From NCBI GenBank assembly GCA_947625575.1, contig CANQOV010000001.1, forward strand, positions 1,498 through 65,497: a DNA stretch of 64,000 nucleotides. The letters run 5' to 3'. The position numbers and the translations under genes were made by a program. The stretch comes from an uncultured Bacilli bacterium. Its GTDB lineage: Bacteria > Bacillota_I > Bacilli_A > RF39 > UBA660. The notes under the pieces were generated by a model, which saw nothing but the letters and a program-made list of their open reading frames with translations, was not told the origin of the DNA and ran no database searches. This document shows, piece by piece, positions 1 through 64,000 of this stretch (positions are counted from its first letter, which is position 1; each line of letters starts with the position of its first letter).

Positions 1-399
1 ATCCTTTTAGATACCTACAGTATCTTAAATGAAGTAAACATCACTTGCCTTGATAACAGTGATTATATTCTCTATGTTTTTACTAAAGATTTATTTGATT
101 TAAAAAATACCAAATCTTTCTTTTCCATAATTGAAGATGCCAAATTAACTAACATATATACTATCTTAAACGAAGCTATCTATCCAACTAAAACTTATTT
201 TTCTTACTATGATATTCGTAATATCATCAAAAGAAACATTGACTTTACTATCTCTAAATACTCATACATCAAAAATATTGATAAATATCTAATTGACGGT
301 AAAATTTTAATTGAAAATAAATCATGTCAAATCTCTAGAAAAGATGTAAAAGTCTATAACGATATAGCCAAGACTATTTTAAAAGGAGGTAAACAATGA
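1..399 (+). CDS. 3' end of an upstream ORF continuing off-window (frame 1, stop TGA 397-399). By tad-locus position possibly a CpaE/TadZ-like protein.
   Basis: Uninterrupted frame 1 from position 1 to TGA at 397-399. It overlaps the ATG of the next gene as ATGA (translational coupling). The function call rests on synteny only. Confidence 0.3.
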   Translation: MLLDTYSILNEVNITCLDNSDYILYVFTKDLFDLKNTKSFFSIIEDAKLTNIYTILNEAIYPTKTYFSYYDIRNIIKRNIDFTISKYSYIKNIDKYLIDGKILIENKSCQISRKDVKVYNDIAKTILKGGKQ

Positions 400-1733
400 G
401 TAAAAAAAGTTTAAGTGAAATTTTTGAGTTAGAAGAAAAAACTCCCAAAACTACAAACTCTCAAACAGATTACAAAATATTTGAAGATAAAACCCTCCTA
501 GATAACTTAAGAAATAAAATAATTCAAAACATCATTGATAATGAAATACCAAGTAACAAATATCTTACAAGCTACATCAATGATGAAATAGATAAAGCTT
601 TAGTAGGTTATGACCTAACTAATCTAGAAAGAAATCATATCTTTAATTTAATTGAAAATGAAATAAATGGTTATGGTCCTATAACAGAATTACTTGAAGA
701 TAAAAACATCACTGAAATAATGGTTAATGCTCCAGATCAAATTTACATTGAATTAGACGGAAAAGTAATTAAAGATGATACAATATCATTTATCAATAAT
801 GAGCATATCATAAGAACTATTCAAAGGATGATACAGCCACTAGGCCGAACAATAGACTTAGCCAATCCAATGGTCGATTCAAGATTAAAAGATGGCTCTA
901 GAATAAATGCTGTAATTCCACCATTATCACTTAATGGGCCCGTTTTAACAATTCGTAAATTTAAAGAAAATTTAAATACAATTGATGACTTAATAAGAAA
1001 TGGTACCTTAACCCCTTACATGGCCAGATTTCTAGAAGCTGCAGTAATAGGAAAACTAAACATTTTAGTATGTGGAGGAACTGGCTCTGGTAAAACAACT
1101 ATCCTAAATGTCTTATCATCTTTTATTCCTAATGATGAAAGAATAATAACTATTGAAGACGCTGCAGAATTAAGATTAAAACAAGAGCACGTTATAACCT
1201 TAGAAACTAGAAATATGAATTATGAAAAAGAAGGAGAAGTAACTGTTCGCGATTTAGTAAGAAATTCTTTGCGTATGCGTCCAGATAGAATAATCGTGGG
1301 AGAAGTTCGTGGTAAAGAATCCTTTGATATGTTACAAGCTATGAATACAGGTCATGACGGTAGTTTATCAACACTTCATGCTAATGGTCCAATAGATGCT
1401 TTAAATAGATTAGAAACAATGGTTTTAATGGCAGGTATTCAAATCCCTGTCAATGCCTTAAGAGAATATATTGAAAAAGCAATAGATATCGTAGTAAACA
1501 TTGAAAGATTATCCGACGGTAAAAGAAAAATTACCAGCATTTGTGAAGTAATTGGTATGAAAGACGGAGAAATAAAGCTAAAAGAAATCTTTGCTTTTAA
1601 ACAAATTGGTTTAACAAAATCAAAAGAAGTAAATGGCTCATTTATTCTATATAAATATATTCCTAAAGTATACAACAAAATCAAAAGTAAAGGTATTGAT
1701 TCAATAGATGATATATTTAATTTTGAAAAATAA
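396..1733 (+). CDS. cpaF: Tad/Flp pilus assembly ATPase (CpaF/TadA, VirB11-like secretion ATPase)
   Basis: Walker A motif CGGTGSGKTT. N-terminal segment ...GPITELLEDKNITEIMVNAPDQIYIE... is typical of CpaF. RBS GGAGG upstream. 445 aa. Confidence 0.85.
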   Translation: MSKKSLSEIFELEEKTPKTTNSQTDYKIFEDKTLLDNLRNKIIQNIIDNEIPSNKYLTSYINDEIDKALVGYDLTNLERNHIFNLIENEINGYGPITELLEDKNITEIMVNAPDQIYIELDGKVIKDDTISFINNEHIIRTIQRMIQPLGRTIDLANPMVDSRLKDGSRINAVIPPLSLNGPVLTIRKFKENLNTIDDLIRNGTLTPYMARFLEAAVIGKLNILVCGGTGSGKTTILNVLSSFIPNDERIITIEDAAELRLKQEHVITLETRNMNYEKEGEVTVRDLVRNSLRMRPDRIIVGEVRGKESFDMLQAMNTGHDGSLSTLHANGPIDALNRLETMVLMAGIQIPVNALREYIEKAIDIVVNIERLSDGKRKITSICEVIGMKDGEIKLKEIFAFKQIGLTKSKEVNGSFILYKYIPKVYNKIKSKGIDSIDDIFNFEK

Positions 1734-1755
1734 CAAATAGAAAGTAGGTGATAAC

Positions 1756-2766
1756 TTGAAAGATTATTTAAACTTAATAATTCAATCTCTATTAATATTA
1801 ATCTTAATAGTAATAACTTTTCTACTATTAAGATTAAGAAAAAGTTTAATAAAAGAAAAAAGAGTAACAAAATTTGCTATCGATCCACTAAAAAAACGAA
1901 ATCTTTCTTTTTTCGATAAAATAGATATCTTATATAAAAAAGTTATCACCAAATTATCAAAATTCTTATCAAAATTAAAAATATTTGATAAATATAGCCA
2001 AAAATATGAAAAATATGTCGACCAAACCAAGATAGAAAAAACAGTTTTAATGGATTTTATTTCCAATAAAATTATGATAGGTCTATTTGCGGTAACAGTC
2101 ACAATAATTTCTGATGTTTTAAGACTAAGAGAGTTAGACATTTTACAACTTGTCGTAGCGTTTATTATCGGTTTTTTCCTAGAAGACATCTTCCTAGAAA
2201 TAGAATACAAACAAAAAATGCATATAATTGAAGAAGACTTATTTAAATCAATAACAATCATGAGTAATGCTTTCAAGTCTGGAAGAAGTATTATGCAAGC
2301 AGTAGAGCTTGTCTCAAAAGAACTAACTGGTCCAATTGCCGATGAGTTTAAAAAAATGTATATCGACTTAACTTATGGTTTAGATTTAGAAGTAGTATTT
2401 AATCGTTTTTCTAAAAGAATTGATCTTGAAGACGCTAAATACATGACTTCTTCACTAGTCATATTAAATAAAACTGGTGGTAACATCGTAAAAATATTTA
2501 ATTCTATTGAAAAAGGTTTTTATGAAAGAAAAAAATTACATGATGAACTAAAAAGTGCGACTTCACTATCAGAAATAGTCTTTAAAGTTTTAATTGCTAT
2601 ACCAGTTGTAGTATTCTTTATGATTTATCTACTAAATCCAAGTTATTTTTCTCCATTAACAACTACCATTTTAGGAAAAATAATTCTTGTTTTAATACTA
2701 TTAATATACTTATGTTATATTGTTATAGTAAGAAAAATAACCAAAGGTGGTGATAGCAATGAATAG
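1756..2766 (+). CDS. tadB: Tad pilus inner-membrane platform protein, TadB-like (T2SS-F family)
   Basis: Polytopic membrane protein with a central soluble T2SSF-like segment, directly after cpaF. 336 aa. Call by synteny plus architecture. Confidence 0.55.
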   Translation: MKDYLNLIIQSLLILILIVITFLLLRLRKSLIKEKRVTKFAIDPLKKRNLSFFDKIDILYKKVITKLSKFLSKLKIFDKYSQKYEKYVDQTKIEKTVLMDFISNKIMIGLFAVTVTIISDVLRLRELDILQLVVAFIIGFFLEDIFLEIEYKQKMHIIEEDLFKSITIMSNAFKSGRSIMQAVELVSKELTGPIADEFKKMYIDLTYGLDLEVVFNRFSKRIDLEDAKYMTSSLVILNKTGGNIVKIFNSIEKGFYERKKLHDELKSATSLSEIVFKVLIAIPVVVFFMIYLLNPSYFSPLTTTILGKIILVLILLIYLCYIVIVRKITKGGDSNE

Positions 2767-3469
2767 TAAAAAGTTTGATATAAGTACTAAAATTTACAGT
2801 ACCAAAACAATCAAAAAAATCAAAGACAAAGTATCACTTTTAGGAGTCGATAATACACTAGATCCTATAAACTTGTTAAATATCAGGCTATTTTCTTCCT
2901 TTTTTATCTTCTTTGTGTTATTATATTTTTTAGATTTCGGTTATTTAATAGCACCACTTTCAACTTTTATATTTTATAATTTATTCTTCCCTGTAGTAAT
3001 AGATCGAAAAATAGAAAAAAGAAGAAAAATATTAGAAAAAGATTCTTTATACTTCTTTGAAATATTAGCCTTATCACTAGAAGCAGGAAGAAATATAACA
3101 TCTGCTATTGAAGTAACTACTGATAATATTGATTCTTTATTATCAACTGAATTTAAAAAAGTTTTAAAAGACATTAAATATGGTAAAAACCTTGATGAAG
3201 CGTTAAATGATTTAAAATATCGTATTCCCTCTGATACCATAAATAATATTATTTTAAATATAAGAGAATCAAACATTTTTGGTAATAATGTAGTAGATAC
3301 TGTCTATAGTCAAATAGATTACATAAGAGAAAAAAGAGTAAAAGAAAAGAAAGCCGAAATTAATAAAATACCTATTAGAATAAGTGTAGTATCAGTAATA
3401 TTTTTTATACCTTTACTACTATTATTGCTACTAGGACCAATGATTGTTGAATTAATAATAGGGAGATGA
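2747..3469 (+). CDS. tadC: Tad pilus platform protein, TadC-like (T2SS-F family)
   Basis: Second paralogous membrane platform protein overlapping tadB. N- and C-terminal TM segments with a soluble middle. 240 aa. Confidence 0.5.
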   Translation: MVIAMNSKKFDISTKIYSTKTIKKIKDKVSLLGVDNTLDPINLLNIRLFSSFFIFFVLLYFLDFGYLIAPLSTFIFYNLFFPVVIDRKIEKRRKILEKDSLYFFEILALSLEAGRNITSAIEVTTDNIDSLLSTEFKKVLKDIKYGKNLDEALNDLKYRIPSDTINNIILNIRESNIFGNNVVDTVYSQIDYIREKRVKEKKAEINKIPIRISVVSVIFFIPLLLLLLLGPMIVELIIGR

Positions 3470-3473
3470 GATA

Positions 3474-4193
3474 ATGAGTGGACACTCAAAATGGGCAACC
3501 ATTAAAAGAAAAAAAGGTGCAATTGATCAAGAAAGAAGTAAAGTATTTCAAAAATTGAATCGTGAAATATTTGTTGCGGCAAAAAAAGGCGATAAAAACC
3601 CTGAAAACAATCCATCATTAAGGATGGTTGTAGATAAAGCAAAAGCCTTAAATATGCCAAAAGATCGTATTCAAGCAGCAATTGATAAAGCACATAATAG
3701 TAATGAGCAAGAAAACTATGAAAGTGTAAGATATGAAGGTTATGGTCCTTATGGAATTGCTATCATGGTGGATACTTTAACTGATAATAGAAATCGTACC
3801 GCTGGAGATATACGAAGCACATTTACTAAACGTGGTGGTAACTTAGGTACAGATGGCTCTGTAAGTTATTTATTCTCGTATCAAGGAATACTTTCCATAC
3901 CTAAAAACTATGATGAAGAAAAAATAATGGAATTAGCTTTAAATAATGATGCACTAGATTTCGATGTTACCCTTGAATCATTTGATATCATAACATCACA
4001 AGAAAATTTCATAAAGACAAAAGAAGCCTTAGAAAAAGAAGGAATAACAGACTTTCTAATAAGTGAAATAAGATATATTCCTAATAATACTGTTGCACTT
4101 GATAGTGAAAAACAAGAAAAAATATATAACTTAATTGAAGCTTTAGAAGATTTAGATGATGTACTAAACGTATATCACAACATGGAAGAATAA
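3474..4193 (+). CDS. yebC: YebC/PmpR family DNA-binding transcriptional regulator
   Basis: N-terminus MSGHSKWATIKRKKGAIDQERSKVFQKL matches the hallmark of the YebC family. 239 aa, typical size. Confidence 0.9.
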   Translation: MSGHSKWATIKRKKGAIDQERSKVFQKLNREIFVAAKKGDKNPENNPSLRMVVDKAKALNMPKDRIQAAIDKAHNSNEQENYESVRYEGYGPYGIAIMVDTLTDNRNRTAGDIRSTFTKRGGNLGTDGSVSYLFSYQGILSIPKNYDEEKIMELALNNDALDFDVTLESFDIITSQENFIKTKEALEKEGITDFLISEIRYIPNNTVALDSEKQEKIYNLIEALEDLDDVLNVYHNMEE

Positions 4194-4219
4194 AAATATA
4201 AATAAAAAGGGGTATAATT

Positions 4220-4444
4220 ATGTACTTTGAATATACTGATGAATTAGGACAATTAAATAAATACAATGTCTTGAAAATATTTACATACAAAAATGATAAC
4301 TACATTGTTTATACAAGTGATAATAGTGATATTCAAGCATCAAAATATCTTACATCAAATGATAAAATAATCTTACAACCAATACTAGATGATGTTGTTT
4401 GGAATATCGTAAACGAATATATACAAAAAGGTGATCAAATATGA
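4220..4444 (+). CDS. Small acidic protein, DUF1292-like
   Basis: 74 aa, acidic. RBS AAAGGGG 8 nt upstream. Stop overlaps the start of the next gene (ATGA). Confidence 0.4.
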   Translation: MYFEYTDELGQLNKYNVLKIFTYKNDNYIVYTSDNSDIQASKYLTSNDKIILQPILDDVVWNIVNEYIQKGDQI

Positions 4445-5640
4445 GTAAAGTAACTATTATATTTTCCAAAATAACTGGAAGACCTGACAAATGTATTATA
4501 AAAATCAATGATAAAAATTACACATTTAGAAACGAAAGAATAATAAAAGAGCTATATAATGATTTAGTTAGCTACCAAATTCCTTGCAAACGCATAAGAA
4601 AAGAAGAAAAAGTCGTTATTAAATTTTTTGATGTCAATAACTCTCTTGAAGCAATAATAAAAGAAAACAGTGAAAGAAGAAAACTACTAGGCAAGAAAGT
4701 AAATAAAAATCAAATAATAAATGGTGTTTTAGTAGCATCAATGAGTAGTTTACTATTTATTAGTACGTTTATTCATAAAGAAAATAATAAACAAAAGACA
4801 GTATTAGACACCCAAAATAAAGATTTTTCAATCATAACTGAATATGAGGGTGAAGATGATGATTTCGATGTCGTTGAAACAATAGAAACTTATGCTGCTA
4901 CTCCTGTAGTAGCACCAATGAGTACCATGAATATTCCAATAACTAAAGAAGATATTGTAAAAGAAGAGCAAGAAGAAGAAACTCCTACCCAAGTAGTAGA
5001 TGGTACAACTAGTACTTTAGAATTAGAATATGAAGATCGTTCCAACAGCACTACAGCAGCCATAACTAAAGGATTATATGCTGATTTAATAACAAAATAT
5101 GCTAATATGTATGGACTTCCAAGTGATTTAATGATTGCTTTAGCAACTCAAGAAGGACAAGTTCATCAAGAAGAAGTATCACCTGGTGGTGCTATTGGTT
5201 TAATGCAATTGCAAGTTGAAGGATCTTGGAACTGGACAGGTAAAACCATTTCAGTCTTTAACTATGATACAAACCAAACTGAAACTATAACGATTGGTAT
5301 GGATGAAAATGGCGAAATTAATCAAGATTTATTAAAAGACTTAGAGAAAAACATTTGGTATGGCTGTGCCATTGCAGCATACGACCTAGCTTATTGTAAT
5401 GGAGATTTAGCTTTAGCATTACAAACATATAACTCTGGCCCTAGTGCTAAAAATTTAAAAGATACTTATGGTGATGATTGGTTAAATTATCGTTCTAGTT
5501 TACCCGGAGACCCACTATATCTTGAACACGTATTATCTTATGTTTCTAAAGAAAATAGTAATTTATATTATAAAATAGATCAAAAAACTAATTTATTAGA
5601 AGTTAAAAACCTAGAAGAAGAAAAAGTTCAAACAATGTAA
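4441..5640 (+). CDS. Membrane-anchored lytic transglycosylase (C-terminal SLT domain)
   Basis: One TM segment (GVLVASMSSLLFISTFI), an acidic linker, then an SLT-like core ...ALATQEGQ...GGAIGLMQLQ... carrying the catalytic-Glu and GLMQ motifs. Confidence 0.6.
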   Translation: MSKVTIIFSKITGRPDKCIIKINDKNYTFRNERIIKELYNDLVSYQIPCKRIRKEEKVVIKFFDVNNSLEAIIKENSERRKLLGKKVNKNQIINGVLVASMSSLLFISTFIHKENNKQKTVLDTQNKDFSIITEYEGEDDDFDVVETIETYAATPVVAPMSTMNIPITKEDIVKEEQEEETPTQVVDGTTSTLELEYEDRSNSTTAAITKGLYADLITKYANMYGLPSDLMIALATQEGQVHQEEVSPGGAIGLMQLQVEGSWNWTGKTISVFNYDTNQTETITIGMDENGEINQDLLKDLEKNIWYGCAIAAYDLAYCNGDLALALQTYNSGPSAKNLKDTYGDDWLNYRSSLPGDPLYLEHVLSYVSKENSNLYYKIDQKTNLLEVKNLEEEKVQTM

Positions 5641-5658
5641 TAAAAAAGAAGTGATAAA

Positions 5659-6066
5659 ATGTCTATCATCAAAAAATTTATAATAGAAAGAAATAACTTA
5701 GGATACTACTATGTAGAACAAATAAAAAAACGTAAACTAACTTCCTTTACAGTGTACTATAATAAAGAAAAAATATATTATAGTGAAGATAGTTTTTATG
5801 ATACCTTTCATCAAGACAAATTTATAAAATTAACAACATTTACAAAAAACATAAAACGTGATTTAATATCATTATCTAAAACAAATGATGAAGCTTTAGA
5901 ATTATTAAACAAATTAAAGACATTTAATATTAAAACCAAAACAACATTATTAGAAGTTTTAGATAAATATAATGAAATAATATCTATAAATGATGATATA
6001 AATTTTATTAAACAATATGAAACATTAAGAAAAATAAATAAATTTGACAAGGAGAAAAAACAATGA
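5659..6066 (+). CDS. Hypothetical protein
   Basis: 135-aa ORF with an AG-rich RBS. Its stop overlaps the hisS start. No recognisable motif. Confidence 0.4.
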   Translation: MSIIKKFIIERNNLGYYYVEQIKKRKLTSFTVYYNKEKIYYSEDSFYDTFHQDKFIKLTTFTKNIKRDLISLSKTNDEALELLNKLKTFNIKTKTTLLEVLDKYNEIISINDDINFIKQYETLRKINKFDKEKKQ

Positions 6067-7382
6067 TTAATAAACCAAAAGGAACTTATGATTTATATGG
6101 AAAAGATGCAAAAGTCTTTTTATATCTTGAAGATGTTATAAAAACTCTTATGGATAGTTATAACTACGAATATATAAAAACCCCTGTATTTGAGCAATCA
6201 AATCTTTTTCATCGTGGTGTAGGTCCATCAAGTGACATAATAAGAAAAGAAACTTATGATTTTATAGATCGTGGAGATCGTAATATGACTTTAAGACCAG
6301 AAGGAACTGCTAGCATTGTAAGAAGTTATATTGAAAATAAGTTTTATGCTAATAATATTAGTCCTCAAAAATTTTGGTATATTGACAAAATGTATCGTTA
6401 TGAAAGACCACAAAAGGGTAGACTAAGAGAATTCTTTCAATTTGGCTGTGAAGCATTTGATTCAGATAGCCCAATGTTAGATGCTGAAATAATTAGTATC
6501 CCCGTATCATTATTAGAACGATTAGGAATAACTAATATAAAAGTGCGAATAAATTCACTAGGAGATGAACAAACAAGAAAATCATATAAAGAAGCCTTAG
6601 TAAATTATCTAAATGAAAAAATTGATGATTTATGTAGTGATTGCAAAGATCGTTTTACTAAAAACCCATTAAGAATTCTAGATTGTAAAATTGATAAAGA
6701 TAGTCCAATCATCAAAAATGCTCCAAAGATTACTGATTATTTAACAGATTCATCTAAAGAACACTTTGATGAAGTTTTAGAGTATTTAAATGATTTAGAA
6801 ATAAATTATGAAGTTGATCCATATATCATAAGAGGTCTAGATTATTATACTGATACTGTTTTTGAAATCGAAGCAACAATAAATGATGAAAGTATGATTA
6901 TCTGTGGTGGAGGAAGATACGATAAATTAGTAGAAGATTTAGAGGGACCACAAACTAAAGCAATTGGTTTTGCAGTAGGTATAGAAAGAATAATGTCAAT
7001 TATTGACACTTTAAAATTAGATGAAGATATCCCTAAAAATGAACTTGATACTTTTGTAGTACCATTAACCAAACAAGCTAATCATTTTGCACTTTCATTA
7101 AATCAAGCATTAAGATTAGTAGGTTTATCTTCAGAATTAGACTATAAACAAAGAAGTATAAAATCATGCTTTAAACAAGCTGAATTATTAAATGCCAAAT
7201 TTATTATTTTAATTGGCGAAGATGAAATAAAAAATGATTATGTGACTATTAAAAATTTATCAACCAAAGAAGAAAAACAACTAAAAAATCATGAAATACT
7301 AGAATATCTATTTGAACAGTTAGATAGCGATGAAGAGCATTGTTGTTCATGTCATAACAAAGATCATAAACATGAAAACTAA
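6063..7382 (+). CDS. hisS: Histidine--tRNA ligase
   Basis: Class II aaRS / HisRS motifs (…RPEGTASIVR…, …GGGRYD…) and an anticodon-binding C-terminal domain. Extra Cys/His-rich tail EEHCCSCHNKDHKHEN. Confidence 0.9.
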   Translation: MINKPKGTYDLYGKDAKVFLYLEDVIKTLMDSYNYEYIKTPVFEQSNLFHRGVGPSSDIIRKETYDFIDRGDRNMTLRPEGTASIVRSYIENKFYANNISPQKFWYIDKMYRYERPQKGRLREFFQFGCEAFDSDSPMLDAEIISIPVSLLERLGITNIKVRINSLGDEQTRKSYKEALVNYLNEKIDDLCSDCKDRFTKNPLRILDCKIDKDSPIIKNAPKITDYLTDSSKEHFDEVLEYLNDLEINYEVDPYIIRGLDYYTDTVFEIEATINDESMIICGGGRYDKLVEDLEGPQTKAIGFAVGIERIMSIIDTLKLDEDIPKNELDTFVVPLTKQANHFALSLNQALRLVGLSSELDYKQRSIKSCFKQAELLNAKFIILIGEDEIKNDYVTIKNLSTKEEKQLKNHEILEYLFEQLDSDEEHCCSCHNKDHKHEN

Positions 7383-7555
7383 ATGTCAACTTACATAAAA
7401 ATACTAGCTATCTTAATATATTTATGTTACAATTAAATTGCTAGAGAATACAACAGTAAAAACCTTACAAATAACGATAAGGGAATTAGATAAAATATTT
7501 TGTGTTGAATACTTAATTTTTCTTAAGGATCCTAATAAATATTTTGAAAATACCC

Positions 7556-7581
7556 ACCTGTAAATAAACAGGTTTTTCGTT
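7556..7581 (+). terminator. Possible rho-independent terminator
   Basis: Hairpin ACCTGT-aaataa-ACAGGT followed by TTTTCGTT. Confidence 0.3.
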
Positions 7582-7607
7582 ACCGTATTCCTAGTATTTT
7601 TTTATTG

Positions 7608-7916
7608 TTAAATCATAATAACAAATGCTACTGTATAATCTTTTTCATGAGAAATTGAAATTTTTATATTATTCCTACCAACACAATATGGAACACCATT
7701 TATATCATTTAATATTTCAAAATCTAAAAAATTATAACTTTTAGTATTATCTAAGGCTTTCATTATAGCTTCTTTTGCAGCAAATCTTCCACATAAATAA
7801 GAAAGTCCTTTCTCTTTATATAAAACTTGTTCTTTTGGTGTAAGAACTAACTCTATAAATCGTTTATTTCTATTTTTTAATCTTTTACTATAGACTATAT
7901 CGCATCCAATACTCAT
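7608..7916 (-). CDS. acpS: Holo-[acyl-carrier-protein] synthase (4'-phosphopantetheinyl transferase)
   Basis: 102 aa. N-terminus MSIGCDIVYSKRL… and …GRFAAKEAIMKAL… are typical of AcpS. Confidence 0.7.
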   Translation of the reverse strand: MSIGCDIVYSKRLKNRNKRFIELVLTPKEQVLYKEKGLSYLCGRFAAKEAIMKALDNTKSYNFLDFEILNDINGVPYCVGRNNIKISISHEKDYTVAFVIMI

Positions 7917-7981
7917 GATTCCTCCATTTATTTATATAAATATCATAACATAAAAATAACAAATAAAATATTAAAGTTTCC

Positions 7982-8010
7982 TTGAACGAAGCCCTAATAA
8001 ATGCTATAAT
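7982..8010 (+). promoter_or_regulatory. Sigma-A-type promoter for the FkbH/ACP/MBOAT cassette
   Basis: TTGAAC (7982-7987), 17-nt spacer, TATAAT (8005-8010). RBS GGTGA 8 nt before the ATG at 8031. Confidence 0.5.
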
Positions 8011-8030
8011 CTATTTATGGTGATAATATT

Positions 8031-9809
8031 ATGAAAGAACTTGAATATCCATTTGACACAGAATATTTATTAAAAAATAAAAAAAAGATGAAAAGACAAC
8101 TATTAGAAAATCCCAATTTGCTTGAAAAAAACATAGCTATTTTAGGAGGATCAACAACAAGTGAAATTAAAAATATGTTAGAAATATTTTTACTTAATTA
8201 TGGAATAAAACCTAATTTTTATGAATCTGAATACAATAAATATTATGAAGATGCAATATTTGGAAATGAACAATTAGATGAATTTAATCCAGATATTATA
8301 TATATTCATACTACAAATAGAAATATAACTGATTATCCAACTTTATATGATGATGAAAAAACTATAGATGAAATGCTAAATAATGAATACAATAAATATA
8401 AAAAAATATGGGAAGCATTAAAAAATAAATACAAAGCCACAATAATTCAAAATAACTTTGAATATCCTTTTTATAGATTATTAGGTAATAAAGATGCTAG
8501 TGATATTCATGGTAAAATTAATTATATAACCAAACTTAACCAACTTTTTTATGATTATGCTAATAGTACTACTAATTTTTTTATAAATGACATAAATTAT
8601 GTTTCAGCTTGTTATGGATTAGATAAATGGTCTAACCAATTTTATTGGCATATGTATAAATATGCTTTAGAAGTTCCTGCAATACCATACCTTTCATTTA
8701 ACATTGCAGCAATTATTAAATCAATATATGGTAAAAATAAAAAAGCTTTAGTCCTTGATCTTGATAATACACTATGGGGTGGTGTAGTAGGAGATGACGG
8801 TGTTGAAAATTTAGATATTGGTCCAGAAGTGCCACAAGGACAAGTATATTTTGAATTTCAAAAATATTTAAAAGAACAAAAAAGTCTAGGTATTATTTTA
8901 AATATAAATTCTAAAAATGAATATGAAAATGCAATTGCTGGTCTAGAACATCCAGCAGGGCTTTTAAAAAAAGATGATTTTATAATTATCAAAGCTAATT
9001 GGAATCCAAAAAACTTAAATATCAAAGATATTGCAGAAGAATTAAATCTTGGTGCAGATAGTTTTGTCTTTGTAGATGATAATCCTGCTGAAAGAAAAGT
9101 TGTATATGATTATACTCCTGGTATTGCAACTCCAGAAATAGATGTACCTGAAAATTACATAAGAATCATTGATAAAAATAATTATTTTGAAATGACTAAT
9201 TTTTCTAAAGAAGATTTAAAGAAAAGTGAACTATATAAAGATAATGCTAAAAGAAGTCAAATGATGGCTACTTTTGATAATTATGATGATTATCTAAAAT
9301 CTCTTAAAATGAAGGCAGAAATAACATCTTTTAAACCAATATATCTTGAAAGAATATCTCAGCTATCTAATAAGAGTAATCAATTTAACTTAACCACAAA
9401 AAGATATTCTTTAAGTGATATAGAGGAAGTCTATAATAGTGATAACTATATCAAAATTTATGGTAAATTAGAAGATATTTTTGGTGATAATGGCGTAATT
9501 TCAGTTGTTATTGGTAATATTAAAAATAAAGATGAATTACATATTGATTTATGGATAATGAGTTGTAGAGTCTTAAAAAGAAATATGGAATTTGCTATGA
9601 TGGACGAATTAGTTAATCAAACCAAAGAAAGAAATATCAAAACAATATATGGCTATTATTATCCTACATTTAAAAATAAAATGGTCAAAGATTTTTATGA
9701 TTTACAAGGATTTACTTTAGTAAATGAAGATGAAGACGGTAACAAAACATACAAATTAGATGTTTTAAGTTATAAAAATAAAAATAATGTAATTGAGGTG
9801 AGCAAATAA
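8031..9809 (+). CDS. FkbH-like HAD-superfamily protein with extra N-terminal domain (putative carrier-protein loading enzyme)
   Basis: HAD motif I …ALVLDLDNTLWGG… at about residue 240, followed by an FkbH-like (HAD IIIC-type) region. 592 aa. The stop overlaps the start of a carrier-protein gene. Confidence 0.55.
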   Translation: MKELEYPFDTEYLLKNKKKMKRQLLENPNLLEKNIAILGGSTTSEIKNMLEIFLLNYGIKPNFYESEYNKYYEDAIFGNEQLDEFNPDIIYIHTTNRNITDYPTLYDDEKTIDEMLNNEYNKYKKIWEALKNKYKATIIQNNFEYPFYRLLGNKDASDIHGKINYITKLNQLFYDYANSTTNFFINDINYVSACYGLDKWSNQFYWHMYKYALEVPAIPYLSFNIAAIIKSIYGKNKKALVLDLDNTLWGGVVGDDGVENLDIGPEVPQGQVYFEFQKYLKEQKSLGIILNINSKNEYENAIAGLEHPAGLLKKDDFIIIKANWNPKNLNIKDIAEELNLGADSFVFVDDNPAERKVVYDYTPGIATPEIDVPENYIRIIDKNNYFEMTNFSKEDLKKSELYKDNAKRSQMMATFDNYDDYLKSLKMKAEITSFKPIYLERISQLSNKSNQFNLTTKRYSLSDIEEVYNSDNYIKIYGKLEDIFGDNGVISVVIGNIKNKDELHIDLWIMSCRVLKRNMEFAMMDELVNQTKERNIKTIYGYYYPTFKNKMVKDFYDLQGFTLVNEDEDGNKTYKLDVLSYKNKNNVIEVSK

Positions 9810-10048
9810 TGGAAGAAATATACGAAAGATTAAATCATGTTTTTCAAGATGTATTTGATGATGAGAATATCAAAGTAAATGAAAACACAACTGCAGATGA
9901 TATTGAAGACTGGGATAGTCTTGAACATATAAATCTTGTAGTGGCAGTAGAACAAGAATTTGGTATGAAATTCAACATGAGTGAAGTTACAACAATGAAA
10001 AATGTTGGAGACATGGCTAAAATAGTTCAAGAAAGAAAAACAAAATAA
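9809..10048 (+). CDS. Acyl/peptidyl carrier protein (DltC/ACP-like)
   Basis: 79 aa with the phosphopantetheine attachment motif …EDWDSLEHINLVVAVEQEFG… (DSL). Confidence 0.75.
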   Translation: MEEIYERLNHVFQDVFDDENIKVNENTTADDIEDWDSLEHINLVVAVEQEFGMKFNMSEVTTMKNVGDMAKIVQERKTK

Positions 10049-10058
10049 GCTTATAGGA

Positions 10059-10514
10059 GTGATAAAAATGAAATTTCATCATATTGGAATAGCAACAAAT
10101 AACATAGAAAGAACAAAAGAAAAATTACAAAAGTTTTTTAATGTAAAAGAAATATCAAATACCATATATGATAAAAATCAAGATGCGTACTTATGTATGA
10201 TCACTTTAGATGACAATATAAAAATTGAACTTATAAATGGCAAAGTAGTAGAAAATATTTTAAAGAAAAGACAATATCTATATCATACTTGTTATGAGAC
10301 AGATGATTTAGAAAATGAAATGAAAAAGTTAATAGATGATGGTGCTTTTCTTGTAAGTGATGCAAAAGAGGCAATTTTGTTTGATAACCAGAAAGTTGCT
10401 TTTTTGATGTGGGATTTAGGTCTCATAGAATTACTTCAAAAAGATATCCCGGGGGGGGTAATTTATAAAATCTTTTATAAATTATCAACAAATTTAGTAG
10501 GAGTGGTAGCATGA
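10059..10514 (+). CDS. VOC-family (glyoxalase / methylmalonyl-CoA epimerase fold) protein
   Basis: N-terminus MKFHHIGIATNNIER… is typical of VOC / glyoxalase-I-like enzymes. Contains a G8 homopolymer (10451-10458). Confidence 0.5.
   Translation: MIKMKFHHIGIATNNIERTKEKLQKFFNVKEISNTIYDKNQDAYLCMITLDDNIKIELINGKVVENILKKRQYLYHTCYETDDLENEMKKLIDDGAFLVSDAKEAILFDNQKVAFLMWDLGLIELLQKDIPGGVIYKIFYKLSTNLVGVVA
10451..10458 (+). repeat. G8 homopolymeric tract inside a CDS, 53 nt upstream of the overlapping MBOAT start
   Basis: CCCGGGGGGGGTAA, read directly. Gains or losses of one G create near-immediate stops (G7 gives …ccg ggg ggg TAA). Confidence 0.9.
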
Positions 10515-12040
10515 ATTTAACATCATTTAGTTTTATAATATTTTGTATTTTAACATTTACATTATATTTTAGTTTTCCAAAAAAATATAAATGGATAGTT
10601 TTATCTGTATCAAGTTTATTTTTTCTATTCTATAAAAATGTTACATTATCAACTTTGCTACAAGCTTTAATTATTCTTTTTGTATCATATTTTATTGGAT
10701 TAAAACTTGAAAAAAATAAAAATACAAAAACTGGTAAAAAATATTTAACATTTGGAATTTTAATTATTTTAGGTGTACTTATATATCTAAAATATACTAA
10801 TTTATTTTTAACAACTTTTAATCATCTATTTAATTTATTCAATATTAATTTTCAATTTGAATTAGTACATCATAATTCTCTTATAGGTCTTAGTTATTTT
10901 TCCTTAATAATGATTGGATATTTAACTGATATTTATCGTGGTGTTACTAATGCTGAAAAAAATATATTTAAATGTGCTTTATTTATGAGTTATTTTCCAA
11001 TTTTAAATTCTGGTCCTTTCGTAAAATATGATCAAATGAAAGAAAGTTTATATAAAGATCATAAATTTGATTTTGATAGATTAAAAAGAGGAGCAATAAG
11101 AGTTTTATGGGGAATATTTAAAATTCTTGTTATTTCCCAAAGACTTGGTATATTTGTAGATAAAGTATATGGCGATTTAACTAAATTTAAAGGTGTATAT
11201 GTTGTAATAGCGTGTTTGTTCTTTACATTGCAATTATATACTAATTTTTCTGGCTCAATTGATATGATTATGGGTATTTCAGAAATATTTGATATTAAAT
11301 TACCTGAAAACTTTGATGCACCATTTTTCTCAAAGACAATAACTGAATTATGGAGAAGATGGCACATAACTCTTGGTGCTTGGTTAAAAGATTATATATT
11401 TTATCCTTTATTAAAATCTGATTTTATGCAAAAAATAGGAAAATTTTGCAAAGAAAAATTTGGTAAGAAAGCCTATAAAAAAGTTCCACTTTATTTATCT
11501 ATGTTTGTTATGTGGATATTAATTGGAGCTTGGCATGGTGGAGCTTATACATTTATAATTGGATCTGGATTATTACAATTTATTTATATGTTTTTAGAAG
11601 ATAATTTAACTCCAATATCAGATAAAATAAATAACAAACTTGGCATAAACAAAGAAACATTTATTTATAGATTATATCAAAGAATAAGAACTTTTCTATT
11701 ATTTTCTTTTTCAATGATATTCTTTAGAGCAGAAAGCGTTAGTAAAGCAATAAAAATCATAAAAGCAATGTTTGTAAGAAATTATCATGTTTTAATAGGA
11801 AAATCACTATTCAAAGCAGGTCTTAATATAAGTAATTTTGCAGTATTAATAATAGCATTAGTAATTCTATTTATCGTTGAATTATTTAAAAATCGTGGCA
11901 AAGACGTAAGAGATATTTTAGATAAGCAAAATATAGTATTTAGATGGATAATTTATTTTGCCTTAATATTTGGTATAATTATATTTGGTTGTTATGGAGT
12001 AGGATATAATCCAGCTGACTTTATTTATAGAGAATTTTAG
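10511..12040 (+). CDS. MBOAT-family membrane O-acyltransferase (DltB/AlgI-like)
   Basis: 509-aa polytopic membrane protein. MBOAT-like C-terminal core (…WRRWHITLGAWLKDYIFYPL… with the conserved His). Overlaps the upstream stop (ATGA). Confidence 0.8.
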   Translation: MNLTSFSFIIFCILTFTLYFSFPKKYKWIVLSVSSLFFLFYKNVTLSTLLQALIILFVSYFIGLKLEKNKNTKTGKKYLTFGILIILGVLIYLKYTNLFLTTFNHLFNLFNINFQFELVHHNSLIGLSYFSLIMIGYLTDIYRGVTNAEKNIFKCALFMSYFPILNSGPFVKYDQMKESLYKDHKFDFDRLKRGAIRVLWGIFKILVISQRLGIFVDKVYGDLTKFKGVYVVIACLFFTLQLYTNFSGSIDMIMGISEIFDIKLPENFDAPFFSKTITELWRRWHITLGAWLKDYIFYPLLKSDFMQKIGKFCKEKFGKKAYKKVPLYLSMFVMWILIGAWHGGAYTFIIGSGLLQFIYMFLEDNLTPISDKINNKLGINKETFIYRLYQRIRTFLLFSFSMIFFRAESVSKAIKIIKAMFVRNYHVLIGKSLFKAGLNISNFAVLIIALVILFIVELFKNRGKDVRDILDKQNIVFRWIIYFALIFGIIIFGCYGVGYNPADFIYREF

Positions 12041-12048
12041 GTGATAAA

Positions 12049-13101
12049 ATGAAAAATTATAAAAATTTAATAAAAGTTATAATATTTATTTTTATATTTT
12101 GTATATTATGGCATATAACATTTAAAATATTGTGGGGTGAAAATACAGCACTTTCTTATTTTTATGAAGAAAAAGAAAACACAATTGATGTAGCCTATGT
12201 TGGTGCTAGTAATGTTTACGTATACTTTAACACAACACTTGCATACAACGAATATGGTTTTACAACCTATAATATTGCTACCGACTCGCAACCATTTGTC
12301 TATATAAAATACCTCCTTAAAGAAATTCAAAAATACCAAAAACCAAAACTTTACATAATTGATATAACGAGAATTATTTCAAATCCAGATTATTATGATG
12401 AAAATTCAATAAGAAAATTAATTGATAGTATGAAAAAATCATATAATCAATATGAAGCTTTAACTAGTGTTTTGGATTATTTAGAAATGCCAAATGAAGA
12501 AAGAGTAAATTATTATTTTAGTTTTCTTTTATATCACAATAGATGGGAAGACTTTAAAGGGAAAAGTTTGACTGAAAATACAAATTTATATAAAGGTTTT
12601 CAAACAAAAAATTATAATTTCAATATTAAACCTCAAAAGAAAATATTATGGAATAATGATTCATCTATTAAAGTAACTGACAAAAATAAAGAAGTTTTGC
12701 TAGATTTATTAGAATATATAAATGATAATAATTTAAACGTACTTTTTACAATTCCATGTAGAACATTTAATGCTACAGAAATGAGTAAATTAAATGATGC
12801 AACCAAAATTATTAATAAATATGACTACCAAGTAATAAATTTTAATCAAAATGATTCTTACATTGATTACTCAAATGACTTATATAATCCAAATCATTTA
12901 AATATATATGGCTCAACAAAATTTACATTATATTTTGCCAAATATTTAGATAATATTTATAATTTGCCTGATCATAGAAATGATGAAAAATATTCATCTT
13001 GGGTTGAAGAATACAATAGATTTAAAAGCAAATATGAGCAAAAAACAAATAATAATTTTGAAGCTTTAGTCAAAGAATATAAAGAAAAATATAATTTTTA
13101 A
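12049..13101 (+). CDS. DltD/AlgJ-like membrane-anchored SGNH-fold protein (MBOAT partner)
   Basis: N-terminal TM anchor. Putative nucleophile block VAYVGASNVY and His block NPNHLNIYG. Sits immediately after the MBOAT gene. Weak motif-level call. Confidence 0.4.
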   Translation: MKNYKNLIKVIIFIFIFCILWHITFKILWGENTALSYFYEEKENTIDVAYVGASNVYVYFNTTLAYNEYGFTTYNIATDSQPFVYIKYLLKEIQKYQKPKLYIIDITRIISNPDYYDENSIRKLIDSMKKSYNQYEALTSVLDYLEMPNEERVNYYFSFLLYHNRWEDFKGKSLTENTNLYKGFQTKNYNFNIKPQKKILWNNDSSIKVTDKNKEVLLDLLEYINDNNLNVLFTIPCRTFNATEMSKLNDATKIINKYDYQVINFNQNDSYIDYSNDLYNPNHLNIYGSTKFTLYFAKYLDNIYNLPDHRNDEKYSSWVEEYNRFKSKYEQKTNNNFEALVKEYKEKYNF

Positions 13102-13113
13102 AGGAGTAGTAGC

Positions 13114-13521
13114 ATGAATAACAAAAGTTTATTAAGAGAAAATATAGTAAAAATATTATATGAAACATATATCTACGAAAAAAGTAATGTAACGTATTCA
13201 ATAAACGACTTAATAAAAGAACAACAGGAAGTAGATAATAAATTTGTAACTGAAGCTGTTAACTATATTAAGAAAAATCAAACCAATATTAATAATATTG
13301 CTAATAAATATTTAAAGAATTGGGATATAGATAGATTAAGTCCTGTGGATAAAGCAATATTTTCTCTTGCTATATATGAATTAAAATATACAGATACACC
13401 AAAAATTGTAGCTATAAATGAAGCTATCGAACTAGCTAAAAAATATAGTGATGATAAAGTTGTAGCGATGGTAAATGCTTCATTAGATAAACTATATCAT
13501 GATGAGGTCCAAGATGAATAA
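13114..13521 (+). CDS. nusB: Transcription antitermination factor NusB
   Basis: 135 aa. Synteny nusB-xseA-xseB. The C-terminal half resembles NusB. Confidence 0.75.
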   Translation: MNNKSLLRENIVKILYETYIYEKSNVTYSINDLIKEQQEVDNKFVTEAVNYIKKNQTNINNIANKYLKNWDIDRLSPVDKAIFSLAIYELKYTDTPKIVAINEAIELAKKYSDDKVVAMVNASLDKLYHDEVQDE

Positions 13522-14779
13522 TGATAGATATTTAACTATTACTCAAATAAATAAATATTTAAAATATAAATTTGATAATGATGATAATTTATCTATAGTA
13601 TATTTAAAAGGAGAAATATCAAATTTTAAGAATCATACTACAGGACATTTATATTTTACTTTAAAAGATGAAAATTCAAGAATACTAGCAATAATGTTTA
13701 AAAACAATGCCCAAAATTTAAAATTCCAACCAAAAGACGGCTCAAAAGTTTTAGTAACAGGTAAAATAAGTGTTTATGAAGCAACTGGAAATTATCAAAT
13801 ATATGTAACTGATATGCAAGAAGATGGAGTAGGAAACCTCTATTTAGAGTTTGAAAAATTAAAGAAAAAGTTGTCTGAACTTGGCTATTTTAATGAAGAT
13901 CATAAAAAACCAATACCAAAATTTCCAAGAAAAATTGGAGTAATAACTGCTAAAACAGGAGCAGCAATTAAAGATATAATTACTACAATCAATAGAAGAT
14001 ATAGAATATGCGAAATTTATTTATTCCCAGCACTAGTTCAAGGAGAAAATGCCAAAGAAGATATCGTTAGCAAATTAAAAATAGCAGATGAATATAACCT
14101 AGATGTAATAATATTAGGCCGTGGTGGTGGCTCAATTGAAGATTTATGGCCATTTAATGAAGAAATAGTAGCTAAAGCTATCTACGAAGCAAAAACACCA
14201 ATAATAAGTGCAGTAGGTCATGAAATAGATTTTACAATTGCAGATTTTGTTGCTGATTTAAGAGCACCAACACCAACCGCTGGAGCAGAACTTGCCGTAC
14301 CAAATCAACTAGAATTAAAAGAATATATAAAACAATTAGAATTACGACAAATAAAAAATATAAAACATTTAATTGAAACAAAAACAAAACATCTAGATTA
14401 TTTAAAATCAAATCATATCTTAAAAAATCCGATGGATATTTATATTGTAAAGCAACAAAAACTAGATATGTTAATAGAAAAAATGATTTATCTATTTAAA
14501 GAAAAATTAAACATAGCTAGTAATAAAATTACTATAACAAGTAATAACCTAAAAGTAGATATTAAAAATATCTTTGATAAAAAACAGATATATTTTACAA
14601 ATTTATTAAGTAAAATAGAAACACTAAATCCCATAAATACAATTAAAAGAGGTTATAGTATTACAAGATTAGATAATAAAATAGTAGATATTAAAAAAAT
14701 AAAAAAAGATGATTTAATAAAAACAGAATTACAAACTGGCTTTATAACATCTAAAGTAGTAGAAGTGGAGGAAAAATAA
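13499..14779 (+). CDS. xseA: Exodeoxyribonuclease VII large subunit
   Basis: OB-fold N-terminus (…[22 protein letters not shown]…), then the catalytic …[14 protein letters not shown]…[13 protein letters not shown]… core. Confidence 0.85.
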
Positions 14780-15003
14780 TGGAAAAAACCAAAAAAACAT
14801 TTGAAGAGAATTTAGAAGAACTAGAAAAAATAGTTAAAGATTTAGAAAATGGAGATATTCCCCTAGATGATGCAATAGATAAATTTAAAATTGCTATGGA
14901 TTTATCTAAAGAGTGCAATAAAACACTAGATGAAGCAACAAAAGTAGTAAGTAAAGTGCTAAATGAAAATAACGAATTAGAAGATTTCAAAATAGAAGAG
15001 TAA
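14779..15003 (+). CDS. xseB: Exodeoxyribonuclease VII small subunit
   Basis: 74-aa acidic coiled-coil protein (…[29 protein letters not shown]…) overlapping the xseA stop. Confidence 0.8.
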
Positions 15004-15021
15004 AAGATATTCGAGGTAAAA

Positions 15022-16131
15022 ATGGCTTATTTATTAATTATCCCCAAATTGATAATAAAATTTATTTATTTAATTTTTAGAATTTTTCCTATTAACGAAA
15101 AAAAAGTTGTTTTCATAAGTAGGCAATCTAATTCTATAACATTAGATTTTAAATTATTAAAAGAAGAAATAACAAAATTAGATGATAGTTTTAAAATAGT
15201 TGTGTTATGCAATAAATTACAAATGTCTTTTAAAGGAATAATTAGTTATTCTTTTGTAATAATTAAACAATTATATCATTTAGCAACTTCTAAAGTGTGT
15301 GTTGTTGATTCCTATTGCATGGCCTTAAGCAATGTAAAATTAAAAAAAGGAATAACTGTTATACAAATATGGCATGCAATAGCTACAATTAAAAAATTTG
15401 GATATCAAACAATATATAAACAATATGGAAGGCAAAGCAAAGTGGCTAAAATCCTTAATATGCATAAAAATTATGATTATGTAGTATCAGGATCAGAAAC
15501 TATGAAACCAATATTTGCTGAAGCTTTTAATGTGCCAACAAGTAAAGTTATCTGCTGTGGTACACCAAGAATAGATTATTTACTAAGAAATTGTGACAAT
15601 ATTAAAGATGAGATATTGAAACATTATCCTCAATTAACCAAAAAGAAGAATATTTTATATGCTCCAACTTTTAGAAGAGACAAGGATATTGGTATTAATA
15701 AATTAGTAAATATTATTGATTTTAATAAATATAATCTTATAGTTAAAACTCATCCAGTAAAAAATCAGACTTTTAATAATAAATTTATTTTAAATTGTAA
15801 AGAATTTATTACAACAGATTTACTAACTGTTGCTGATTATGTAATAACTGATTATTCTTCTATTTGTATAGAATCAGCTTTATTAAACAAGCCTACTTAT
15901 TTTTATTTATATGATATTGATGATTATAATAAATTTAATGGTTTAAATGTTGATTTAGAAAAAGAAATGAAGCCATATTGTTTTAAGAATTTTAATAAAT
16001 TATACAAATCATTAGAAAAAAATTACCAATACGAAAAATTACATAATCTAAAAAATAAATATGTTACAAATCAAAATGGAAATTCTACAACTACTTTAGC
16101 TGAACTTATTGTCCATAATAGGCAAAATTAA
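15022..16131 (+). CDS. CDP-glycerol glycerophosphotransferase family protein (TagB/TagF-like)
   Basis: TagF-family motif …IQIWHAIATIKKFGYQ… plus a C-terminal …YFYLYDIDDY… region. Confidence 0.65.
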   Translation: MAYLLIIPKLIIKFIYLIFRIFPINEKKVVFISRQSNSITLDFKLLKEEITKLDDSFKIVVLCNKLQMSFKGIISYSFVIIKQLYHLATSKVCVVDSYCMALSNVKLKKGITVIQIWHAIATIKKFGYQTIYKQYGRQSKVAKILNMHKNYDYVVSGSETMKPIFAEAFNVPTSKVICCGTPRIDYLLRNCDNIKDEILKHYPQLTKKKNILYAPTFRRDKDIGINKLVNIIDFNKYNLIVKTHPVKNQTFNNKFILNCKEFITTDLLTVADYVITDYSSICIESALLNKPTYFYLYDIDDYNKFNGLNVDLEKEMKPYCFKNFNKLYKSLEKNYQYEKLHNLKNKYVTNQNGNSTTTLAELIVHNRQN

Positions 16132-16138
16132 AATAATA

Positions 16139-16167
16139 TTGCTTATATCAATAATAAATGATAAAAT
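16139..16167 (+). promoter_or_regulatory. Possible sigma-A promoter ahead of the phosphonate module
   Basis: TTGCTT, 17-nt spacer, TAAAAT. RBS GAAAGGAAG before the ATG at 16196. Confidence 0.3.
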
Positions 16168-16195
16168 GTAATTATAGTGAAAGGAAGTAAACAAA

Positions 16196-17503
16196 ATGAA
16201 AAAAAAGGTTTATATAGCAATGTCTGCTGATGTTATACATCAAGGTCACATCAATATCATCGAAGAAGGTGCAAAATATGGAGATGTAATAATTGGTTTA
16301 CTAACTGATGAAGCTATTGCTAGTTACAAACGCATGCCACTATTAAATTATGAAAATAGAAAAAAAATATTTGAAAATCTTAAAAATGTTACTGAAATAG
16401 TACCACAAAGCACGCTTGACTATACTGAAAATCTAAGAAAAATTAAACCAGATTATGTATTACATGGAGATGATTGGCGTACAGGAATTCAAAGTGTAGT
16501 TAGAGATAATGTAATTAATACCTTAAAAGAATGGAACGGAGAATTAATTGAAATACCTTATACTAAAGATGTAAATTCTACTGATTTAGAACATAAATAT
16601 CGTGAACTTACAAATACACCTGATATAAGAAGAGCAAAACTTCGTCAACTTTTAAAATTTAAACCATATATAAGTGTTATGGAAGCATCAAATGGATTAT
16701 CAGGATTAATTGTTGAAAATGCAACTGCCATTAATCGCGATAGTAAAACGACAAAAGAGTTTGATGCGATGTGGGTTAGTAGTTTATGTGATTCAACATT
16801 TAAAGGAAAACCTGATATTGAATTAGTTGATTTAACTAGTAGAATAAATACAATCAATGAAATATTGGAAGTTACTACTAAACCAATAATATTAGATGGT
16901 GATACTGGTGGTAAAATAGAGCATTTTGTATACAATGTTAAAACCTTAGAAAGACTTGGAGTTTCAGCTATTATTATTGAAGATAAAACAGGTTTAAAGA
17001 AAAATTCATTATTTGGTACAGAAGTTAAACAAACTTTAGATGATCCAGATAGATTTGCAGAAAAAATAAAAGCAGGAAAACAAGCTCTTGCAACAAAGGA
17101 TTTCATGATTTTTGCAAGATTAGAAAGCTTAATTGCTGGTATGGGAATAGATGATGCTTTATCAAGAGCTGATAAATATATCGAAGCAGGAGCAGATGGA
17201 ATAATGATTCACAGCAAAGAAAAAACAGGATTGGATATAAAAGAATTTTTAGAAAGATTTAAGAAAAAATATCATAATGTTCCAACAATAGTAGTACCTA
17301 CTTCATATAATCAATTTACAGAAGAAGAATTACATGAGTGGGGTGCAAATATAATTATTCATGCAAATCATTTATTAAGGAGTGCATATCCAGCAATGAT
17401 GAAAACAGCTAAAACAATACTAGAAAATGGCAGAAGCAAAGAAGCTGATGAGTATTGTATGCCAATAAAAGAAATTATAACATTAATTCCGGGGGGAAAA
17501 TAA
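16196..17503 (+). CDS. pepM: Phosphoenolpyruvate mutase (PepM/AepX) with N-terminal cytidylyltransferase-like (HxGH) domain
   Basis: N-terminus …[16 protein letters not shown]… (HxGH nucleotidyltransferase). C-terminal PEP mutase core …ILDGDTGG…IIIEDK…. Confidence 0.8.
17492..17497 (+). repeat. G6 tract at the pepM stop / ppd start junction
   Basis: …att ccg ggg gga aaa TAA a ATG… Loss of one G puts ppd in frame with pepM. Confidence 0.85.
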
Positions 17504-17504
17504 A

Positions 17505-18614
17505 ATGATAGATACAGAAGAATTTTACAAATATTTAATTAGTAAAAAACTTGATTTTTTTGCTGGTGTTCCTGATTCTTTATTAAAAAACTTATGTGCT
17601 TGCATTAAAGCTAACACTAAAACAGATCACAACATCATTGCTGCCAATGAGGGAAATGCTATTGCAATGGCTGCAGGATATCATATTGCATCAGGCAATT
17701 ATGGTGTCGTATATATGCAAAATTCTGGTATCGGAAATGCAGTTAATCCATTACTTTCTTTAGTAGATGAAGAAGTGTATAGTATTCCAATGCTATTAAT
17801 TGTAGGTTGGAGAGGAGAGCCGGGCACAAAAGATGAGCCACAGCATGTTAAACAAGGAAAAGTAACTATTGAATTATTTAAAACAATGGGAATTGAAACT
17901 ATTATTTTAGATGAAAATTATAAAAGCCAAATAGACTATTGTTATAATTATATGAAAGAAAACAATAAACCAATTGCTGTTATCATAAAAAAAGGTTTAT
18001 TTAGTAATTATAAAATAGATATGCCTGAAAACAATTATCAAATAAAAAGAGAAGAAGCTTTAGAAACAATATTAAAATGTTTAGATAAAGATGATTTTGT
18101 AGTTTCAACTACAGGAAAAACATCAAGAGAAATTTTTGAAATAAGAGAAAGAGATAACGAAGAACACAGTAATGACTTTTTAACAGTTGGATCTATGGGA
18201 CATACTTCATCTATTGCACTTGGTATGAGTATTGGGTGTGACAAAAATATTTATTGTATAGATGGCGACGGATCTTTTATTATGCATATGGGCTCTTTTG
18301 CCATAATTCCATCAGTAGCAAGTAAAAATTTTAAATATATTTTAATAAACAATGGTGCTCATGAATCTGTAGGAGGTCAACCAACTGTAGCATTTAATAT
18401 TAACGTTAAAGATACATTATTATCATTAGGTTTTAAAAATGTTTATACAGCATATACAAAAGAAGATATTGAAAAATATATGAAAAATTTAAAATACGAC
18501 AAATTACAAGCATTAGTAGTTTACACTAAATTAGGATCTAGAGAAGATTTAGGACGTCCTACAATTAGTCCTGTTGATAATAAAAAATCAATGATGAAAA
18601 AATTAAATAAATAA
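17505..18614 (+). CDS. ppd: Phosphonopyruvate decarboxylase (TPP-dependent)
   Basis: TPP-binding motif …CIDGDGSFIMHMGS… Size 369 aa. Immediately downstream of pepM. Confidence 0.75.
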   Translation: MIDTEEFYKYLISKKLDFFAGVPDSLLKNLCACIKANTKTDHNIIAANEGNAIAMAAGYHIASGNYGVVYMQNSGIGNAVNPLLSLVDEEVYSIPMLLIVGWRGEPGTKDEPQHVKQGKVTIELFKTMGIETIILDENYKSQIDYCYNYMKENNKPIAVIIKKGLFSNYKIDMPENNYQIKREEALETILKCLDKDDFVVSTTGKTSREIFEIRERDNEEHSNDFLTVGSMGHTSSIALGMSIGCDKNIYCIDGDGSFIMHMGSFAIIPSVASKNFKYILINNGAHESVGGQPTVAFNINVKDTLLSLGFKNVYTAYTKEDIEKYMKNLKYDKLQALVVYTKLGSREDLGRPTISPVDNKKSMMKKLNK

Positions 18615-18643
18615 CATTAAAATGGAGGAAGTAATAATATTCA

Positions 18644-19387
18644 ATGAAAGCAATAATATTTAATTCAGGAATCGGAAAAAGGATGGGGGATTTCACAAAA
18701 ACACATCATAAGTGCATGGCTGTACTAAATAATGGTGAAACAATATTAGAACGTCAAATAAGAATAATTGGTGAAAATGGAATAAATACATTTATCATCA
18801 CAACCGGTCCATTTAAGCAACAATTATTAGAAGTATGCAAAAAATTCCCTGATTATCAATTTGTTTTTGTTGATAATCCTTTATATCAAAAAACAAATTA
18901 CATATATTCCATGTATTTAGCAAAAGATTATCTTAATGATGATGTTTTATTGCTTCATGGAGATTTAGTATTTAATCAAGAACTAGTAAAAAGTATGCTA
19001 GGTGATAAACGTAGTTCAGTATGTTTAATAAATGAAGACAAACCATTACCTGAAAAAGATTTTAAAGCAAGGGTAGAAAATGGATTATTAAAAGAAGTAT
19101 CAATAAATATCTTTGATAGCAATTGTTATGCTTTTGAGCCATTATACAAGTTAAGTAAATCTGATTTATTAAAATGGCTAGAAAAAGTGAAAGAATTTGT
19201 AAATGAGGGCAATGTAAGCGTTTATGCCGAAAATGCATTGAATACTATATTAGACACATTAAAAATATATACTAAATCATATAAAAATGATTATATTGAT
19301 GAAATAGATAATATTGATGATTATTCAAGAGTTAGAAAAGAAATAGATGAATATGAAAAGAAAAGATTAAGATCTTTGAGAGGATAA
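18644..19387 (+). CDS. LicC/PntC-like cytidylyltransferase (NDP-activation of a phosphonate or phospho-alcohol)
   Basis: N-terminus MKAIIFNSGIGKRMG… gives the nucleotidyltransferase G-x-G-x-R motif. About 240 aa, as for LicC. Confidence 0.6.
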   Translation: MKAIIFNSGIGKRMGDFTKTHHKCMAVLNNGETILERQIRIIGENGINTFIITTGPFKQQLLEVCKKFPDYQFVFVDNPLYQKTNYIYSMYLAKDYLNDDVLLLHGDLVFNQELVKSMLGDKRSSVCLINEDKPLPEKDFKARVENGLLKEVSINIFDSNCYAFEPLYKLSKSDLLKWLEKVKEFVNEGNVSVYAENALNTILDTLKIYTKSYKNDYIDEIDNIDDYSRVRKEIDEYEKKRLRSLRG

Positions 19388-19388
19388 A

Positions 19389-21707
19389 ATGAAACAACAA
19401 ATATATATTGATAATTATAAAAATTTAAATAAAAAAATAGATTTTAAAAAATACAAATCAATTTTATTGATTTGTAGTAATTTTATTTTAGATTCATTTT
19501 TTTATGATTACATAACTAAATTGAATTTACCAATACATATTTTTACAAATTTTAGTCCTAATCCTAAATATGAAGAAGTTCTAGAAGGTATAAAAATTTT
19601 TAAAGAAAATAAATGTGATTTTCTTATAGCAGTGGGTGGAGGAAGTGCCTTAGACGTTGCAAAAGCTATCAAAGCTTTTGTGTTTTTAGATGAAAATAAA
19701 AATTATTTAGAGCAAAAAATAGTGCCAAATAATATACCACTTCTTGCTGTTCCAACCACTGCAGGAACAGGTAGTGAAGCTACAAAATTTGCCGTTATAT
19801 ATTACGCTGGAGCAAAACAGTCATTAGAAGATGAATCATTGCTTCCAGATTATGTAATACTTGAGCCAAAGTTTCTAGAAAGCCTACCAGAATATCAAAA
19901 AAAATCAACTCTTTTAGATGCTTTATGTCATGCAATAGAATCATACTGGTCAATTAATGCTACCAAAGAAAGTAGAAAATATGCCAAACAAAGTTTAGAA
20001 ATAATTCTTAAAAACTATAAAGATTATCTAAATAATCCAACAAAAAAATTAAATAGTGAAATATTAAAAGCAGCTAATTTAAGTGGAAAAGCCATAAATA
20101 TAAGTAAAACGACCGCAGCTCATGCCATGAGTTACAAAATAACATCAATATATGGTTTATCACACGGACACGCTGCTGCAACATGTCTTCCACTTGTATG
20201 GAAATATATGTTAAAATACTCTAACAAAGAATTAGATAAAATATTTAATGATTTAGATAAAATATTTAAGACAACTTCACACCAAGAATCTATTAATAAA
20301 TTGTATTCAATCTATGATGAAATAGGATTAAAATATAAAAACATTGTAAATAAAGAGGATTTAGATAAATTAGTGGAAACAGTTAATATAAATCGTTTAA
20401 AAAATAGTCCAGTACCATTAACACAAAAAGATGTGAAAAAGATATATAGTAAATTAGTTATAAAAGAAAACAAAACATTTAAAAAAAGTATTAAAAACGT
20501 CGTAAATAAAATTCCTTTCATCAAAAAAATATTAAATTATCTTTTATTAATAAAAAGGAAAGTAGTATATAAATTTTATAAAATACGTTACAAAACCAAT
20601 GATAAAATAATCATATTTTCATCTTTTTGGAGTAAAAAATATAATTGTAATCCTAAAGGTATATATGAAGCATTATTAAAGAACAAAAAATATAACGACT
20701 ATAAATTTGTTTGGGTATTTAAAAATCCAAAGCAGTACACTTTTTTAAATGATAACCATAATACCACAACAGTGCGTTTATATTCTAAAAAGTACTATAA
20801 ATATTGTGCACAAGCCAAATATTTTATAACTAATGTTTCATTACCTAGTTGGGTAACACCAAAGAAAGATCAAATATATATAAATACTTGGCATGGTAAA
20901 CCAATGAAAAAAATTGGTTGTAATATAGATCACTCTGCTTTACCACCAAAAAAACTAAAAAAGCAAACAAAAGGATTTAAAAGAAATGGCAAAATATTTA
21001 CCTACTTGTTTTCACCAGCACCATTTTTTACAGCACAAATGGCTACAGCCTATGGTCTTGGAAAAGATAGCAAAAAAGTTATTGAAGTAGGCTATCCAAG
21101 AAATGATTTTTTATTCACATATACAGCCAAAGATGCTAAAGAAATAAAAGATAAATTAAATATTAAAGATAATAAAAAAGTTATATTTTATGCTCCAACT
21201 TGGAGAAATTATGAATATGATACTAAAAAATATAGTTATACTTATCAAAATCATCTAGACTTTGATAAATTAATTAAACAACTAGGAAATGATTATGTAA
21301 TTTTATTTAAAGCCCACAATCAAGAAGAGAACAGTGCTGATATATCAAATTATAAAAATGTTATTGATGTTAGTAGTTTTGACGATATTAACGAATTGTA
21401 TATCATCTCAGATTTAATGATTTCTGATTATTCTGGAGCAATCTTTGACTATGCTAACTTACATCGACCAATGGTTTATTACATGTGGGATAAAGATGAA
21501 TATGTAAATGAAAGTCAAGGCATTGACTTTGATTTTAACGAATTGCCCGGAGAAATTGTTACAAAAGAAGAAAATTTAGCTTCTGCTATAAAAAATGCAT
21601 TAAATAATTTTAAGTATGATGAAAAATATAAAAAATTTAATGAAAGATATAATTGCTTAGATGGAAAAGATTGTGGAAATAAATTCATTGAAAAATATAT
21701 AAAATAG
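19389..21707 (+). CDS. Fusion protein: N-terminal iron-containing alcohol dehydrogenase (putative phosphonoacetaldehyde reductase) and C-terminal TagF-like CDP-alcohol phosphotransferase
   Basis: N-terminal …LIAVGGGSALDVAKAIKAF… is the group-III Fe-ADH signature. C-terminal …YINTWHGKPMKKIG… is the TagF-family motif. 772 aa. Confidence 0.6.
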   Translation: MKQQIYIDNYKNLNKKIDFKKYKSILLICSNFILDSFFYDYITKLNLPIHIFTNFSPNPKYEEVLEGIKIFKENKCDFLIAVGGGSALDVAKAIKAFVFLDENKNYLEQKIVPNNIPLLAVPTTAGTGSEATKFAVIYYAGAKQSLEDESLLPDYVILEPKFLESLPEYQKKSTLLDALCHAIESYWSINATKESRKYAKQSLEIILKNYKDYLNNPTKKLNSEILKAANLSGKAINISKTTAAHAMSYKITSIYGLSHGHAAATCLPLVWKYMLKYSNKELDKIFNDLDKIFKTTSHQESINKLYSIYDEIGLKYKNIVNKEDLDKLVETVNINRLKNSPVPLTQKDVKKIYSKLVIKENKTFKKSIKNVVNKIPFIKKILNYLLLIKRKVVYKFYKIRYKTNDKIIIFSSFWSKKYNCNPKGIYEALLKNKKYNDYKFVWVFKNPKQYTFLNDNHNTTTVRLYSKKYYKYCAQAKYFITNVSLPSWVTPKKDQIYINTWHGKPMKKIGCNIDHSALPPKKLKKQTKGFKRNGKIFTYLFSPAPFFTAQMATAYGLGKDSKKVIEVGYPRNDFLFTYTAKDAKEIKDKLNIKDNKKVIFYAPTWRNYEYDTKKYSYTYQNHLDFDKLIKQLGNDYVILFKAHNQEENSADISNYKNVIDVSSFDDINELYIISDLMISDYSGAIFDYANLHRPMVYYMWDKDEYVNESQGIDFDFNELPGEIVTKEENLASAIKNALNNFKYDEKYKKFNERYNCLDGKDCGNKFIEKYIK

Positions 21708-21719
21708 AAAGGGGTATTT

Positions 21720-24149
21720 ATGAATAAAAACATAAAAGTCTCGGTTATCGTTCCGGTGTATAATGTAGAAAAATATTTAGATAAATGTTTAACATCATTA
21801 GTTAATCAAACACTGAAAGATATTGAAATAATTGTAGTAAATGATGGTACCAAAGACAATTCACAACATATTATTGATAAATATACTAAACAATATCCAA
21901 ATAAGGTTTTTTCCTATATTAAAGAAAATGGTGGATTATCTTCTGCTAGGAACTATGGTGTTTTAAAAGCACACGGGGAATATTTAGGCTTTGTTGATAG
22001 TGATGATTACGTTGATATAAATATGTATGAACTTATGTACAATAAAGCTCATAACACTTCATCTGATATTGTTGTATGTGGACTTACTTCAATATATCAA
22101 AATAAAGATACTCTTAAATTTGTCCCTCAAACTGATATTTTTGGCTATTCACTTACAGAAAGTCCAGACATAATGTTGCAGTGTAATTCATATGCTTGCA
22201 ACAAAATTTATAAAAGAAAAATGTGGATAGATAACAACATTGAATTTCCTAATCAATGGTTTGAAGATAGTGCTTTAATATATAACGCTTTATATTATGC
22301 AAATAAAATTGAGGTGGTAAAAGAGCCACTTTACATGTACTTAAGAACTAATGAAAACTCTATTGTTAATACAATTAATCCCAAGATATTTGATATCTTT
22401 AAATCTTGTGATTCATTATTATCTTTTTATAAAGATAAAGGTAATGACTTATATAGAAATGCTTGCAACTTATGTATTTCCCATGTAACAGCAAGATTTT
22501 TATATTTTAAAAATTCTCACGATAAAAAAATTATCAATGATTTTAAAAATAAAGCCAAAGATTACTTTGATAAGCATATTCCAAATTGGGATAGTAGAAA
22601 ATATCAAAAAGAATTACATTATAGACCAAAATTCATAAAAAATGGTATCACATATATAAACAATAAATTTCTTTACGATTTACTAAAAATAATAGAAAAA
22701 ATAAAAAAAGTATTAATAAAAATTGCAAAGAAAATGTTAAGAATTTTATCAAAAATATTTAATAAAAAAAGAGATGTCGCTCCTCTTAAAGATGTATTTA
22801 AAATATTTAAAAAATTAAATATAACTTACTTTTGTGAATTTAACACTTTAATTGAAGTAACAAACAATAAAATGCCAAACAGTAATTCTTTAAATATTGG
22901 TATTATATTAAATAATGATAAAATTAATATTTTAAAATATAATTTACTACAAAAAAATATAATTTTAAAAAAAGAATATTACTACAATAATAAAGTATAT
23001 GCTCAAGATTATCTATACGAAAAATTAAAAATAAGATTTAATTTTTATGAAATAGAAGATAAAAAACTAATAACTTATGTTTTTAAAAAATTAAAAAATA
23101 TCAAATATAAACCATACAAAATAGATGCTTTAAAAATTAAACAAACAATAATAAAAGATATAGAAACAGTTAATATCAATAATATAGAATTTTCCATACC
23201 AAAAAACTATGATGAAATATTAAAAACAGATTATGGATTAAGCTATATTAAATCAAATAATATAAAAGACATAAAAAACTCTGAAATAATAAAAAACAAT
23301 TCTTATTTTAAAAGAATAATAAGTTATAATAATGATGGCATTGATTATAGAGAAGAAAATTATAAAATGCTACAAGAACTACATAAAATAGAGCTTGAAA
23401 TTCTAAAAGAAATAAATAAAATATGTAAACGCAATAAAATAAATTTCTATTTAGGTGAAGGGACATTACTAGGAGCAGTAAGACATCAAGGATTCATACC
23501 ATGGGATGATGATATTGATTTAATTATGCCAAGAGAAGATTATGAAAAATTCTTAAAAATTGCCCCACAAGAAATATCAAAAGATTTTGAAATTCAGCAT
23601 AGTTCTTTAATTGAAAATTATTGGTCTCCTTTTATTAAAGTAAGATATTTAAAAGAAAACAAATTTAAACAAACGCACATTGCACATTTAACTGATCATA
23701 ATGGTCCATTAATTGATATTTTCCCTTTAGATAATGTTCCAAAAAAAGATAGTTTAGGTCAAATGATACAAGCAATAAGAATCAAATTTAACCGAGGGAT
23801 GTTATCATATAAATTAAAAACAAGATTTCCTAAAAAGTGGAAAGGATATATTGTTAAATGTTGTTCTTACTTTGTAAGTGTAAAACATATTCATAAAGTA
23901 TTAAATAAAACTTTTGTTAAATACAACAATAAAAATAATCCATATATTGTTAATTTAGGAAGTTACTATAGTTATAAAAAACAAACACATCCTAAAAAAT
24001 GGTATGCTAAACCACAAATGGTAAAATTTGAAAATTTGACTATGCCAATACCACATGAGGCCAAAAAAATATTATCAAGTGTATATGGCAAATATATGGA
24101 ACTACCACCTGTTGAAAAAAGAGCTATAAAACATCACTTTGATGAATAA
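21720..24149 (+). CDS. Fusion protein: N-terminal GT2 glycosyltransferase, long K/N/I-rich middle region, C-terminal LicD-family phosphotransferase
   Basis: N-terminal …VSVIVPVYNVEKYLDKCL…VVNDGTKDN…GFVDSDD… is GT-A/GT2. C-terminal …GEGTLLGAVRHQGFIPWDDDIDLIMPRED… is the LicD motif. 809 aa. Confidence 0.65.
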   Translation: MNKNIKVSVIVPVYNVEKYLDKCLTSLVNQTLKDIEIIVVNDGTKDNSQHIIDKYTKQYPNKVFSYIKENGGLSSARNYGVLKAHGEYLGFVDSDDYVDINMYELMYNKAHNTSSDIVVCGLTSIYQNKDTLKFVPQTDIFGYSLTESPDIMLQCNSYACNKIYKRKMWIDNNIEFPNQWFEDSALIYNALYYANKIEVVKEPLYMYLRTNENSIVNTINPKIFDIFKSCDSLLSFYKDKGNDLYRNACNLCISHVTARFLYFKNSHDKKIINDFKNKAKDYFDKHIPNWDSRKYQKELHYRPKFIKNGITYINNKFLYDLLKIIEKIKKVLIKIAKKMLRILSKIFNKKRDVAPLKDVFKIFKKLNITYFCEFNTLIEVTNNKMPNSNSLNIGIILNNDKINILKYNLLQKNIILKKEYYYNNKVYAQDYLYEKLKIRFNFYEIEDKKLITYVFKKLKNIKYKPYKIDALKIKQTIIKDIETVNINNIEFSIPKNYDEILKTDYGLSYIKSNNIKDIKNSEIIKNNSYFKRIISYNNDGIDYREENYKMLQELHKIELEILKEINKICKRNKINFYLGEGTLLGAVRHQGFIPWDDDIDLIMPREDYEKFLKIAPQEISKDFEIQHSSLIENYWSPFIKVRYLKENKFKQTHIAHLTDHNGPLIDIFPLDNVPKKDSLGQMIQAIRIKFNRGMLSYKLKTRFPKKWKGYIVKCCSYFVSVKHIHKVLNKTFVKYNNKNNPYIVNLGSYYSYKKQTHPKKWYAKPQMVKFENLTMPIPHEAKKILSSVYGKYMELPPVEKRAIKHHFDE

Positions 24150-24153
24150 AAAT

Positions 24154-24189
24154 ATATTTAGAATAATAAACTAAATATGTTTTTTTATT
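24154..24189 (+). terminator. Putative rho-independent terminator after the GT2::LicD gene
   Basis: ATATTTAG-aataataaa-CTAAATAT followed by GTTTTTTTATT. The stem is AT-rich, so the hairpin is weak. Confidence 0.35.
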
Positions 24190-24368
24190 AAATTTATTTT
24201 AATTTTCTGATTATTTAGTTTTTATCATGTACATAATAAAAAATAGTAACTTCTTTAGAAATATCATACAATAAATATTCAGTGATATTAATCAATAAGA
24301 ATAATATGAAGTCATCAAAAGAATTTAATTGATTTTCATATATAATATGATTATGCCCTGACATATTG

Positions 24369-24397
24369 TTGACAGAGTCCGGGGGGGGGGTTATAAT
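24369..24397 (+). promoter_or_regulatory. Promoter with a homopolymeric G10 tract forming the -35/-10 spacer (candidate phase-variable promoter)
   Basis: TTGACA (24369-24374), spacer GAGTCC+G10+T = 17 nt, TATAAT (24392-24397). RBS AAGGTGG, then ATG at 24432. Confidence 0.5.
24381..24390 (+). repeat. G10 homopolymer (simple-sequence contingency tract)
   Basis: Ten consecutive G in an AT-rich genome, read directly. Confidence 0.95.
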
Positions 24398-24431
24398 AAA
24401 AATATAAATTAGTATATCAAAGGTGGTTTAA

Positions 24432-25220
24432 ATGAAAGAAAAAATATTGTTATTTATACCAATGTATAACTGTGAAAAACAAGTAATAAGAGTTTTAAAT
24501 CAAATAGATAGCGAAGTAGCAAAATATATAAAAGAAATATTAGTAGTAAATAACCGAAGCACCGATAATGGTGAAAAAGCTGTGCTCGATTTCACCAAAC
24601 AAAGCAAGCTTAAAATTACTATAGTAAGAAATGATGAAAACTATAACCTTGGAGGATCACATAAAGTTGCTTTTCAATATGCAATTGATAATGAATATGA
24701 CTATGTAATTGTATTGCATGGTGATGATCAAGGTAATATTCATGATTTATTACCTTATCTTAAAAATGAAGATTATAAAAAATATGATTGTTTACTTGGA
24801 TCACGATTTATAAAAGGATCAAAATTACAAGGATATTCTAAATTTAGAACATTTGGTAATATAGTATATAACTATTTATTTTCTTTTGTAATTCATAAAA
24901 GAGTATATGATTTAGGATCTGGATTAAATATGTATTCTACTGAAATGTTAAAAAGCAATTACTATTTTAAATTCCCAGATAAATTAACATTTAACTATTT
25001 AATGGTATTAGCAATACATTACTATCATCAAAATGTTAAATTTTTCCCAATTACATGGAGGGAAGATGATCAAGTATCTAATGTTAAAATGGTTAATCAA
25101 GCATTTGAGGTTTTAAAAATGTTATTTAAATACATGTTTAATCATGATTATATAAAAAGTGAATTTAGAGATAAACAAGTACGAAAATATACATATAAGG
25201 AAATAAAAAATGACAAATAA
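24432..25220 (+). CDS. GT2 family glycosyltransferase (GtrB / polyprenyl-phosphate sugar synthase-like, soluble form)
   Basis: …LLFIPMYNCEKQV…VVNNRSTDN…VLHGDDQG… 262 aa. Confidence 0.65.
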   Translation: MKEKILLFIPMYNCEKQVIRVLNQIDSEVAKYIKEILVVNNRSTDNGEKAVLDFTKQSKLKITIVRNDENYNLGGSHKVAFQYAIDNEYDYVIVLHGDDQGNIHDLLPYLKNEDYKKYDCLLGSRFIKGSKLQGYSKFRTFGNIVYNYLFSFVIHKRVYDLGSGLNMYSTEMLKSNYYFKFPDKLTFNYLMVLAIHYYHQNVKFFPITWREDDQVSNVKMVNQAFEVLKMLFKYMFNHDYIKSEFRDKQVRKYTYKEIKNDK

Positions 25221-26088
25221 AAGTAAATGGATATATAATTTTATAAATATTGGATTTTTATTAATTACTTTAATATTCTTTTTTCAAAAACGTTTATATA
25301 TCATAAATCCAAATTTTACTATTTTTCAATTTTTCTTACTTGTTTTACTCATAATTTTTATTCACTCTTTAAAGTTTTTTAAACTTTATTTTATCGTATT
25401 AGAAGAAAAAATTCCTTTTAAAAATATGCTGAAAATATATATAAAATCAACTTTTTCTAGCATAGTATTGCCTTTTAAAATAGGAGAAATATATAAAGCA
25501 TATTTAATAGGTCATGAAATAAAAAATTATAAAAAAGGTATTATAGCAGTTCTTATTGATAAATTTTATGACGCAATAATTCTTTGCATATCCTTTATCT
25601 GTTATAGCATAATTGCAAATGTAACATTAACAATAACAACCTGGATACTTTTAATTATAATTATTATGATAGTAATTGTATATTATTCTTTTCCAGGAAC
25701 ATATCGCTATTTAAATCGTTTCTTTATTCAAGGCAAACACTCTAACAGAAACATATACGTTTTGCGTGTTTTAGAAAGTTTAGAAAGTTGTTATACAACA
25801 GCAAAAGAAATGATTTGTGGAAGAAGCCTTTTATTTGTTTCACTTGGAATATTTTACTGGCTAGGTGAATCTGTATTTATTTATTTTGTAGTACATGCTT
25901 ATGGATTATTAATAAATTTTGGAAACGTTGTTTTATATGTTAACGATGCCTTTTTAGGAATAAATAATCCTATTTTTAACGTTTATGTATCTATGTGTAC
26001 ATTATTATTTATAATTGCTATAGCATTTATATATTTTGAAAAATATTTTTTAGGAGGTAACAATGAAAAAGTTAGCAGTCATTTATGA
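25210..26088 (+). CDS. Polytopic membrane protein, flippase-like domain (LPG-synthase TM region / PF03706-like)
   Basis: About 8 TM segments. A …LPFKIGEIYKAY… motif is reminiscent of the PF03706 flippase-like family that commonly pairs with GT2 enzymes. Overlaps the upstream gene. Confidence 0.4.
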   Translation: MTNKSKWIYNFINIGFLLITLIFFFQKRLYIINPNFTIFQFFLLVLLIIFIHSLKFFKLYFIVLEEKIPFKNMLKIYIKSTFSSIVLPFKIGEIYKAYLIGHEIKNYKKGIIAVLIDKFYDAIILCISFICYSIIANVTLTITTWILLIIIIMIVIVYYSFPGTYRYLNRFFIQGKHSNRNIYVLRVLESLESCYTTAKEMICGRSLLFVSLGIFYWLGESVFIYFVVHAYGLLINFGNVVLYVNDAFLGINNPIFNVYVSMCTLLFIIAIAFIYFEKYFLGGNNEKVSSHL

Positions 26089-27484
26089 TGATAGAATAGA
26101 GTCAAATGATAGGATAAAAACAATTATTGGCAATAATAGTTTTGGTAACGTTGTCATAAAAAGAAAAAAATTATTTCAATACATAGAAGAAATAGTAGGT
26201 GAAACACCTGATATACTTTTTGAAAAAATTACAAAAGATAGCAACATCACTTTTGCAGATACCGATGATTACGTATATTTTTATATCAAATCAACATCAG
26301 CAGTAATAGATGTAAAAGAATTCAAAATTATATTAGAAAAATTAAGATACATCAACGAAACTACTAAAGTTATGACTAATGAAAAGATGTCAGGTATAGC
26401 TTTTTGTAATTTTGAATTGTTAAAAGACTTTTTAAAAAATATGACTGTTTCTTCAAAAACTAATCAAATAAATACTGCCTGCTTCTCTGATATATCTTCG
26501 TATGATAATTTATTAATGTATATTTCTAGTGCTTTTGATTCTAGATATTTTAATAGTATTTCAGGGGATAAATATTATGTAGAAAAAAAGAGCAAAGATA
26601 AAAAGAAAATGAAAATGGAATATAGCTATTACTGGTTAATTCCAGAAGAAATGAAAAGCTTTATGGTTTTACCATACGACTATAAAGAAGAAAAAGACTA
26701 TGCATCATATAAAATGGAAAGGATGCCTATGACAGACATTGCTATTCGTTTTACCCATCATGCCGTTGACCTAGATGAATTTAAAAAAATATTAGATAAA
26801 ACTTTTCACTTCTTCAATAGTAGAACTAAAAAAGAAATAACCAAAGAAAAATATATAGAAATGGCTAAATCATTATATATTACTAAAACAGAAGAACGTT
26901 TAAAAAAATTAAAAAGTACTGAAGAATATGAAACATTAAATTTATATATTAAAAATGGCACAAAATTTAATGATATAGAAGAAATTTACCAAGAATATGA
27001 AACAATTTATGAAAAAATGATGACAAAATATTTGAAAAAAGAAAAGAAATTTTATCAAGTAATTGGCCATGGAGATGTTTTCTTTGCCAATATGTTATAT
27101 AGCAAAGAAATAAATTTATTGAGACTTATTGATCCCAAAGGAGCTTTGACAGAAGAAGATTTATATATGAATCCTTATTATGATATTGCTAAATTATCAC
27201 ACTCAATATGTGGTAGATATGACTTTTTTAACACTGATATGTACGACATTACAATAAATAAAGATATGAAACTTGAATTAAATATTGATTTTGATAATAC
27301 ACCTTATATTATGGTATTCAAACAATATTTAGATGACAATGGTTATAACTATTCGTTAACCAGATTATTTGAAGCGAGTTTATTTTTATCAATGCTACCA
27401 CTTCATATAGATAATCCAAGAAAAGTATTAGGATTTATCTTAAATGCTATTACTATTTTACAGGAGGTAAAAAAATATGTATAA
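26063..27484 (+). CDS. Two-domain protein with C-terminal APH/choline-kinase-like small-molecule kinase domain
   Basis: Brenner-type catalytic motif …VIGHGDVFFANMLY… (HGDxxxxN) and downstream …RLIDPKG… The N-terminal 220 aa has no recognisable motif. Confidence 0.4.
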   Translation: MKKLAVIYDDRIESNDRIKTIIGNNSFGNVVIKRKKLFQYIEEIVGETPDILFEKITKDSNITFADTDDYVYFYIKSTSAVIDVKEFKIILEKLRYINETTKVMTNEKMSGIAFCNFELLKDFLKNMTVSSKTNQINTACFSDISSYDNLLMYISSAFDSRYFNSISGDKYYVEKKSKDKKKMKMEYSYYWLIPEEMKSFMVLPYDYKEEKDYASYKMERMPMTDIAIRFTHHAVDLDEFKKILDKTFHFFNSRTKKEITKEKYIEMAKSLYITKTEERLKKLKSTEEYETLNLYIKNGTKFNDIEEIYQEYETIYEKMMTKYLKKEKKFYQVIGHGDVFFANMLYSKEINLLRLIDPKGALTEEDLYMNPYYDIAKLSHSICGRYDFFNTDMYDITINKDMKLELNIDFDNTPYIMVFKQYLDDNGYNYSLTRLFEASLFLSMLPLHIDNPRKVLGFILNAITILQEVKKYV

Positions 27485-27878
27485 TGACATAACTTTAGTT
27501 TTTGATGTAGATGGCACTCTTTGTCCGATTAAAACTACTGATGAAGAATACAAAGACTTAATACCAGATAAAGAAATGGTTGAGAAATTAAAAATGTACA
27601 AAAAAGAGGGTGCCAAAATTATTATATATTCATCAAGAAACATGAGAACATATCAAGGCAACATAGGTCTTATAAATGCTAATACAGCTGTAATTATGCA
27701 AGATTGGTTAAAAAAATGGGATATTCCTTATGATGAAATATATTTTGGCAAGCCATGGGCAGGTAAAAAAGGAATATACATAGATGATCGTTGTGTAAGA
27801 CCTGATGAATTTCTAAATTATTCTTTTGATGAACTTGAACAAATATGTAAAAAATCTAGTAGAGTAAAAGGAGAATAA
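27477..27878 (+). CDS. Small HAD-superfamily phosphatase
   Basis: HAD motif I …LVFDVDGTLCP… and motif IV …GIYIDDR… 133 aa. Confidence 0.55.
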   Translation: MYNDITLVFDVDGTLCPIKTTDEEYKDLIPDKEMVEKLKMYKKEGAKIIIYSSRNMRTYQGNIGLINANTAVIMQDWLKKWDIPYDEIYFGKPWAGKKGIYIDDRCVRPDEFLNYSFDELEQICKKSSRVKGE

Positions 27879-27882
27879 AATT

Positions 27883-28602
27883 ATGCAAATAATTATAACT
27901 ATGGCAGGGTTAGGCTCTAGATTTCGTAAAGCAGGATATGACATGCCTAAATATATGATTGAAGTAAAAGGTAAAACTTTATTTGAGTGGTCTATGTCAA
28001 GCCTAAAAGATTTTAATTCTTTAGAAAAGTTAAAATACATATTCATTGTACGCAAAGAAGACAACGCTAAAGAATTTATCCTAAATAAAATGAAAAATGA
28101 AAAAGTAGAAAATATAAAAGTAATTGAAATAGATGAATTAACTGATGGTCAAGCTACAACAGCATATTTAGCAAAAGATTATTGGGATTCTGATGATGAA
28201 ATGATTGTTTACAATATTGATACTTATGTAGAAGCATATACTATATGTTATAAAGATATTAAAGGTGATGGCTTTATTCCTTGCTTTAATGCCCCAGGTG
28301 ATCATTGGAGCTTTGTAAAAACAGATAGTAATAACAAAGCCATAGAAATAAGAGAAAAAGTAAAAATATCTGATAATTGTACTATTGGATTATATTATTT
28401 TAAATCTTGTAAATTATATGAAAACTTGTATCAAGAATACTACAGCAACAATGACCACTTAGAAAAAAATGAAAAATATATTGCTCCTTTATATAATCAT
28501 ATGTTAGAAAAAAATATGGACATATATATAAATATCTTACCTAAAGAAAAAGTACATGTATTAGGAACACCAGAAGAAGTGGAAGAGTTCAAAAAATTAT
28601 GA
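27883..28602 (+). CDS. Nucleotidyltransferase (LicC / sugar-1-P or phospho-alcohol NDP-transferase-like)
   Basis: N-terminus MQIIITMAGLGSRF… is a G-x-G-S-R nucleotidyltransferase loop. 239 aa. Confidence 0.55.
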   Translation: MQIIITMAGLGSRFRKAGYDMPKYMIEVKGKTLFEWSMSSLKDFNSLEKLKYIFIVRKEDNAKEFILNKMKNEKVENIKVIEIDELTDGQATTAYLAKDYWDSDDEMIVYNIDTYVEAYTICYKDIKGDGFIPCFNAPGDHWSFVKTDSNNKAIEIREKVKISDNCTIGLYYFKSCKLYENLYQEYYSNNDHLEKNEKYIAPLYNHMLEKNMDIYINILPKEKVHVLGTPEEVEEFKKL

Positions 28603-30662
28603 AAAAATTATTAAATAATATATGGCAAATATATCATAAGTATGAAGAAATACTAAATTACTTAATAGTAGGAGCAATAGGAGTAGTAATTAGTGTTGTA
28701 TCATATGCCTTAAGCAGATGGATTGGTTTTAATATTGTAACAAGTAATATTATTTCATGGATAATTGCAGTTTTATGCATGTATATCATGAATAAACTTT
28801 TTGTATTTAAAACTAAATTAGAGAATAAAAAAGCATTATTTAAAGAATTTATATCATTTATTACAGCCAGAGTATTCACTTTGATTGTAGAAACACTAAT
28901 CCTTTACTTTGGAACAAATTTACTACATATTAATGATTTATTTGTTAAGGTCATAGCACAAATAGTAATAATTATTTTAAACTACATATTAAGTAAATTA
29001 ATTATATTTAATAAAAACAAAAATCCTAATTCTAAAAAAAAAATACTAAATCGCTTTAATTTTTTATTAGACAAAAAAGTGTTTTTAATTTCTTCAATAA
29101 TATGGCTTATTTATTTTATTACAGGAATCCAAGATAGATTTTTCATAAATAATAATCTATCTTTCAAATCAATATTGCCATACAAAATATTACAATTCAT
29201 ATTATTTTATTTTTTTGGTTTAATAGTTAAAAAAATAATTAGTAATAGAAAAGATATAAAATGTAAACATGGCATTATAATTGGTACCGTATTCGCTATA
29301 ATTATGTTTATATTACTACTAACAATGTGGCCTGGTACTTGGTCATGGGATGATGCTATAACATTAAGGCATGCTCAAACTTATACTATATATCCTTGGC
29401 AACATTTTATTTGTTCTTTGTTCTATATTGTTAGTTTAGAAACATTTCCATTTATGAGCGGAGTTATTATAATGCGTATCATAATAATTTCTATCATTAT
29501 GGGCTATAGTATTTCTAATATTGTTGATATATTCAAAAAAACAGAAAAACAGAGAATAACATATGAAATATTTTTATTAATACCAAGTTTATTTCCTCCA
29601 GTAATTATGTATACTTTATCAGGATATCGAATGGGAATATATAGTTTTATTGAACTACTTTTAATTGTACAATTAATAATAATATTTTATAAAAAGAAAA
29701 AATTAACAATAGGAAATTTTATAGGTTTAGCATTTACTATAATTTTAGTTGCTTCATGGAGAACTGAAGGTATTTACTATATTCCTTGTGTAGCACTTAT
29801 TCTTTTATTCCTAAACAAAAAAATTATACCTAGAAAACAAATATTAACTTTATTTATTATTACGTTAAGTTTTACAATGATAATTAATAAAGTCAATACA
29901 TCTTTAATAGCAAATGATAATTACTCTATAACAGCCATTGTAGAGCCTTTACAAGCATTAATCAAAAAAGCAGATCCTAACGAAGATAAAAGCACATTAC
30001 AACAAATAAGTAGGGTGATTGATATAGACTATATTTATAACAACCCAAATTTGCATGGCGAACAACTTTACTGGAGCCATAAATTAGTAAAACCTAATTA
30101 CAGTAAAGATGACTTTAAAGCCTTATTTAAATCTTATATCAAATTAACTTTAAAATATCCATTAACTTCCATAAAAGCAATGACTAAAATGTATTTAAAA
30201 AGCAGTGGAATTATTTTAAAAAAAGATGGTACTGTTTATCAAAAAACTAATATAAGTCAAGCTTTGACATTATATAATGATGATAACACAGCATGGAGTA
30301 GCATTAGAAACATTAAATCTAGTTTTAAAAAAGCCTCTTCTATAAGAAATCAAACTATGCTTTTATTACGAGGATTTAATAATGACAATAAACCCAATAT
30401 TATTCATTATATATTTTGGAACTTAAACATACCAATTTTATTATTATCGCTATGTTTTATATATAAATTATTTAAAAAAGATTGGTTTTTTAGTAGCATA
30501 ATATTTGTAGTTATGTTAAGAATACCTTTGGTATTTATCACATCTCCAGCACCATACTACATGTATTATCACTCAGTATATTTAATAACATATATAATTG
30601 TATTTTTAATTTTAATAGAAGCTATATTTAATAGTAAAAATAAAAAAGATAATTTAAAATAA
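28599..30662 (+). CDS. Large polytopic membrane protein with N-terminal GtrA-like domain fused to a 550-aa multi-TM (GT-C/GtrC-like?) region
   Basis: Residues 1-130 match GtrA-family topology/sequence (…YLIVGAIGVVISVVSYALSRW…MNKLFVFKT…). Then 12 or more TM segments with periplasmic loops. 687 aa. Confidence 0.45.
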   Translation: MKKLLNNIWQIYHKYEEILNYLIVGAIGVVISVVSYALSRWIGFNIVTSNIISWIIAVLCMYIMNKLFVFKTKLENKKALFKEFISFITARVFTLIVETLILYFGTNLLHINDLFVKVIAQIVIIILNYILSKLIIFNKNKNPNSKKKILNRFNFLLDKKVFLISSIIWLIYFITGIQDRFFINNNLSFKSILPYKILQFILFYFFGLIVKKIISNRKDIKCKHGIIIGTVFAIIMFILLLTMWPGTWSWDDAITLRHAQTYTIYPWQHFICSLFYIVSLETFPFMSGVIIMRIIIISIIMGYSISNIVDIFKKTEKQRITYEIFLLIPSLFPPVIMYTLSGYRMGIYSFIELLLIVQLIIIFYKKKKLTIGNFIGLAFTIILVASWRTEGIYYIPCVALILLFLNKKIIPRKQILTLFIITLSFTMIINKVNTSLIANDNYSITAIVEPLQALIKKADPNEDKSTLQQISRVIDIDYIYNNPNLHGEQLYWSHKLVKPNYSKDDFKALFKSYIKLTLKYPLTSIKAMTKMYLKSSGIILKKDGTVYQKTNISQALTLYNDDNTAWSSIRNIKSSFKKASSIRNQTMLLLRGFNNDNKPNIIHYIFWNLNIPILLLSLCFIYKLFKKDWFFSSIIFVVMLRIPLVFITSPAPYYMYYHSVYLITYIIVFLILIEAIFNSKNKKDNLK

Positions 30663-30733
30663 ATATAAACCTTGGTTTCAACTTGCAAATATACTGCTTT
30701 GTGCGATATAATAATACAGTAAATGAAAAACAA

Positions 30734-30762
30734 TTGCTAATCTAAAAATATAATGTTATACT
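30734..30762 (+). promoter_or_regulatory. Possible promoter for tagGH-like exporter genes
   Basis: TTGCTA, 17-nt spacer, TATACT. RBS AAAGAGGTG before the ATG at 30790. Confidence 0.3.
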
Positions 30763-30789
30763 ACAAATACAAACAAAAAGAGGTGTTAC

Positions 30790-31575
30790 ATGAAAAAATT
30801 CTTTAGTGATATAAAAAAATATTTTAAATACATAATTGCTTCTACTAAAGCCGAATTAAATAGTGAAGTAGCAAATTCCTATTTAGGTTGGCTTTGGTGG
30901 TTGCTTAATCCGTTATTTTTTATGCTAATATATTGGTTTATATCAGTAATTGTCTTTAGAACAAAGCAAGATTATTTTGCAGCCTTTGTTTTTATAGGTA
31001 TTTCTATTTGGGATTTCTTTAATCATGTTGTAAATGTAAGTCCAAAACTTATTGCCAATAATAAAGATATAGTAAGTAAAGTATATGTACCAAAATATAT
31101 CTTACTAATTCAAAAAATATGTGTTAATTTCTTTAAAATGTTGATTTCTCTTTTATTAGTAGCAATCATGATGGCTTTATATAACGTTAATATTTCCCTT
31201 AGAATTTTAAACTTTATTCCTATCATTTTCGTATTAGTTATTGTAACATTTGCTGTAGCATCATTATTATTACATTTTGGTGTTTTTGTTGAAGATTTAG
31301 TTAATATAACCAACGTTCTTTTAAGATTAGTATTCTACTTATCAGGAATTTTCTACATGGTATCCACAAGAATACCAGCACCATATAATCGTTACCTACT
31401 ATGGTGTAATCCAATTGCATATTTTATTCAAAGTTCCAGAGATTGTCTTTTATATAACAAAGCTATTGACTATCGAATACTATTTGTCTGGTTAATAATT
31501 GGAACTATTGTGTCAATAATTGGTATAAAAACAATAACAAAATACGAAAACAGTTATGTTAAGGTGATAAAATAA
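30790..31575 (+). CDS. tagG: ABC-2 type polymer export permease (TagG/Wzm-like)
   Basis: 261 aa, 6 TM, ABC-2 family organisation. Followed by an overlapping ATPase gene. Confidence 0.7.
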   Translation: MKKFFSDIKKYFKYIIASTKAELNSEVANSYLGWLWWLLNPLFFMLIYWFISVIVFRTKQDYFAAFVFIGISIWDFFNHVVNVSPKLIANNKDIVSKVYVPKYILLIQKICVNFFKMLISLLLVAIMMALYNVNISLRILNFIPIIFVLVIVTFAVASLLLHFGVFVEDLVNITNVLLRLVFYLSGIFYMVSTRIPAPYNRYLLWCNPIAYFIQSSRDCLLYNKAIDYRILFVWLIIGTIVSIIGIKTITKYENSYVKVIK

Positions 31576-32315
31576 TGAAAAATAATAAGAATATAGCTAT
31601 ATCAGTAAAAAATCTTGGTTTAAGTTATCGTGATATTAAAAAATTCTCAATAAGAAAAACTCTTTTTTCAAGAGAAAAATCAACTCTTTACACAGCTTTA
31701 AAAGATATTTCTTTTGAAATACCAAAAGGTCAAATTGTTGGAATATGTGGTAAAAATGGAAGTGGTAAATCAACTCTTTTAAGAGCACTTGCAGGAATAT
31801 TTTCTGCCGACAAAGGAACTATTGACTTACATAATAATACAATCTCTTTACTATCAATTGGAGTTGGCTTTCAAAAAAAATTAACAGGTCATGATAACAT
31901 CTATTTATCTGGTATGCTTTTAGGTTTTTCTAAAGAACAAATTGATCAAAAATACCAAGAAATCGTAGACTTTTCTGAATTGGGTGATTTCATAAATAAA
32001 CCAGTTGCTTCATATTCATCTGGTATGTATTCAAAACTTGCATTTTCAATAACCGCTATCCTAGAAACCGATATTATTTTAATAGATGAAGTTTTATCAG
32101 TTGGAGATGTTGCCTTTAAAGAAAAAAGCTACAACAAAATGAAAGAATTAATATCTGATGAAAATAGAACAGTCTTAATAGTATCTCACTCATCAAAAAC
32201 TTTAATTGATCTATGTGATCGTGTAATTTGGATTCACGATGGTTTAGTAAAAGAAGATGGCTCTCCAACAGAAGTTGTAGAGCATTATGAAAATTTTATA
32301 AAAAATCAACTATAA
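31575..32315 (+). CDS. tagH: ABC transporter ATP-binding protein (TagH/Wzt-like)
   Basis: Walker A GKNGSGKST, signature YSSGMYSKLAFS, Walker B ILIDEV. Confidence 0.8.
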   Translation: MKNNKNIAISVKNLGLSYRDIKKFSIRKTLFSREKSTLYTALKDISFEIPKGQIVGICGKNGSGKSTLLRALAGIFSADKGTIDLHNNTISLLSIGVGFQKKLTGHDNIYLSGMLLGFSKEQIDQKYQEIVDFSELGDFINKPVASYSSGMYSKLAFSITAILETDIILIDEVLSVGDVAFKEKSYNKMKELISDENRTVLIVSHSSKTLIDLCDRVIWIHDGLVKEDGSPTEVVEHYENFIKNQL

Positions 32316-32345
32316 ATTACCAACTTAAATTGGTAATTTTTTATT
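32316..32345 (+). terminator. Rho-independent terminator
   Basis: ATTACCAA-cttaaa-TTGGTAAT followed by TTTTTTATT, immediately after the tagH stop. Confidence 0.5.
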
Positions 32346-32405
32346 ACTATAATAAAATGTTATTTGCTCATAATAATAATGTAGTTTGTTGAAGGAGTTG
32401 ATTTC

Positions 32406-33398
32406 ATGCCTTTTAAAAATTTTAAAAACAAACTATTAATTTTCATCATATTATTTTCTATTTTTAGTATGCCAATTTCTACCTTTGCTTATTCAAAAAA
32501 AGTAGTTTTAGGAGGAGAAAATATTGGTATAAGTATTAATTCCAAAGGAGTATTAGTAGTAGGTTTCTACAACGTAGGAAAAACATCACCAGGAAAAGAT
32601 GCTAATCTTCAAATCGGAGATATAATAACTAAGATAGATGATACTGATATTAAAAAAATATCTGATCTATCAATTGTTACTATAAACGATCAAGAGGAGT
32701 TACAAATTACTTATTTAAGAAACAACAAGACTAAAAAAACTACTTTAAAATTAACCAAAGATAAAGATAATTCATACAAAACAGGATTATATGTAAAAGA
32801 TAAAATAATTGGAATAGGAACACTTTCTTTTATAGATCCCGAAACAAAAACATTTGCAGGATTAGGCCATGAAATAACAGAAAAAACAACAGGAACAAAA
32901 TTTGAAATAAAAGATGGTACAATATTTAAATCAGATGTAACAAGTATAACAAAATCAACCATTAATAATCCCGGTGAAAAAAATGCAACTTTTAATCAAA
33001 ATGAAATCTATGGCATAATAACAGATAATAAAACAACTGGTATTTATGGTATCTATCAAAGTAAAATAAATACAGATAACTTAATCGAAGTAGCCTCTTT
33101 AAATGAAATAACATTAGGTAAAGCATATATTCACACAGTAATATCCAACAACACCATTGAAAAATTTGAAATCAACATTATTAAAATAAATCATAATGAC
33201 AAAACGAAAAATATCTTATTTGAAATAACAGATAAACGTCTATTATCTAAAACAGGAGGTATAGTCCAAGGGATGAGTGGTTCTCCAATAACTCAAAATA
33301 ACAAGTTAGTAGGAGCCGTAAACTATGTAATTGTAGATTCACCAACAATGGGGTATGGTATTCTAATAGAAAATATGTTAAATGATTTAGAAAATTAA
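32406..33398 (+). CDS. SpoIVB-family (S55) serine peptidase with PDZ domain
   Basis: Signal/TM N-terminus, a PDZ-like segment (…GDIITKIDDTDIKK…), and the catalytic …TGGIVQGMSGSPI… block typical of SpoIVB. Confidence 0.6.
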   Translation: MPFKNFKNKLLIFIILFSIFSMPISTFAYSKKVVLGGENIGISINSKGVLVVGFYNVGKTSPGKDANLQIGDIITKIDDTDIKKISDLSIVTINDQEELQITYLRNNKTKKTTLKLTKDKDNSYKTGLYVKDKIIGIGTLSFIDPETKTFAGLGHEITEKTTGTKFEIKDGTIFKSDVTSITKSTINNPGEKNATFNQNEIYGIITDNKTTGIYGIYQSKINTDNLIEVASLNEITLGKAYIHTVISNNTIEKFEINIIKINHNDKTKNILFEITDKRLLSKTGGIVQGMSGSPITQNNKLVGAVNYVIVDSPTMGYGILIENMLNDLEN

Positions 33399-33400
33399 TG

Positions 33401-33425
33401 AAGCAGGTTATCCTGCTTTTTATTT
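33401..33425 (+). terminator. Rho-independent terminator
   Basis: AAGCAGG-ttat-CCTGCTT followed by TTTATTTC. Confidence 0.55.
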
Positions 33426-33640
33426 CATAAAACTTTCACAATTAAAACATAAAACTAACATAATCTAAATATAAAATAAAACTTAAGAAAGAGGTAATAT
33501 TTTTTAGTTTTATAAATAAATTTTCGCTCCATTATTTAAAAAACTTTCAAATACATACCCAATCCAACAAACCTCTTTCTAATTTTAGAATTATAGTCTT
33601 TTTTTACTAAATGTATTATAATAATTAAAAAGGAGATAAA

Positions 33641-34306
33641 ATGAAAGCATTAATTGTAGATGATGAAAAACTAATACGAAATATTATAAAAGAATACTTA
33701 GTAAAAGAAAACTTTGAAATAATTGAAGCTGAAACTGGTATCGAAGCAATTGAACAAGTAAAAACTAATGATATTGATATAATAATATTAGATATCATGA
33801 TGCCAGAATTAGATGGTTTTAGTGCTTATAAAGAAATTAAAAAGATTAGTAATATTCCTACTATTATTTTATCTGCAAGAACTGAAGAATATGATAAACT
33901 AACTGGTTTTGATTTAGGGATTGATGATTATTTAACAAAACCTTTCTCACCCAAAGAATTAGTAGCAAGAGTAAAAGCCATACTAAATCGTAGCAATAAA
34001 AAAGAAGATATTTTTAAATATAAAACATTAAAATTAGATAAAATTGCTCATGCTTTATATATTGATGATAAAGAAATAGAAATAACACCAAAAGAATTTG
34101 ATTTACTAGTATACCTTATTGAAAATGAAAATGTTGCTTTATCAAGAGGGCAACTACTAAATAAAGTTTGGGGTTATAGTTATTATGGTGATGATAGAAC
34201 TGTTGATACTCATATAAAAATGTTAAGAAACAATTTAAAAGAATATCGTAATTTAATAAAAACTATTCGTGGAGTAGGGTATAAATTTGAAAAAAAACAA
34301 ATTTAG
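33641..34306 (+). CDS. OmpR-family response regulator
   Basis: Receiver domain (…IVDDE…IILDIMMPELDG…) plus winged-helix C-terminus (…RGVGYKF). Confidence 0.85.
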   Translation: MKALIVDDEKLIRNIIKEYLVKENFEIIEAETGIEAIEQVKTNDIDIIILDIMMPELDGFSAYKEIKKISNIPTIILSARTEEYDKLTGFDLGIDDYLTKPFSPKELVARVKAILNRSNKKEDIFKYKTLKLDKIAHALYIDDKEIEITPKEFDLLVYLIENENVALSRGQLLNKVWGYSYYGDDRTVDTHIKMLRNNLKEYRNLIKTIRGVGYKFEKKQI

Positions 34307-35675
34307 TATCAAAACCAATATATTATTATATTTAATAATATATTCTATCATAATTCTATCATTTATCTACATAATTCAAATTGGTTTCTTAAACATATCA
34401 TATAAAATTGAACAATCAAAAATATTAAATAATTCTATAACCGAAATAAAACAGACATATAAAGAAGAAAACTATGAATCACTATTTAATATAATAAGTG
34501 CTAATAATAATATTTGTCTTGAACTAATAAATAATGACGCAACTATTTATACATCATCAACTTATAATAAAAAATGTTTATCTTCTAATAATAAAGCATT
34601 ATTATATTTTGAAAAAGAATTTATATCAAGCAATCAAAATAAAAAACAAATTGAAATAATAAATCCTCTATATAATAACAACACTTTAATAATAGGGGAA
34701 AAATTATCTAATAACTCTTATATCTTTGCTAGCACTTCACTAATCCCTTTAGATAATAGTATCAGTATCTTAAAAAGTCAATTTATTTACATAGCTATAC
34801 TAATTTTCATAATGTCCATAGTATTATCTTATTTTATCTCTAATCATATAGCTAAACCAATAATAAAACTAAATGAAAATGCTAAACAATTAAGAAATAA
34901 ATCTTATATTGATAATGAAATAAACTCATCTTGTTACGAAATTGATCTATTATCTAAAACAATTGAAGAGGCCAAAGAAGAATTAGGAAAAACAGAACAA
35001 TTAAGACAAGATTTAATGGCTAATGTCTCTCATGATCTAAAAACCCCTTTAACAATGATAAAAGCTTATGCTGAAGCAGCTAAAGACTTAAATAAAGAAG
35101 ACGCTAAAAAACAAGAAGAAGATTTAAATATAATAATTGAAGAAACAGATAGATTAACTATCTTAGTAAATGATATCCTAGAATTATCCAAATTAGAAAA
35201 TATAACAATAAAAGAAGAAAAAGAATTAATATCTATCAATGATTTAATAGAAAGTATTTTAAAAAGATATACTATCATCAAAGAACAAGGTTATACTTTT
35301 ATCTTTAACAAAGATGGTAACTATAATGTAAAAGTAAATAAAAAACATCTTGAGCAAGTAATATATAATTTAATAAATAATGCTATTAATTATACTGGAG
35401 AAGATAAAAAAATAATAATAGATTTAACAAAAGAAAAAAAATATCTAAAACTATCTATAACTGACACAGGAAAAGGTATATCTAAAGAAGAAATAAATCT
35501 TATTTGGGATAAATACTATAGAACGAAACGTCAACATCAAAGAAATATAATTGGTACAGGTCTAGGTCTATCAATAGTTAAAAATATTTTTGAGCAATAT
35601 AATATAAAATATGGTGTAACAAGTAAAGAAAAAAAAGGAACTACCTTTTATTTCTATCTAAAAATAGAAGACTAG
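34287..35675 (+). CDS. Sensor histidine kinase
   Basis: Two TM segments flank an extracellular loop. H-box …ANVSHDLKTPLT…, N-box …NLINNAINYT…, G2-box …GTGLGLSIVK… Overlaps the regulator gene. Confidence 0.8.
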   Translation: MKKNKFSIKTNILLYLIIYSIIILSFIYIIQIGFLNISYKIEQSKILNNSITEIKQTYKEENYESLFNIISANNNICLELINNDATIYTSSTYNKKCLSSNNKALLYFEKEFISSNQNKKQIEIINPLYNNNTLIIGEKLSNNSYIFASTSLIPLDNSISILKSQFIYIAILIFIMSIVLSYFISNHIAKPIIKLNENAKQLRNKSYIDNEINSSCYEIDLLSKTIEEAKEELGKTEQLRQDLMANVSHDLKTPLTMIKAYAEAAKDLNKEDAKKQEEDLNIIIEETDRLTILVNDILELSKLENITIKEEKELISINDLIESILKRYTIIKEQGYTFIFNKDGNYNVKVNKKHLEQVIYNLINNAINYTGEDKKIIIDLTKEKKYLKLSITDTGKGISKEEINLIWDKYYRTKRQHQRNIIGTGLGLSIVKNIFEQYNIKYGVTSKEKKGTTFYFYLKIED

Positions 35676-35680
35676 TTCTT

Positions 35681-36211
35681 TTATTTTGCCCCTTGAAAAT
35701 ATCCATTAGCAACATAATGAGATTCACTAGCGACAATAAAAGCTTTCTTATCATGTTTTTTAATCAGATTTTCGACAAATTTTAATTTTCTTTTATCAAT
35801 TTCCATAAAAATCATCCATCTTTTTTCTTTTTTATTCTCATTATTCACATCGAAAATAGATACAGCAAAACCATTTTTTCTAATATTATCAATCATAGGA
35901 TATGGTATAGATGTAATAACAAAACAAGATAAAGTCCCTTTAATAAAAATATTAGAAATATATCCTCCCACAAATGTTCCAGTAGCAAAACCAAGTGCAT
36001 AACTAATCCCAATCCAAATGCTGTTAGAATCTGTATTAAGTGCTTCTTTAACAATTAAAAACCAAACTAAAACCTCCACAAAACCAATACATGCAGCTAC
36101 CATATTTTTACCCTTAACAGTAACTAAAGTCCTAAAAGTACCTAAAGAAACATCAATAATTCTAGCCAAAAATATTTTTATACATAATATAAGTTCCACA
36201 TCTTCCTCCAA
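35681..36211 (-). CDS. UPF0316 / DUF2179-type small membrane protein
   Basis: N-terminal TM helices …LARIIDVSLGTFRTLVTVKGKNMVAA… and C-terminal …DKKAFIVASESHYVANG… resembling DUF2179. Confidence 0.4.
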   Translation of the reverse strand: MEEDVELILCIKIFLARIIDVSLGTFRTLVTVKGKNMVAACIGFVEVLVWFLIVKEALNTDSNSIWIGISYALGFATGTFVGGYISNIFIKGTLSCFVITSIPYPMIDNIRKNGFAVSIFDVNNENKKEKRWMIFMEIDKRKLKFVENLIKKHDKKAFIVASESHYVANGYFQGAK

Positions 36212-36270
36212 ACATTATTATTATGTAAAACAAAAAATAAAAAAATACAAAAAAAATAACCCAAAGGTTA

Positions 36271-36365
36271 CTAATTAAAAAAATAAATTGCTACTGAAAA
36301 AATTAAAGATAAAATCATAACTAAAAACATAATTAAAACAACAGTCTTTTGTACTTTCTTATTCA
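36271..36365 (-). CDS. Possible 31-aa hydrophobic micropeptide (MNKKVQKTVVLIMFLVMILSLIFSVAIYFFN)
   Basis: Not in the ORF track because it is under 60 aa. ATG at 36365 is preceded by GGAGG at optimal spacing (minus-strand ATATGGAGGCCTGATATG). One predicted TM helix. Confidence 0.25.
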
Positions 36366-36485
36366 TATCAGGCCTCCATATAAATTATATCATCTATCTT
36401 AAAATAGTCAAATTAAATAAGAAAATGTAGAATAGTAATCTATAATATTTTAAAACATTCTTCATATTTTTAAATAGGTGACGAT

Positions 36486-37130
36486 ATGAAAATGAAACTA
36501 AAAAATAATGAACATAAAACTACTTTCATTAATAAACTAAAAAAACATCTAACACTTAAAAACTTAATTATTTCTTTTCTAACTTTATTTATAACAGCTT
36601 TCATAATAGGTATTGTCTTTTATTTATATTTAAATAACAAAGATAAAGAAATGATAAAATCTAATCTTTATAGTTATTTTACTATAAGTGATAACTATAA
36701 CTATTTAAAAATCTTAAAAAAAGAACTTTTTACTAACTTAACAAATACATTTTTTATCTGGTTACTAGGTATAAGTGTTATTGGCATTATCGTAATAGTA
36801 TTACTTTATTTTATCGAATCATTTAGTCTAGGTTTTACTATCACAAGTATAATAGATAACTATAAACTAAAAGGTATAATAGGTATGTTTTCTTATCTTT
36901 TTCCAAGTAAAATAATTTATATTCTAAACTTTATACTTATTTGTTTAGCTTCATTTAGATTTAGTCTGCAACTAATAAAATATTTATTTTTAAAACAGGA
37001 CATAGATTTAAAAAAACAATTAAAAAAATATCTAAAAGTTCTTCTAATGGCTATTTTAATAACAATAATATATACCCTTTTAGATGTCTTCATTACCCCT
37101 TTAATGATAAAAATTTTTACAAAAATTTAA
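36486..37130 (+). CDS. Polytopic membrane protein (possibly SpoIIM/DUF95-like)
   Basis: 214 aa with 5-6 TM segments. Size and topology resemble SpoIIM. No diagnostic motif was found. Confidence 0.3.
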   Translation: MKMKLKNNEHKTTFINKLKKHLTLKNLIISFLTLFITAFIIGIVFYLYLNNKDKEMIKSNLYSYFTISDNYNYLKILKKELFTNLTNTFFIWLLGISVIGIIVIVLLYFIESFSLGFTITSIIDNYKLKGIIGMFSYLFPSKIIYILNFILICLASFRFSLQLIKYLFLKQDIDLKKQLKKYLKVLLMAILITIIYTLLDVFITPLMIKIFTKI

Positions 37131-37152
37131 ATATAGTATATAATGATATTCG

Positions 37153-38271
37153 GTGATATATATGAAAAAAGTTGTTATTGGGATGAGTGGGGGAGTAGAT
37201 TCTTCTGTAGCGGCTATTTTATTAAAAAATCAAGGTTATGATGTTATTGCCCTTTTTATGAGAAATTGGGATAGCCTTTTAAATAATGATATAAATGGTA
37301 ATCCAACTTTAAATGAAGAAATATGTACTCAAGAACAAGATTATAACGATGCTAAAAAAGTTTGTGAGAAATTAAATATCCCTTTATATAGAGTAGATTT
37401 TACTAAAGAATATTGGGATAATGTCTTTACTTATTTTTTAGATGAATTAAAAAAAGGTCGTACTCCTAATCCTGATGTTATGTGTAATAAATATATAAAA
37501 TTTGATTATTTCATCCGTGAAGCTAAAAAATTAAATGCTGACTATGTAGCAACAGGTCACTATGCCATACTTAAAAATGGATTATTATATAAAGCAGTCG
37601 ATAGCAATAAAGATCAAACATACTTTTTAGCTCAACTAACTTCCAAACAATTAGAAAACGTCTTATTTCCAATTGGAGAATTAAATAAAGAACAAGTAAG
37701 AAAAATAGCTTTAGAATATGATTTAATAACTGCTAAGAAAAAAGACTCTACAGGAATATGTTTTATTGGTGAAAGAAACTTTAAACAATTTTTAACTAAC
37801 TACTTACCTAATATGAAAGGTGACATAATCGATATAGAAACCAACGAAAAAGTAGGGGAGCATATAGGACTTATGTACTACACAATAGGGCAAAGAAGAG
37901 GACTAAATATTGGTGGTATGGAAAATAGAACTTTTGTCGTAGGCAAAGATTTAAAAAATAATATATTATATGTAGCTAGTAAAAATGCTAACGAATACTT
38001 AACTTCCAACAGTTGTCTTATTGATAATATTGTTTTAAATACCAACGAAAAAATAACATCTTGCTATGCTAAATTTAGATATAGAAGCAAAGATGTTAAA
38101 GTATCACTAGAATATTTAGATAACAATGAAATATTAGTAAGATATAATGGTGTAAAAAGTGTAACACCAGGACAGCTTTGTGTTTTCTATAAAGAAGATG
38201 GACAATGTTTTGGAAGTGGAATAATAAAAGAAGTAAGAAAAGATGATAAAAAACTTTGGTACTTATTATAA
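37153..38271 (+). CDS. mnmA: tRNA-specific 2-thiouridylase
   Basis: PP-loop …VVIGMSGGVDSSVAA… plus the conserved …DQTYFL… and …KDSTGICF… blocks. Confidence 0.9.
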   Translation: MIYMKKVVIGMSGGVDSSVAAILLKNQGYDVIALFMRNWDSLLNNDINGNPTLNEEICTQEQDYNDAKKVCEKLNIPLYRVDFTKEYWDNVFTYFLDELKKGRTPNPDVMCNKYIKFDYFIREAKKLNADYVATGHYAILKNGLLYKAVDSNKDQTYFLAQLTSKQLENVLFPIGELNKEQVRKIALEYDLITAKKKDSTGICFIGERNFKQFLTNYLPNMKGDIIDIETNEKVGEHIGLMYYTIGQRRGLNIGGMENRTFVVGKDLKNNILYVASKNANEYLTSNSCLIDNIVLNTNEKITSCYAKFRYRSKDVKVSLEYLDNNEILVRYNGVKSVTPGQLCVFYKEDGQCFGSGIIKEVRKDDKKLWYLL

Positions 38272-38342
38272 TGCCAAAGTTTTTATTTTCACTAGACAAT
38301 AACCCCTAGAAATGCTAAAATTAAATCATAGGAGATGAAACA

Positions 38343-39116
38343 ATGGAATATATAAACAGAATTATTGATGAGTGTAGCATTTCAAAAGTAAAAATAGCTA
38401 AATATTTAGGTGTATCAAGACAAATGCTATATAATTATCTAATGTTAGATAAACTAAGTAAATTACCAAAAGATAAACAAAATAAACTATTGTTTTTATT
38501 TGGCGTAGAAAACGAAGATGAATTAAAAAATATCAAAGTTGATGAACAATATACGAAAGAAATAGAAAGCAAAGTAAATGAGGGAATAAACGAAACCTTA
38601 AATAAAGAAAGTATTACTGATCTAAGAGGACTAAGTAAAAAAGAACAAGAACTCTTAACAGAAATATTTACCAATATCAAAAATATGGTAATCGAAGATA
38701 ACGAAAAAGATTCAACTGGATACATAACTTTAAATTATCTTCATCACTATATTCAAATGATGGCTAGAATTCCTGAATTAAAATATATTTTAGCTTATAT
38801 GTCTAAAAACAATTGTTTAGCACCAGCTTTAGAATTTGCTTATGATGAAGATAAACAATATACATTTGAAGGAATATTATATTCCGCAATGGTTTTATAC
38901 ACCAGTGGCAGTGCTTCTAAAAATAAAGTGTCTGAACAACATCGTAAATTTGAAGCTGATATTGAACAAAAAAAAGAAGATAAATTAAGTAGAACTGAAG
39001 AATTAACTTCATTAAGAAAAATTGCTTTAAACGAATTAGGATACACGACAATTAATGATTCTAACGCTAAAGAAGTATTCGAAAAAATAGCAGAAATAAT
39101 GGCTACTAAATTTTAA
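38343..39116 (+). CDS. Hypothetical HTH-domain protein
   Basis: N-terminal …ISKVKIAKYLGVSRQMLYNYL… looks like a helix-turn-helix. The stop lies 3 nt before the murT start. Confidence 0.4.
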   Translation: MEYINRIIDECSISKVKIAKYLGVSRQMLYNYLMLDKLSKLPKDKQNKLLFLFGVENEDELKNIKVDEQYTKEIESKVNEGINETLNKESITDLRGLSKKEQELLTEIFTNIKNMVIEDNEKDSTGYITLNYLHHYIQMMARIPELKYILAYMSKNNCLAPALEFAYDEDKQYTFEGILYSAMVLYTSGSASKNKVSEQHRKFEADIEQKKEDKLSRTEELTSLRKIALNELGYTTINDSNAKEVFEKIAEIMATKF

Positions 39117-39118
39117 CT

Positions 39119-40501
39119 ATGGAAAATATTAAATTTTATTTTGCTCTTTTATCTTCTAAAATTTGTTTAAGTTTATTTAAAATAACTGGTAATAGACAAG
39201 ATGATCGTCCGGGCTCTCTTGCCTTAAGATTATATCCTAATTTTCTTGAAAGAGTAACAAAACCAAAAACAGTAATATGTGTAACAGGTACTAATGGCAA
39301 AACTACTGTATCTAATCTAATAAGTACTTCACTAATAAAATTAGGTAATAAAGTTGCTTATAATGACTGGGGAGCAAACACCAAAATTGGTGTAGCAAGA
39401 TGTCTTTTAGATTCAGTTTCTATCTTTAATCGCCCCAAAAAAGATATATGTATTCTAGAAACAGATGAATTAACTTCTAAAGATATTTGGCCATATATAA
39501 AACCTAATTATATAATCGTTACTAATTTATCAAGAGATTCAATGCATAGAAATGCTCACCCTCAATATATCTTTAATGAAATGAATAAAGGCATTATTCC
39601 CTCATCAGCTCTAATACTAAATGCTGATGATCCAATAAGTAGTTTTTTAGGAACAAACCAAAATAAAAAAGTATATTTTGGTATTGATAAACTATCAACA
39701 GACCATAAAAAACCATATAACAGCATAAATGATATGGCAATCTGTCCAAAGTGTTATACTAAACTAAACTATGAATTTGTAAGATATAACAACATCAGTA
39801 GAGTAAAATGTCCAAATTGTGACTTTGAAAGTCTAAAACCAGATTATCTAATAACTAAAATAGATAATGAAGCTAAAAAAATATATCTTAATCATGATAA
39901 AAAAGAAATAGCAATGCCACTTATAAATGATAGTATCTTTAATATATATAACATACTATCTGTAATTACTTGTTTATCTACAATGGGTTATACTGACGAA
40001 AATATAATATATGCTCTTAAAAACACAGAAATAGTAAAATCAAGATATAGTAGCACAACTGTTAATAATATTACTGTAAGTACTATTGCGACAAAAGGAT
40101 TAAATGCTGTAGCAACATCAACTGTCTGTGATTATATTGCTAACGAAAAGGGTAATATTGAATTAATCATGGTTTTAGATGATACTTTTGATAACATCGA
40201 CGGTAGTGAAGCAATTGCTTGGATCTATGATAGTGATTTTGAATTTATTAATAAAGATAACATCAAAAAAATAATAATTGGTGGAGTTCGTAATAGAGAT
40301 TATCGTCTTCGTCTTTTATTAGCGGGTATCGATGATAAAAAAATAGTTTGTACTCAAAATGAAATGGATACTTATAAATATATAGATACTAAAAATATAG
40401 ATGCAATTTATATCATGCATGAAGTATACTTTATTAAAAAATCACAACAATTAAAAGATTTGGTAATAAATAAAATTCTAAAAGAGGGAAATGATAAATA
40501 A
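39119..40501 (+). CDS. murT: Lipid II isoglutaminyl synthase, Mur-ligase-like subunit MurT
   Basis: Mur ligase P-loop …ICVTGTNGKTT… A Cys4 ribbon CPKC…CPNC, as known for MurT. 460 aa. Followed by an overlapping GatD-like gene. Confidence 0.7.
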   Translation: MENIKFYFALLSSKICLSLFKITGNRQDDRPGSLALRLYPNFLERVTKPKTVICVTGTNGKTTVSNLISTSLIKLGNKVAYNDWGANTKIGVARCLLDSVSIFNRPKKDICILETDELTSKDIWPYIKPNYIIVTNLSRDSMHRNAHPQYIFNEMNKGIIPSSALILNADDPISSFLGTNQNKKVYFGIDKLSTDHKKPYNSINDMAICPKCYTKLNYEFVRYNNISRVKCPNCDFESLKPDYLITKIDNEAKKIYLNHDKKEIAMPLINDSIFNIYNILSVITCLSTMGYTDENIIYALKNTEIVKSRYSSTTVNNITVSTIATKGLNAVATSTVCDYIANEKGNIELIMVLDDTFDNIDGSEAIAWIYDSDFEFINKDNIKKIIIGGVRNRDYRLRLLLAGIDDKKIVCTQNEMDTYKYIDTKNIDAIYIMHEVYFIKKSQQLKDLVINKILKEGNDK

Positions 40502-41238
40502 TGAAAATTGAAATATTATACAAAGAAGTATGCAATCTATATGGTGATTTATTTCATGCTAACTATCTAAAACAACAATTAAAAAACTTTGAAGTTATCG
40601 AAACATCTCTATTAGATAAACCAGCTTTTATAAACCCAGAAAATAACGTAAAATTAGTGTATTTAGGCTCTAGTAGTGAAGAACATCAAGAACTAATAAT
40701 TAACGCTCTAATGCCTTATAAAACCGAAATAAAAGACTATATAAATAATGGTAACATCTTAATAGCAACTGGTAATGCCCTAGAAATATTTGGAAAACAA
40801 ATATCTTGTAATGAAGAAGAAGAAAGTAGGGTAATACCTTGTTTAAATATCCTATCATATGAAACAACAAGAAATCTAAGTCATCGTCATAATTCCCTAT
40901 TTTTAGGCAAATTTAATGATATGGAAATATTAGGATATAAAAGTCAATTTACTTATACTGAAATAACTAATAATAAAGACTACTCTTTTATTGAAGTAGA
41001 AAAAGGAGTAGGGTTATCACCTACTTCAAAAAATGAAGGAATCAAATACAAAAACTTCTATGGAACGTATCTATTAGGACCATTTCTCGTCTTAAATCCA
41101 TACTTCATGAAATATCTATTAAAACTATTAAATGAAAAAGATGAACTAATATATGAAGAAGCTTCACTAGATGCCTATAATTATCGTTTAAAAGAATTAC
41201 ATGATCCAAAGACAGTATTTGGCTCAAAACATGAATAA
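40501..41238 (+). CDS. gatD: Lipid II isoglutaminyl synthase glutaminase subunit GatD (CobQ-type GATase)
   Basis: 245 aa, immediately coupled to murT. Type-1 GATase-like size and position. No catalytic motif was verified. Confidence 0.6.
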   Translation: MKIEILYKEVCNLYGDLFHANYLKQQLKNFEVIETSLLDKPAFINPENNVKLVYLGSSSEEHQELIINALMPYKTEIKDYINNGNILIATGNALEIFGKQISCNEEEESRVIPCLNILSYETTRNLSHRHNSLFLGKFNDMEILGYKSQFTYTEITNNKDYSFIEVEKGVGLSPTSKNEGIKYKNFYGTYLLGPFLVLNPYFMKYLLKLLNEKDELIYEEASLDAYNYRLKELHDPKTVFGSKHE

Positions 41239-41252
41239 TAAATAAATTGTAA

Positions 41253-41300
41253 TTTAAATCGAGATTAAATAAGATGGATAATTGATAATCTCGATTTAAA
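41253..41300. repeat. Perfect 15-bp inverted repeat with 18-nt loop
   Basis: TTTAAATCGAGATTA (41253-41267), then aataagatggataattga, then TAATCTCGATTTAAA (41286-41300). Confidence 0.8.
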
Positions 41301-41483
41301 ATAGAATAAAATAAATTAATGTAATATTACTAATAATTAATGATTAATAGACTAATATTAATAAAAAACTATCACAAAAAAGAAATATCCACAACTTCCT
41401 ATAATTGATATTATGTTAACTTCTTAATAGACAATAAATCATATTTAATAAACCATTACTACTCTATTATATAAAACTATAAA

Positions 41484-41511
41484 AAATACAAGTATCTATT
41501 TACTTGTATTT
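41484..41511 (-). terminator. Rho-independent terminator of the minus-strand lipoprotein gene
   Basis: AAATACAAGTA-tctatt-TACTTGTATTT. On the minus strand it is followed by TTTTTATAG. It abuts the stop at 41515. Confidence 0.5.
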
Positions 41512-41514
41512 TTA

Positions 41515-41946
41515 TTATTGAAAATTAATAATATCTTTACTTGTAATATTAAACTTAATATTATTTTCAACTATACCTGAATAAAACAATATATCATAAG
41601 TTTGTTTCTTATCTACTATATATCTAAGTGTATAATTAATTGTATCCCCTTTTTTAATAATACTATTATTATTGACATACTGATTTACTAACTCTATTTC
41701 ATTAATATCATAAAATTTAAAATTATTATCTGCTGAAATAGTAACTGTATTATTTCGATAATTAGTTAACCTAAAGGTAAATTCTAATTCTTGATTTTCT
41801 CTTAATCTTACATCAACTAACTTAATTTTAATATCATCAATATAAGCTTCTTCATTAAATCCATAAACTGTCTTAAATGCTTTAGAACAACCTCCAAAAA
41901 GTAATAATAAACTAAATAAAACTAACAAATAACATATTTTTTTCAT
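41515..41946 (-). CDS. Putative lipoprotein (unknown function)
   Basis: Signal peptide with lipobox …LLLFGGCSKA… 143 aa. Confidence 0.4.
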   Translation of the reverse strand: MKKICYLLVLFSLLLLFGGCSKAFKTVYGFNEEAYIDDIKIKLVDVRLRENQELEFTFRLTNYRNNTVTISADNNFKFYDINEIELVNQYVNNNSIIKKGDTINYTLRYIVDKKQTYDILFYSGIVENNIKFNITSKDIINFQ

Positions 41947-41953
41947 ATCTACC

Positions 41954-43129
41954 CTACTTTAATTTACTTAAAACTGATGTACCAATACTAGGCGCCTCTA
42001 TATTAAAATTATCTGCGATAGTAGCACCAATATCAGCAAAAGTCTCCATTATAGGTAACATCTTTGGCTCTGAGAAAACTCTACTATACATTATAACAGG
42101 TACATTTTCTCTTGTATGGTCAGTTCCTTTAAAAGTTGGATCATTACCATGATCTGCAGTAATAATTAATAAATCATCATTATTAAGTTTATTTAAAATA
42201 ATTGGAATATCTACATCCAATGCTTCAATTGCATTAGCATAGCCATTAACATCTCTTCTATGACCATATAAAGTATCAAAATCATTTAAATTTGCAAAAC
42301 AAAGTCCTGTAAACTTTTTATCCATTATATCCAATATTTTATTAACAGCTTCTCTATTACTAGTAGCAACAACTTTCTTTGTAATACCTGAGCCATTAAA
42401 TATATCAAAAATCTTTCCAACAGAGATAACACTTAATCCATTTATTGATAAATTATCTAAAACAGTATATGACTGTGGTGATAGAGCAAAATCTTTTCTA
42501 TTTTCAGTTCTTTTAAATTCGCCCTTTTTCTTACCCACAAAAGGTCTTGCAATAACCCTACCAACTTTCCACTCATCTTTAGTAGTAATCTTTCTTATTT
42601 GTTCACAGTATTTATATAACACATCAACTGGTATTATTGCCTCATGAGCCGCAACTTGTAAAACAGAATCACTAGAAGTATAAATAATAAGGGCACCCGT
42701 CTTTAAATGTTCCTCCCCTAACTGTTGAATTATTTCAGTGCCACTTGCTGCAACATTACCAATAACTTTTCTTCCAATTGTTTTTTCTATTTCTTCAATA
42801 AGTTCTTTAGGAAAACCATTTTCTGTAAAAGTAAGATATGGTTTTTCTAACTTTAATCCCATCATTTCATAATGACCATTTAAAGTATCTTTTCCTTTAT
42901 TTGTAGGTCTTGCAATTGTATAATAAGCATCTGTTGTAGTATCCGTTAAACTAATAGTATCTAAAAAACCTAATCTTTTTAAATTGGGAACAAACAAATC
43001 ATAATTATCCATAATATGCTTTAATGTATTTGATCCTGTATCACCAAACATATTAGCATCTATTGCTTCCCCCACTCCCAAAGAATCACAGACAATTAAA
43101 AAAATACGATTAAATTTCATTATTCTCAC
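41954..43129 (-). CDS. deoB: Phosphopentomutase
   Basis: N-terminus …RIFLIVCDSLGVGEA… is a metal-binding alkaline-phosphatase-like core. 391 aa. Confidence 0.85.
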   Translation of the reverse strand: MRIMKFNRIFLIVCDSLGVGEAIDANMFGDTGSNTLKHIMDNYDLFVPNLKRLGFLDTISLTDTTTDAYYTIARPTNKGKDTLNGHYEMMGLKLEKPYLTFTENGFPKELIEEIEKTIGRKVIGNVAASGTEIIQQLGEEHLKTGALIIYTSSDSVLQVAAHEAIIPVDVLYKYCEQIRKITTKDEWKVGRVIARPFVGKKKGEFKRTENRKDFALSPQSYTVLDNLSINGLSVISVGKIFDIFNGSGITKKVVATSNREAVNKILDIMDKKFTGLCFANLNDFDTLYGHRRDVNGYANAIEALDVDIPIILNKLNNDDLLIITADHGNDPTFKGTDHTRENVPVIMYSRVFSEPKMLPIMETFADIGATIADNFNIEAPSIGTSVLSKLK

Positions 43130-44067
43130 TCCTCATTTCTTGGATGATATTTATTATAATCATCCCTAATTTTTTCTTTACTAACGTGTGTATATATTTT
43201 AGTAGTAGTAATATCACTATGACCAAGTAACTGCTGTATACTTCTTAAATCAGCTCCATAATTAAGCATATGTGTAGCAAACGAATGTCTTAACATATGT
43301 GGTGTAATCTTAAACTTAAAACCTTTATCTTTAGCAATAATATTTAAGCTTTTTTCAAAACCCTGCCTAGTTAACTCTTTTCCATGATTATTTAAAAACA
43401 AAACATCAGTTGTATTTCTCTTAATAAGTTTTTCTCTTTTCTCTAAATAAAGTTTTAAATAATACAAAGCATAATCATTAATAGGTACAATTCTTTCTTT
43501 ACTACCCTTTCCAAAACATCTAACAACATTATTATAAAAATCAACATCTCTAGTAGTAAGATTAATAACTTCACTAACCCTTAATCCTGTACTATACATT
43601 AATTCTAACATAGCTTTATTCCTATAGTCAAATACTGTCTTAAGATTTATATCTAATAATTTTTCAACATCCGAAACACTTAAAACATTAGGTAACTTCT
43701 TTCTTAACTTTGGTCTATCTAAAGCTTCACAAGGATTATCTTTAATAATTTTATTAATAACTAAATATTTATAAAACATCTTAATAGAAGTATTCTTTCT
43801 AGCAAGTGATGAAGTAACAACTTTATCATATTCTTCTTTTAAATAATTTGAAATATCATTAAAATCACAATTAATAAAACTTCTATTTCTTTTATGTAAA
43901 AAATCTCTAAATTGTAATAAATCATATTGATATCCTTCAATAGTTCTTTTACTTAACTTCTTTTCATACTTTAAATAAACAATATAATCATCTAATATTA
44001 ATTGATCTTCATCTTTATTACTTTCCATAATATCCTCTATAAATATTATAAACTTATTTTCAACCAA
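43126..44067 (-). CDS. xerD: Site-specific tyrosine recombinase XerD/XerC
   Basis: C-terminal catalytic box …HMLRHSFATHMLNYGADLRSIQQLLGHSDITTTKIYTHV… Adjacent to deoB, as in Bacillus. Confidence 0.8.
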   Translation of the reverse strand: MVENKFIIFIEDIMESNKDEDQLILDDYIVYLKYEKKLSKRTIEGYQYDLLQFRDFLHKRNRSFINCDFNDISNYLKEEYDKVVTSSLARKNTSIKMFYKYLVINKIIKDNPCEALDRPKLRKKLPNVLSVSDVEKLLDINLKTVFDYRNKAMLELMYSTGLRVSEVINLTTRDVDFYNNVVRCFGKGSKERIVPINDYALYYLKLYLEKREKLIKRNTTDVLFLNNHGKELTRQGFEKSLNIIAKDKGFKFKITPHMLRHSFATHMLNYGADLRSIQQLLGHSDITTTKIYTHVSKEKIRDDYNKYHPRNEE

Positions 44068-44131
44068 ATTGCAAATATTTAACTTAACAACAAACTATTA
44101 CCATGTTAAAATATTAATAAAGGTGATTGTA

Positions 44132-45349
44132 ATGGAAGAGCCACTAGCAAAACGTTTAATACCTAAATGTCTAAATGACGTAATTGGTCAAAAACATTTA
44201 ATTGGTAAAGATAAAATTCTAACTAATTTAGTTAAAAATAAAAAAATATTTTCAATGATTTTATATGGTCCTCCGGGAATTGGTAAGACATCTATAGCCA
44301 ATGCTATTGCTAATGAATTAAATATGAACTGTCGTTTTCTAAATGCTACTATCCATAACAAAAAAGATTTAGATGTTGTAGTAGAAGAAGCTAAATTATA
44401 TGGTGGTATGATATTAGTAATGGACGAAATTCATCGTTTAAATAAAGATAAACAAGATTTATTATTACCTAATTTAGAAAGTGGACTAATAACTTTAATT
44501 GGTATGACTACTTCTAACCCTTATCACTCAATAAATCCTGCAATTAGAAGTAGATGTCACATCTTTGAACTAAAACCTTTAAAAGAAGATGAAATTATTG
44601 AGGGTTTAAATAAAGCAATCAAAACCCCTTATTTAAAAAATATAAAAATTAACAAAGAAACCATAAAATATATTGCTCAAAAATCAAAATTTGATTTAAG
44701 ATATGCCTATAATATATTAGAATTAGCTTATTATTTTAAAGAAAACCATGAAGTAACCAAAAAAACAATAGATGAAATAAATCAAAATCCTATTTCTATC
44801 CATGATAAAAACGAAGATGGCTACTATGACGTTTTATCAGGATTACAAAAATCAATAAGAGGTAGTGATGTTGATGCCTCCCTTTATTATTTAGGTCGTC
44901 TTTTATTAGCAGGAGATCTAGATAGCATAAATAGAAGATTAACTGTTATCTGTTATGAAGATATCGGTTTAGCTAATCCCAACATTGGTCCCAAACTTAA
45001 AGCTGTAATAGATGGAGCCCAACTAGTAGGATTACCAGAAGCTAGAATACTTTACTCAGAAATTGTAATAGAAATGGCTTTATCTCCTAAGTCCAACAGT
45101 GCTGTATTAGCTATTGATAAAGCACTAGAAGAAATAGAAACTAAAGATGAAGGGACTATCCCTCCTTATTTAAAAAGTCCCTATAATGATTATCAATACC
45201 CTCATAATTATCCATATAATCTTACTAAACAGCCCTATCTTCCTACTAACTTTCAAAATTCTAAATATTATTTACCCAAAGAATCTTCAACCTATGAAAA
45301 ATCTTTAAAAGAAAGAAAAGAAAAAATAGATAAGTATAGACAAAACTAA
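44132..45349 (+). CDS. rarA: Replication-associated recombination protein A (MgsA/RarA AAA+ ATPase)
   Basis: Walker A …LYGPPGIGKTS…, Walker B …ILVMDEIHRL…, and the MgsA C-terminal helical domain. Start chosen at ATG 44132 (MEEPLAKRL…) with RBS AGGTGA. The ORF track extends to 44069. Confidence 0.8.
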   Translation: MEEPLAKRLIPKCLNDVIGQKHLIGKDKILTNLVKNKKIFSMILYGPPGIGKTSIANAIANELNMNCRFLNATIHNKKDLDVVVEEAKLYGGMILVMDEIHRLNKDKQDLLLPNLESGLITLIGMTTSNPYHSINPAIRSRCHIFELKPLKEDEIIEGLNKAIKTPYLKNIKINKETIKYIAQKSKFDLRYAYNILELAYYFKENHEVTKKTIDEINQNPISIHDKNEDGYYDVLSGLQKSIRGSDVDASLYYLGRLLLAGDLDSINRRLTVICYEDIGLANPNIGPKLKAVIDGAQLVGLPEARILYSEIVIEMALSPKSNSAVLAIDKALEEIETKDEGTIPPYLKSPYNDYQYPHNYPYNLTKQPYLPTNFQNSKYYLPKESSTYEKSLKERKEKIDKYRQN

Positions 45350-45353
45350 CTAT

Positions 45354-46088
45354 CTATTTTTTTTCATTTATTACATCATTTATAACTTTACTAGCTAATA
45401 ATATTCCCGCACTTGCAGGAACAAAAACAGCTGAGCCAATAACTTTTTTAGAAGTCTTAATTGGTTTTTCTTTAGAATAACAACATAATATTTTTCCTTT
45501 AATATGATTATCACTTACCCATTTTCTAATCTTTTTAGCAAGTGGATCATAACTAGTTTTTCTAATATCACATATCTCTAACATACTAGGATCTAACCTA
45601 TTACCCATACCCATACAAGTATAAAATTTAATCTTTTTCTCTAAACACTTTAAAATAACTTCTTCTTTACAAGAAACATCATCACAACAATCAATTACAT
45701 AACTAACATCATCAAATAACATATAAACATTAGAACTATCTATTTTTAAATTAATAACTTCTACCTTACAATCTTTATTAATCTTTTTAATACGTTCTAA
45801 AAATAAATCAGTTTTATATTTTCCAATATTATCTAAATTACTAATAATTTGTCTATTTAAATTAGTAATATCAACTTTATCATAATCTACAATAACAATA
45901 CTTCCAACACCACTTCTAACTAAAGATTCAACAACATATCCTCCAACACCACCAAGACCTAAAACTACAACTTTAATCTTCTTTAGCTTTAAAATATTTT
46001 TATCTCCAATAAGTATTCTTAATCTTTCAAACTGTTCCATAATGCCTCCAAATAAGTCGAATATAACAAAAATACCACCATTTGTCAA
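45354..46088 (-). CDS. tcdA: ThiF/MoeB-family E1-like enzyme, probably tRNA threonylcarbamoyladenosine dehydratase (TcdA/CsdL)
   Basis: Rossmann motif …VVVLGLGGVGGYVVESL…VDYDKVDITNLNRQ… The true start is probably the internal MEQFERL…. Confidence 0.6.
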   Translation of the reverse strand: MTNGGIFVIFDLFGGIMEQFERLRILIGDKNILKLKKIKVVVLGLGGVGGYVVESLVRSGVGSIVIVDYDKVDITNLNRQIISNLDNIGKYKTDLFLERIKKINKDCKVEVINLKIDSSNVYMLFDDVSYVIDCCDDVSCKEEVILKCLEKKIKFYTCMGMGNRLDPSMLEICDIRKTSYDPLAKKIRKWVSDNHIKGKILCCYSKEKPIKTSKKVIGSAVFVPASAGILLASKVINDVINEKK

Positions 46089-46142
46089 ATAATTATAATT
46101 CTAGCTTAAAGAAAAAAAACATAATATTATCTAGGTGGCTTT

Positions 46143-47432
46143 ATGAAAGAAAAATTCATCAAATCAACAATAATACTAATAATTGGTGGTTTAATAACTA
46201 AAATCTTAAGTATGATTATTAGAATAACTATGACAAGAATTGTAGGAACTGAAGGAATTGGTTTATATATGTTAGTAATGCCAACTTTTTCTTTAGCAAT
46301 GACCATAGCAACTCTATCGCTTCCAGTAGCAATATCCAAAATTGTTGCAGAAAACACTAAAAATAATAAAAATGTTATTTTTTCTACCACCATAATAGCC
46401 TTAATCTTTAATATTATAATTATCTTAATAATGGTTTTATCATCTAAATTAATAGCTACAACTTTTTTAAAAAATGATAATCTATACTTTCCTATAATAG
46501 CTTGTGCCCTAACCCTACCCTTTATAACTATCTCCAGTATCATAAGAGGTTATTTTTATGGTAAACAAAAAATGTTACCCCATGTAATATCAAATATATT
46601 TGAACAGATAATAAGAATACTTTGTATCTATCTAATAATACCTCCACTTCTAAAAAATGGGATAATATATGCTGTTACAGGATTAATTTTAATAAATATC
46701 ATCAGTGAAGTATCATCAATTTTAATATTAATATTTTATCTTCCTAAAAACTTTAAAATTGTAAAAAATGATTTTAAAATAGAACAAAATACCCTAAAAG
46801 AAATAAAAGATATTTCCCTACCCACTACAACAGGTCGTATCATATCTTCACTAGGCTCTTTTCTAGAGCCAATAATCTTAACTTTTGTCTTATTTAAAAT
46901 TGGTTATAACAATGCTTACATAACTAATGAATATGGTATTATAACTGGTTATGTCCTACCTATGGTAACCATGCCCTCATTTTTAACTGGAGCAATATCA
47001 AGTGCTTTATTACCTGTAATATCTAATTTTTATGCCAAAGGTAAACTAAACTACGTCAAAAACAAAATAAAGCAAGCGACTTTACTATCACTTGCTATTG
47101 GTTTTCCCATAACTATTATCATGTTTTTATTCCCCGATGTTTGTCTTACCATTATCTTTGGAGCAAACGTAGGATCAAATTACTTAAAAGTTGCTTCCTT
47201 AATTTATTTTATCTCCTACATAAATAATCCGTTAACTAGTGCTTTACAAGCTATGAATAAATCTAAAATAGTCATGTTAACTAACTTTATAGCAATCATT
47301 ATAAAAACAGTACTATTATATTTTCTAACTTACTTAGATATTGGTATGTATAGTTTTTTAATAGCTTCATTTATCTCTATTAGTTATCTTACAATTCATC
47401 AATTAATTGCCGTTAAAAAAATCAAAAACTAA
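46143..47432 (+). CDS. MOP-superfamily polysaccharide/lipid-II flippase-like protein (Wzx/SpoVB/MurJ-like)
   Basis: 429 aa with about 12 TM segments, matching the polysaccharide-biosynthesis-protein family architecture. Confidence 0.55.
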   Translation: MKEKFIKSTIILIIGGLITKILSMIIRITMTRIVGTEGIGLYMLVMPTFSLAMTIATLSLPVAISKIVAENTKNNKNVIFSTTIIALIFNIIIILIMVLSSKLIATTFLKNDNLYFPIIACALTLPFITISSIIRGYFYGKQKMLPHVISNIFEQIIRILCIYLIIPPLLKNGIIYAVTGLILINIISEVSSILILIFYLPKNFKIVKNDFKIEQNTLKEIKDISLPTTTGRIISSLGSFLEPIILTFVLFKIGYNNAYITNEYGIITGYVLPMVTMPSFLTGAISSALLPVISNFYAKGKLNYVKNKIKQATLLSLAIGFPITIIMFLFPDVCLTIIFGANVGSNYLKVASLIYFISYINNPLTSALQAMNKSKIVMLTNFIAIIIKTVLLYFLTYLDIGMYSFLIASFISISYLTIHQLIAVKKIKN

Positions 47433-48089
47433 CTATAAATTATCAATAACTTCTTTTACAATCAAACTAGATAAATCACTAGCTTCCTTTTCAAAATCAT
47501 CTATGCCATCACAGTTATCCGAAACTACTCTTATAATTAAGAAAGGAATATTAGATACTTTACAAACTTGAGCAATACTAGCACTTTCCATATCAACCGC
47601 TAAAGCATGTGTTCTTTTGTAAATATCTTCTTTTGTTTTTATATCTGTAACAAAATTATCACCACTGGCAATCTTTCCTATATGAAGATTAACATTTTTA
47701 TTTTCAACAACTTTTCTAGCAATATTTAAAAGATCTTTATTTACCATAATTAAATTATTGCCAAAAGTCGCAACATCACATATTCTTTGAGGATAAAAAT
47801 CATGATAACACAAACTATCTGCCAAGACAAAATCTAATAAATTAATTTCACCTTTTAAAGCTCCACAACACCCACTATTGATAATCAAATCTGGTTTAAA
47901 ATTATCAATAATATACTGTGTCATATAACTAGAATTAACTTTGCCAATCCCACACTTTACAACATAAATAATATGTTCTAAATAATTAGCAGTATAAATA
48001 TCTACTAAAGAAGATACCTTATTCATTGAAAAAATATTAAGATAATTATCCAGCTCTTTATCCATAGCTCCCACTATAACAATTTTCAT
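47433..48089 (-). CDS. mtnN: 5'-methylthioadenosine/S-adenosylhomocysteine nucleosidase
   Basis: N-terminus MKIVIVGAMDKEL… and the PNP/MTAN fold motif …LIINSGCCGAL… 218 aa. Confidence 0.75.
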   Translation of the reverse strand: MKIVIVGAMDKELDNYLNIFSMNKVSSLVDIYTANYLEHIIYVVKCGIGKVNSSYMTQYIIDNFKPDLIINSGCCGALKGEINLLDFVLADSLCYHDFYPQRICDVATFGNNLIMVNKDLLNIARKVVENKNVNLHIGKIASGDNFVTDIKTKEDIYKRTHALAVDMESASIAQVCKVSNIPFLIIRVVSDNCDGIDDFEKEASDLSSLIVKEVIDNL

Positions 48090-48091
48090 AC

Positions 48092-49837
48092 TTAATCCTT
48101 TTTAATAGCTATTCCCAACTCATCAAGTTGTCTATTAGAAACAACGTTTGGAGCATCACTCATCAAATCACTTGCAGATAATGTCTTAGGAAAAGCTACC
48201 ACATCACGAATATTATCTGTACCTAATAAAAGCATAACTAATCTTTCAAGACCAATACCTACCCCACAGTGATTAGGAGCACCATACTTAAATGCTTCCA
48301 AAAAGAATCCAAACTTTTCTTTAGCTTCTTCCAAAGATAGTCCAATTGCTTCAAATACTTTACTTTGTAACTCTTCATTATGAATTCTAACTGAGCCACT
48401 AAGAAGTTCATATCCATTTAAAACTAAATCATATGCTCTTGAATAACAATTAGCCTTATCATTAATTAATTTATCGATATCATCTTCATTTGGAGCAGTA
48501 AAAGGATGATGTGCAGCCACATATCTATTTTCAGCTTCACTAAATTCAAACATTGGAAAATCAGTAACCCATAAAAAATTAAACTTGTTCTTATCGATAA
48601 GTCCTAACTCATGACCTAACTTAACTCTTAATGCTCCAAGTGAAGTCTTAACAATATCTTTTTTATCGGCAATCATTAAAACTAAATCTCCATTATTAAG
48701 ATTTAACTTCTTAATTAACAAAGCACTTTCACTATCAGTAATACTTTTAGCTAATGAGCCACTAAAACTATTATTTTCATATTTTAAATAAGCTAGTCCT
48801 TTAGCATTAAATACCTTTACATAATTAGTTAACTTATCAATATCCTTTCTTGATAAAGAAGCATTTTCCACAACAAGAGCATTAACTATTCCCTTATTAT
48901 CTAAAACACTTTTAAACATACTAATTTCTGTATCTTTAAAGACATCACTAATATCTTTAAGTTCCATATCAAAACGTGTATCAGGTTTATCAGATCCATA
49001 TCTATCCATGCACTCTTTATAACAAATACGTTCAAAACTAGATAAATCAATACCTCTAATATCTTTAAATACTTCTCTCATCAAACCTTCAACAACACTA
49101 AATATATCTTCTTCATTAGCAAAACTCATCTCAATATCAATCTGTGTAAATTCAGGTTGTCTATCAGCACGCAAATCCTCATCTCTAAAACAACGAGCTA
49201 TTTGAAAATATCTTTCAATACCTCCAATCATTAAAAGTTGCTTATATATCTGAGGTGATTGAGGTAAAGCATAAAACTTACCATTAAAAACACGAGATGG
49301 CACTAAATAATCACGAGCACCCTCTGGTGTACTCTTACATAAAATAGGTGTTTCAACTTCTATAAAACCTAACTTAGATAAATAATTTCTAGCAAGTAAA
49401 CAAACTTTATGTCTTACCAATAAATTATTTTGTAAAGTACTTCTTCTTAAATCTAAATAACGATACTTTAATCTAGTATCCTCTCCTGCAGTAGTATCTC
49501 CAAAAATATTAAAAGGTAATTCTTCACTCTTATTAATAACTTCTAAATCTAAAACTAATACTTCTATTTCTCCTGTAGGAATATTTAAATTCTTACTTTC
49601 TCTTATAGAAATCTTACCCTTAATGCGTATAACATACTCATTTTTTAAAGAATTAGCTAAATCATAGAACTTATCTTCTGGTCTAATAACTAACTGTATT
49701 ATGCCACTTCTATCTCTTAAATCAATAAAAATAAGTCCCCCTAAATCACGTTTTTTATTAACCCAACCATATAATTCTACAACTTCACCAACATTTTTTA
49801 AACTTAAATCAGTATTAAAATATTTTTTCATAAACAC
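48092..49837 (-). CDS. aspS: Aspartate--tRNA ligase
   Basis: OB-fold N-terminus, class II motifs (…FRDEDLRADRQPEFTQID…, …GGIERL…) and the bacterial-type insertion domain. 581 aa. Confidence 0.9.
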   Translation of the reverse strand: MFMKKYFNTDLSLKNVGEVVELYGWVNKKRDLGGLIFIDLRDRSGIIQLVIRPEDKFYDLANSLKNEYVIRIKGKISIRESKNLNIPTGEIEVLVLDLEVINKSEELPFNIFGDTTAGEDTRLKYRYLDLRRSTLQNNLLVRHKVCLLARNYLSKLGFIEVETPILCKSTPEGARDYLVPSRVFNGKFYALPQSPQIYKQLLMIGGIERYFQIARCFRDEDLRADRQPEFTQIDIEMSFANEEDIFSVVEGLMREVFKDIRGIDLSSFERICYKECMDRYGSDKPDTRFDMELKDISDVFKDTEISMFKSVLDNKGIVNALVVENASLSRKDIDKLTNYVKVFNAKGLAYLKYENNSFSGSLAKSITDSESALLIKKLNLNNGDLVLMIADKKDIVKTSLGALRVKLGHELGLIDKNKFNFLWVTDFPMFEFSEAENRYVAAHHPFTAPNEDDIDKLINDKANCYSRAYDLVLNGYELLSGSVRIHNEELQSKVFEAIGLSLEEAKEKFGFFLEAFKYGAPNHCGVGIGLERLVMLLLGTDNIRDVVAFPKTLSASDLMSDAPNVVSNRQLDELGIAIKKD

Positions 49838-50048
49838 TCCTTTAAATAAAAAAATTCCATGTATAAGGACGAATTACTTCGTGGTACCACCTTATTTCAT
49901 AGAATTACTATCTCTTTCTTTTAACGCAAGAAAACGGTTTAATTTATAGTTTGTTGTCTATTTCAATCTTCATATTTAAGGCTCTCAGCAACTACCTATT
50001 CTCTTTAAAATAATCCCATCTACTTCTTCAAACAATTAAACAATTTAT
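49838..50048 (-). promoter_or_regulatory. Putative T-box riboswitch leader of aspS
   Basis: Minus strand carries AATAAGGTGGTACCACG, matching the T-box consensus AAUUAGGGUGGUACCGCG at about 14 of 17 positions, 40 nt before the aspS RBS. An upstream AGAGA element and a GAC-A (Asp) candidate specifier are present. Leader length about 210 nt. Confidence 0.5.
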
Positions 50049-50054
50049 AAATAT

Positions 50055-50083
50055 ATCATACTTTAAATATTACCATTTGTCAA
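50055..50083 (-). promoter_or_regulatory. Putative sigma-A promoter of the T-box-aspS unit
   Basis: Minus strand TTGACA (50083-50078), 17-nt spacer, TATGAT (50060-50055). Confidence 0.4.
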
Positions 50084-50090
50084 ATAAGTA

Positions 50091-50972
50091 CTATCTTTTT
50101 CTAACAAAACTTTTCTTTTCCATATCACAAGATACATAACTAGGAATAATATCCTTAGAAAAATATGAATTTAAATACATAGCAACATTATTTTTATTAA
50201 AATCATCATCACATATACCATTATTATATTGAATACCTGCAAGCAAAACATCTTTACAAACTGCCCAGTCAGTATCAATATCCACTAACCAAAGAATATC
50301 ACTAACACTAAATAAATAATCTTTATCTTTAAAGATAACTAATCCACTAGGAAGTCTATAATATGTATTTTTATCTGTATTAAAAACAATATATTTCTTT
50401 CCATTAAATAAATATTCATCAAATTCTTTAGGTTGAAATGAAGTATTCTCTTTCCAATAAGGAACACTATCAACTGTATAAGTTTTATCTGTCTTTAATA
50501 AATTATTAACATAATACTCTTTCATAAAACTATTATATGTTTCTAAATCACTTACAAGCTTATCAACAAATTGTCCGTAAACTGTTTCTAAAACCCCATT
50601 TTCATTAAGATAAGGCTCTTTACAAGCATCTTTAATCATTGAATATCTAACAACTGGTCTAATACCATATCTTCTATAAGTCGCATCTTTTAAACTAAGT
50701 GCTAAATCAGCTCCATTACAATAAACATAATCTTTTAGATTAGCCCCTAACCAATAAGAAGCTGATACCATATCTAATTTTTGATTATAAAGAGTAAATG
50801 CTCCAGTTGCACAAGCAAAATCACTAGGTTTTGCTGCATAAGATATCTTATTAAAAAAACTTAATTTTTCATCGCCACGAACTTGTTCTGGCTTTAATAA
50901 TGTAAAATTTTCCACGTATTTCTCCTTTAAAACTGCACTACCCATTTTACCAAACTTTTCTCTAATAATCAA
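50091..50972 (-). CDS. Hypothetical protein (unknown function), translationally coupled to murI
   Basis: 293-aa ORF overlapping the murI stop by 4 nt. No recognisable motif. Confidence 0.4.
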   Translation of the reverse strand: MIIREKFGKMGSAVLKEKYVENFTLLKPEQVRGDEKLSFFNKISYAAKPSDFACATGAFTLYNQKLDMVSASYWLGANLKDYVYCNGADLALSLKDATYRRYGIRPVVRYSMIKDACKEPYLNENGVLETVYGQFVDKLVSDLETYNSFMKEYYVNNLLKTDKTYTVDSVPYWKENTSFQPKEFDEYLFNGKKYIVFNTDKNTYYRLPSGLVIFKDKDYLFSVSDILWLVDIDTDWAVCKDVLLAGIQYNNGICDDDFNKNNVAMYLNSYFSKDIIPSYVSCDMEKKSFVRKR

Positions 50973-51706
50973 GAAATATTTAAAATTTTATAAAATCTTT
51001 CTTCTTTTTCTTTAGAACAAGCAGAATCAATAAAAGTAATTTCAAGATTTCCTTTCATCTTTTTAGTTACTTTTCTTTCTAATTGTTTAGCCACTCCATA
51101 TCCACTATCAAAAAAGTTAACATCACCAAAAATCTCTTTTAAAATATCTTTAATAAGTGGATAATGTGTACAACCCAAAACAATATTATCAATCTTATCA
51201 TAATCTTTAAACATAAGAGATAAATATTGTTTAATTTTCACTTTATTACCCTCTTCAATCAACTCGGCAAGACCAACACAAGGACAAATTATAGTCTTAC
51301 CATTATTATACTTATCGTATAATAGATGAAACTTTTCACTTTCAATAGTCCCTTTTGTAGCCATAACTAATGTCTTTCCATTAAAATTATGATCATAGAC
51401 CATTTTATATGCTGGAACTGTTGCAATAAAAGTAATATCTTTAAAATCTTTTCTTAATCTATCAACACATAATACACTTGCTGTATTACAAGCAATAACA
51501 ATAGTCTTACAACCATTATTAATAAGAAAATTAACTATCCTAGATACAATTTGATATAAAGAAACAACATCTTTATCGCCATAAGGATTATTAAAAGAAT
51601 CACTGTAATATAGAAATTTCTCATGAGGTAACAACTTAATAATTTCCTTTAAAATTGTTACTCCACCAATACCAGAATCAAAAACACCTATCATAAAATA
51701 CTCCAA
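50969..51706 (-). CDS. murI: Glutamate racemase
   Basis: …IGVFDSGIGGVT… and …IVIACNTAS…GCTHYP… catalytic Cys blocks. Confidence 0.85.
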   Translation of the reverse strand: MEYFMIGVFDSGIGGVTILKEIIKLLPHEKFLYYSDSFNNPYGDKDVVSLYQIVSRIVNFLINNGCKTIVIACNTASVLCVDRLRKDFKDITFIATVPAYKMVYDHNFNGKTLVMATKGTIESEKFHLLYDKYNNGKTIICPCVGLAELIEEGNKVKIKQYLSLMFKDYDKIDNIVLGCTHYPLIKDILKEIFGDVNFFDSGYGVAKQLERKVTKKMKGNLEITFIDSACSKEKEERFYKILNIS

Positions 51707-51732
51707 TAAAATAAATTAAAAAAAAGAAGAAA

Positions 51733-53487
51733 TTATTCCAAAATTGCTTTTATTCTTCTTACGCCACTAGAACAAGCTTCTTCTTTTATTATTTTAAAGT
51801 GTCCAAGACAACTAGTATTTTGAACGTGTGGGCCACCACATAATTCTTTGGAAACATCTCCAATAAAATAAACCGTAACAACATCGCCATACTTATCTAA
51901 AAACATTGCTTCTGCTCCAATATTAAGTGCTTCTTCTTTTTTCATCGTCTTAACTACAACTGGTAAAGCCTCTTTAATATATTGGTTTACTAGCTCTTCA
52001 GTCTTTTTAATTTCTAAATCAGTCATCTTTCTATCCCAAGAAAAATCAAATCTCATCCTCTCAGTAGTAATATTACTACCTTTTTGATGAACACTATCTC
52101 CTAATACTTTCTTTAAAGCTGCATTAAGTAAATGTGTTGCTGTATGATATTTAATACTAATTTCACTGTGATCTCCAAGACCTCCAGCAAACTTCTTAGA
52201 TGATCCAACTCTAGATTTTTCTTGATGTTCACGAAACTTTTCATGGAATCCTTCTACATCAACATCTAAAGATCTTTCACTAGCCATTTCACAAGTAAGT
52301 TCAATTGGAAAACCAAAAGTATCATATAAATGAAAAGCTAAATCTTTAGGAATTACTTTAATAGAACTAGAAACTGCTTTTTCAAACTCTTTTATACCTT
52401 TTTCTAAAGTACGAGCAAACTTAATCTTCTCTTGTCTTAAAACCTCTTTAATTACTTCTTTATTTCTAGCTAACTCTTCATAATAATCTTTATAATTATC
52501 TATTACAATCTGTGCAATATCTTCTAAAAAATCACTATTTAAATCAATATTTAAATTCTTAGCATGACGTATTGCTCTTCTAATTAATCTTCTTAAAATA
52601 TAACCTTGATCAGTATTAGATGGTTTAATTCCAACATCATCACCTGCAATAAAAACAGCACTTCTAACATGATCTGCAATTATACGCATACTTCTTTCAT
52701 TACCCTCATAACTAAGATGAGAAATCTCTTCTATCTTTTTAATAATGTCTATCCAAACAGAAGACTTATAACTATCATAACAACCCTCTAAAACTGCTAC
52801 TACTCTTTCATAGCCCATACCAGTATCAACATTTTTTTGTTTTAAAGGAACAAAACTGCCATTAGACGTCTTCTCATACTGCATAAAAACATTATTCCAA
52901 ATCTCAACCCAATTCTTATCATTAACATCAAAACTACTAGGAACATCCTCACCCCGATAATAAAATATCTCCGTATCAGGTCCACAAGGTCCCACCACAT
53001 TAGCAGGTCCCCACCAATTATCATCTTCTCCTAAAGCAACAATTTTTTTACTATCTATTCCAAGATTTAACCAACATTCTTTCGTTTCATCATCGAAAGG
53101 AACAAACTCATTTCCGCGAAAGACACTTACCCCCAATCTTTCAACAGGAATATTCAAAACTTTAGTTAAAAATTCGAACGAATAACTAACAGCTTCCTTT
53201 TTAAAATAATCTCCTAAGCTCCAATTACCAAGCATTTCAAAAAAAGTATGATGAGTTGTATCGCCAACAGAATCCAAATCTGTCAATCTAATACATTTCT
53301 GATAATCAGTTAATCTTTTTCCTAAAGGGTGTTCTTTTCCCATTAAATAAGGCACCAAAGGTTGCATACCAGCAGTATTAAATAAAACACTAGGATCATT
53401 TTCCGGTATTAATGAAGCACTAGGTATAAACGCATGACCTTTACTAACAAAAAAATCAATATATAATTTTTTTAAATTTTCTTTCAC
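51733..53487 (-). CDS. alaS: Compact alanine--tRNA ligase (catalytic plus editing domains; lacks beta-barrel linker and C-Ala domain)
   Basis: N-terminus …FFVSKGHAFIPSASLIPENDPSVLFNTAGMQ…HHTFFEMLGNWSLGDYFK… is the AlaRS class II core. Editing motifs HTATHLLNAAL and CGGPHV. Only 584 aa against about 870 for canonical AlaRS. Confidence 0.65.
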   Translation of the reverse strand: MKENLKKLYIDFFVSKGHAFIPSASLIPENDPSVLFNTAGMQPLVPYLMGKEHPLGKRLTDYQKCIRLTDLDSVGDTTHHTFFEMLGNWSLGDYFKKEAVSYSFEFLTKVLNIPVERLGVSVFRGNEFVPFDDETKECWLNLGIDSKKIVALGEDDNWWGPANVVGPCGPDTEIFYYRGEDVPSSFDVNDKNWVEIWNNVFMQYEKTSNGSFVPLKQKNVDTGMGYERVVAVLEGCYDSYKSSVWIDIIKKIEEISHLSYEGNERSMRIIADHVRSAVFIAGDDVGIKPSNTDQGYILRRLIRRAIRHAKNLNIDLNSDFLEDIAQIVIDNYKDYYEELARNKEVIKEVLRQEKIKFARTLEKGIKEFEKAVSSSIKVIPKDLAFHLYDTFGFPIELTCEMASERSLDVDVEGFHEKFREHQEKSRVGSSKKFAGGLGDHSEISIKYHTATHLLNAALKKVLGDSVHQKGSNITTERMRFDFSWDRKMTDLEIKKTEELVNQYIKEALPVVVKTMKKEEALNIGAEAMFLDKYGDVVTVYFIGDVSKELCGGPHVQNTSCLGHFKIIKEEACSSGVRRIKAILE

Positions 53488-54017
53488 TTTATCACCTCGC
53501 TAGCAAACTCTGTTGCTTTAGTTTTTAGATTATCTAAATCTTTATCATTATGAATAACATAATCAAAATCAGTATAATTATCTAAAGCCACCTCAGTATA
53601 AGCTTTTTGTTGTTCTAAACTAAGTGAAGTAACAAAATTATCTCTAACAATCTTAATAGTAAGAGCCTCATAGTTTTTCTTAATTTCTTCAATTTCAATT
53701 TCTTCTCTTACATCACTTATAATAGCAACATCAAAAAAATAACTTAAAACCTTTATATCATCAACTATTCTTTTGACATTAAAATATTTATCAACCTTAC
53801 CTCTTATAATATCAGTACCTAAATAATTTAAAAAATCTCTTGGTTTATCTTCATCATTTCCACTCCAACCAAAATACTTTTTAGTATAGTACTTAATATA
53901 ATCTCCAAAACCTAATCTACAAACACGAATATTTTTATTTTTTAATTCTTCTTCTAAAAATGTAGCAAAACTATCTTTGCCACTTCTTGCTTTACCTGCA
54001 ATTAAAACTACTTTCAT
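53484..54017 (-). CDS. P-loop kinase resembling phage T4-type deoxynucleoside-monophosphate kinase
   Basis: N-terminus MKVVLIAGKARSGKDSFATF… resembles the T4 gp1 MKLIFLSGVKRSGKDTTADF. 177 aa. Confidence 0.4.
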   Translation of the reverse strand: MKVVLIAGKARSGKDSFATFLEEELKNKNIRVCRLGFGDYIKYYTKKYFGWSGNDEDKPRDFLNYLGTDIIRGKVDKYFNVKRIVDDIKVLSYFFDVAIISDVREEIEIEEIKKNYEALTIKIVRDNFVTSLSLEQQKAYTEVALDNYTDFDYVIHNDKDLDNLKTKATEFASEVIK

Positions 54018-54018
54018 C

Positions 54019-55200
54019 TTAACTTCTACTCTCTATCTTCTTTTTACTATTTTTTCTTACTTCCCCTTGTTTTATCTTAGCAATAAATTCATATTTCTCA
54101 TCAAAATAATAAATAACCATCTTTAAAAATGCTAAAACTGGTGTTGCAATAACCATACCTAAAATTCCAAAGAAATAACCAAAAATTAATAATCCAACCA
54201 TAATAGTAACAGGATGTAACTTCATTGTTTTTCCATATATTAAAGGCTCAAGAACAATATTATCAATCTGTTGAACTACTAAAGCAACAACTGCTGCTAA
54301 AATACCAGTAAGAGGACTTATTGTAAATCCCACCATTACACAAATTGCTCCACCAATCCATGGTCCAATATAAGGAATTACATTAGTAATACCACAGATA
54401 ATACCAAATAGTAATGGTGAAGGTAAACTAATCAAAGAATATCCAATAGATGAAATAATTGAAACTGCAAACGCTATCAATAACATACCTTGAATAAAGT
54501 TTCTAAATGCTCCACTAAAACGCGAAACCATTGCCCTAATACTTTCATGAAATTTTTTAGGAATAAATTCCATAATTCCATCAATATTATCAAAATCTAA
54601 TAATAAGTAGAAACCAACAACTAATCCCAATAAAAATGTGCCAACACTAGAAATAGTTGAACTTAAAAAGTTAACAATTGCTGTAGGTAATGAATTAGTA
54701 AGACTAATACCTATATTCTCGATAGTATCGTATATTCCACTTTCAACCCCACTCATATCAAGACCTAAAGAACTAAATTTACTAAACATATTATGAATAA
54801 AGTCAGAAACCTCTAAAAATAATGACGGAATCATCTTTGCAAATTCATTAATTTGGTTGATCAACATTGGTCCAATTAAAGAACATATCAATATTAAAAA
54901 TACTAAAAATGCAAAAAAGACAAACACTGTAGCTAAAGTTCTTTTAATCTTATGTTTTTCCATCCATGATACTATAGGATCTAAAAGCCAAGCAAATATT
55001 AATCCTATAAAAAATGGTGCACAGACAGCTAAAACATTACCAATCATTTTAAATATACCAGATACTTTACCTAAAACAAAGGCAATTAAAATAACTCCAA
55101 TAATTACAATAACATAAAATATTTTTAAAATCTTATTTGATAATGTAATAGTCTCATTAAGTTTTTCATAATCAATTTTCTTTTTATCCATTATAGCCAC
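54019..55200 (-). CDS. AI-2E family transporter (PerM/YhhT-like)
   Basis: 393-aa polytopic membrane protein with the AI-2E-like TM arrangement and a conserved central region. Confidence 0.6.
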   Translation of the reverse strand: MAIMDKKKIDYEKLNETITLSNKILKIFYVIVIIGVILIAFVLGKVSGIFKMIGNVLAVCAPFFIGLIFAWLLDPIVSWMEKHKIKRTLATVFVFFAFLVFLILICSLIGPMLINQINEFAKMIPSLFLEVSDFIHNMFSKFSSLGLDMSGVESGIYDTIENIGISLTNSLPTAIVNFLSSTISSVGTFLLGLVVGFYLLLDFDNIDGIMEFIPKKFHESIRAMVSRFSGAFRNFIQGMLLIAFAVSIISSIGYSLISLPSPLLFGIICGITNVIPYIGPWIGGAICVMVGFTISPLTGILAAVVALVVQQIDNIVLEPLIYGKTMKLHPVTIMVGLLIFGYFFGILGMVIATPVLAFLKMVIYYFDEKYEFIAKIKQGEVRKNSKKKIESRS

Positions 55201-55277
55201 CAGTAGAAACTCTACTTTTCCTCTCTTTAATTAGTATAACATTTTTTATATCCACTAACAATAATTTTTTATTATAA

Positions 55278-55307
55278 AACCCTCAATTCTCCAAAGAATT
55301 AAGGGTT
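55278..55307 (-). terminator. Rho-independent terminator of the small minus-strand ORF
   Basis: AACCCTCAATTC-tccaaa-GAATTAAGGGTT (one mismatch). The minus strand is followed by TTTTATAATAAAAAA. Confidence 0.45.
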
Positions 55308-55311
55308 AAAA

Positions 55312-55476
55312 CTACTTACTATCTTTACTGTCCATACTACTTGTTCTTCCAAGTTTACTTCCAATCATACTTTTAATACTTTCTTTTGCTTGTTTTGGCA
55401 TAGCCATATATGCTCCAACACCTGCCATAACAGTTGCACCAACAACATAAGTAAGTGCTTTTTTCATTTTATTCAT
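55312..55476 (-). CDS. Possible 54-aa small protein (MNKMKKALTYVVGATVMAGVGAYMAMPKQAKESIKSMIGSKLGRTSSMDSKDSK)
   Basis: Below the ORF-track size cutoff. RBS GAGGTGA 5 nt before the ATG. An amphipathic/TM segment. A terminator follows immediately. Confidence 0.3.
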   Translation of the reverse strand: MNKMKKALTYVVGATVMAGVGAYMAMPKQAKESIKSMIGSKLGRTSSMDSKDSK

Positions 55477-55509
55477 CTGTTCACCTCAATAAATATTATG
55501 AATCGCTAA

Positions 55510-57687
55510 CTACGAATTAATACATGAATTAAGTAATTTCTTTAAATTAGTCTTTCTTTCATCTTCACGATGATTATTAATTCCTTTAGCAAAACTATAA
55601 ATATCGCCAATTAAAATTAATTTCTTTTTCGCTCTTGTAATTGCAGTATATAAAAGTTTTCGATACAACATTATTCCATATTGAGGTAAAATTGGTAAAA
55701 TAACCACATCAAACTCACTGCCTTGAGATTTATGAACACTTATAACATAACCTAATTTCAAATTAGAAAAATTACTTAAAGTAAGTCTAACTATATTACC
55801 GTCAAAATCCACCAACATATACTTTTCTTTAGAATTACCAATTTCTAAAATCGTTCCCACATCGCCATTATAAACATTTTCATCAGGCATATTAACTACA
55901 TTTAAAACTCTATCATTTTCTCTATATGTAACTGCATTATGAATTATTTCTTTTTTATTTCTTGCTTTAGGATTAACAATCGATTGAACAAAATAATTAA
56001 GTTCATCAATTCCATTATCTCCTCGATAAATTGGAGCCATAATTTGTAAACTATCATAATTTAAATTATAATCATCTAAAACTTCTTTTAATTTATCTTT
56101 TAAATTATCAAAATTTGCCGGAATAAATAACAAATCATCTTTTTCATTAAATATATTGCTATCATACAAATCATGATTAATCTGATATGCTAACATATTA
56201 ATATTAGATTCTTCTTTTTGTCGATATAACTTTTCTAATTTAATAGTTAAAACAAGATCACTATCAATTAAATCTTTTAATATTTGACCACACCCTACAC
56301 TAGGTAATTGATTATAATCTCCAATCAAAATAATCTTTGTCATAGGCCTAAGACCTAAAAGTAAATTATGAAATAAATATATATCTAACATACTAACTTC
56401 ATCGATAATAACTAACTTAACATCACTTTTATTACTTTCATTGACTAAAAAAGTATCTTCATCTTTATTCCATTTTAAAAATCTATGGATTGTACTAGCA
56501 GGAAAATTAGTTTGTTCCTGTATTCTTTTACAAGCTCTTCCCGTTGGTGCAAGAAGAGCAACTTCGTTAACAAAAGTCCTAAAATCAATTTTATAAATAT
56601 TTTGATACAAAGAACAAATTCCCTTAATAACAGTAGTCTTACCAACACCCGGTCCTCCAGTAATAATCATAATATTATTTTCAATTGCTCCACATATAGC
56701 ATTAAATTGTTCTTTATTATAATTAATATTATATAATCTTTCCAAATCTTTAATATCACTAGAAGAAACCTTTACATTACTCTTACTCTTTGTTAAATCT
56801 ACAACTCTTTTAGCAATATTTTCTAAAGCCACATACATCTCTTTTAATAAAATATTATTATCATCTAAAACAAGTATATCAAGATCTAACAACCTATTAA
56901 TACCTTCCATAATTAAATCACTATTATTAATATTTAAAGCTCTATTAGTATAATAAATAACCTCATCATACGATAAATAACTATTACCAATATTTTGATT
57001 AACTTCATTAATAGCATAAACTATTCCTGCGTCAATTCTTCTACTATCATCATCTTTAATATCAAATTTACTACGTAATTTATCAACTCTTGTAAAAGTA
57101 ATCTCCTTTATATCTCTAACTAAAGTATAAGGATCAGTATTAATAATATCCATAGTGTTAGCTTTATACTCTTTATAAACTCTTAAAGCCTCTTTCATAC
57201 TAAAACCAATCTTTGTTAAATTTACAATAACTTCATAACTATTTCGATATTTAGATAATGCTTCATAGATAGTATCAATATTTTCTTTTGTAAGAGTAGG
57301 CACTAACCAAAGACTATCTTTATTTTCTAATATTACTTTTAAAGCATCTTCTCCTAAAACTTCCACTATCTTAGAAGCTTTTCTCTTACCAATCTTATGA
57401 AATAAATTACTAGATAAAAAATCAATTATCTTATCTTTTTCTTTAGGTAAAACTATTTCATAAGAGTCTACTTGAAACTGTTCGCCATACCTATCGTGTA
57501 TAACAATATTACCATAGAAAGTATACAAATCATGCTCGTTTAAAGAATCAAAATAACCCGTAAAAGTAATTGTTTTATTCTTTAATCTTACAATATCACT
57601 ACTTGTATCTTTAACTTTAAATAGCCCTACTACATAAGAAGAAGACTTAAAAATACATTGTTTAAAATTTCCCGTAATTTGTTGCAT
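55510..57687 (-). CDS. recD2: ATP-dependent RecD-like DNA helicase (RecD2)
   Basis: SF1B helicase motifs …ITGGPGVGKTT…, …LVIIDEVSMLD…, the SH3-like C-terminal …VSVHKSQGSEF… and an N-terminal HhH region. 725 aa. Confidence 0.85.
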   Translation of the reverse strand: MQQITGNFKQCIFKSSSYVVGLFKVKDTSSDIVRLKNKTITFTGYFDSLNEHDLYTFYGNIVIHDRYGEQFQVDSYEIVLPKEKDKIIDFLSSNLFHKIGKRKASKIVEVLGEDALKVILENKDSLWLVPTLTKENIDTIYEALSKYRNSYEVIVNLTKIGFSMKEALRVYKEYKANTMDIINTDPYTLVRDIKEITFTRVDKLRSKFDIKDDDSRRIDAGIVYAINEVNQNIGNSYLSYDEVIYYTNRALNINNSDLIMEGINRLLDLDILVLDDNNILLKEMYVALENIAKRVVDLTKSKSNVKVSSSDIKDLERLYNINYNKEQFNAICGAIENNIMIITGGPGVGKTTVIKGICSLYQNIYKIDFRTFVNEVALLAPTGRACKRIQEQTNFPASTIHRFLKWNKDEDTFLVNESNKSDVKLVIIDEVSMLDIYLFHNLLLGLRPMTKIILIGDYNQLPSVGCGQILKDLIDSDLVLTIKLEKLYRQKEESNINMLAYQINHDLYDSNIFNEKDDLLFIPANFDNLKDKLKEVLDDYNLNYDSLQIMAPIYRGDNGIDELNYFVQSIVNPKARNKKEIIHNAVTYRENDRVLNVVNMPDENVYNGDVGTILEIGNSKEKYMLVDFDGNIVRLTLSNFSNLKLGYVISVHKSQGSEFDVVILPILPQYGIMLYRKLLYTAITRAKKKLILIGDIYSFAKGINNHREDERKTNLKKLLNSCINS

Positions 57688-57698
57688 ATAAACCCTTT

Positions 57699-58244
57699 TT
57701 AATGCTTGCTATTAATAAAAGCTTCTGCTCCTACAATATTATCTTTAATAAAATCAAATTCACTATATGTATTTTTACTACCAACTTTATTAATAACAAA
57801 ACAGCCATCAAAATTACAATTATCTAAAATGCTACCCTCTTTTAATTTAGTAACATCTACTACTACCCCACAATCATTAAAATTAGTCTTATTTAAACAA
57901 AGTCCCTCAGTACTTTGTCCATATAAATCTATAAAAGACAAATTAGCATTTTCTAAATTTGGATTAATAGTTTTTAAATCTATCTTAAAATTAGTTCTAG
58001 AAATATCTCTATTAGCAAAACAAATATTAGTTGTATCAACCATACTTAAATCTATTTTTCTAAGTTCAGCAATAGAAAAATAATCTGTCAAACTATCTTC
58101 ATCAAATAATAAAGTTTCCAAAATCTTTTTATCAAGATATAACTTATATCTATCTTTAACTAAAGAAAGTCTTTTTCTTAAAACTTGTTTAAGTTCTGTT
58201 CTTTTTTCTTCACTAATACTATATCTATCATTATTTTTTTCCAT
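57699..58244 (-). CDS. Hypothetical protein (weak pentapeptide-repeat-like segments)
   Basis: 181 aa. Repeats of the type ANLSFIDLYG / TNFNDCGVVV / CNFDGCFVIN. Low-confidence family call. Confidence 0.3.
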   Translation of the reverse strand: MEKNNDRYSISEEKRTELKQVLRKRLSLVKDRYKLYLDKKILETLLFDEDSLTDYFSIAELRKIDLSMVDTTNICFANRDISRTNFKIDLKTINPNLENANLSFIDLYGQSTEGLCLNKTNFNDCGVVVDVTKLKEGSILDNCNFDGCFVINKVGSKNTYSEFDFIKDNIVGAEAFINSKH

Positions 58245-58245
58245 A

Positions 58246-60405
58246 CTATACTCCTACTAAATTATTTTTCTTTAAAGTTAAACTAACTCTATTTTTATCT
58301 TTATCTATATCTAAAATATAAAAATCAAGAACATCTCCAACTTTTAAAACATCACTAGGATGTTTAATAAAATCATCACTAATTTGCGATATATGTATAA
58401 GTCCATCATTTTTAAGTCCAATATCCACAAATGCACCAAAATCCACTACATTTCTAACAATGCCATTAACTACCATACCAATAGCTAAATCATCAATAGA
58501 TAAAACATCACTTCTTAATATTGGAGCATTTAAACTATCTCTTGGATCCACTATAGGCTTTTTTAAACTTTCTAAAATATCTAACAAAGTATATTTATCA
58601 ATATCAATTTTTTCAAGAAAATAAGAGCTATCTACCTCTAAAATCTTCTTAATTATTTTATCAGTACCAATATCATTTAAACTACAACCTAAAATATCTA
58701 ATATTGAATAGACATACTTATAACTTTCTGGGTGAATATTAGTTTTATCTAGAATATTATCTCCTTCTAAAATCCTCATAAATCCTATTGCTTGTTCATA
58801 CGTTTTTGAAGAAATACCCTTAATATTTTTAATTTCACTTCTATTTTTAAATCCTTTTCTTTTACTTCTTTCATTAAGAATCAAATCAATACTTTTTTTA
58901 GTAAGACCAGAAATATATTTTAAAATTGAAAAAGACGCTGTGTTAATATTTACACCTACTAAATTAACTATCTTTTCTACAGTAAATTTTAAAGAATTAT
59001 CTAAATCTTTAGAATTAACATCATATTGATATAACCCTACTCCAATACCTTTAGGATCAATTTTAACTAATTCTGATAAAGCATCTTGTATTCTTCTTCC
59101 AATAGATATTGCAGACCTTTGTGACACATCTAGATTAGGAAACTCACTAATAGCTAAACTAGAAGCAGAATAAATTGAAGCCCCAGCTTCATTTACAATT
59201 GTATATTTACAAGCTAAATTATATTTTTTTATCGTCTGGCTGACAAATTTTTCACTTTCTCTAGAAGCAGTACCATTTCCAATAGCAATTATATCAATAT
59301 TATATTTCAAAACTAAATCTTTAAGAGTAACCTCGGATTTTAAAACTTCATTTTTAGGCTCATGAGGATAAATTACCCCAATATCTAAAACATCTCCATT
59401 GCAAGATAACACTGCTAACTTACAACCTGTTCTAAAAGCAGGATCAAATCCTAAAACCCTAACCCCTTTTAATGGAGGAGTTAAAAGTAATTGTTCAACA
59501 TTACTACTAAAGTTACTAATTGCAGCTTCTTCCCCAATTTTTGTTAAATCACTTCTAAGTTCTCTTTCAATACTAGGAAAAATATTTTTCTTATACGCTT
59601 CTGTTATGGCATCATTTACAAAATCACTAACTAAAGAATTTTCATTTTTTATAACTTTTTTTCTTAAATAATCTAAAATATAACTATCATTACAAACTAT
59701 TCCAACAGCTAAAACCTTTACATTTTCTCCCCGATTTATAGCCAAAATTCTATGTGGTTTAATACTACTAATCTTTTCACTATAATCATAATAATTAGAA
59801 TAAACCAACTCTTTATCCAAAGCATCTTTTTTCTTCTTAGAACAAATACTTCCTGTTTTATAAATATAATCTCTTATCCATTTTCGATAAAAAGCATTAC
59901 TAGCAATAAAATCTTTAATAATGTAGTAAGCACCCTCAACCTTTAAATTGACATCACTTACCTTTTCACAATTAAAATTACTTGCAAGTTCCATAACTGT
60001 CTTATTAGGAAAAGACATAATAATTTTTGCTAAAGGAAGTAATCCGTCATCTAAAGCTTTCTTTAACTTTGTTTCTCTCTTATCTTTAAATGGTCTATAA
60101 ATATCTTCTAATTCAACAAGTTTAGTAGCTTTAATAATACTATCACGGATACTAGAAGTAAGTAATCCTTTCTCATCTATTAATCTAATAATATCTTCTT
60201 TTCTTTTTAATAAATTTTTTTGATATTCATAAGTTAATGAAATATCCCTTATTTGTACTTCATCTAAATTACCAGTTTGTTCTTTTCTATATCTTGCAAT
60301 AAAGGGAATAGTATTATCATCTTCTAATAACTTTAAAGTATTGACAACTTGCCATTTTTTAACATTTAATTTATCAACAATCCCCAAAATAATCTCATTA
60401 TTCAT
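58246..60405 (-). CDS. tex: Transcription accessory protein Tex
   Basis: 719 aa. YqgF/RNase-H-like and HhH regions. C-terminal S1 domain …GMVVNGIVRNVVDFGAFVDIG…. Confidence 0.85.
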   Translation of the reverse strand: MNNEIILGIVDKLNVKKWQVVNTLKLLEDDNTIPFIARYRKEQTGNLDEVQIRDISLTYEYQKNLLKRKEDIIRLIDEKGLLTSSIRDSIIKATKLVELEDIYRPFKDKRETKLKKALDDGLLPLAKIIMSFPNKTVMELASNFNCEKVSDVNLKVEGAYYIIKDFIASNAFYRKWIRDYIYKTGSICSKKKKDALDKELVYSNYYDYSEKISSIKPHRILAINRGENVKVLAVGIVCNDSYILDYLRKKVIKNENSLVSDFVNDAITEAYKKNIFPSIERELRSDLTKIGEEAAISNFSSNVEQLLLTPPLKGVRVLGFDPAFRTGCKLAVLSCNGDVLDIGVIYPHEPKNEVLKSEVTLKDLVLKYNIDIIAIGNGTASRESEKFVSQTIKKYNLACKYTIVNEAGASIYSASSLAISEFPNLDVSQRSAISIGRRIQDALSELVKIDPKGIGVGLYQYDVNSKDLDNSLKFTVEKIVNLVGVNINTASFSILKYISGLTKKSIDLILNERSKRKGFKNRSEIKNIKGISSKTYEQAIGFMRILEGDNILDKTNIHPESYKYVYSILDILGCSLNDIGTDKIIKKILEVDSSYFLEKIDIDKYTLLDILESLKKPIVDPRDSLNAPILRSDVLSIDDLAIGMVVNGIVRNVVDFGAFVDIGLKNDGLIHISQISDDFIKHPSDVLKVGDVLDFYILDIDKDKNRVSLTLKKNNLVGV

Positions 60406-60445
60406 AAAATCCTCGAAAAGAAAAATGTATCATAATTGATGCATT

Positions 60446-61708
60446 TTACTTATTTACACTCATAACTGCTTTTTTAATTATTTCTAATCCTTGTTTTAAT
60501 TCCTCTTCACTAATAACTAATGACGGCATTATTTTTAAAACGCTATCACCTCGTCCTGCAAGTTCAATAATTAAATTATTAGCAAAACAATAATCTAAAG
60601 CCTTTCTAGCTAATTTTCCATCTTTAAAATCAATTCCCCAGATAAGACCAATACCACGATACTCTTGATTATTTTTAAGAAGTGGTTTAATTTCTTTTTT
60701 AAGAAAACTTTCTACAATTTTCTCTTTTTTCTTAACTTGTGAAGCAACATCCTCATTTATAAACATTTCAATTCCTGCTTTACCAGATACCATTGAAAGT
60801 TGAAAACCTCTAAATGTTCCATTATGTTCTCCGGGATTAAATACATCTAATCTATCTTTTAGTAAAACAACAGATAAAGGCATACCACATCCTCCAATTG
60901 ATTTAGATAAAACTACTATATCAGGAACAATACCTGCTCTTTCAAATGAGAAGAAATAACCAGTTCTACCACAACCAACTTGAATATCATCAACAATTAA
61001 TAAAATATCATGTTTAGTACAAAATTCTCTTAAATCACGCAAGAACTTATCATCTAAAACATATACTCCACCTTCAGCTTGAACAGTTTCAATAATAATT
61101 GCTGCTGGTGTATCAATACCACTGTGATCATCAGTTAAAATCTCTTCTAAATAACCAATAGTATCAAAGGTATTATTTAAATAATATGGTGCAGGAATAT
61201 GTTCAACATTAGATAAATTAACACCTGATCCTTTTCTTGAAGCTTTATCAGTAGTTAAAGCTAAAGCTCCTAAAGTCATACCATGGAAAGCTCCCATAAG
61301 AGAGAAAACTGAACTTCTACCAGTAACTTTTCTTGCTAATTTAATAGCAGCTTCAACAGCATTAGTTCCAGTAGGACCAGGAAACATTACTTTATATTTT
61401 AATCCACGTGGTTTTAAAATTTTCTCTTGTAAAGTAGTAATAAACTCACTTTTTGCCCCAGCATACATATCCAAAGAGTGGATAATTCCGTCAGAAGCAA
61501 TATATTCAATAACTTTCTCAGTTATATAACTAGGATTATGTCCATAATTAAGTGCACCAGCACCATTAAAGAAATCCAAATACTCTTTATTATTACTATC
61601 CCATATTTTTGAGCCTTTTGCTTTTGTAAATACAACAGGCCATTTTCTGCAATAACTTCTTACATTAGATTCATACTTTAAAAATACTTCATCACTCATA
61701 CTATTCAC
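60446..61708 (-). CDS. Class III PLP aminotransferase, diaminobutyrate--2-oxoglutarate transaminase (EctB/Dat)-like
   Basis: N-terminal hallmark …[48 protein letters not shown]… and the PLP-Lys region …VLSKSIGG…. Confidence 0.6.
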
Positions 61709-62702
61709 CTCTACTGCTATAATGTTCTATAACTTTTTTTCTTATCTCATCTGCCAAAGCTGTATTTTCTTTAAATAAAGCTTTAACGTTTTCTCTACCT
61801 TGACCAATTTTTTCTCCATTATAAGAATACCAAGCTCCACTTTTTTCTAAAATATTAGCTTCTGCTGCTAAATCAACTAATTCTCCTTCTTTAGAAATAC
61901 CCTCTCCATACATTATTTCGACAGTAGCAGTCTTAAATGGAGGAGCAATTTTATTTTTAACAACCTTAATATTAGTTTTACTACCAATATATTTTTCTCC
62001 AACTTTAATTGATTCGCCTTTTCTTACATCCAAACGTATTGAAGCATAAAACTTCAAAGCTCTACCACCCGGTGTTGTTTCAGGATTACCAAACATAACC
62101 CCAACTTTCTCACGCAACTGATTAATAAATATTGCTGTAGTTTTAGTTTTGCTAATAGTACCAGATAACTTTCTTAAAGCCTGTGACATCAAACGTGCTT
62201 GAAGTCCTACATGAGCTTCTCCCATATCGCCATCAATTTCAGCTTGAGGAACTAAAGCTGCAACAGAATCAACTACAATAATACTGATAGCTTCACTTCT
62301 TACTAAAGCATCAACAATTTCTAATGCTTGTTCTCCCGTATCAGGTTGTGATAACAACAACTCATTAACATCAACTCCAAGCTTTTTAGCATAAACAGGA
62401 TCAAGTGCATGCTCTGCATCAATAAATGCTGCTCTTCCTCCTTGTTTTTGTACTTCTGCAATTGCATGTAACGCTACCGTAGTTTTACCACTTGACTCAG
62501 GTCCAAATATTTCAATAATTCTTCCCTTTGGATAACCTCCACCCAAAGCCAAATCAAGAGCAACTGAGCCACTTGAAGTAGTTTCAACTTCCATATGTGC
62601 ACTATCACCAAGTTTCATAATTGCACCTTTTCCAAATTGTTTTTCAATATCTTGTAATACTTGTTCTAACGTTTTATCATTAGATTTTGTCATTTTTTGC
62701 AT
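61701..62702 (-). CDS. recA: Recombinase A
   Basis: …[15 protein letters not shown]…, Walker A …GPESSGKTT…, L2 loop …[17 protein letters not shown]…. Confidence 0.95.
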
Positions 62703-62797
62703 AAGCCCTCCACATAATTTATATATAATAATATATCATAAAAACATCTATTTATCAATTTTAGTTGACACTATTTTACACAAACAAAAAACCCTCT

Positions 62798-63415
62798 TTA
62801 TTGGGGTTTTTCAGTAAATAAAATTTTCCTATTGCTAATCCAATAATCAGCTAAAGAAACAATTGCCATTATAACACCAAAATAAATTGCAGCATCTGCA
62901 ACATCAAAACCCCAAATTTCAAATGGCAAATTGTAAAAGAACATAAGTGTAATTCCCACCATTAACATCGCTGTCTTTATCTTACCGGGCATCTTCGCTG
63001 CCTGAACAACACCTTTATCTGCTAAATTCTGTCTTATTCCGTCAACAATTATATCCCTTACAATAATAACAACAGGAACAATCGCAGAAATAAAACCATA
63101 AGAAGCAAATATAATCAAAACAGAATCAACTAAAACTTTATCAGCAATCGCATCTAAAAACTTTCCTAAATCTGTAACTTGATTACGTTTCCTAGCCAGC
63201 ATCCCATCTAAATAATCTGTAAAACTAGCAAAAACAAAAATAACTCCCGCTAACAAATATCTTAAATCAAGTAAAATATTCTTAAAAAGAAAAGTTGGAA
63301 TATTTATACCCAATCTATAAAATGGAAAAGTAAGTATAAATATTAAAACAAAAGCTAAAACTATCCTTAAAATAGTAAGTTTAGTTGGTAAATTTAATTT
63401 TTTCATATCTAACAC
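62798..63415 (-). CDS. pgsA: CDP-diacylglycerol--glycerol-3-phosphate 3-phosphatidyltransferase
   Basis: CDP-alcohol phosphotransferase motif …DYLDGMLARKRNQVTDLGKFLDAIADK… rodZ-pgsA-recA synteny. Confidence 0.85.
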   Translation of the reverse strand: MLDMKKLNLPTKLTILRIVLAFVLIFILTFPFYRLGINIPTFLFKNILLDLRYLLAGVIFVFASFTDYLDGMLARKRNQVTDLGKFLDAIADKVLVDSVLIIFASYGFISAIVPVVIIVRDIIVDGIRQNLADKGVVQAAKMPGKIKTAMLMVGITLMFFYNLPFEIWGFDVADAAIYFGVIMAIVSLADYWISNRKILFTEKPQ

Positions 63416-63844
63416 CTATAAATATATTTTCTTTAATACAAAATAAAATAAGAACATAACCAATAATACAAACAAAACTATCATAAAAACAACAACTTTT
63501 TTATTTTTATTTTTAATTTCTAATGTATATGGTGACTTTATTTTCTTTTCTTCTATTTTTGTATTTTTTTCTCCTTCTTTAATATCTTCAACTGAAATTT
63601 TAGATGTTTTAGAAAACAAATAATCATTTACTTCATCTAAAACTTCATCACTATCAAAACCTAAATATTTAGCATAAACGCTAACAATTTCTTTAAGTTC
63701 TAACACATCTTTAAAAACCTTTTCATTACCCTCTTCTAAATTTTCAATAATCACTTTATCTATCTTAAGATCAAGTGATACCTCATCAATTGTAATGCCT
63801 ATTTCTTCCCTTTTATTTTTAAACATTTCACCTAAAAATTTCAA
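63416..63844 (-). CDS. rodZ: RodZ-like HTH membrane protein
   Basis: HTH …IGITIDEVSLDLKIDKVIIENLEEGN… plus …VYAKYLGFD… and a C-terminal TM segment. Start set at TTG 63844, preceded by GGAGGTG with a 7-nt spacer. The ORF track uses a GTG at 63874 that has no RBS. Confidence 0.5.
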   Translation of the reverse strand: MKFLGEMFKNKREEIGITIDEVSLDLKIDKVIIENLEEGNEKVFKDVLELKEIVSVYAKYLGFDSDEVLDEVNDYLFSKTSKISVEDIKEGEKNTKIEEKKIKSPYTLEIKNKNKKVVVFMIVLFVLLVMFLFYFVLKKIYL

Positions 63845-64000
63845 GAAAAAACACCTCCAAAAAATAAATAACACTTAATAAGCCATGTTCTGTACCTAAA
63901 AAGGTGGCAAACATTTATCTATCAACTTGATTTTTAAAAAAATTCATTTCTTTTTTTAAAACTCCCCTACCAAATTTGGGTTTCTTGCTTGTGGGGTTTA

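Follow-up and report, generated by a model that had tools for sequence, protein, structure and literature searches.

A G10 tract in the spacer of a consensus promoter, a candidate length-dependent control of a glycosylation operon in an uncultured gut Bacilli bacterium

Ten consecutive guanines lie between a consensus -35 and a consensus -10 hexamer, in front of a six-gene operon, in the 64,000-nucleotide stretch of contig CANQOV010000001.1 that was analyzed here (the window, from an uncultured Bacilli bacterium). A sequence-only reading had taken this arrangement for a slipped-strand, phase-variable promoter (ON/OFF or volume control) of a glycan-modification operon, through which the organism would reversibly vary a surface epitope. 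The question raised by the locus is whether it is indeed a promoter whose spacing is set by an unstable tract and what such a promoter would control, or whether the tract is spacer filler, an element acting at another level, or an artefact of sequencing.

Promoter anatomy and the intergenic gap

The + strand at 24369-24397 reads TTGACA GAGTCC GGGGGGGGGG T TATAAT. Sequence reading and a promoter scan placed the -35 hexamer TTGACA at 24369-24374, followed by a 17-nt spacer, GAGTCC-GGGGGGGGGG-T, at 24375-24391 (16 nt in L082, one of the assemblies described below) and by the -10 hexamer TATAAT at 24392-24397; the geometry proposed earlier was exact in both analyses. The G10 homopolymer (24381-24390, + strand), the presumed slippage-prone element, takes up 10 of the 17 spacer positions between hexamers that match the consensus 12/12, and this is the sole 12/12 sigma-70/sigma-A match (TTGACA-N16-18-TATAAT) in the 64 kb. 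The promoter has no TG extended -10, and the G at -14 is kept at any tract length. From the usual 7-nt distance, the transcription start site would be predicted at about 24404. The ribosome-binding site (RBS) AAGGTGG at 24420-24426 and the ATG of the first operon gene at 24432, both read from the + strand sequence, complete a unit in which the distances from the -10 to the RBS and the ATG are canonical and the promoter sits 35 nt 5' of the start codon.

A perfect hexamer pair alone is unremarkable in A+T-rich DNA, as 0.24 matches to TTGACA-N16-18-TATAAT are expected per window and at least one was present in 20/100 shuffles. The tract itself is far less expected. Guanine accounts for 11.9% of the + strand of the window, which has a GC content of 25%, and G runs of lengths 1-6 were counted 5462, 898, 78, 15, 2 and 1 times, respectively, whereas only one G8 (at 10451) and the one G10 exceed length 6; the longest C run is 5. 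The earlier remark that G runs are scarce in this genome thus holds for the window. Runs of at least ten guanines are expected at 3.5e-5 (iid) to 2.7e-4 (first-order Markov) per window, and because the tract is so improbable, its position inside the spacer of the only perfect promoter is far beyond chance. Homopolymers are hypermutable from ~7-8 G/C upward. The G10 tract is longer than this and over-represented relative to composition; in PMC4965091, the poly-G length threshold is 7 or more.

The gap between the upstream GT2-LicD gene (21720-24149) and the ATG at 24432 measures 282 nt. In the rest of this gap no second + strand promoter-like site of at least 9/12 was found; one further + strand 9/12 match, at 24139-24167, starts within the upstream gene, straddles its stop codon and ends 18 nt into the gap. 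An AU-rich hairpin followed by U7, at 24149-24185 on the + strand, was identified through an inverted repeat (I7, 14 nt, 93%) and folding (dG -11.6 kcal/mol, z -3.6, with 0/200 shuffles folding equally well), and represents a candidate weak intrinsic terminator that would insulate the six-gene operon from the LicD operon. The consensus terminator scan missed this hairpin because its stem contains too few G-C pairs. Since the hairpin is weak and AU-rich, read-through from the LicD operon is possible and could blunt an OFF state. Altogether, the terminator candidate upstream, the lack of a rival + strand promoter in the rest of the gap and the canonical RBS and ATG agree with the earlier placement of this promoter as that of the operon.

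Other roles for the gap were considered and discarded. A riboswitch or leader RNA was ruled out, as no Rfam element was found in the window, nor in 24050-24550 at a relaxed threshold (E <= 1), and the 5' UTR of the operon is unstructured (folding z 0.28). Likewise, a coding role of the G10 tract was ruled out by stop codons in every frame across it and by the lack of an ATG/RBS leader.

The six-gene operon and its surroundings

The six co-directional genes at 24432-30662 (+ strand) overlap by 11, 26, 8 and 4 nt, with one 4-nt gap, and one weak terminator-like hairpin lies within the third of them. The first gene (24432-25220) encodes a GT2 glycosyltransferase of 262 aa (PF00535, 9.9e-16), a candidate polyprenol-phosphate sugar synthase in the role of GtrB or CsbB. 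Its weak NCBIfam matches (AglJ, dolichyl-P hexose transferase, ArnC and PpgS) are all to polyprenol-P transferases and lie far under the cut-offs, and its best PDB match is the dolichol-phosphate mannose synthase (DPMS) 5mlz, at 8.8e-5. GtrB and CsbB carry C-terminal membrane helices, and the operon GT2, ~50 aa shorter than these proteins, would lack them; the adjacent LPG_synthase_TM protein may act as a substitute. The latter, encoded by the second gene (25210-26088), is a flippase-like polytopic membrane protein of 292 aa (PF03706, 3.2e-16).

The following three genes appear to serve sugar activation. The third (26063-27484) encodes a 473-aa protein recognized by its motif, HGDxxFxN...IDPKG, with the invariant residues H336, G337, D338, N343 and D357. 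No Pfam, NCBIfam or PDB sequence match was obtained for this protein, profiles included, and its motif would fit an APH/choline-kinase-like sugar kinase. The fourth (27477-27878) encodes a 133-aa HAD-IIIA phosphatase of the EcbF/BcbF 'capsule biosynthesis phosphatase' type, whose TIGR01689 match (1.9e-43) falls just below the curated cut-off, and the fifth (27883-28602) a 239-aa protein that resembles sugar-1-phosphate nucleotidyltransferases through weak GlmU-type, RmlA, HddC and MurU matches. As an analogy only, the kinase/phosphatase/nucleotidyltransferase trio is reminiscent of the AmgK/MupP/MurU logic.

The sixth gene (28599-30662) encodes a 687-aa protein that combines a GtrA domain (aa 21-137; PF04138, E 1.3e-21, with the whole profile covered) with a predicted GT-C-fold glycosyltransferase domain (aa ~160-687). 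The C-terminal ~530 aa matched nothing by sequence in Pfam, NCBIfam or the PDB, profiles included. A confident AlphaFold2 model of the protein, based on an alignment of 24 homologs, has a pLDDT of ~90 across the C-terminal domain, and the GT-C domain was resolved by fold search only; the enzymes ranked first by Foldseek have E-values that are not significant. GT-C enzymes are expected to carry an acidic motif in their first loop, and a WPGxWSWDD motif is invariant in the alignment of this family. Additionally, proteins matching only the GtrA part are mostly GtrA-YfhO fusions, so that the C-terminal domain occupies the place of a known GT-C.

Other features of this protein and its family were observed. 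The signature WPGxWSWDD...R...WR.E is invariant in the family, which has neither a Pfam model nor, by sequence, a solved relative, and which is widespread beside the GT2/LPG_synthase_TM/kinase/HAD/NTase cassette. An A10 run at 29034-29043 encodes the KKK of the linker between the GtrA and GT-C domains. A slip in this run would part GtrA from GT-C, which are separate genes in most relatives; such a run is unexceptional at 40% A and may mean nothing.

Taken together, these assignments suggest that the operon would encode a three-component extracytoplasmic glycosylation system, consisting of a GT2, a GtrA-family protein and a GT-C enzyme, with its own nucleotide-sugar route; Gtr of Salmonella and Shigella phages is built on the same three components. 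The GtrA domain and the GT-C fold were both found, and for the GT2 component the domain is present and the polyprenol-P family matches stay far below their cut-offs. The expression 'Gtr-like glycan-modification operon' used in the sequence-only reading was a fair description.

The operon lies on the chromosome of a Firmicute, with SpoIVB, SpoIIM, MurT/GatD, NusB, exonuclease VII and HisRS encoded in the window; the presence of SpoIVB and SpoIIM identifies the organism as an endospore former. According to Pfam/NCBIfam annotation, 8-32 kb of the window form a wall-glycopolymer locus, with genes for an FkbH-like protein, a glyoxalase-fold protein, a DltB-like MBOAT, two TagF-like glycerophosphotransferases and a TagG/TagH-like ABC exporter; a 350-aa ORF of this locus (12049-13101) had no Pfam or NCBIfam match. 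Its phosphonate branch consists of a PEP mutase, a TPP-dependent enzyme (phosphonopyruvate-decarboxylase-like by context) and an Fe-alcohol-dehydrogenase domain. Within 16196-24149, a PEP mutase-cytidylyltransferase fusion, an Fe-alcohol dehydrogenase-TagF-like polymerase fusion, an NTP transferase and the GT2-LicD fusion were observed, and this set of genes suggests a teichoic-acid-like polymer decorated with phosphonate (2-hydroxyethyl- or aminoethylphosphonate).

Apart from the G10, the window has one long G run, the G8 at 10451-10458, located in the C-terminal tail of the glyoxalase-fold ORF (10059-10514), past the Pfam domain. With eight guanines this ORF extends 21 codons further, to a TGA that overlaps the start codon of the DltB-like MBOAT gene (10511-12040), and with G7 or G9 it would stop 0-3 codons from the tract. 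A C-terminal or coupling-type phase variation of this acylation module is possible.

The tract in other assemblies and poly-G runs in related loci

Two other assemblies of the same strain contain the region, namely L082 (ENA ERZ27249684, 3145 bp, 2.1x) and L001 (ENA ERZ27249389, 1069 bp, 2.8x). Aligned with window positions 21478-24623 (3146 aligned bases), L082 shows 0 mismatches and one gap, of 1 nt, which falls at the tract's 3' edge. The sequence G10-TTATAAT of the window is G10-TATAAT in L082, which shortens the spacer from 17 to 16 nt; the variant is one T fewer beside the tract, and the G count is 10 in both full copies, an exact number that rests on assembly consensus, with L082 and L001 at 2-3x coverage. 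L001 is 100% identical to the window and its contig starts with GG-TTATAAT, at the last two G's of the tract. Over 4.2 kb of independent, otherwise identical sequence, the sole difference and the sole contig break are thus both found at the tract. This is what a hypervariable tract would produce, and long G runs, being hard to sequence when coverage is low, could produce it as well; the 1-nt variant of L082, at 2.1x coverage, could be a sequencing error after a homopolymer.

These assemblies also bear on the possibility that the tract is a sequencing or assembly artefact (two-colour Illumina poly-G or a long-read homopolymer miscall) and that the true tract is absent or of another length. Artefacts of the poly-G type are well known, the L001 contig breaks inside the tract, and L082 departs from the window at the tract border. 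However, G10 is present in the window and in L082 between unique, otherwise identical flanks, L001 has the same 3' flank, artefactual poly-G occurs at read or contig ends and not between a -35 and a -10 hexamer, and a count error of one would leave the tract in place. Because L082 holds the tract between these flanks and L001 starts inside it, the tract is not an artefact of one assembly, and an artefactual origin is considered highly improbable.

Further copies of the locus were sought in the sequence collections. Searches for proteins identical to the GT2 and to the LicD protein upstream returned one short ENA contig each, those for four proteins around the G8 tract gave no match, and the 90% clusters of three window proteins were singletons. 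Beyond L082 and L001, no strain of this organism was found in the collections searched, and in the scan of species-representative genomes the operon GT2 was matched at 68% identity at most. A metagenome DNA scan for the tract flank gave a lone match, L083, which was rejected as a chance match in a high-GC rpoC-rpsL spacer.

Among 80 related loci, the order GT2, LPG_synthase_TM, kinase-like, HAD and NTase is kept in ~50, and the GT-C gene is usually separate and located just 5' of the GT2 gene. These loci come from Lachnospiraceae, Oscillospiraceae, Treponema, Elusimicrobium and other gut taxa, and the conservation of the gene block across them indicates a horizontally spread cassette. More than 20 G runs of at least 8 are present in the 80 loci, many of them in MAGs of 23-25% GC. 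As a separate observation, the G/C runs of at least 8 in these loci (L002-L081) consist without exception of G, never of C, when read on the glycan-gene strand, a strong and unexplained strand bias.

The closest GT2 proteins are encoded in two rabbit-gut MAGs, L002 (68% identity) and L004 (65%), in which all six tracts (G8-G11) are preceded by a common ~20-nt module, GTTAACAATTAGTCAAC(C/T)AT. The sites are 901-930, 3462-3489 and 6441-6470 in L002 and 6397-6424, 7819-7846 and 10841-10868 in L004. The GTTAACAATTAGTCAAC module reads as the first ~10 codons (M-x-K-L-T-I-S-Q) of a short ORF that has an RBS and an ATG of its own, and it fronts genes for acyltransferase-3, SDR, GT-C and membrane-anchored proteins. 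One copy shares the reading frame of an acyltransferase-3 gene, and in two the frame differs from that of the long downstream ORF. The module looks like a portable phase-variation cassette. The module was also considered as a -35/-10 promoter, a candidate rejected because the spacing would be 22-24 nt. At 7741-7965 of L004, downstream of a TTGATA-17-TATAAT promoter, lies a 42-codon leader ORF with a G8, which stops 24 nt 5' of the ATG of the GT-C gene that directly precedes the GT2 gene. Other tract lengths would end this leader ORF ~90 nt earlier, which suggests control by translational coupling or polarity.

In light of these leaders, the tract of the window could act otherwise than through promoter spacing, either as a regulator site or in a leader transcribed from farther upstream as in L002 and L004, with the hexamers being fortuitous. 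A single perfect hexamer pair in 64 kb is no rarity by chance, given the shuffles mentioned above (20/100), and the GTTGACAGAGTCC-Gn-TTA of the window is loosely like the GTTAACAATTAGTCAAC-Gn-CTTA of L002 and L004, which is not a -35/-10 spacer. Additionally, a weak inverted repeat, CCCTGAC...GTCCGGG, lies around the -35. The module similarity is, however, short and 6 nt out of register, and the window has stops in all three frames around the tract and no ATG/RBS leader. The rest of the gap contains no other + strand promoter-like site, and the spacing from -10 through RBS to ATG is that of an ordinary promoter. A role at another level is therefore considered quite unlikely, and a promoter with the tract in its spacer is the reading that is followed here.

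Poly-G tracts were also found within genes. In-frame G9 tracts occur mid-gene in the GT-C homologs of L095 (at 8794, gene 8001-9674) and L078 (at 9197, ORF 8350-10002), at a similar loop position in both; the L095 protein is the closest GT-C homolog, with 45% identity. The L095 gene adjoins a serine recombinase gene and lies between two CotE fragments, apparently as part of an intervening element by which the sporulation gene cotE is interrupted.

No poly-G tract was found upstream of the homologous operons in L094, L096 and L084-L093. Of these, L094 holds the most similar same-order operon, with the gene order of the window and no tract. This distribution indicates a recent, lineage-specific acquisition of the tract rather than an ancestral one. 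In L084-L093, which hold the same operon, gene calls were observed to differ across samples: the nucleotidyltransferase is called as 247, 229 or 94+55 aa, the acyltransferase-3 as 266 or 249 aa, and a 604-aa glycosyltransferase is split in L089. These differences occur without any G/C run of at least 7, and other frameshift-prone sites may exist.

The comparison also informs the possibility that the promoter is real and strong and the tract mere spacer filler, the operon being in practice constitutive. Consensus hexamers tolerate a 1-nt change in spacing; in the tac/trc(/tic) series, whose hexamers are identical to these, Brosius et al. 1985 reportedly saw only modest in vivo differences between spacers of 16, 17 and 18 bp. 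Exactly G10 is present in both the window and L082, and the closest same-order operon (L094) works without a tract. Against these points, a G10 is expected only ~1e-4 times at 25% GC, long homopolymers are normally purged unless selected, the other long G run of the window also belongs to a wall-polymer decoration module, and the sole difference and sole contig break between the independent 4.2 kb assemblies coincide with the tract. Moreover, the relatives repeatedly carry poly-G at control points of the same cassette, and this repeated gain at different control points argues for selected switchable expression. A mere filler role of the tract is thus judged unlikely.

Proposed mechanism, precedents and wider meaning

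We regard it as likely that 24369-24397 is a sigma-A (sigma-70-type) promoter of the six-gene operon, with a spacing set by a hypermutable G10 tract. Switching at the tract, by which we mean tract instability within the population and a dependence of expression on tract length, would then proceed as follows. Slipped-strand mispairing in replication would add or remove G's and give sibling cells spacers of 15 to 19 nt. G10 would provide the optimal 17 nt and maximal transcription, so that the assembled state is the predicted maximal-expression state; G9 or G11 (16 or 18 nt) would lower transcription, and G8 or fewer or G12 or more would leave the operon effectively silent. Spacers of 17 bp transcribe more than otherwise identical ones of 16 or 18 bp (PMC2613000). 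Because both hexamers are consensus, gaining or losing one G would more probably tune expression than turn it on or off, and an OFF state probably needs a change of two. The promoter-spacer anatomy on which the proposal of a phase-variable promoter was founded stands, whereas single-G ON/OFF switching was overstated, the consensus hexamers favouring tuning.

On the side of the cargo, the kinase-like protein, the HAD phosphatase and the nucleotidyltransferase would make an activated sugar, which the GT2 would load onto polyprenol phosphate. The GtrA domain and the flippase-like protein would carry the lipid-linked sugar across the membrane, and the GT-C domain would attach the sugar to a wall glycopolymer, the acceptor being probably the teichoic-acid-like, phosphonate- or LicD-decorated polymer of the flanking genes. 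The population would consist of a reversible mix of cells with much, little or no surface sugar decoration, which would help against phages and host antibody.

Simple repeats in promoter spacers have precedents in several bacteria. In Mycoplasma hyorhinis, poly-A in the promoter spacer of vlp switches a surface component on and off, and in Haemophilus influenzae, TA repeats in the spacer do likewise and serve the two divergent promoters of hifA and hifB. These systems and the window are alike in having a simple repeat in the promoter spacer, and they differ in repeat type and cargo. In Neisseria meningitidis, poly-G lies between the -35 and -10 of porA and the spacing sets transcription, according to PMC5320596 and PMC7864442 (van der Ende 1995 cited there), and in N. 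gonorrhoeae poly-C lies between those of fetA (PMC5320596). For porA and fetA, as for the window, a G/C homopolymer forms most of the -35/-10 spacer, and there the level of the surface-antigen gene follows its length. The window differs from them in its low-GC, spore-forming Gram-positive host, in its full-consensus hexamers, and in a cargo that is a six-gene glycosylation operon instead of a single outer-membrane protein; for the window, tract variation is a prediction. For Treponema pallidum tp0126 (an OmpW homolog), PMC7864442, citing Giacani et al., describes poly-G between the -35 and -10 with an optimum of 17 nt, and a tract length that varies within isolates, tested by fragment-length analysis and by GFP reporters in E. 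coli. A poly-G spacer is common to tp0126 and the window, with a spirochaete and a single OMP gene in the one case and a Firmicute and an operon in the other.

The cargo has relatives of its own. The phase-variable GtrA/GtrB/GtrC operons of Salmonella and phage P22 (gtr) decorate an existing surface polymer (PMC2909390, PMC3688519). Their switch is epigenetic, through Dam methylation and OxyR (PMC2909390), and their acceptor is the LPS O-antigen, whereas the window has a repeat tract; GtrA is separate in the gtr operons, which lack sugar-activation genes, and is fused in the window, where the operon includes such genes. In the Gram-positive three-component systems, CsbB/GtcA/YfhO of Bacillus and Listeria and GacI-L of streptococci, C55-P-sugar is synthesized by a GT2, its extracellular use depends on a GtrA-family protein, and a GT-C transfers the sugar to LTA, WTA or wall polysaccharide (PMC5836110, PMC7389260, PMC8035078). 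Unlike in CsbB/GtcA/YfhO, the GT-C domain of the window matches neither YfhO nor another Pfam family. We know of no repeat-tract control of the CsbB/GtcA/YfhO or GacI-L systems.

Campylobacter jejuni offers a comparison at the genome level, with a low GC content and rare G runs of at least 8 that are concentrated in surface-glycan genes (PMC4965091, PMC8355987). The Campylobacter tracts are mostly intragenic, whereas that of the window is in a promoter and in a Firmicute. A Campylobacter-like poly-G 'phasome' for wall-glycopolymer decoration in uncultured low-GC gut Firmicutes is offered here tentatively, as a somewhat doubtful extension, in which at least three routes would act on one horizontally spread cassette: promoter spacing (window), the GTTAACAATTAGTCAAC-Gn leader ORF/5' coding cassette (L002, L004) and mid-gene GT-C tracts (L078, L095). 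To our knowledge, contingency-locus systems of this kind are so far undescribed in Gram-positive gut commensals. A full-text literature search returned no account of poly-G promoters controlling wall-polymer glycosylation in Gram-positive bacteria of the gut, which is weak evidence.

The spacer-tract mechanism itself is textbook (porA, tp0126), and what is new here is the host and the type of cargo; the value of the finding lies in these and not in the concept. The finding also points to an unannotated GT-C family (WPGxWSWDD, no Pfam model) in a widely transferred glycosylation cassette. If the tract switches, an uncultured Gram-positive gut bacterium would vary its wall sugar stochastically, by the device known from Neisseria and Treponema. 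In Firmicutes, the glycosylation of wall polymers is a main phage receptor and antibody target, and for this reason such switches would create hidden phenotypic heterogeneity within what microbiome data treat as 'one strain'. They would, if this is true, affect the prediction of phage host range and explain assembly breaks at these sites.

Follow-up and report, generated by a model that had tools for sequence, protein, structure and literature searches.

Six closely packed genes in a 64,000-nucleotide stretch of DNA from an uncultured Bacilli bacterium (hereafter the window) raise the question of which substituent their products make and to which polymer it is transferred. An earlier note on this DNA proposed a Gtr-like three-component glycosylation system, supplied by a dedicated route to an NDP-activated substituent. 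The host is a low-GC gut Firmicute, and the window has 25% GC.

Operon layout, cassette, and flanking genes

The six ORFs lie, as do all features described below, on the plus strand (24432-25220, 25210-26088, 26063-27484, 27477-27878, 27883-28602, and 28599-30662, encoding 262, 292, 473, 133, 239, and 687 aa, respectively), and a Shine-Dalgarno-like sequence stands ahead of each. Four junctions overlap (11, 26, 8, and 4 nt), whereas the genes of the HAD phosphatase and the nucleotidyltransferase (NT) are separated by a 4-nt gap, so the earlier statement that overlaps link all six ORFs was slightly exaggerated. A terminator scan found no intrinsic terminator-like site where one gene meets the next; the sole terminator-like hairpin of the scan lies inside the kinase ORF (~26196-26210), and the count of such sites (2, vs a shuffle mean of 1.4) is at chance level.

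The genes belong to a conserved cassette (GtrA, GT2, LPG_synthase_TM or LPGtm, kinase, HAD, NT, and GT-C) found in at least 565 species genomes. Across the surveyed loci, GT2-LPGtm-kinase-HAD follow one another in an invariant order, and the commonest architecture, GtrA-GT2-LPGtm-KIN-HAD-NT-GTC, was found in 31 of 87 loci. Since the same genes recur in identical order in 80+ other genomes, the six-ORF pattern is not due to chance. To our knowledge, this cassette of hundreds of gut species has been studied by nobody.

Directly downstream, and considered as context only, lies a TagG/TagH-like ABC-2 exporter pair (30790-32315; PF01061, PF00005). The 127 nt between it and the operon contain a separate promoter-like site but no terminator. 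TagF-like, LicD, and TagGH genes in the flanks provide a wall teichoic acid (WTA) context, and the exporter pair likely exports the acceptor polymer.

The donor pathway and its substituent

The 473-aa protein consists of two domains. The N-terminal alpha/beta domain (aa 1-168; 26063-26566; AF2 pLDDT about 90) has a nucleotidyltransferase-like fold, and its sole non-kinase Foldseek match is the sugar-1-phosphate nucleotidylyltransferase ST0452 (5z0a, E 5e-4). It contains no GxGxR loop and has no sequence-profile match in the PDB. Gram-negative homologues show a weak PF00483 match at this position, and the N-domain of Gram-negative KfoE does not align with that of the window protein. Structure prediction, which the earlier note had suggested as a check, revealed in the second domain (aa 169-473; 26567-27484) the bilobal fold of APH/choline-kinase small-molecule kinases, with NahK among the structural neighbours. 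The HxDxxxxN residues (H336-G-D338 and N343) and the downstream metal-binding Asp (D357) are all kept (nt 27068-27133).

The following gene encodes a capless HAD-IIIA phosphatase (133 aa; 27477-27878), in which DxDxT (D10, D12, T14), K92, and D103-D104 form catalytic motifs conserved at least 97%. It matches PDB 1xpj (2e-35) and TIGR01689 EcbF/BcbF (E 2e-43; 147.4 bits, under the cut-off of 162), and it is 39-50% identical to HADs of E. coli capsule and O-antigen loci. The fifth protein (239 aa; 27883-28602) is a sugar-1-phosphate-type nucleotidyltransferase, with G9, R13, and K23 of its G9xGxR13...K23 signature conserved and a match to PDB 4evw (5e-41). Its matches to NCBIfam sugar-1-phosphate NT families (1e-11 to 1e-7) stay under the equivalog cut-offs, and its identity to NTs of E. 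coli loci, K4 among them, is 31-35%. The kinase motif HGDVFFAN (H336-N343) and the NT motif MAGLGSRF, reported earlier as HGDxxxxN and GLGSRF, are invariant across the family. Catalytic motifs are complete in both the HAD and the NT, in agreement with the enzymatic roles assigned to them before.

The proposal that these three proteins form a dedicated route to an NDP-activated substituent gains weight from their homology to an adjacent, syntenic trio in region 2 of the E. coli K4 capsule locus, composed of a HAD (126 aa), KfoE (522 aa), and an NT (243 aa). In blastp, E-values of 3e-34 (HAD), 3e-19 (kinase), and 8e-46 (NT) were obtained; a family-level hhalign comparison gave an E of 1e-38, and the family-specific kinase motifs are shared by the kinase and KfoE. 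A gene neighbouring the K4 trio is named chondroitin synthase. The 522-aa kinase homologue can be identified as KfoE because the published delta-kfoE primers bracket exactly this gene (PMC7429809). Deletion of kfoE results in unfructosylated chondroitin, so that the beta-fructofuranose branch of K4 is abolished (PMC10609508, PMC8858990, PMC7429809). KfoE is called a fructosyltransferase in the literature; by sequence, it is an NT-like domain joined to a kinase. A polar effect of the deletion on the NT gene downstream is conceivable. Equivalent HAD/KfoE/NT trios are present in other capsule and O-antigen loci of E. coli and Citrobacter. Some of the E. coli loci with the trio, O78 for example, make polysaccharides that are not known to contain fructose, and our literature search found no paper on a nucleotide-fructose donor. 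Given the homology of the trio and the loss of the fructose branch upon kfoE deletion, D-fructofuranose is the best candidate substituent, tentatively and at somewhat under even odds. The earlier view that the substituent cannot be read from sequence was too strict in this respect, with fructose as a lead that can be tested.

It may also be that the same machinery handles another sugar (another ketose, a heptose, a pentofuranose, or an amino sugar) and that the link to K4 is that of a shared enzyme family only, a possibility that we consider doubtful but worth keeping in sight. The K4 proteins share only 29-39% identity with those of the window, KfoE-like proteins in E. coli are only 35-41% identical to one another and occur in very different loci, and APH-fold sugar kinases act on many sugars. 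However, kinase, HAD, and NT are syntenic and co-vary as a trio in lineages from Firmicutes to Proteobacteria, their invariant motifs are specific to the family, and the only genetic phenotype known for the trio family is fructose loss. The option of an amino-alcohol or phospho-alcohol, also raised in the earlier note, has fared worse. A LicA/LicC-like kinase and NT making a CDP-amino-alcohol or CDP-polyol is very improbable here: the strong relatives of the NT are sugar-1-phosphate nucleotidyltransferases, choline and ethanolamine need no HAD step, what is lost without KfoE is a glycosidic fructose branch, and LicA/LicC-type products go to LicD or TagF-type enzymes and not to a GT2/GtrA/GT-C set (PMC8035078).

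Membrane components and the poly-G promoter

The first ORF (24432-25220) encodes a soluble GT2 of 262 aa (PF00535, 1e-15), in which no hydrophobic or TM segment was found. Its best long matches are the polyprenyl-phosphate glycosyltransferases AglJ, Dol-P hexose transferase, ArnC, and PpgS (E 1e-7 to 4e-4, far under the cut-offs), and its PDB matches include DPMS (5mlz) and ArnC (9hwj). These weak long-range matches, none of them a strong family match, suggest together with the context that the predicted sugar synthase is specific for polyprenyl phosphate. GT2 is the most conserved member of the cassette (68% mean column identity vs 34% for GT-C), the pattern to be expected if one donor serves many acceptors. 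In 86 of 87 loci, the gene directly 3' of GT2 encodes the polytopic, MprF-type LPG_synthase_TM protein, here of 292 aa (25210-26088; PF03706 3e-16, 60 bits vs a cut-off of 33.4), predicted to be the membrane partner of GT2 and/or a flippase.

The 687-aa protein begins with a GtrA-family domain of four TM segments (aa 21-137; 28659-29009; PF04138 1e-21, 77 bits vs a cut-off of 26), a candidate lipid-sugar flippase. It is followed by a polytopic domain with a GT-C glycosyltransferase fold (aa about 155-687; 29061-30662), whose invariant WPGxWSxDD motif (aa 244-252; nt 29328-29354) is placed in a predicted extracytoplasmic loop. Structurally, this domain is nearest to Dol-P-Man enzymes, ArnT, and AftB, all of which use polyprenyl-monophosphate sugars. 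No Pfam match to the domain was found in 24 family members, bar one weak match to DUF2142; assignment to YfhO (PF09586) or to a GtrC type was considered and rejected at the sequence level, and GtrA-YfhO fusions match the fusion protein through their GtrA part only. GtrA is a separate gene in most relatives, and GtrA/GT-C fusions arose independently and in both orders. Thus, the families named in the earlier note for GT2, the PF03706 protein, and GtrA were all recovered, and its fusion of GtrA to a GtrC-like transferase stands as to the fusion and the GT-C fold; the fusion is a local variant, however, and the domain is neither GtrC nor YfhO.

Upstream of the operon, TTGACA (24369-24374), a 17-nt spacer, and TATAAT (24392-24397) form a sigma-70-type promoter, the sole 12/12 consensus match in the region. 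Its spacer contains a G10 homopolymer (24381-24390), a candidate slipped-strand phase-variation switch. In Neisseria porA and opc, promoter-spacer homopolymers mediate phase variation, and there too a G/C tract lies between -35 and -10 and slippage alters the spacer length. We know of no report of this type of phase variation for glycosylation cassettes of gut Firmicutes. A metagenome contig is identical over 3145 bp except for a 1-nt spacer indel (a 16-nt vs 17-nt spacer), scored at the T adjoining the tract (G/T boundary); a second contig begins inside the G tract. Given the 2-3x coverage of these variant contigs and the place of the indel at the tract boundary, a sequencing error in the homopolymer may be its cause. 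In two other species (relatives L011 and L026), the spacer of the cassette promoter contains G9/G10. From these data, slippage in the G10 spacer may switch the operon.

The tract could also be incidental, with a constitutive operon and an indel that is an assembly error, as the low coverage and the position of the indel at the T would allow. We consider this unlikely: the expected number of tracts of at least G8 in the window is 0.02, the G10 tract falls exactly between perfect -35 and -10 hexamers, it recurs in the same promoter position of the same cassette in those two species, and the sole difference over 3145 bp falls in the spacer. An ordinary cytoplasmic Leloir activity of GT2 on the growing polymer, leaving GT-C/GtrA another task such as ligation or polymerisation, would fit the missing TM segment and further PDB matches, which include the polymer-acting chondroitin synthase and 5tze, listed simply as "Glycosyl transferase" and presumably the WTA glycosyltransferase TarP. 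This is nevertheless quite improbable, as GT2 is always paired with a polytopic membrane protein, GtrA and GT-C are usually nearby, the relatives of the GT-C domain take polyprenyl-monophosphate sugars, and GacI/GacJ is a known case of a soluble GT2 working with a membrane helper (PMC8035078).

Known systems and the proposed mechanism

In several Gram-positive systems (CsbB/GtcA/YfhO, GtlA/GtcA/GtlB, CsdAB-CflA, and GacI/J/K/L), a GT2 of GT-A fold makes C55-P-sugar, a GtrA-type protein presumably flips it, and LTA, WTA, or wall polysaccharide then receives the sugar extracellularly through a GT-C enzyme (PMC8035078). The sugars added there are Glc, Gal, or GlcNAc, drawn from housekeeping UDP-sugars (PMC8035078, Table 1), whereas the operon described here carries its own kinase/HAD/NT donor pathway and a poly-G promoter. 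Its GT2 is paired with a PF03706 protein of the MprF type, and its GtrA is fused to a GT-C domain without a Pfam family. The phage GtrA/GtrB/GtrC systems of O-antigen glucosylation follow the same three-role logic and share the GtrA family PF04138. Phage GtrB differs in carrying C-terminal TM helices of its own and in using UDP-Glc; GtrC proteins are serotype-specific, and the Shigella/Salmonella phage systems contain neither precursor genes nor a fusion. Phage GtrC proteins have no detectable sequence kinship to the GT-C domain.

The three chemistries of the trio are those of HddA/GmhB/HddC, leading to GDP-heptose, and of MupP/AmgK/MurU in UDP-MurNAc salvage. GmhB is a HAD-IIIA enzyme and HddA a GHMP kinase, whereas the anomeric kinases AmgK and NahK have an APH fold and are each paired with an NT. 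The proteins studied here belong to neither set at the sequence level, and their kinase has an extra NT-like N-domain. The Gram-negative trios differ in serving cytoplasmically completed, ABC-exported polymers and in being unlinked to GT2/LPGtm/GtrA/GT-C. The three-component pentofuranose systems of Citrobacter youngae O1/O2 (GT136) offer a further likeness, with a dedicated lipid-linked donor of an unusual furanose, flipping, and post-polymerisation GT-C transfer; there, however, the donor comes from PRPP by a polyprenyl phosphoribose synthase, a MATE transporter flips it, and kinase/HAD/NT, GT2, and GtrA are absent (PMC11127046). What is new here is the cassette membership, the homology to the K4 trio, and the consensus promoter with a G10 spacer.

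Gene order, folds, catalytic motifs, cassette conservation, K4 trio homology, promoter anatomy, and one spacer indel are observed; the scheme that follows, from its substrates and lipid carrier to its step order, acceptor, and switching, is what we infer. The kinase, HAD-IIIA phosphatase, and NT would turn a sugar phosphate of central metabolism into an NDP-sugar. In the most likely route, the sugar phosphate would be phosphorylated at its anomeric position to a bisphosphate, lose the distal phosphate, and then be nucleotidylated (HddA/GmhB/HddC logic), for fructose possibly Fru-6-P to Fru-2,6-P2 to Fru-2-P to NDP-Fru; alternatively, the phosphatase would act before the anomeric kinase and the NT (MupP/AmgK/MurU logic). 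GT2, docked on the MprF-type membrane protein, would load the sugar onto undecaprenyl phosphate, and the lipid-sugar would be flipped by either or both of two candidate flippases, the GtrA domain and the LPG_synthase_TM protein. Outside the membrane, the GT-C domain would move the sugar to the polymer via its invariant DD motif. Transcription would start from the consensus promoter, where G10 slippage, by altering the 17-nt spacer, may turn the decoration ON or OFF.

The analysis supports the Gtr-like three-component reading, and neither the sequences nor the structures show what the earlier note had named as speaking against it, namely loss of the catalytic Asp or Asn of the kinase or lack of a GT-C/GtrC-like fold in the 687-aa protein. 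With a probability of roughly 0.65, the operon would suffice by itself for the extracytoplasmic glycosylation of a wall polymer, and this polymer is most likely the wall teichoic acid of the flanking genes.

Architecture, surroundings and promoter of the operon

The operon occupies 24432-30662 on the plus strand of the window, which has a GC content of about 25%, and consists of six ORFs encoding a GT2 glycosyltransferase (262 aa), a polytopic MprF-type protein of family PF03706 (LPGtm, 292 aa), a kinase (473 aa), a HAD phosphatase (133 aa), a nucleotidyltransferase (NT, 239 aa) and a GtrA-GT-C fusion (687 aa). Their positions agree exactly with the earlier note. The overlaps said there to join all six ORFs were found at four junctions (11, 26, 8 and 4 nt), and the HAD and NT genes are separated by a 4-nt gap. 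Each of the six ORFs is preceded by a Shine-Dalgarno-like sequence, no terminator-like site was found at the gene junctions, and the one terminator-like hairpin within the kinase ORF (about 26196-26210) is at chance level. An Rfam search across the window gave no match. Upstream lie genes for TagF-like glycerophosphotransferases, a PEP mutase-cytidylyltransferase fusion, a phosphonopyruvate decarboxylase, an iron-alcohol dehydrogenase/TagF-like fusion and a GT2-LicD fusion; downstream are a TagG/TagH-like ABC exporter, SpoIVB and, farther on, SpoIIM. The TagF-like and LicD genes together with TagG/TagH, SpoIVB and SpoIIM indicate that the host is a spore-forming Firmicute and that the operon lies within a teichoic-acid-type locus. 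The operon is real and coherent, and its interpretation as a Gtr-like unit with a dedicated route to an NDP-activated substituent is supported.

Two further features of the surroundings are worth noticing. With a MobA-like NT, the last four upstream genes make up a phosphonate pathway embedded in the teichoic acid locus (16196-24149), which suggests that the same polymer is decorated with hydroxyethyl- or aminoethyl-phosphonate. Between about 34000 and 42000, the sign of the GC skew switches, and near 41.5 kb the genes turn from plus to minus orientation, a pattern that would be expected of convergent replication in a terminus-like region.

A single perfect sigma-70 consensus occurs in the region. 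It consists of TTGACA (24369), a 17-nt spacer and TATAAT (ending at 24397), and the spacer contains a run of ten G residues (24381-24390); across the window, 0.02 runs of eight or more G would be expected. The same design is found in the cassette promoters of two related uncultured Bacilli (TTGACA-ct-G10-tatgc-TATAAT and TTGACT-cattc-G9-tatat-TATAAT). Of three independent metagenome contigs that otherwise match the window exactly, one starts inside the G tract, and another, of 3145 bp, differs solely by a 1-nt deletion in the spacer (16 vs 17 nt), which is suggestive only, since contig coverage is 2-3x. The position and recurrence of the tract are suggestive of a phase-variation switch of the operon. 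A second tract, G8 at 10451-10458, precedes an MBOAT-family gene (10511-12040) by about 55 nt and lies within the 3' end of a glyoxalase-like ORF (10059-10514). This region is adjoined by a gene of FkbH type (8031-9809) and by a 350-aa ORF without an assigned family (12049-13101); it may form another phase-variable unit for surface modification. The MAG of a related member of the Bacilli (L026) has a further G9 (5496-5504) directly before a TATAAT that precedes an unrelated small gene, and another locus (L068) has four tracts of G8-G12, so poly-G switches may be common in the lineage of the window.

Protein families and the wider cassette

The assignments of GT2 (PF00535), the PF03706-like membrane protein and GtrA fused in the 687-aa protein were all confirmed by Pfam, the GtrA match (PF04138) covering residues 21-137; no Pfam family was found for the 473-aa protein or for the C-terminal 530 aa of the fusion. 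In NCBIfam, the HAD protein matches TIGR01689, "EcbF/BcbF capsule biosynthesis phosphatase", just under the cut-off (2e-43), and the 239-aa protein falls among sugar-1-phosphate nucleotidyltransferases. The GT2 has no TM segment, and LPGtm, always encoded directly after it, would be its obvious membrane partner, for which GacI/GacJ provide a precedent of GT2 and membrane helper (PMC8035078). In the GT-C family, the motif WPGxWSxDD (residues 244-252) is invariant and, from helix count and positively charged loops, probably faces outward. The kinase retains its catalytic Asp and Asn: conservation across 87 sequences is seen at H336-G-D338, N343, D357, K175/K182 and E186; because of these residues and the results for the GT-C motif and fold, the earlier note's proposal stands on sequence and structural grounds. 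The N-terminal 168 aa of the kinase have one non-kinase Foldseek neighbour, the sugar-1-phosphate nucleotidylyltransferase ST0452 (E 5e-4), lack the GxGxR loop and gave no match in a PDB sequence-profile search. A receiver-like or HAD-like reading of their "YDD" motif was dropped, as the remaining signature residues are missing. PDB sequence searches gave no match for the kinase or the GtrA-GT-C fusion, nor for LPGtm, whether queried as a sequence or as a profile.

Database relatives of the kinase number about 1900, none of them named, and at least 565 were found when a single genome from each GTDB species was scanned; an exact search with the kinase sequence matched no contig. Among the matches listed, most are from Lachnospiraceae, other Clostridia, uncultured Bacilli and Saccharibacteria, a few are from isolates (e.g., Konateibacter, Lachnotalea, Salinibacillus) and the best match among the GTDB representatives, which do not include the window's own genome, is 58% identical. 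The order GT2-LPGtm-kinase-HAD is invariant across 87 fetched loci, usually followed by the NT and the GT-C protein; GtrA is present in 66 of them (iterated search), as a separate gene in most, and the commonest architecture is GtrA-GT2-LPGtm-kinase-HAD-NT-GT-C (31/87). GtrA is fused to the N-terminus of GT-C in the window (28599-30662) and in the family member P0404, and to the C-terminus in P0135, P0377 and locus L015, which argues for independent fusion events and functional coupling. Other GT-C members, of about 720 aa, are extended at the N-terminus by a different stretch of some 200 aa that has no assigned family. In many cassettes, many of them in Lachnospiraceae, HAD and NT are separated by an insert of 3-6 kb, which in Konateibacter massiliensis (L049, 9813-13498) encodes an unassigned 226-aa protein, a CotH kinase, a VTC-domain protein and DUF4956. 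The GT-C family comprises 1338 clusters at 50% identity and has no Pfam model. GT2 has the highest mean column identity of the cassette, 68%, compared with 41% in LPGtm and 34% in the GT-C domain, which would fit one donor and diverse acceptors. The operon is a member of a large unstudied cassette, of a known system type and a new variant.

Homology of the trio to the K4 locus and a candidate sugar

In polysaccharide loci of Citrobacter and E. coli, tblastn against plasmids found distant homologues of the kinase with HAD and NT homologues on their flanks, and a search seeded with one plasmid homologue located the trio (kinase, HAD, NT) in 124 E. coli genomes, within kps and O-antigen loci. One fetched E. 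coli locus (L092) has the order kpsMT, galE, 535 aa, 686-aa GT2, 477 aa, HAD126, 522 aa, NT243, ugd, GT2; the 686-aa protein is named chondroitin synthase by a source, so L092 is a K4-type locus. The window proteins match its HAD126 (39% identity, 3e-34), its 522-aa protein (29% over the kinase domain, 3e-19) and NT243 (35%, 8e-46). Kinase family profiles align across the whole kinase domain (hhalign probability 99.95, E 1e-38); no alignment was obtained by hhalign between the N-domain of the window kinase and that of the Gram-negative protein. The homology arms of published ΔkfoE primers (PMC7429809) match L092 without mismatch at 10220-10270 and 11839-11888 and excise exactly the 522-aa ORF, which identifies KfoE as the kinase homologue. 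Deletion of kfoE yields unfructosylated chondroitin, and KfoE was named "fructosyltransferase" (PMC10609508, PMC8858990, PMC7429809). By sequence, it consists of an NT-like domain and an APH-fold kinase, flanked by HAD phosphatase and NT (L092, 9899-12566), and with this composition KfoE more plausibly makes the fructose donor than transfers fructose; the actual K4 fructose-branch transferase would then be another protein. Its approximately 2000 homologues, mostly from Vibrionaceae and Aeromonas, are "capsular biosynthesis" or hypothetical proteins, with no functional names and no Campylobacter among the best 120. In C. jejuni, HS1.08 is required for the HS:1 fructose branches (PMC7901785); of two scans of metagenome contigs with published HS1.08 primers, one found nothing and the other only a chance match in a contig of 40% GC.

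Fructofuranose is the best single candidate for the sugar, at somewhat less than even odds, because the trio is homologous to K4 HAD-KfoE-NT and kfoE deletion abolishes fructosylation. The estimate is kept this low by the modest identities, a possibly polar kfoE deletion and the occurrence of the trio in loci like O78, for which we know of no reported fructose. Beside WavE-family proteins, the trio is found in the E. coli O78 O-antigen locus (L093, 5798-11728) and in a plasmid-borne O-antigen-like locus of Citrobacter (L088), which hints that both antigens might carry an unreported, possibly acid-labile substituent. A literature search for a UDP-, CDP- or GDP-fructose donor found no paper defining a nucleotide-fructose donor. 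Among proteins of solved structure, the nearest to the HAD and NT proteins (1xpj and 4evw, respectively) are from Vibrio cholerae, whose O1 core contains fructose; this pointer to fructose is a lead. Synthesis of CDP-glycerol by the trio was dropped as a candidate, since the transition-transferase loci encode an ordinary GCT (Litschko 2024); the trio is not dealt with in that paper.

A possible route to lipid-linked ketose and its implications

The kinase-HAD-NT logic is paralleled by the established pathways HddA/GmhB/HddC or MupP/AmgK/MurU, and the downstream half of the cassette by Gram-positive multi-component systems, whose known examples so far transfer no sugars other than Glc, Gal or GlcNAc (PMC8035078). 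Beside the observed folds, motifs, synteny and homology stand the substrates, the order of steps, the carrier lipid, the protein flipping the lipid-sugar and the acceptor, which we infer. The cassette is proposed to be a lipid-linked ketose glycosylation system with a previously unrecognised nucleotide-fructose pathway shared with K4, and to this reading as a whole a probability of roughly 0.3 is given. Fru-6-P would be converted via Fru-2,6-P2 and Fru-2-P to NDP-Fruf, which would feed GT2 to form undecaprenyl-phosphate-fructofuranose, and the new GT-C family would put acid-labile fructofuranose onto teichoic acids and wall polysaccharides. This would take place in hundreds of gut Lachnospiraceae, other Clostridia, Bacilli and Saccharibacteria, with phase-variable control in the lineage of the window.

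Decoration of teichoic acids and wall polysaccharides outside the cytoplasm sets phage receptors, antibody epitopes and recognition by host lectins, and the cassette, which is unstudied and which gut bacteria and epibiotic Saccharibacteria carry in at least 565 species genomes, would add a sugar needing its own activation route. Its GT-C domain defines a sizeable family, and the poly-G promoter would offer a natural ON/OFF pair for glycan analysis. If the link to K4 holds, it provides a concrete hypothesis for the activated donor of bacterial fructofuranosylation and corrects the annotation of KfoE; if the ketose reading is true, KfoE is a donor-synthesis enzyme and the fructose donor of E. 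coli K4, and probably of other fructose-bearing Gram-negative glycans, would be accounted for. The cassette gives a specific and testable clue to the sugar and to where bacterial fructose donors come from.

What the first reader, a model, noticed from the sequence alone, without database searches (positions are those of the whole stretch)
51733..54017. Compact 584-aa alanyl-tRNA synthetase co-transcribed with a T4-type dNMP-kinase-like gene, murI and an unknown ORF
The AlaRS has the class II catalytic core and the editing HxxxH / CGGxH motifs. It is about 290 residues shorter than canonical bacterial AlaRS. By alignment to E. coli AlaS, the beta-barrel linker and the entire C-Ala domain are missing. 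Its start overlaps the preceding gene, so it has no T-box leader of its own, although aspS nearby has one. This may be a naturally minimised AlaRS or a second specialised paralogue.
Basis: partly seen in the sequence, partly recalled or inferred. Interest (0 to 1): 0.55.

Follow-up and report, generated by a model that had tools for sequence, protein, structure and literature searches.

The report
Known short-type alanyl-tRNA synthetase ("small-AlaRS")
The gene is real and intact, but it is an ordinary member of a widespread, already catalogued class of short alanyl-tRNA synthetases that naturally lack two domains of the textbook enzyme, so it is not an oddity of this genome.

Summary
Window 51733-53487 (-) encodes an intact 584-aa AlaRS. 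It has the aminoacylation domain (aa 1-~432), a ~10-residue flexible linker and an AlaX-S-like editing core (aa ~442-584). The beta-barrel and the whole C-Ala domain are absent, which makes it 292 aa shorter than E. coli AlaS.

It is neither a pseudogene nor an assembly artefact. All catalytic, G3:U70-recognition and zinc editing-site residues are present. The stop is TAA, 26 nt before murI. An independent assembly encodes the identical protein. All 79 complete homologues, from Bacilli, Clostridia, Spirochaetes, Lentisphaerae, CPR bacteria and DPANN archaea, end within 13 residues of the same point.

It is not new. It matches NCBIfam NF002436 (PRK01584, "alanine--tRNA ligase", 595 positions) end to end at 815.6 bits (cutoff 529). 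A 2023 preprint names exactly this architecture "small-AlaRS".

The operon spacing, the T4-like dNMP-kinase homology and the aspS T-box (below Rfam's threshold but significant) are also confirmed.

Whether this genome also has a full-length alaS could not be tested. I judge the gene to be the housekeeping AlaRS. Interest is low. The one residual point is that this class appears biochemically uncharacterised, although AlaRS papers still describe the four-domain prototype as conserved throughout biology.

The parts
51733..53487 (-). alaS, small-type alanyl-tRNA synthetase, 584 aa (GTG start, TAA stop)
   Evidence: ORF. NCBIfam NF002436 815.6 bits, aa 3-584 on model positions 4-593 of 595. Pfam tRNA-synt_2c plus tRNA_SAD. 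An identical protein occurs in a second assembly, L001.
52192..53487 (-). Aminoacylation domain (catalytic core plus tRNA-recognition/ATL fold), aa 1-~432
   Evidence: It aligns to the crystallised AlaRS catalytic fragments 9jc7, 1riq and 3hxu at E ~1e-99 to 1e-89. Foldseek gives TM(target) 0.83-0.87 and rmsd ~3 A. R67, D221, G223, R228, N291 and D389 are conserved.
52165..52206 (-). Short flexible linker replacing the beta-barrel, aa ~428-441
   Evidence: AlphaFold pLDDT is below 50 for aa 428-435. About 105 E. coli residues are gapped here in alignment A1.
51736..52164 (-). AlaX-S-like editing core, aa ~442-584, with zinc/editing site H448, H452, C550, H554, plus Q468 and R577
   Evidence: NCBIfam AlaXM profile positions 94-233 only. 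PDB AlaX-S 1v4p/1v7o at E ~5e-9. Foldseek covers the whole of AlaX-S (TMt 0.81-0.84) but only ~142 of 216 residues of AlaX-M. The site residues are 80/80 conserved.
53492..53498 (-). Shine-Dalgarno GAGGTGA for alaS, inside the 3' end of the upstream gene
   Evidence: Sequence read directly.
53484..54017 (-). Compact T4-gp1-like dNMP kinase homologue, 177 aa, P-loop GKARSGKDS. Its stop overlaps the alaS start.
   Evidence: Pfam PF21448 56.5 bits. PHROG 139 E 9e-32. 1DEK E 7e-4. It lies upstream of alaS in 11 of the 18 closest relatives.
54019..55200 (-). AI-2E family transporter, probable first gene of the operon (1-nt gap to the next gene, 309-nt gap upstream)
   Evidence: Pfam PF01594 205 bits. 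Spacing. The AI-2E - DNMK - alaS order recurs in relatives.
50969..51706 (-). murI, glutamate racemase, 26 nt downstream of alaS
   Evidence: TIGR00067 164.8 bits against cutoff 146.65. It is not found next to alaS in the 80 related loci.
50091..50972 (-). Orphan 293-aa ORF overlapping the murI stop by 4 nt
   Evidence: No Pfam, NCBIfam or PHROG hit. Only one distant homologue (31% identity) in the 5.8-billion-protein search.
49862..50039 (-). T-box leader of aspS, with a GAC-A candidate Asp specifier. It marks the start of the next transcription unit.
   Evidence: Rfam RF00230 73.7 bits, E 4.2e-15, below gathering score 93. Sequence read.
50055..50083 (-). Promoter-like site TTGACA-17-TATGAT in front of the aspS T-box
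   Evidence: Best consensus match in the region, 11 of 12. This is a consensus match only.

Best explanation
This is the housekeeping alanyl-tRNA synthetase of a low-GC gut Bacilli/"Tenericutes"-like bacterium, and it belongs to the known small-AlaRS class (NCBIfam NF002436 / PRK01584).

Its N-terminal aminoacylation domain activates alanine and charges tRNA-Ala by reading the G3:U70 pair in the acceptor stem, using N291 and D389 (E. coli N303 and D400). A ~10-residue flexible linker tethers a minimal, AlaX-S-like zinc editing core (H448, H452, C550, H554, Q468, R577) that hydrolyses Ser- or Gly-tRNA-Ala.

It lacks the beta-barrel and C-Ala. It therefore most likely works as a monomer that contacts only the acceptor end of the tRNA, without the elbow contact and C-Ala-mediated dimerisation of the canonical enzyme.

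It is translated by coupling to the upstream dNMP-kinase-like gene, within an AI-2E - DNMK - alaS - murI - ORF293 unit, and it has no T-box.

Shown here: the architecture, residue conservation, family membership, distribution and gene spacing. Inferred: enzymatic activity, monomeric state, acceptor-stem-only binding, co-transcription, and that it is the only AlaRS in the genome.
For: Family membership: end-to-end match to NF002436 at 815.6 bits (cutoff 529), and to TIGR00344 alaS at 613.6 bits (cutoff 457).

Architecture: the two modules superpose on solved structures, the catalytic fragments at TMt 0.83-0.87 and AlaX-S at TMt 0.81-0.84. Model mean pLDDT is 84.4, with only the linker at 428-435 disordered between them.

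Residue conservation in 80 short forms from many phyla: R67, D221, G223 and R228 are 80/80. H448, H452, C550, H554 and Q468 are 80/80. R577 is 78/80.

Stable architecture: 79 of 79 complete genes end 0-13 aa after the editing core, with a median length of 594 aa.

Abundance: 8000 or more homologues, and the best 120 are all 579-591 aa. At least 600 matches in species-representative genomes. 61 of the best 150 representatives at 50% clustering are 560-660 aa.

Vertical inheritance: the AI-2E - DNMK - alaS order recurs across the closest species-level relatives (DNMK upstream of alaS in 11 of 18), which suggests a core gene inherited vertically.

Assembly: an identical protein occurs in an independent assembly.

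Literature: the preprint 10.1101/2023.05.29.542759 describes the same three-domain "small-AlaRS". The Tupanvirus mini-AlaRS shows that an AlaRS without C-Ala can charge tRNA-Ala efficiently (PMC10036535).

Substrate: one tRNA-Ala found near a small AlaRS (L047) is canonical, with G3:U70 and a normal elbow.
Against: No assay exists for this class in the literature I could search.

I could not scan the rest of this genome, so a second full-length alaS is not excluded.

In E. coli and C. elegans, deleting C-Ala sharply lowers tRNA binding and activity (PMC10036535 and PMC8887476). A compensating feature is therefore expected, and I did not identify one.

N291 and D389 equivalents are not universal in the class (68/80 and 52/80), although both are present here.

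Co-transcription rests only on gene spacing and the absence of predicted terminators.
Confidence: 0.8

Rival explanations
1. It is a second, specialised AlaRS paralogue that coexists with a canonical full-length alaS elsewhere in the genome. It might, for example, be dedicated to tmRNA, or to supplying Ala-tRNA for cell-wall synthesis, given the neighbouring murI.
For: The rest of the genome could not be examined. alaS lies next to murI. The class shows signs of horizontal transfer across phyla and into archaea, which is compatible with an acquired extra copy.
Against: The murI adjacency is not seen in any of the 80 related loci. The gene is present with conserved upstream synteny in many related species. 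It occurs in lineages with very small genomes, such as CPR and DPANN, where duplicate synthetases are unusual. NCBIfam curates the family as an equivalog of alanine--tRNA ligase. From my own knowledge, not tested here, Borrelia and Treponema carry only a ~594-aa AlaRS of this kind. No other AlaRS-like sequence is present in the 64-kb window or within 6 kb of alaS in the 80 loci.
Confidence: 0.12
2. It is a truncated pseudogene remnant or an assembly or frameshift artefact of a normal ~875-aa alaS.
For: Only the length difference itself.
Against: The missing barrel is an internal deletion shared by all relatives, not a 3' truncation. The TAA stop is followed 26 nt later by murI, so there is no room for a C-terminal domain, and no C-Ala-like or barrel-like sequence occurs anywhere in the window. 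All motifs are intact. An identical protein is found in a second assembly. 79 of 79 homologues end at the same point.
Confidence: 0.01
3. It is an AlaRS-derived protein that no longer aminoacylates tRNA, for example an editing-only or regulatory protein.
For: No biochemical data exist for the class.
Against: Active-site residues for ATP, alanine and the tRNA acceptor stem are invariant or nearly so across phyla. Identity is 38-40% over the entire catalytic fragment of characterised enzymes. A free-standing AlaX would be enough for editing alone.
Confidence: 0.03

Closest known systems
small-AlaRS subgroup (bioRxiv 10.1101/2023.05.29.542759) = NCBIfam NF002436 / PRK01584 "alanine--tRNA ligase" (~595 aa)
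   Same: It has the identical three-domain architecture: catalytic, tRNA-recognition (ATL) and editing domains, with no cradle-loop barrel and no C-Ala. It matches the profile end to end, far above the cutoff.
   Different: Nothing architectural differs. The preprint lists CPR, DPANN, Thermoplasmatota and Asgard. This copy and its closest relatives are gut Bacilli and Clostridia MAGs, and the class also occurs in Spirochaetes and Lentisphaerae, so the host range is wider than the preprint's text states.
Canonical bacterial AlaRS (E. coli AlaS, 875-876 aa; TIGR00344)
   Same: The aminoacylation domain is 38% identical over E. coli 3-440 and the editing core 47% identical over 564-698. The same catalytic, G3:U70-recognition and zinc editing residues are present. 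It scores above the TIGR00344 cutoff.
   Different: It lacks the ~105-aa beta-barrel between the two modules and the ~175-aa coiled-coil plus C-Ala (DHHA1-like) domain, which binds the tRNA elbow and mediates dimerisation. It has no T-box leader, unlike alaS of many Firmicutes (PMC4695836 title).
Tupanvirus mini-AlaRS (PMC10036535)
   Same: It is a natural AlaRS without C-Ala, and it shows that acceptor-stem-only recognition can support efficient charging.
   Different: The viral enzyme also lacks the editing domain and the conserved Asn/Asp pair. The window protein keeps both.
C. elegans mitochondrial AlaRS (PMC8887476)
   Same: It is a natural AlaRS that has lost most of C-Ala.
   Different: There the loss accompanies T-arm-less, elbow-less tRNAs. 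Here the one tRNA-Ala seen near a small AlaRS is canonical (n=1). The nematode enzyme also retains a ~54-aa C-Ala remnant.
AlaX-S trans-editing protein (Pyrococcus horikoshii PH0574; PDB 1V4P, 1V7O, 1WNU)
   Same: The C-terminal 143 aa have the same minimal editing fold without the barrel (Foldseek TMt 0.81-0.84; sequence E ~5e-9).
   Different: AlaX-S is free-standing. Here the module is fused to an aminoacylation domain.

Membership tests
small-AlaRS / NCBIfam NF002436 (PRK01584) | Whole-protein score above the curated cutoff, matched end to end | tested here: met
   815.6 bits against cutoff 529. aa 3-584 fall on model positions 4-593 of 595.
small-AlaRS / NCBIfam NF002436 (PRK01584) | Catalytic, tRNA-recognition (ATL) and editing domains present | tested here: met
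   Pfam tRNA-synt_2c and tRNA_SAD. PDB sequence and fold matches.
small-AlaRS / NCBIfam NF002436 (PRK01584) | Cradle-loop (beta) barrel absent | tested here: met
   E. coli ~455-560 is gapped, with no tblastn hit. AlaXM profile positions 1-93 are unmatched. Only ~142 of 216 AlaX-M residues superpose.
small-AlaRS / NCBIfam NF002436 (PRK01584) | C-Ala domain absent | tested here: met
   No PF02272 hit. The protein ends 3 residues after the ...GVRRIKA motif that closes the editing core (...GVRRIKAILE). TAA stop, with murI 26 nt later.
Canonical bacterial AlaRS (TIGR00344 alaS) | Class II active site: motif 2 Arg, motif 3 GxGxGxER, Ala-binding Asp | tested here: met
   R67, D221, G223, G225, E227 and R228 are present. 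R67, D221, G223 and R228 are 80/80 in short forms, G225 79/80 and E227 77/80. TIGR00344 613.6 bits against cutoff 457.
Canonical bacterial AlaRS (TIGR00344 alaS) | G3:U70-recognition Asn/Asp pair (E. coli N303/D400) | tested here: met
   N291 and D389 are present. Their role is taken from the literature (PMC10036535).
Canonical bacterial AlaRS (TIGR00344 alaS) | Four-domain prototype including C-Ala and the barrel | tested here: not met
   Both are absent.
Canonical bacterial AlaRS (TIGR00344 alaS) | Alanylation of tRNA-Ala and hydrolysis of Ser-tRNA-Ala | not testable with these tools
   This needs enzyme assays or complementation.
AlaX trans-editing proteins | Free-standing editing domain without an aminoacylation domain | tested here: not met
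   The editing core is fused to a complete aminoacylation domain. The AlaXM equivalog scores 77.9 bits against cutoff 300.
T4 gp1-type dNMP kinase (Pfam PF21448) - upstream gene | Score above the Pfam gathering threshold, and a P-loop | tested here: met
   56.5 bits against 27.1, but only model positions 131-232. PHROG 139 E 9e-32 over aa 1-175. GKARSGKDS is read in the translation. Substrate specificity was not tested.
T-box leader (RF00230) - aspS | Score at or above the Rfam gathering threshold | tested here: not met
   73.7 bits against 93, at E 4.2e-15 with a full-length model match and an intact T-box sequence (GGUGGUACCACG). I treat it as a real but divergent T-box.

The most novel reading that the evidence does not exclude
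The short enzyme is a second, specialised AlaRS kept alongside a canonical one. It might serve tmRNA, or supply tRNA-dependent cell-wall alanylation, as hinted by the adjacent murI. Alternatively, the translationally coupled dNMP-kinase-like protein, which lies upstream of alaS in 11 of the 18 closest relatives, might act with it in trans to compensate for the missing C-Ala. Nothing here supports either idea beyond gene adjacency, but the rest of the genome could not be inspected.
Probability: 0.07. Interest if true: 0.65.

Novelty: already known. Interest (0 to 1): 0.2.

Why it matters
For this window it matters little. It is a correctly predicted housekeeping gene of a catalogued family.

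The class itself has some value. Recent AlaRS papers still state that the four-domain prototype is conserved throughout biology and that C-Ala is the major tRNA-binding module (PMC8887476, PMC10036535). Yet a barrel-less, C-Ala-less enzyme is apparently the working AlaRS in hundreds of bacterial and some archaeal species, including walled gut Firmicutes with ordinary tRNAs.

These natural enzymes would let one test directly what C-Ala and the barrel contribute. That point has already been raised in print (the 2023 preprint), so it is not a discovery of this scan.

Tried and rejected
1. Family signature. I suspected that the 4-aa shorter motif-2 loop (E. coli GGKH missing) marks the small class. 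This was rejected: 53 of 73 long-form representatives have the same short loop.

2. Clean monophyly of short forms. In a crude NJ tree all 141 short forms fall in one clade, but four genuine long forms (P0159, P0162, P0171, P0172) nest with them. One origin versus several cannot be decided with this method.

3. Positional orthology with a canonical alaS. I looked up the contigs of those four long forms, hoping to see the RecD2 / AI-2E neighbourhood. They come from unrelated environmental, CPR-like contexts and share no synteny. My recollection that B. subtilis has alaS near an AI-2E-family gene, recD2, aspS, a ThiF-family gene and rarA, as this window does, could not be verified with the tools. 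It is not used as evidence.

4. Second alaS. No tool lists the other contigs of this MAG, and only the window and 6-kb flanks of 80 loci could be checked; these were negative.

5. Literature. Searches for a biochemical study of the short bacterial form found nothing relevant (spirochetes, Borrelia BB0220, Patescibacteria).

6. tRNA-Ala. There are no tRNA genes in the window, and only one tRNA-Ala in 60 related loci.

7. ORF293. A homology search gave one weak relative only.
Full report
**What is there.** Window 51733-53487 on the minus strand is a 584-codon ORF with a GTG start. The GTG overlaps the TGA stop of the upstream 177-aa gene (GTGA). A GAGGTGA Shine-Dalgarno sequence lies 4-5 nt upstream. 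The ORF ends in TAA, and only 26 nt separate it from the next gene, murI. It has 8 TGG codons and no internal TGA, so the standard bacterial code applies. The region is 25-30% G+C, where a 584-codon open frame cannot be chance.

**Domain content.**
- Pfam finds tRNA-synt_2c over aa 5-433, but only on model positions 2-436 of 552, and tRNA_SAD over aa 537-579. There is no DHHA1/C-Ala hit.
- I fetched E. coli AlaS and aligned it (A1). E. coli residues 3-440 (38% identity) and 564-698 (47% identity) are matched. About 455-560 (the beta-barrel) and 700-876 (coiled coil plus C-Ala) have no counterpart in the gene, elsewhere in the 64-kb window, or within 6 kb of alaS in 80 related loci. The protein is 292 residues shorter than E. 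coli AlaS.
- The NCBIfam AlaX-M profile matches only from position 94 of 234, that is, without its N-terminal barrel.
- An AlphaFold model (mean pLDDT 84.4) shows two well-folded modules. The only disordered segment between them is aa 428-435.
- Foldseek superposes aa 1-~430 on the crystallised catalytic fragments of A. aeolicus, E. coli and human AlaRS (TM 0.83-0.87). It superposes the last ~150 aa on the whole of AlaX-S from P. horikoshii (TM 0.81-0.84), but on only ~142 of 216 residues of AlaX-M.

**Intactness.** I reconstructed 79 complete homologues from species-representative genomes and aligned them with E. coli AlaS.
- The motif 2 arginine (R67), the alanine-binding Asp (D221), and G223 and R228 of motif 3 are 80/80 (G225 79/80, E227 77/80).
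- The zinc editing site (H448, H452, C550, H554) and Q468 are 80/80. R577 (E. coli R693) is 78/80.
- The acceptor-stem readers N291 and D389 (E. coli N303 and D400) are present here, and in 68 and 52 of the 80 respectively.
- All 79 complete genes stop 0-13 residues after the ...GVRRIKA motif that closes the editing core. Median length is 594 aa.
- The identical 584-aa protein is encoded on an independently assembled ENA contig with the same DNMK-alaS-murI order.
- Pseudogene, frameshift and misassembly are thus excluded.

**It is a known family.**
- The protein matches NCBIfam NF002436 (PRK01584), an equivalog model of 595 positions named alanine--tRNA ligase. The match runs from end to end at 815.6 bits against a cutoff of 529.
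- A search of 5.8 billion proteins saturated at 8000 hits, and the best 120 are all 579-591 aa at 66-100% identity.
- Among representatives at 50% clustering, 61 of the best 150 are 560-660 aa single-stretch matches, and they outrank most ~875-aa forms.
The 80 best loci come from gut Bacilli, "Tenericutes", Erysipelotrichaceae and Clostridia MAGs (62-68% identity). More distant ones come from Treponema, Sphaerochaetaceae, Pleomorphochaeta, Lentisphaeria, Victivallis, Kiritimatiellae, many CPR/Patescibacteria and DPANN archaea (48-56% identity).
- The preprint 10.1101/2023.05.29.542759 describes exactly this subgroup, with catalytic, ATL and editing domains but no cradle-loop barrel and no C-Ala. 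It calls the subgroup small-AlaRS and proposes horizontal transfer to archaea.
- I found no biochemical study of the class. The experimental AlaRS literature still describes the four-domain prototype as conserved throughout biology (PMC8887476, PMC10036535).

**How it most likely works.**
- Inferred from the conserved residues and from what is established for AlaRS fragments: the N-terminal domain activates alanine and selects tRNA-Ala through G3:U70.
- The tethered AlaX-S-like core clears Ser- and Gly-tRNA-Ala. By my own recollection of Beebe et al. 2008, the editing domain recognises G3:U70 independently through the arginine equivalent to R577.
- Without C-Ala the enzyme should be monomeric and should not touch the tRNA elbow.
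- An AlaRS can work this way, as shown for the Tupanvirus mini-AlaRS, which charges tRNA-Ala and a microhelix efficiently (PMC10036535).
- The one tRNA-Ala found near a small AlaRS (L047) has G3:U70, GG in the D loop and a normal T loop. The loss of C-Ala therefore does not seem to accompany elbow-less tRNAs, in contrast to C. elegans mitochondria (PMC8887476). This rests on a single case.

**Sole enzyme or paralogue.** I could not test this directly, because no tool gives access to the other contigs of this genome. Several observations argue for a housekeeping role:
- conserved upstream synteny across the closest species, with DNMK upstream of alaS in 11 of 18 and AI-2E also present in most of these;
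- presence in lineages with minimal genomes;
- curation of the family as an equivalog;
- my own knowledge, untested here, that Borrelia and Treponema have only a ~594-aa AlaRS.

I put the paralogue reading at about 0.12.

**Context.**
- Gene gaps on the minus strand are: RecD2 -309- AI-2E -1- DNMK -(-4)- alaS -26- murI -(-4)- ORF293 -253- aspS -2- MTA nucleosidase.
- No convincing terminator is predicted inside the AI-2E to ORF293 block. The best promoter match in the region, TTGACA-17-TATGAT, sits just before the aspS leader. Co-transcription of AI-2E-DNMK-alaS-murI-ORF293 is therefore plausible, but it is only inferred.
- The upstream gene is a compact homologue of T4 gp1 dNMP kinase (Pfam 56.5 bits, PHROG 139 E 9e-32, 1DEK E 7e-4).
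- murI next to alaS is not seen in the related loci.
- ORF293 is an orphan.
- The aspS T-box is real but divergent: 73.7 bits, E 4e-15, below the gathering score of 93. It has an intact T-box sequence and a GAC-A candidate specifier.
- No T-box precedes alaS or the operon.

**Evolution (tentative).**
- Over the shared columns, short forms are a median 50% identical to each other and 43% identical to long forms.
- In a crude NJ tree all short forms fall in one clade, which also contains four genuine long forms from CPR-like environmental contigs.
- This fits one or few origins followed by wide horizontal spread, but it is not a rigorous phylogeny.
- The shorter motif-2 loop relative to E. coli is not specific to the class.

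**Verdict.** The interpretation as a natural minimal AlaRS is supported, and the pseudogene and artefact readings are refuted. The gene is an ordinary member of an already catalogued and published class. Interest is low (0.2), and novelty is "already known".

Noticed in passing
window 41394-41421 (+), within the 41239-41953 intergenic gap: ACTTCCTATAATTGATATTATGTTAACT matches 24 of 28 bases of the B. subtilis dif site as I remember it. It sits exactly where gene orientation switches from the + strand to the - strand and where GC skew flips from positive to negative. The window probably spans the replication terminus. A 3-mismatch search with the B. subtilis sequence found nothing, because there are 4 mismatches.
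   Followed up: partly
window 50091-50972 (-): A 293-aa ORF is translationally coupled to murI (4-nt overlap). It is an orphan, with no Pfam, NCBIfam or PHROG hit and only one distant homologue (31% identity, 310 aa) among 5.8 billion proteins.
   Followed up: partly
window 49862-50039 (-): The aspS T-box leader scores 73.7 bits, below Rfam's gathering score of 93, so a default Rfam scan of the window reports no RNA families at all. It is a divergent, AT-rich T-box lacking part of the stem II region in the alignment.
   Followed up: partly
window 53484-54017 (-) and loci L003, L006, L008, L009, L011, L014, L015, L016, L019: A compact 177-aa homologue of T4 dNMP kinase lacks roughly 100 residues of the phage enzyme (T4 gp1 residues ~23-127 are unmatched). 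It is conserved immediately upstream of the small alaS in many related gut Bacilli, often after an AI-2E transporter gene. No functional link is known.
   Followed up: partly
L085 7915-9280: On a 1.33-Mb contig that carries a 589-aa small AlaRS, a bAvd-like gene and a reverse transcriptase (RVT_1) lie just upstream of alaS. This looks like a diversity-generating retroelement.
   Followed up: no
proteins P0214, P0192, P0252, P0139, P0141: Some cluster representatives look like small AlaRS with additions. P0214 (834 aa) has a ~200-aa insertion at window position 374. P0192 (773 aa) and P0252 (780 aa) have ~190-aa C-terminal extensions. P0139 and P0141 (~780 aa) match in two pieces. These may be inteins, fusions or gene-call artefacts.
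   Followed up: no
window 44069-49837 and 55510-57687: The window carries RarA/MgsA, a ThiF-family protein, MTA nucleosidase, AspRS and RecD2 around alaS. This resembles my recollection of the B. subtilis aspS/alaS/recD2 region. If so, the small alaS may occupy the ancestral alaS neighbourhood. I could not verify this with the tools.
   Followed up: no
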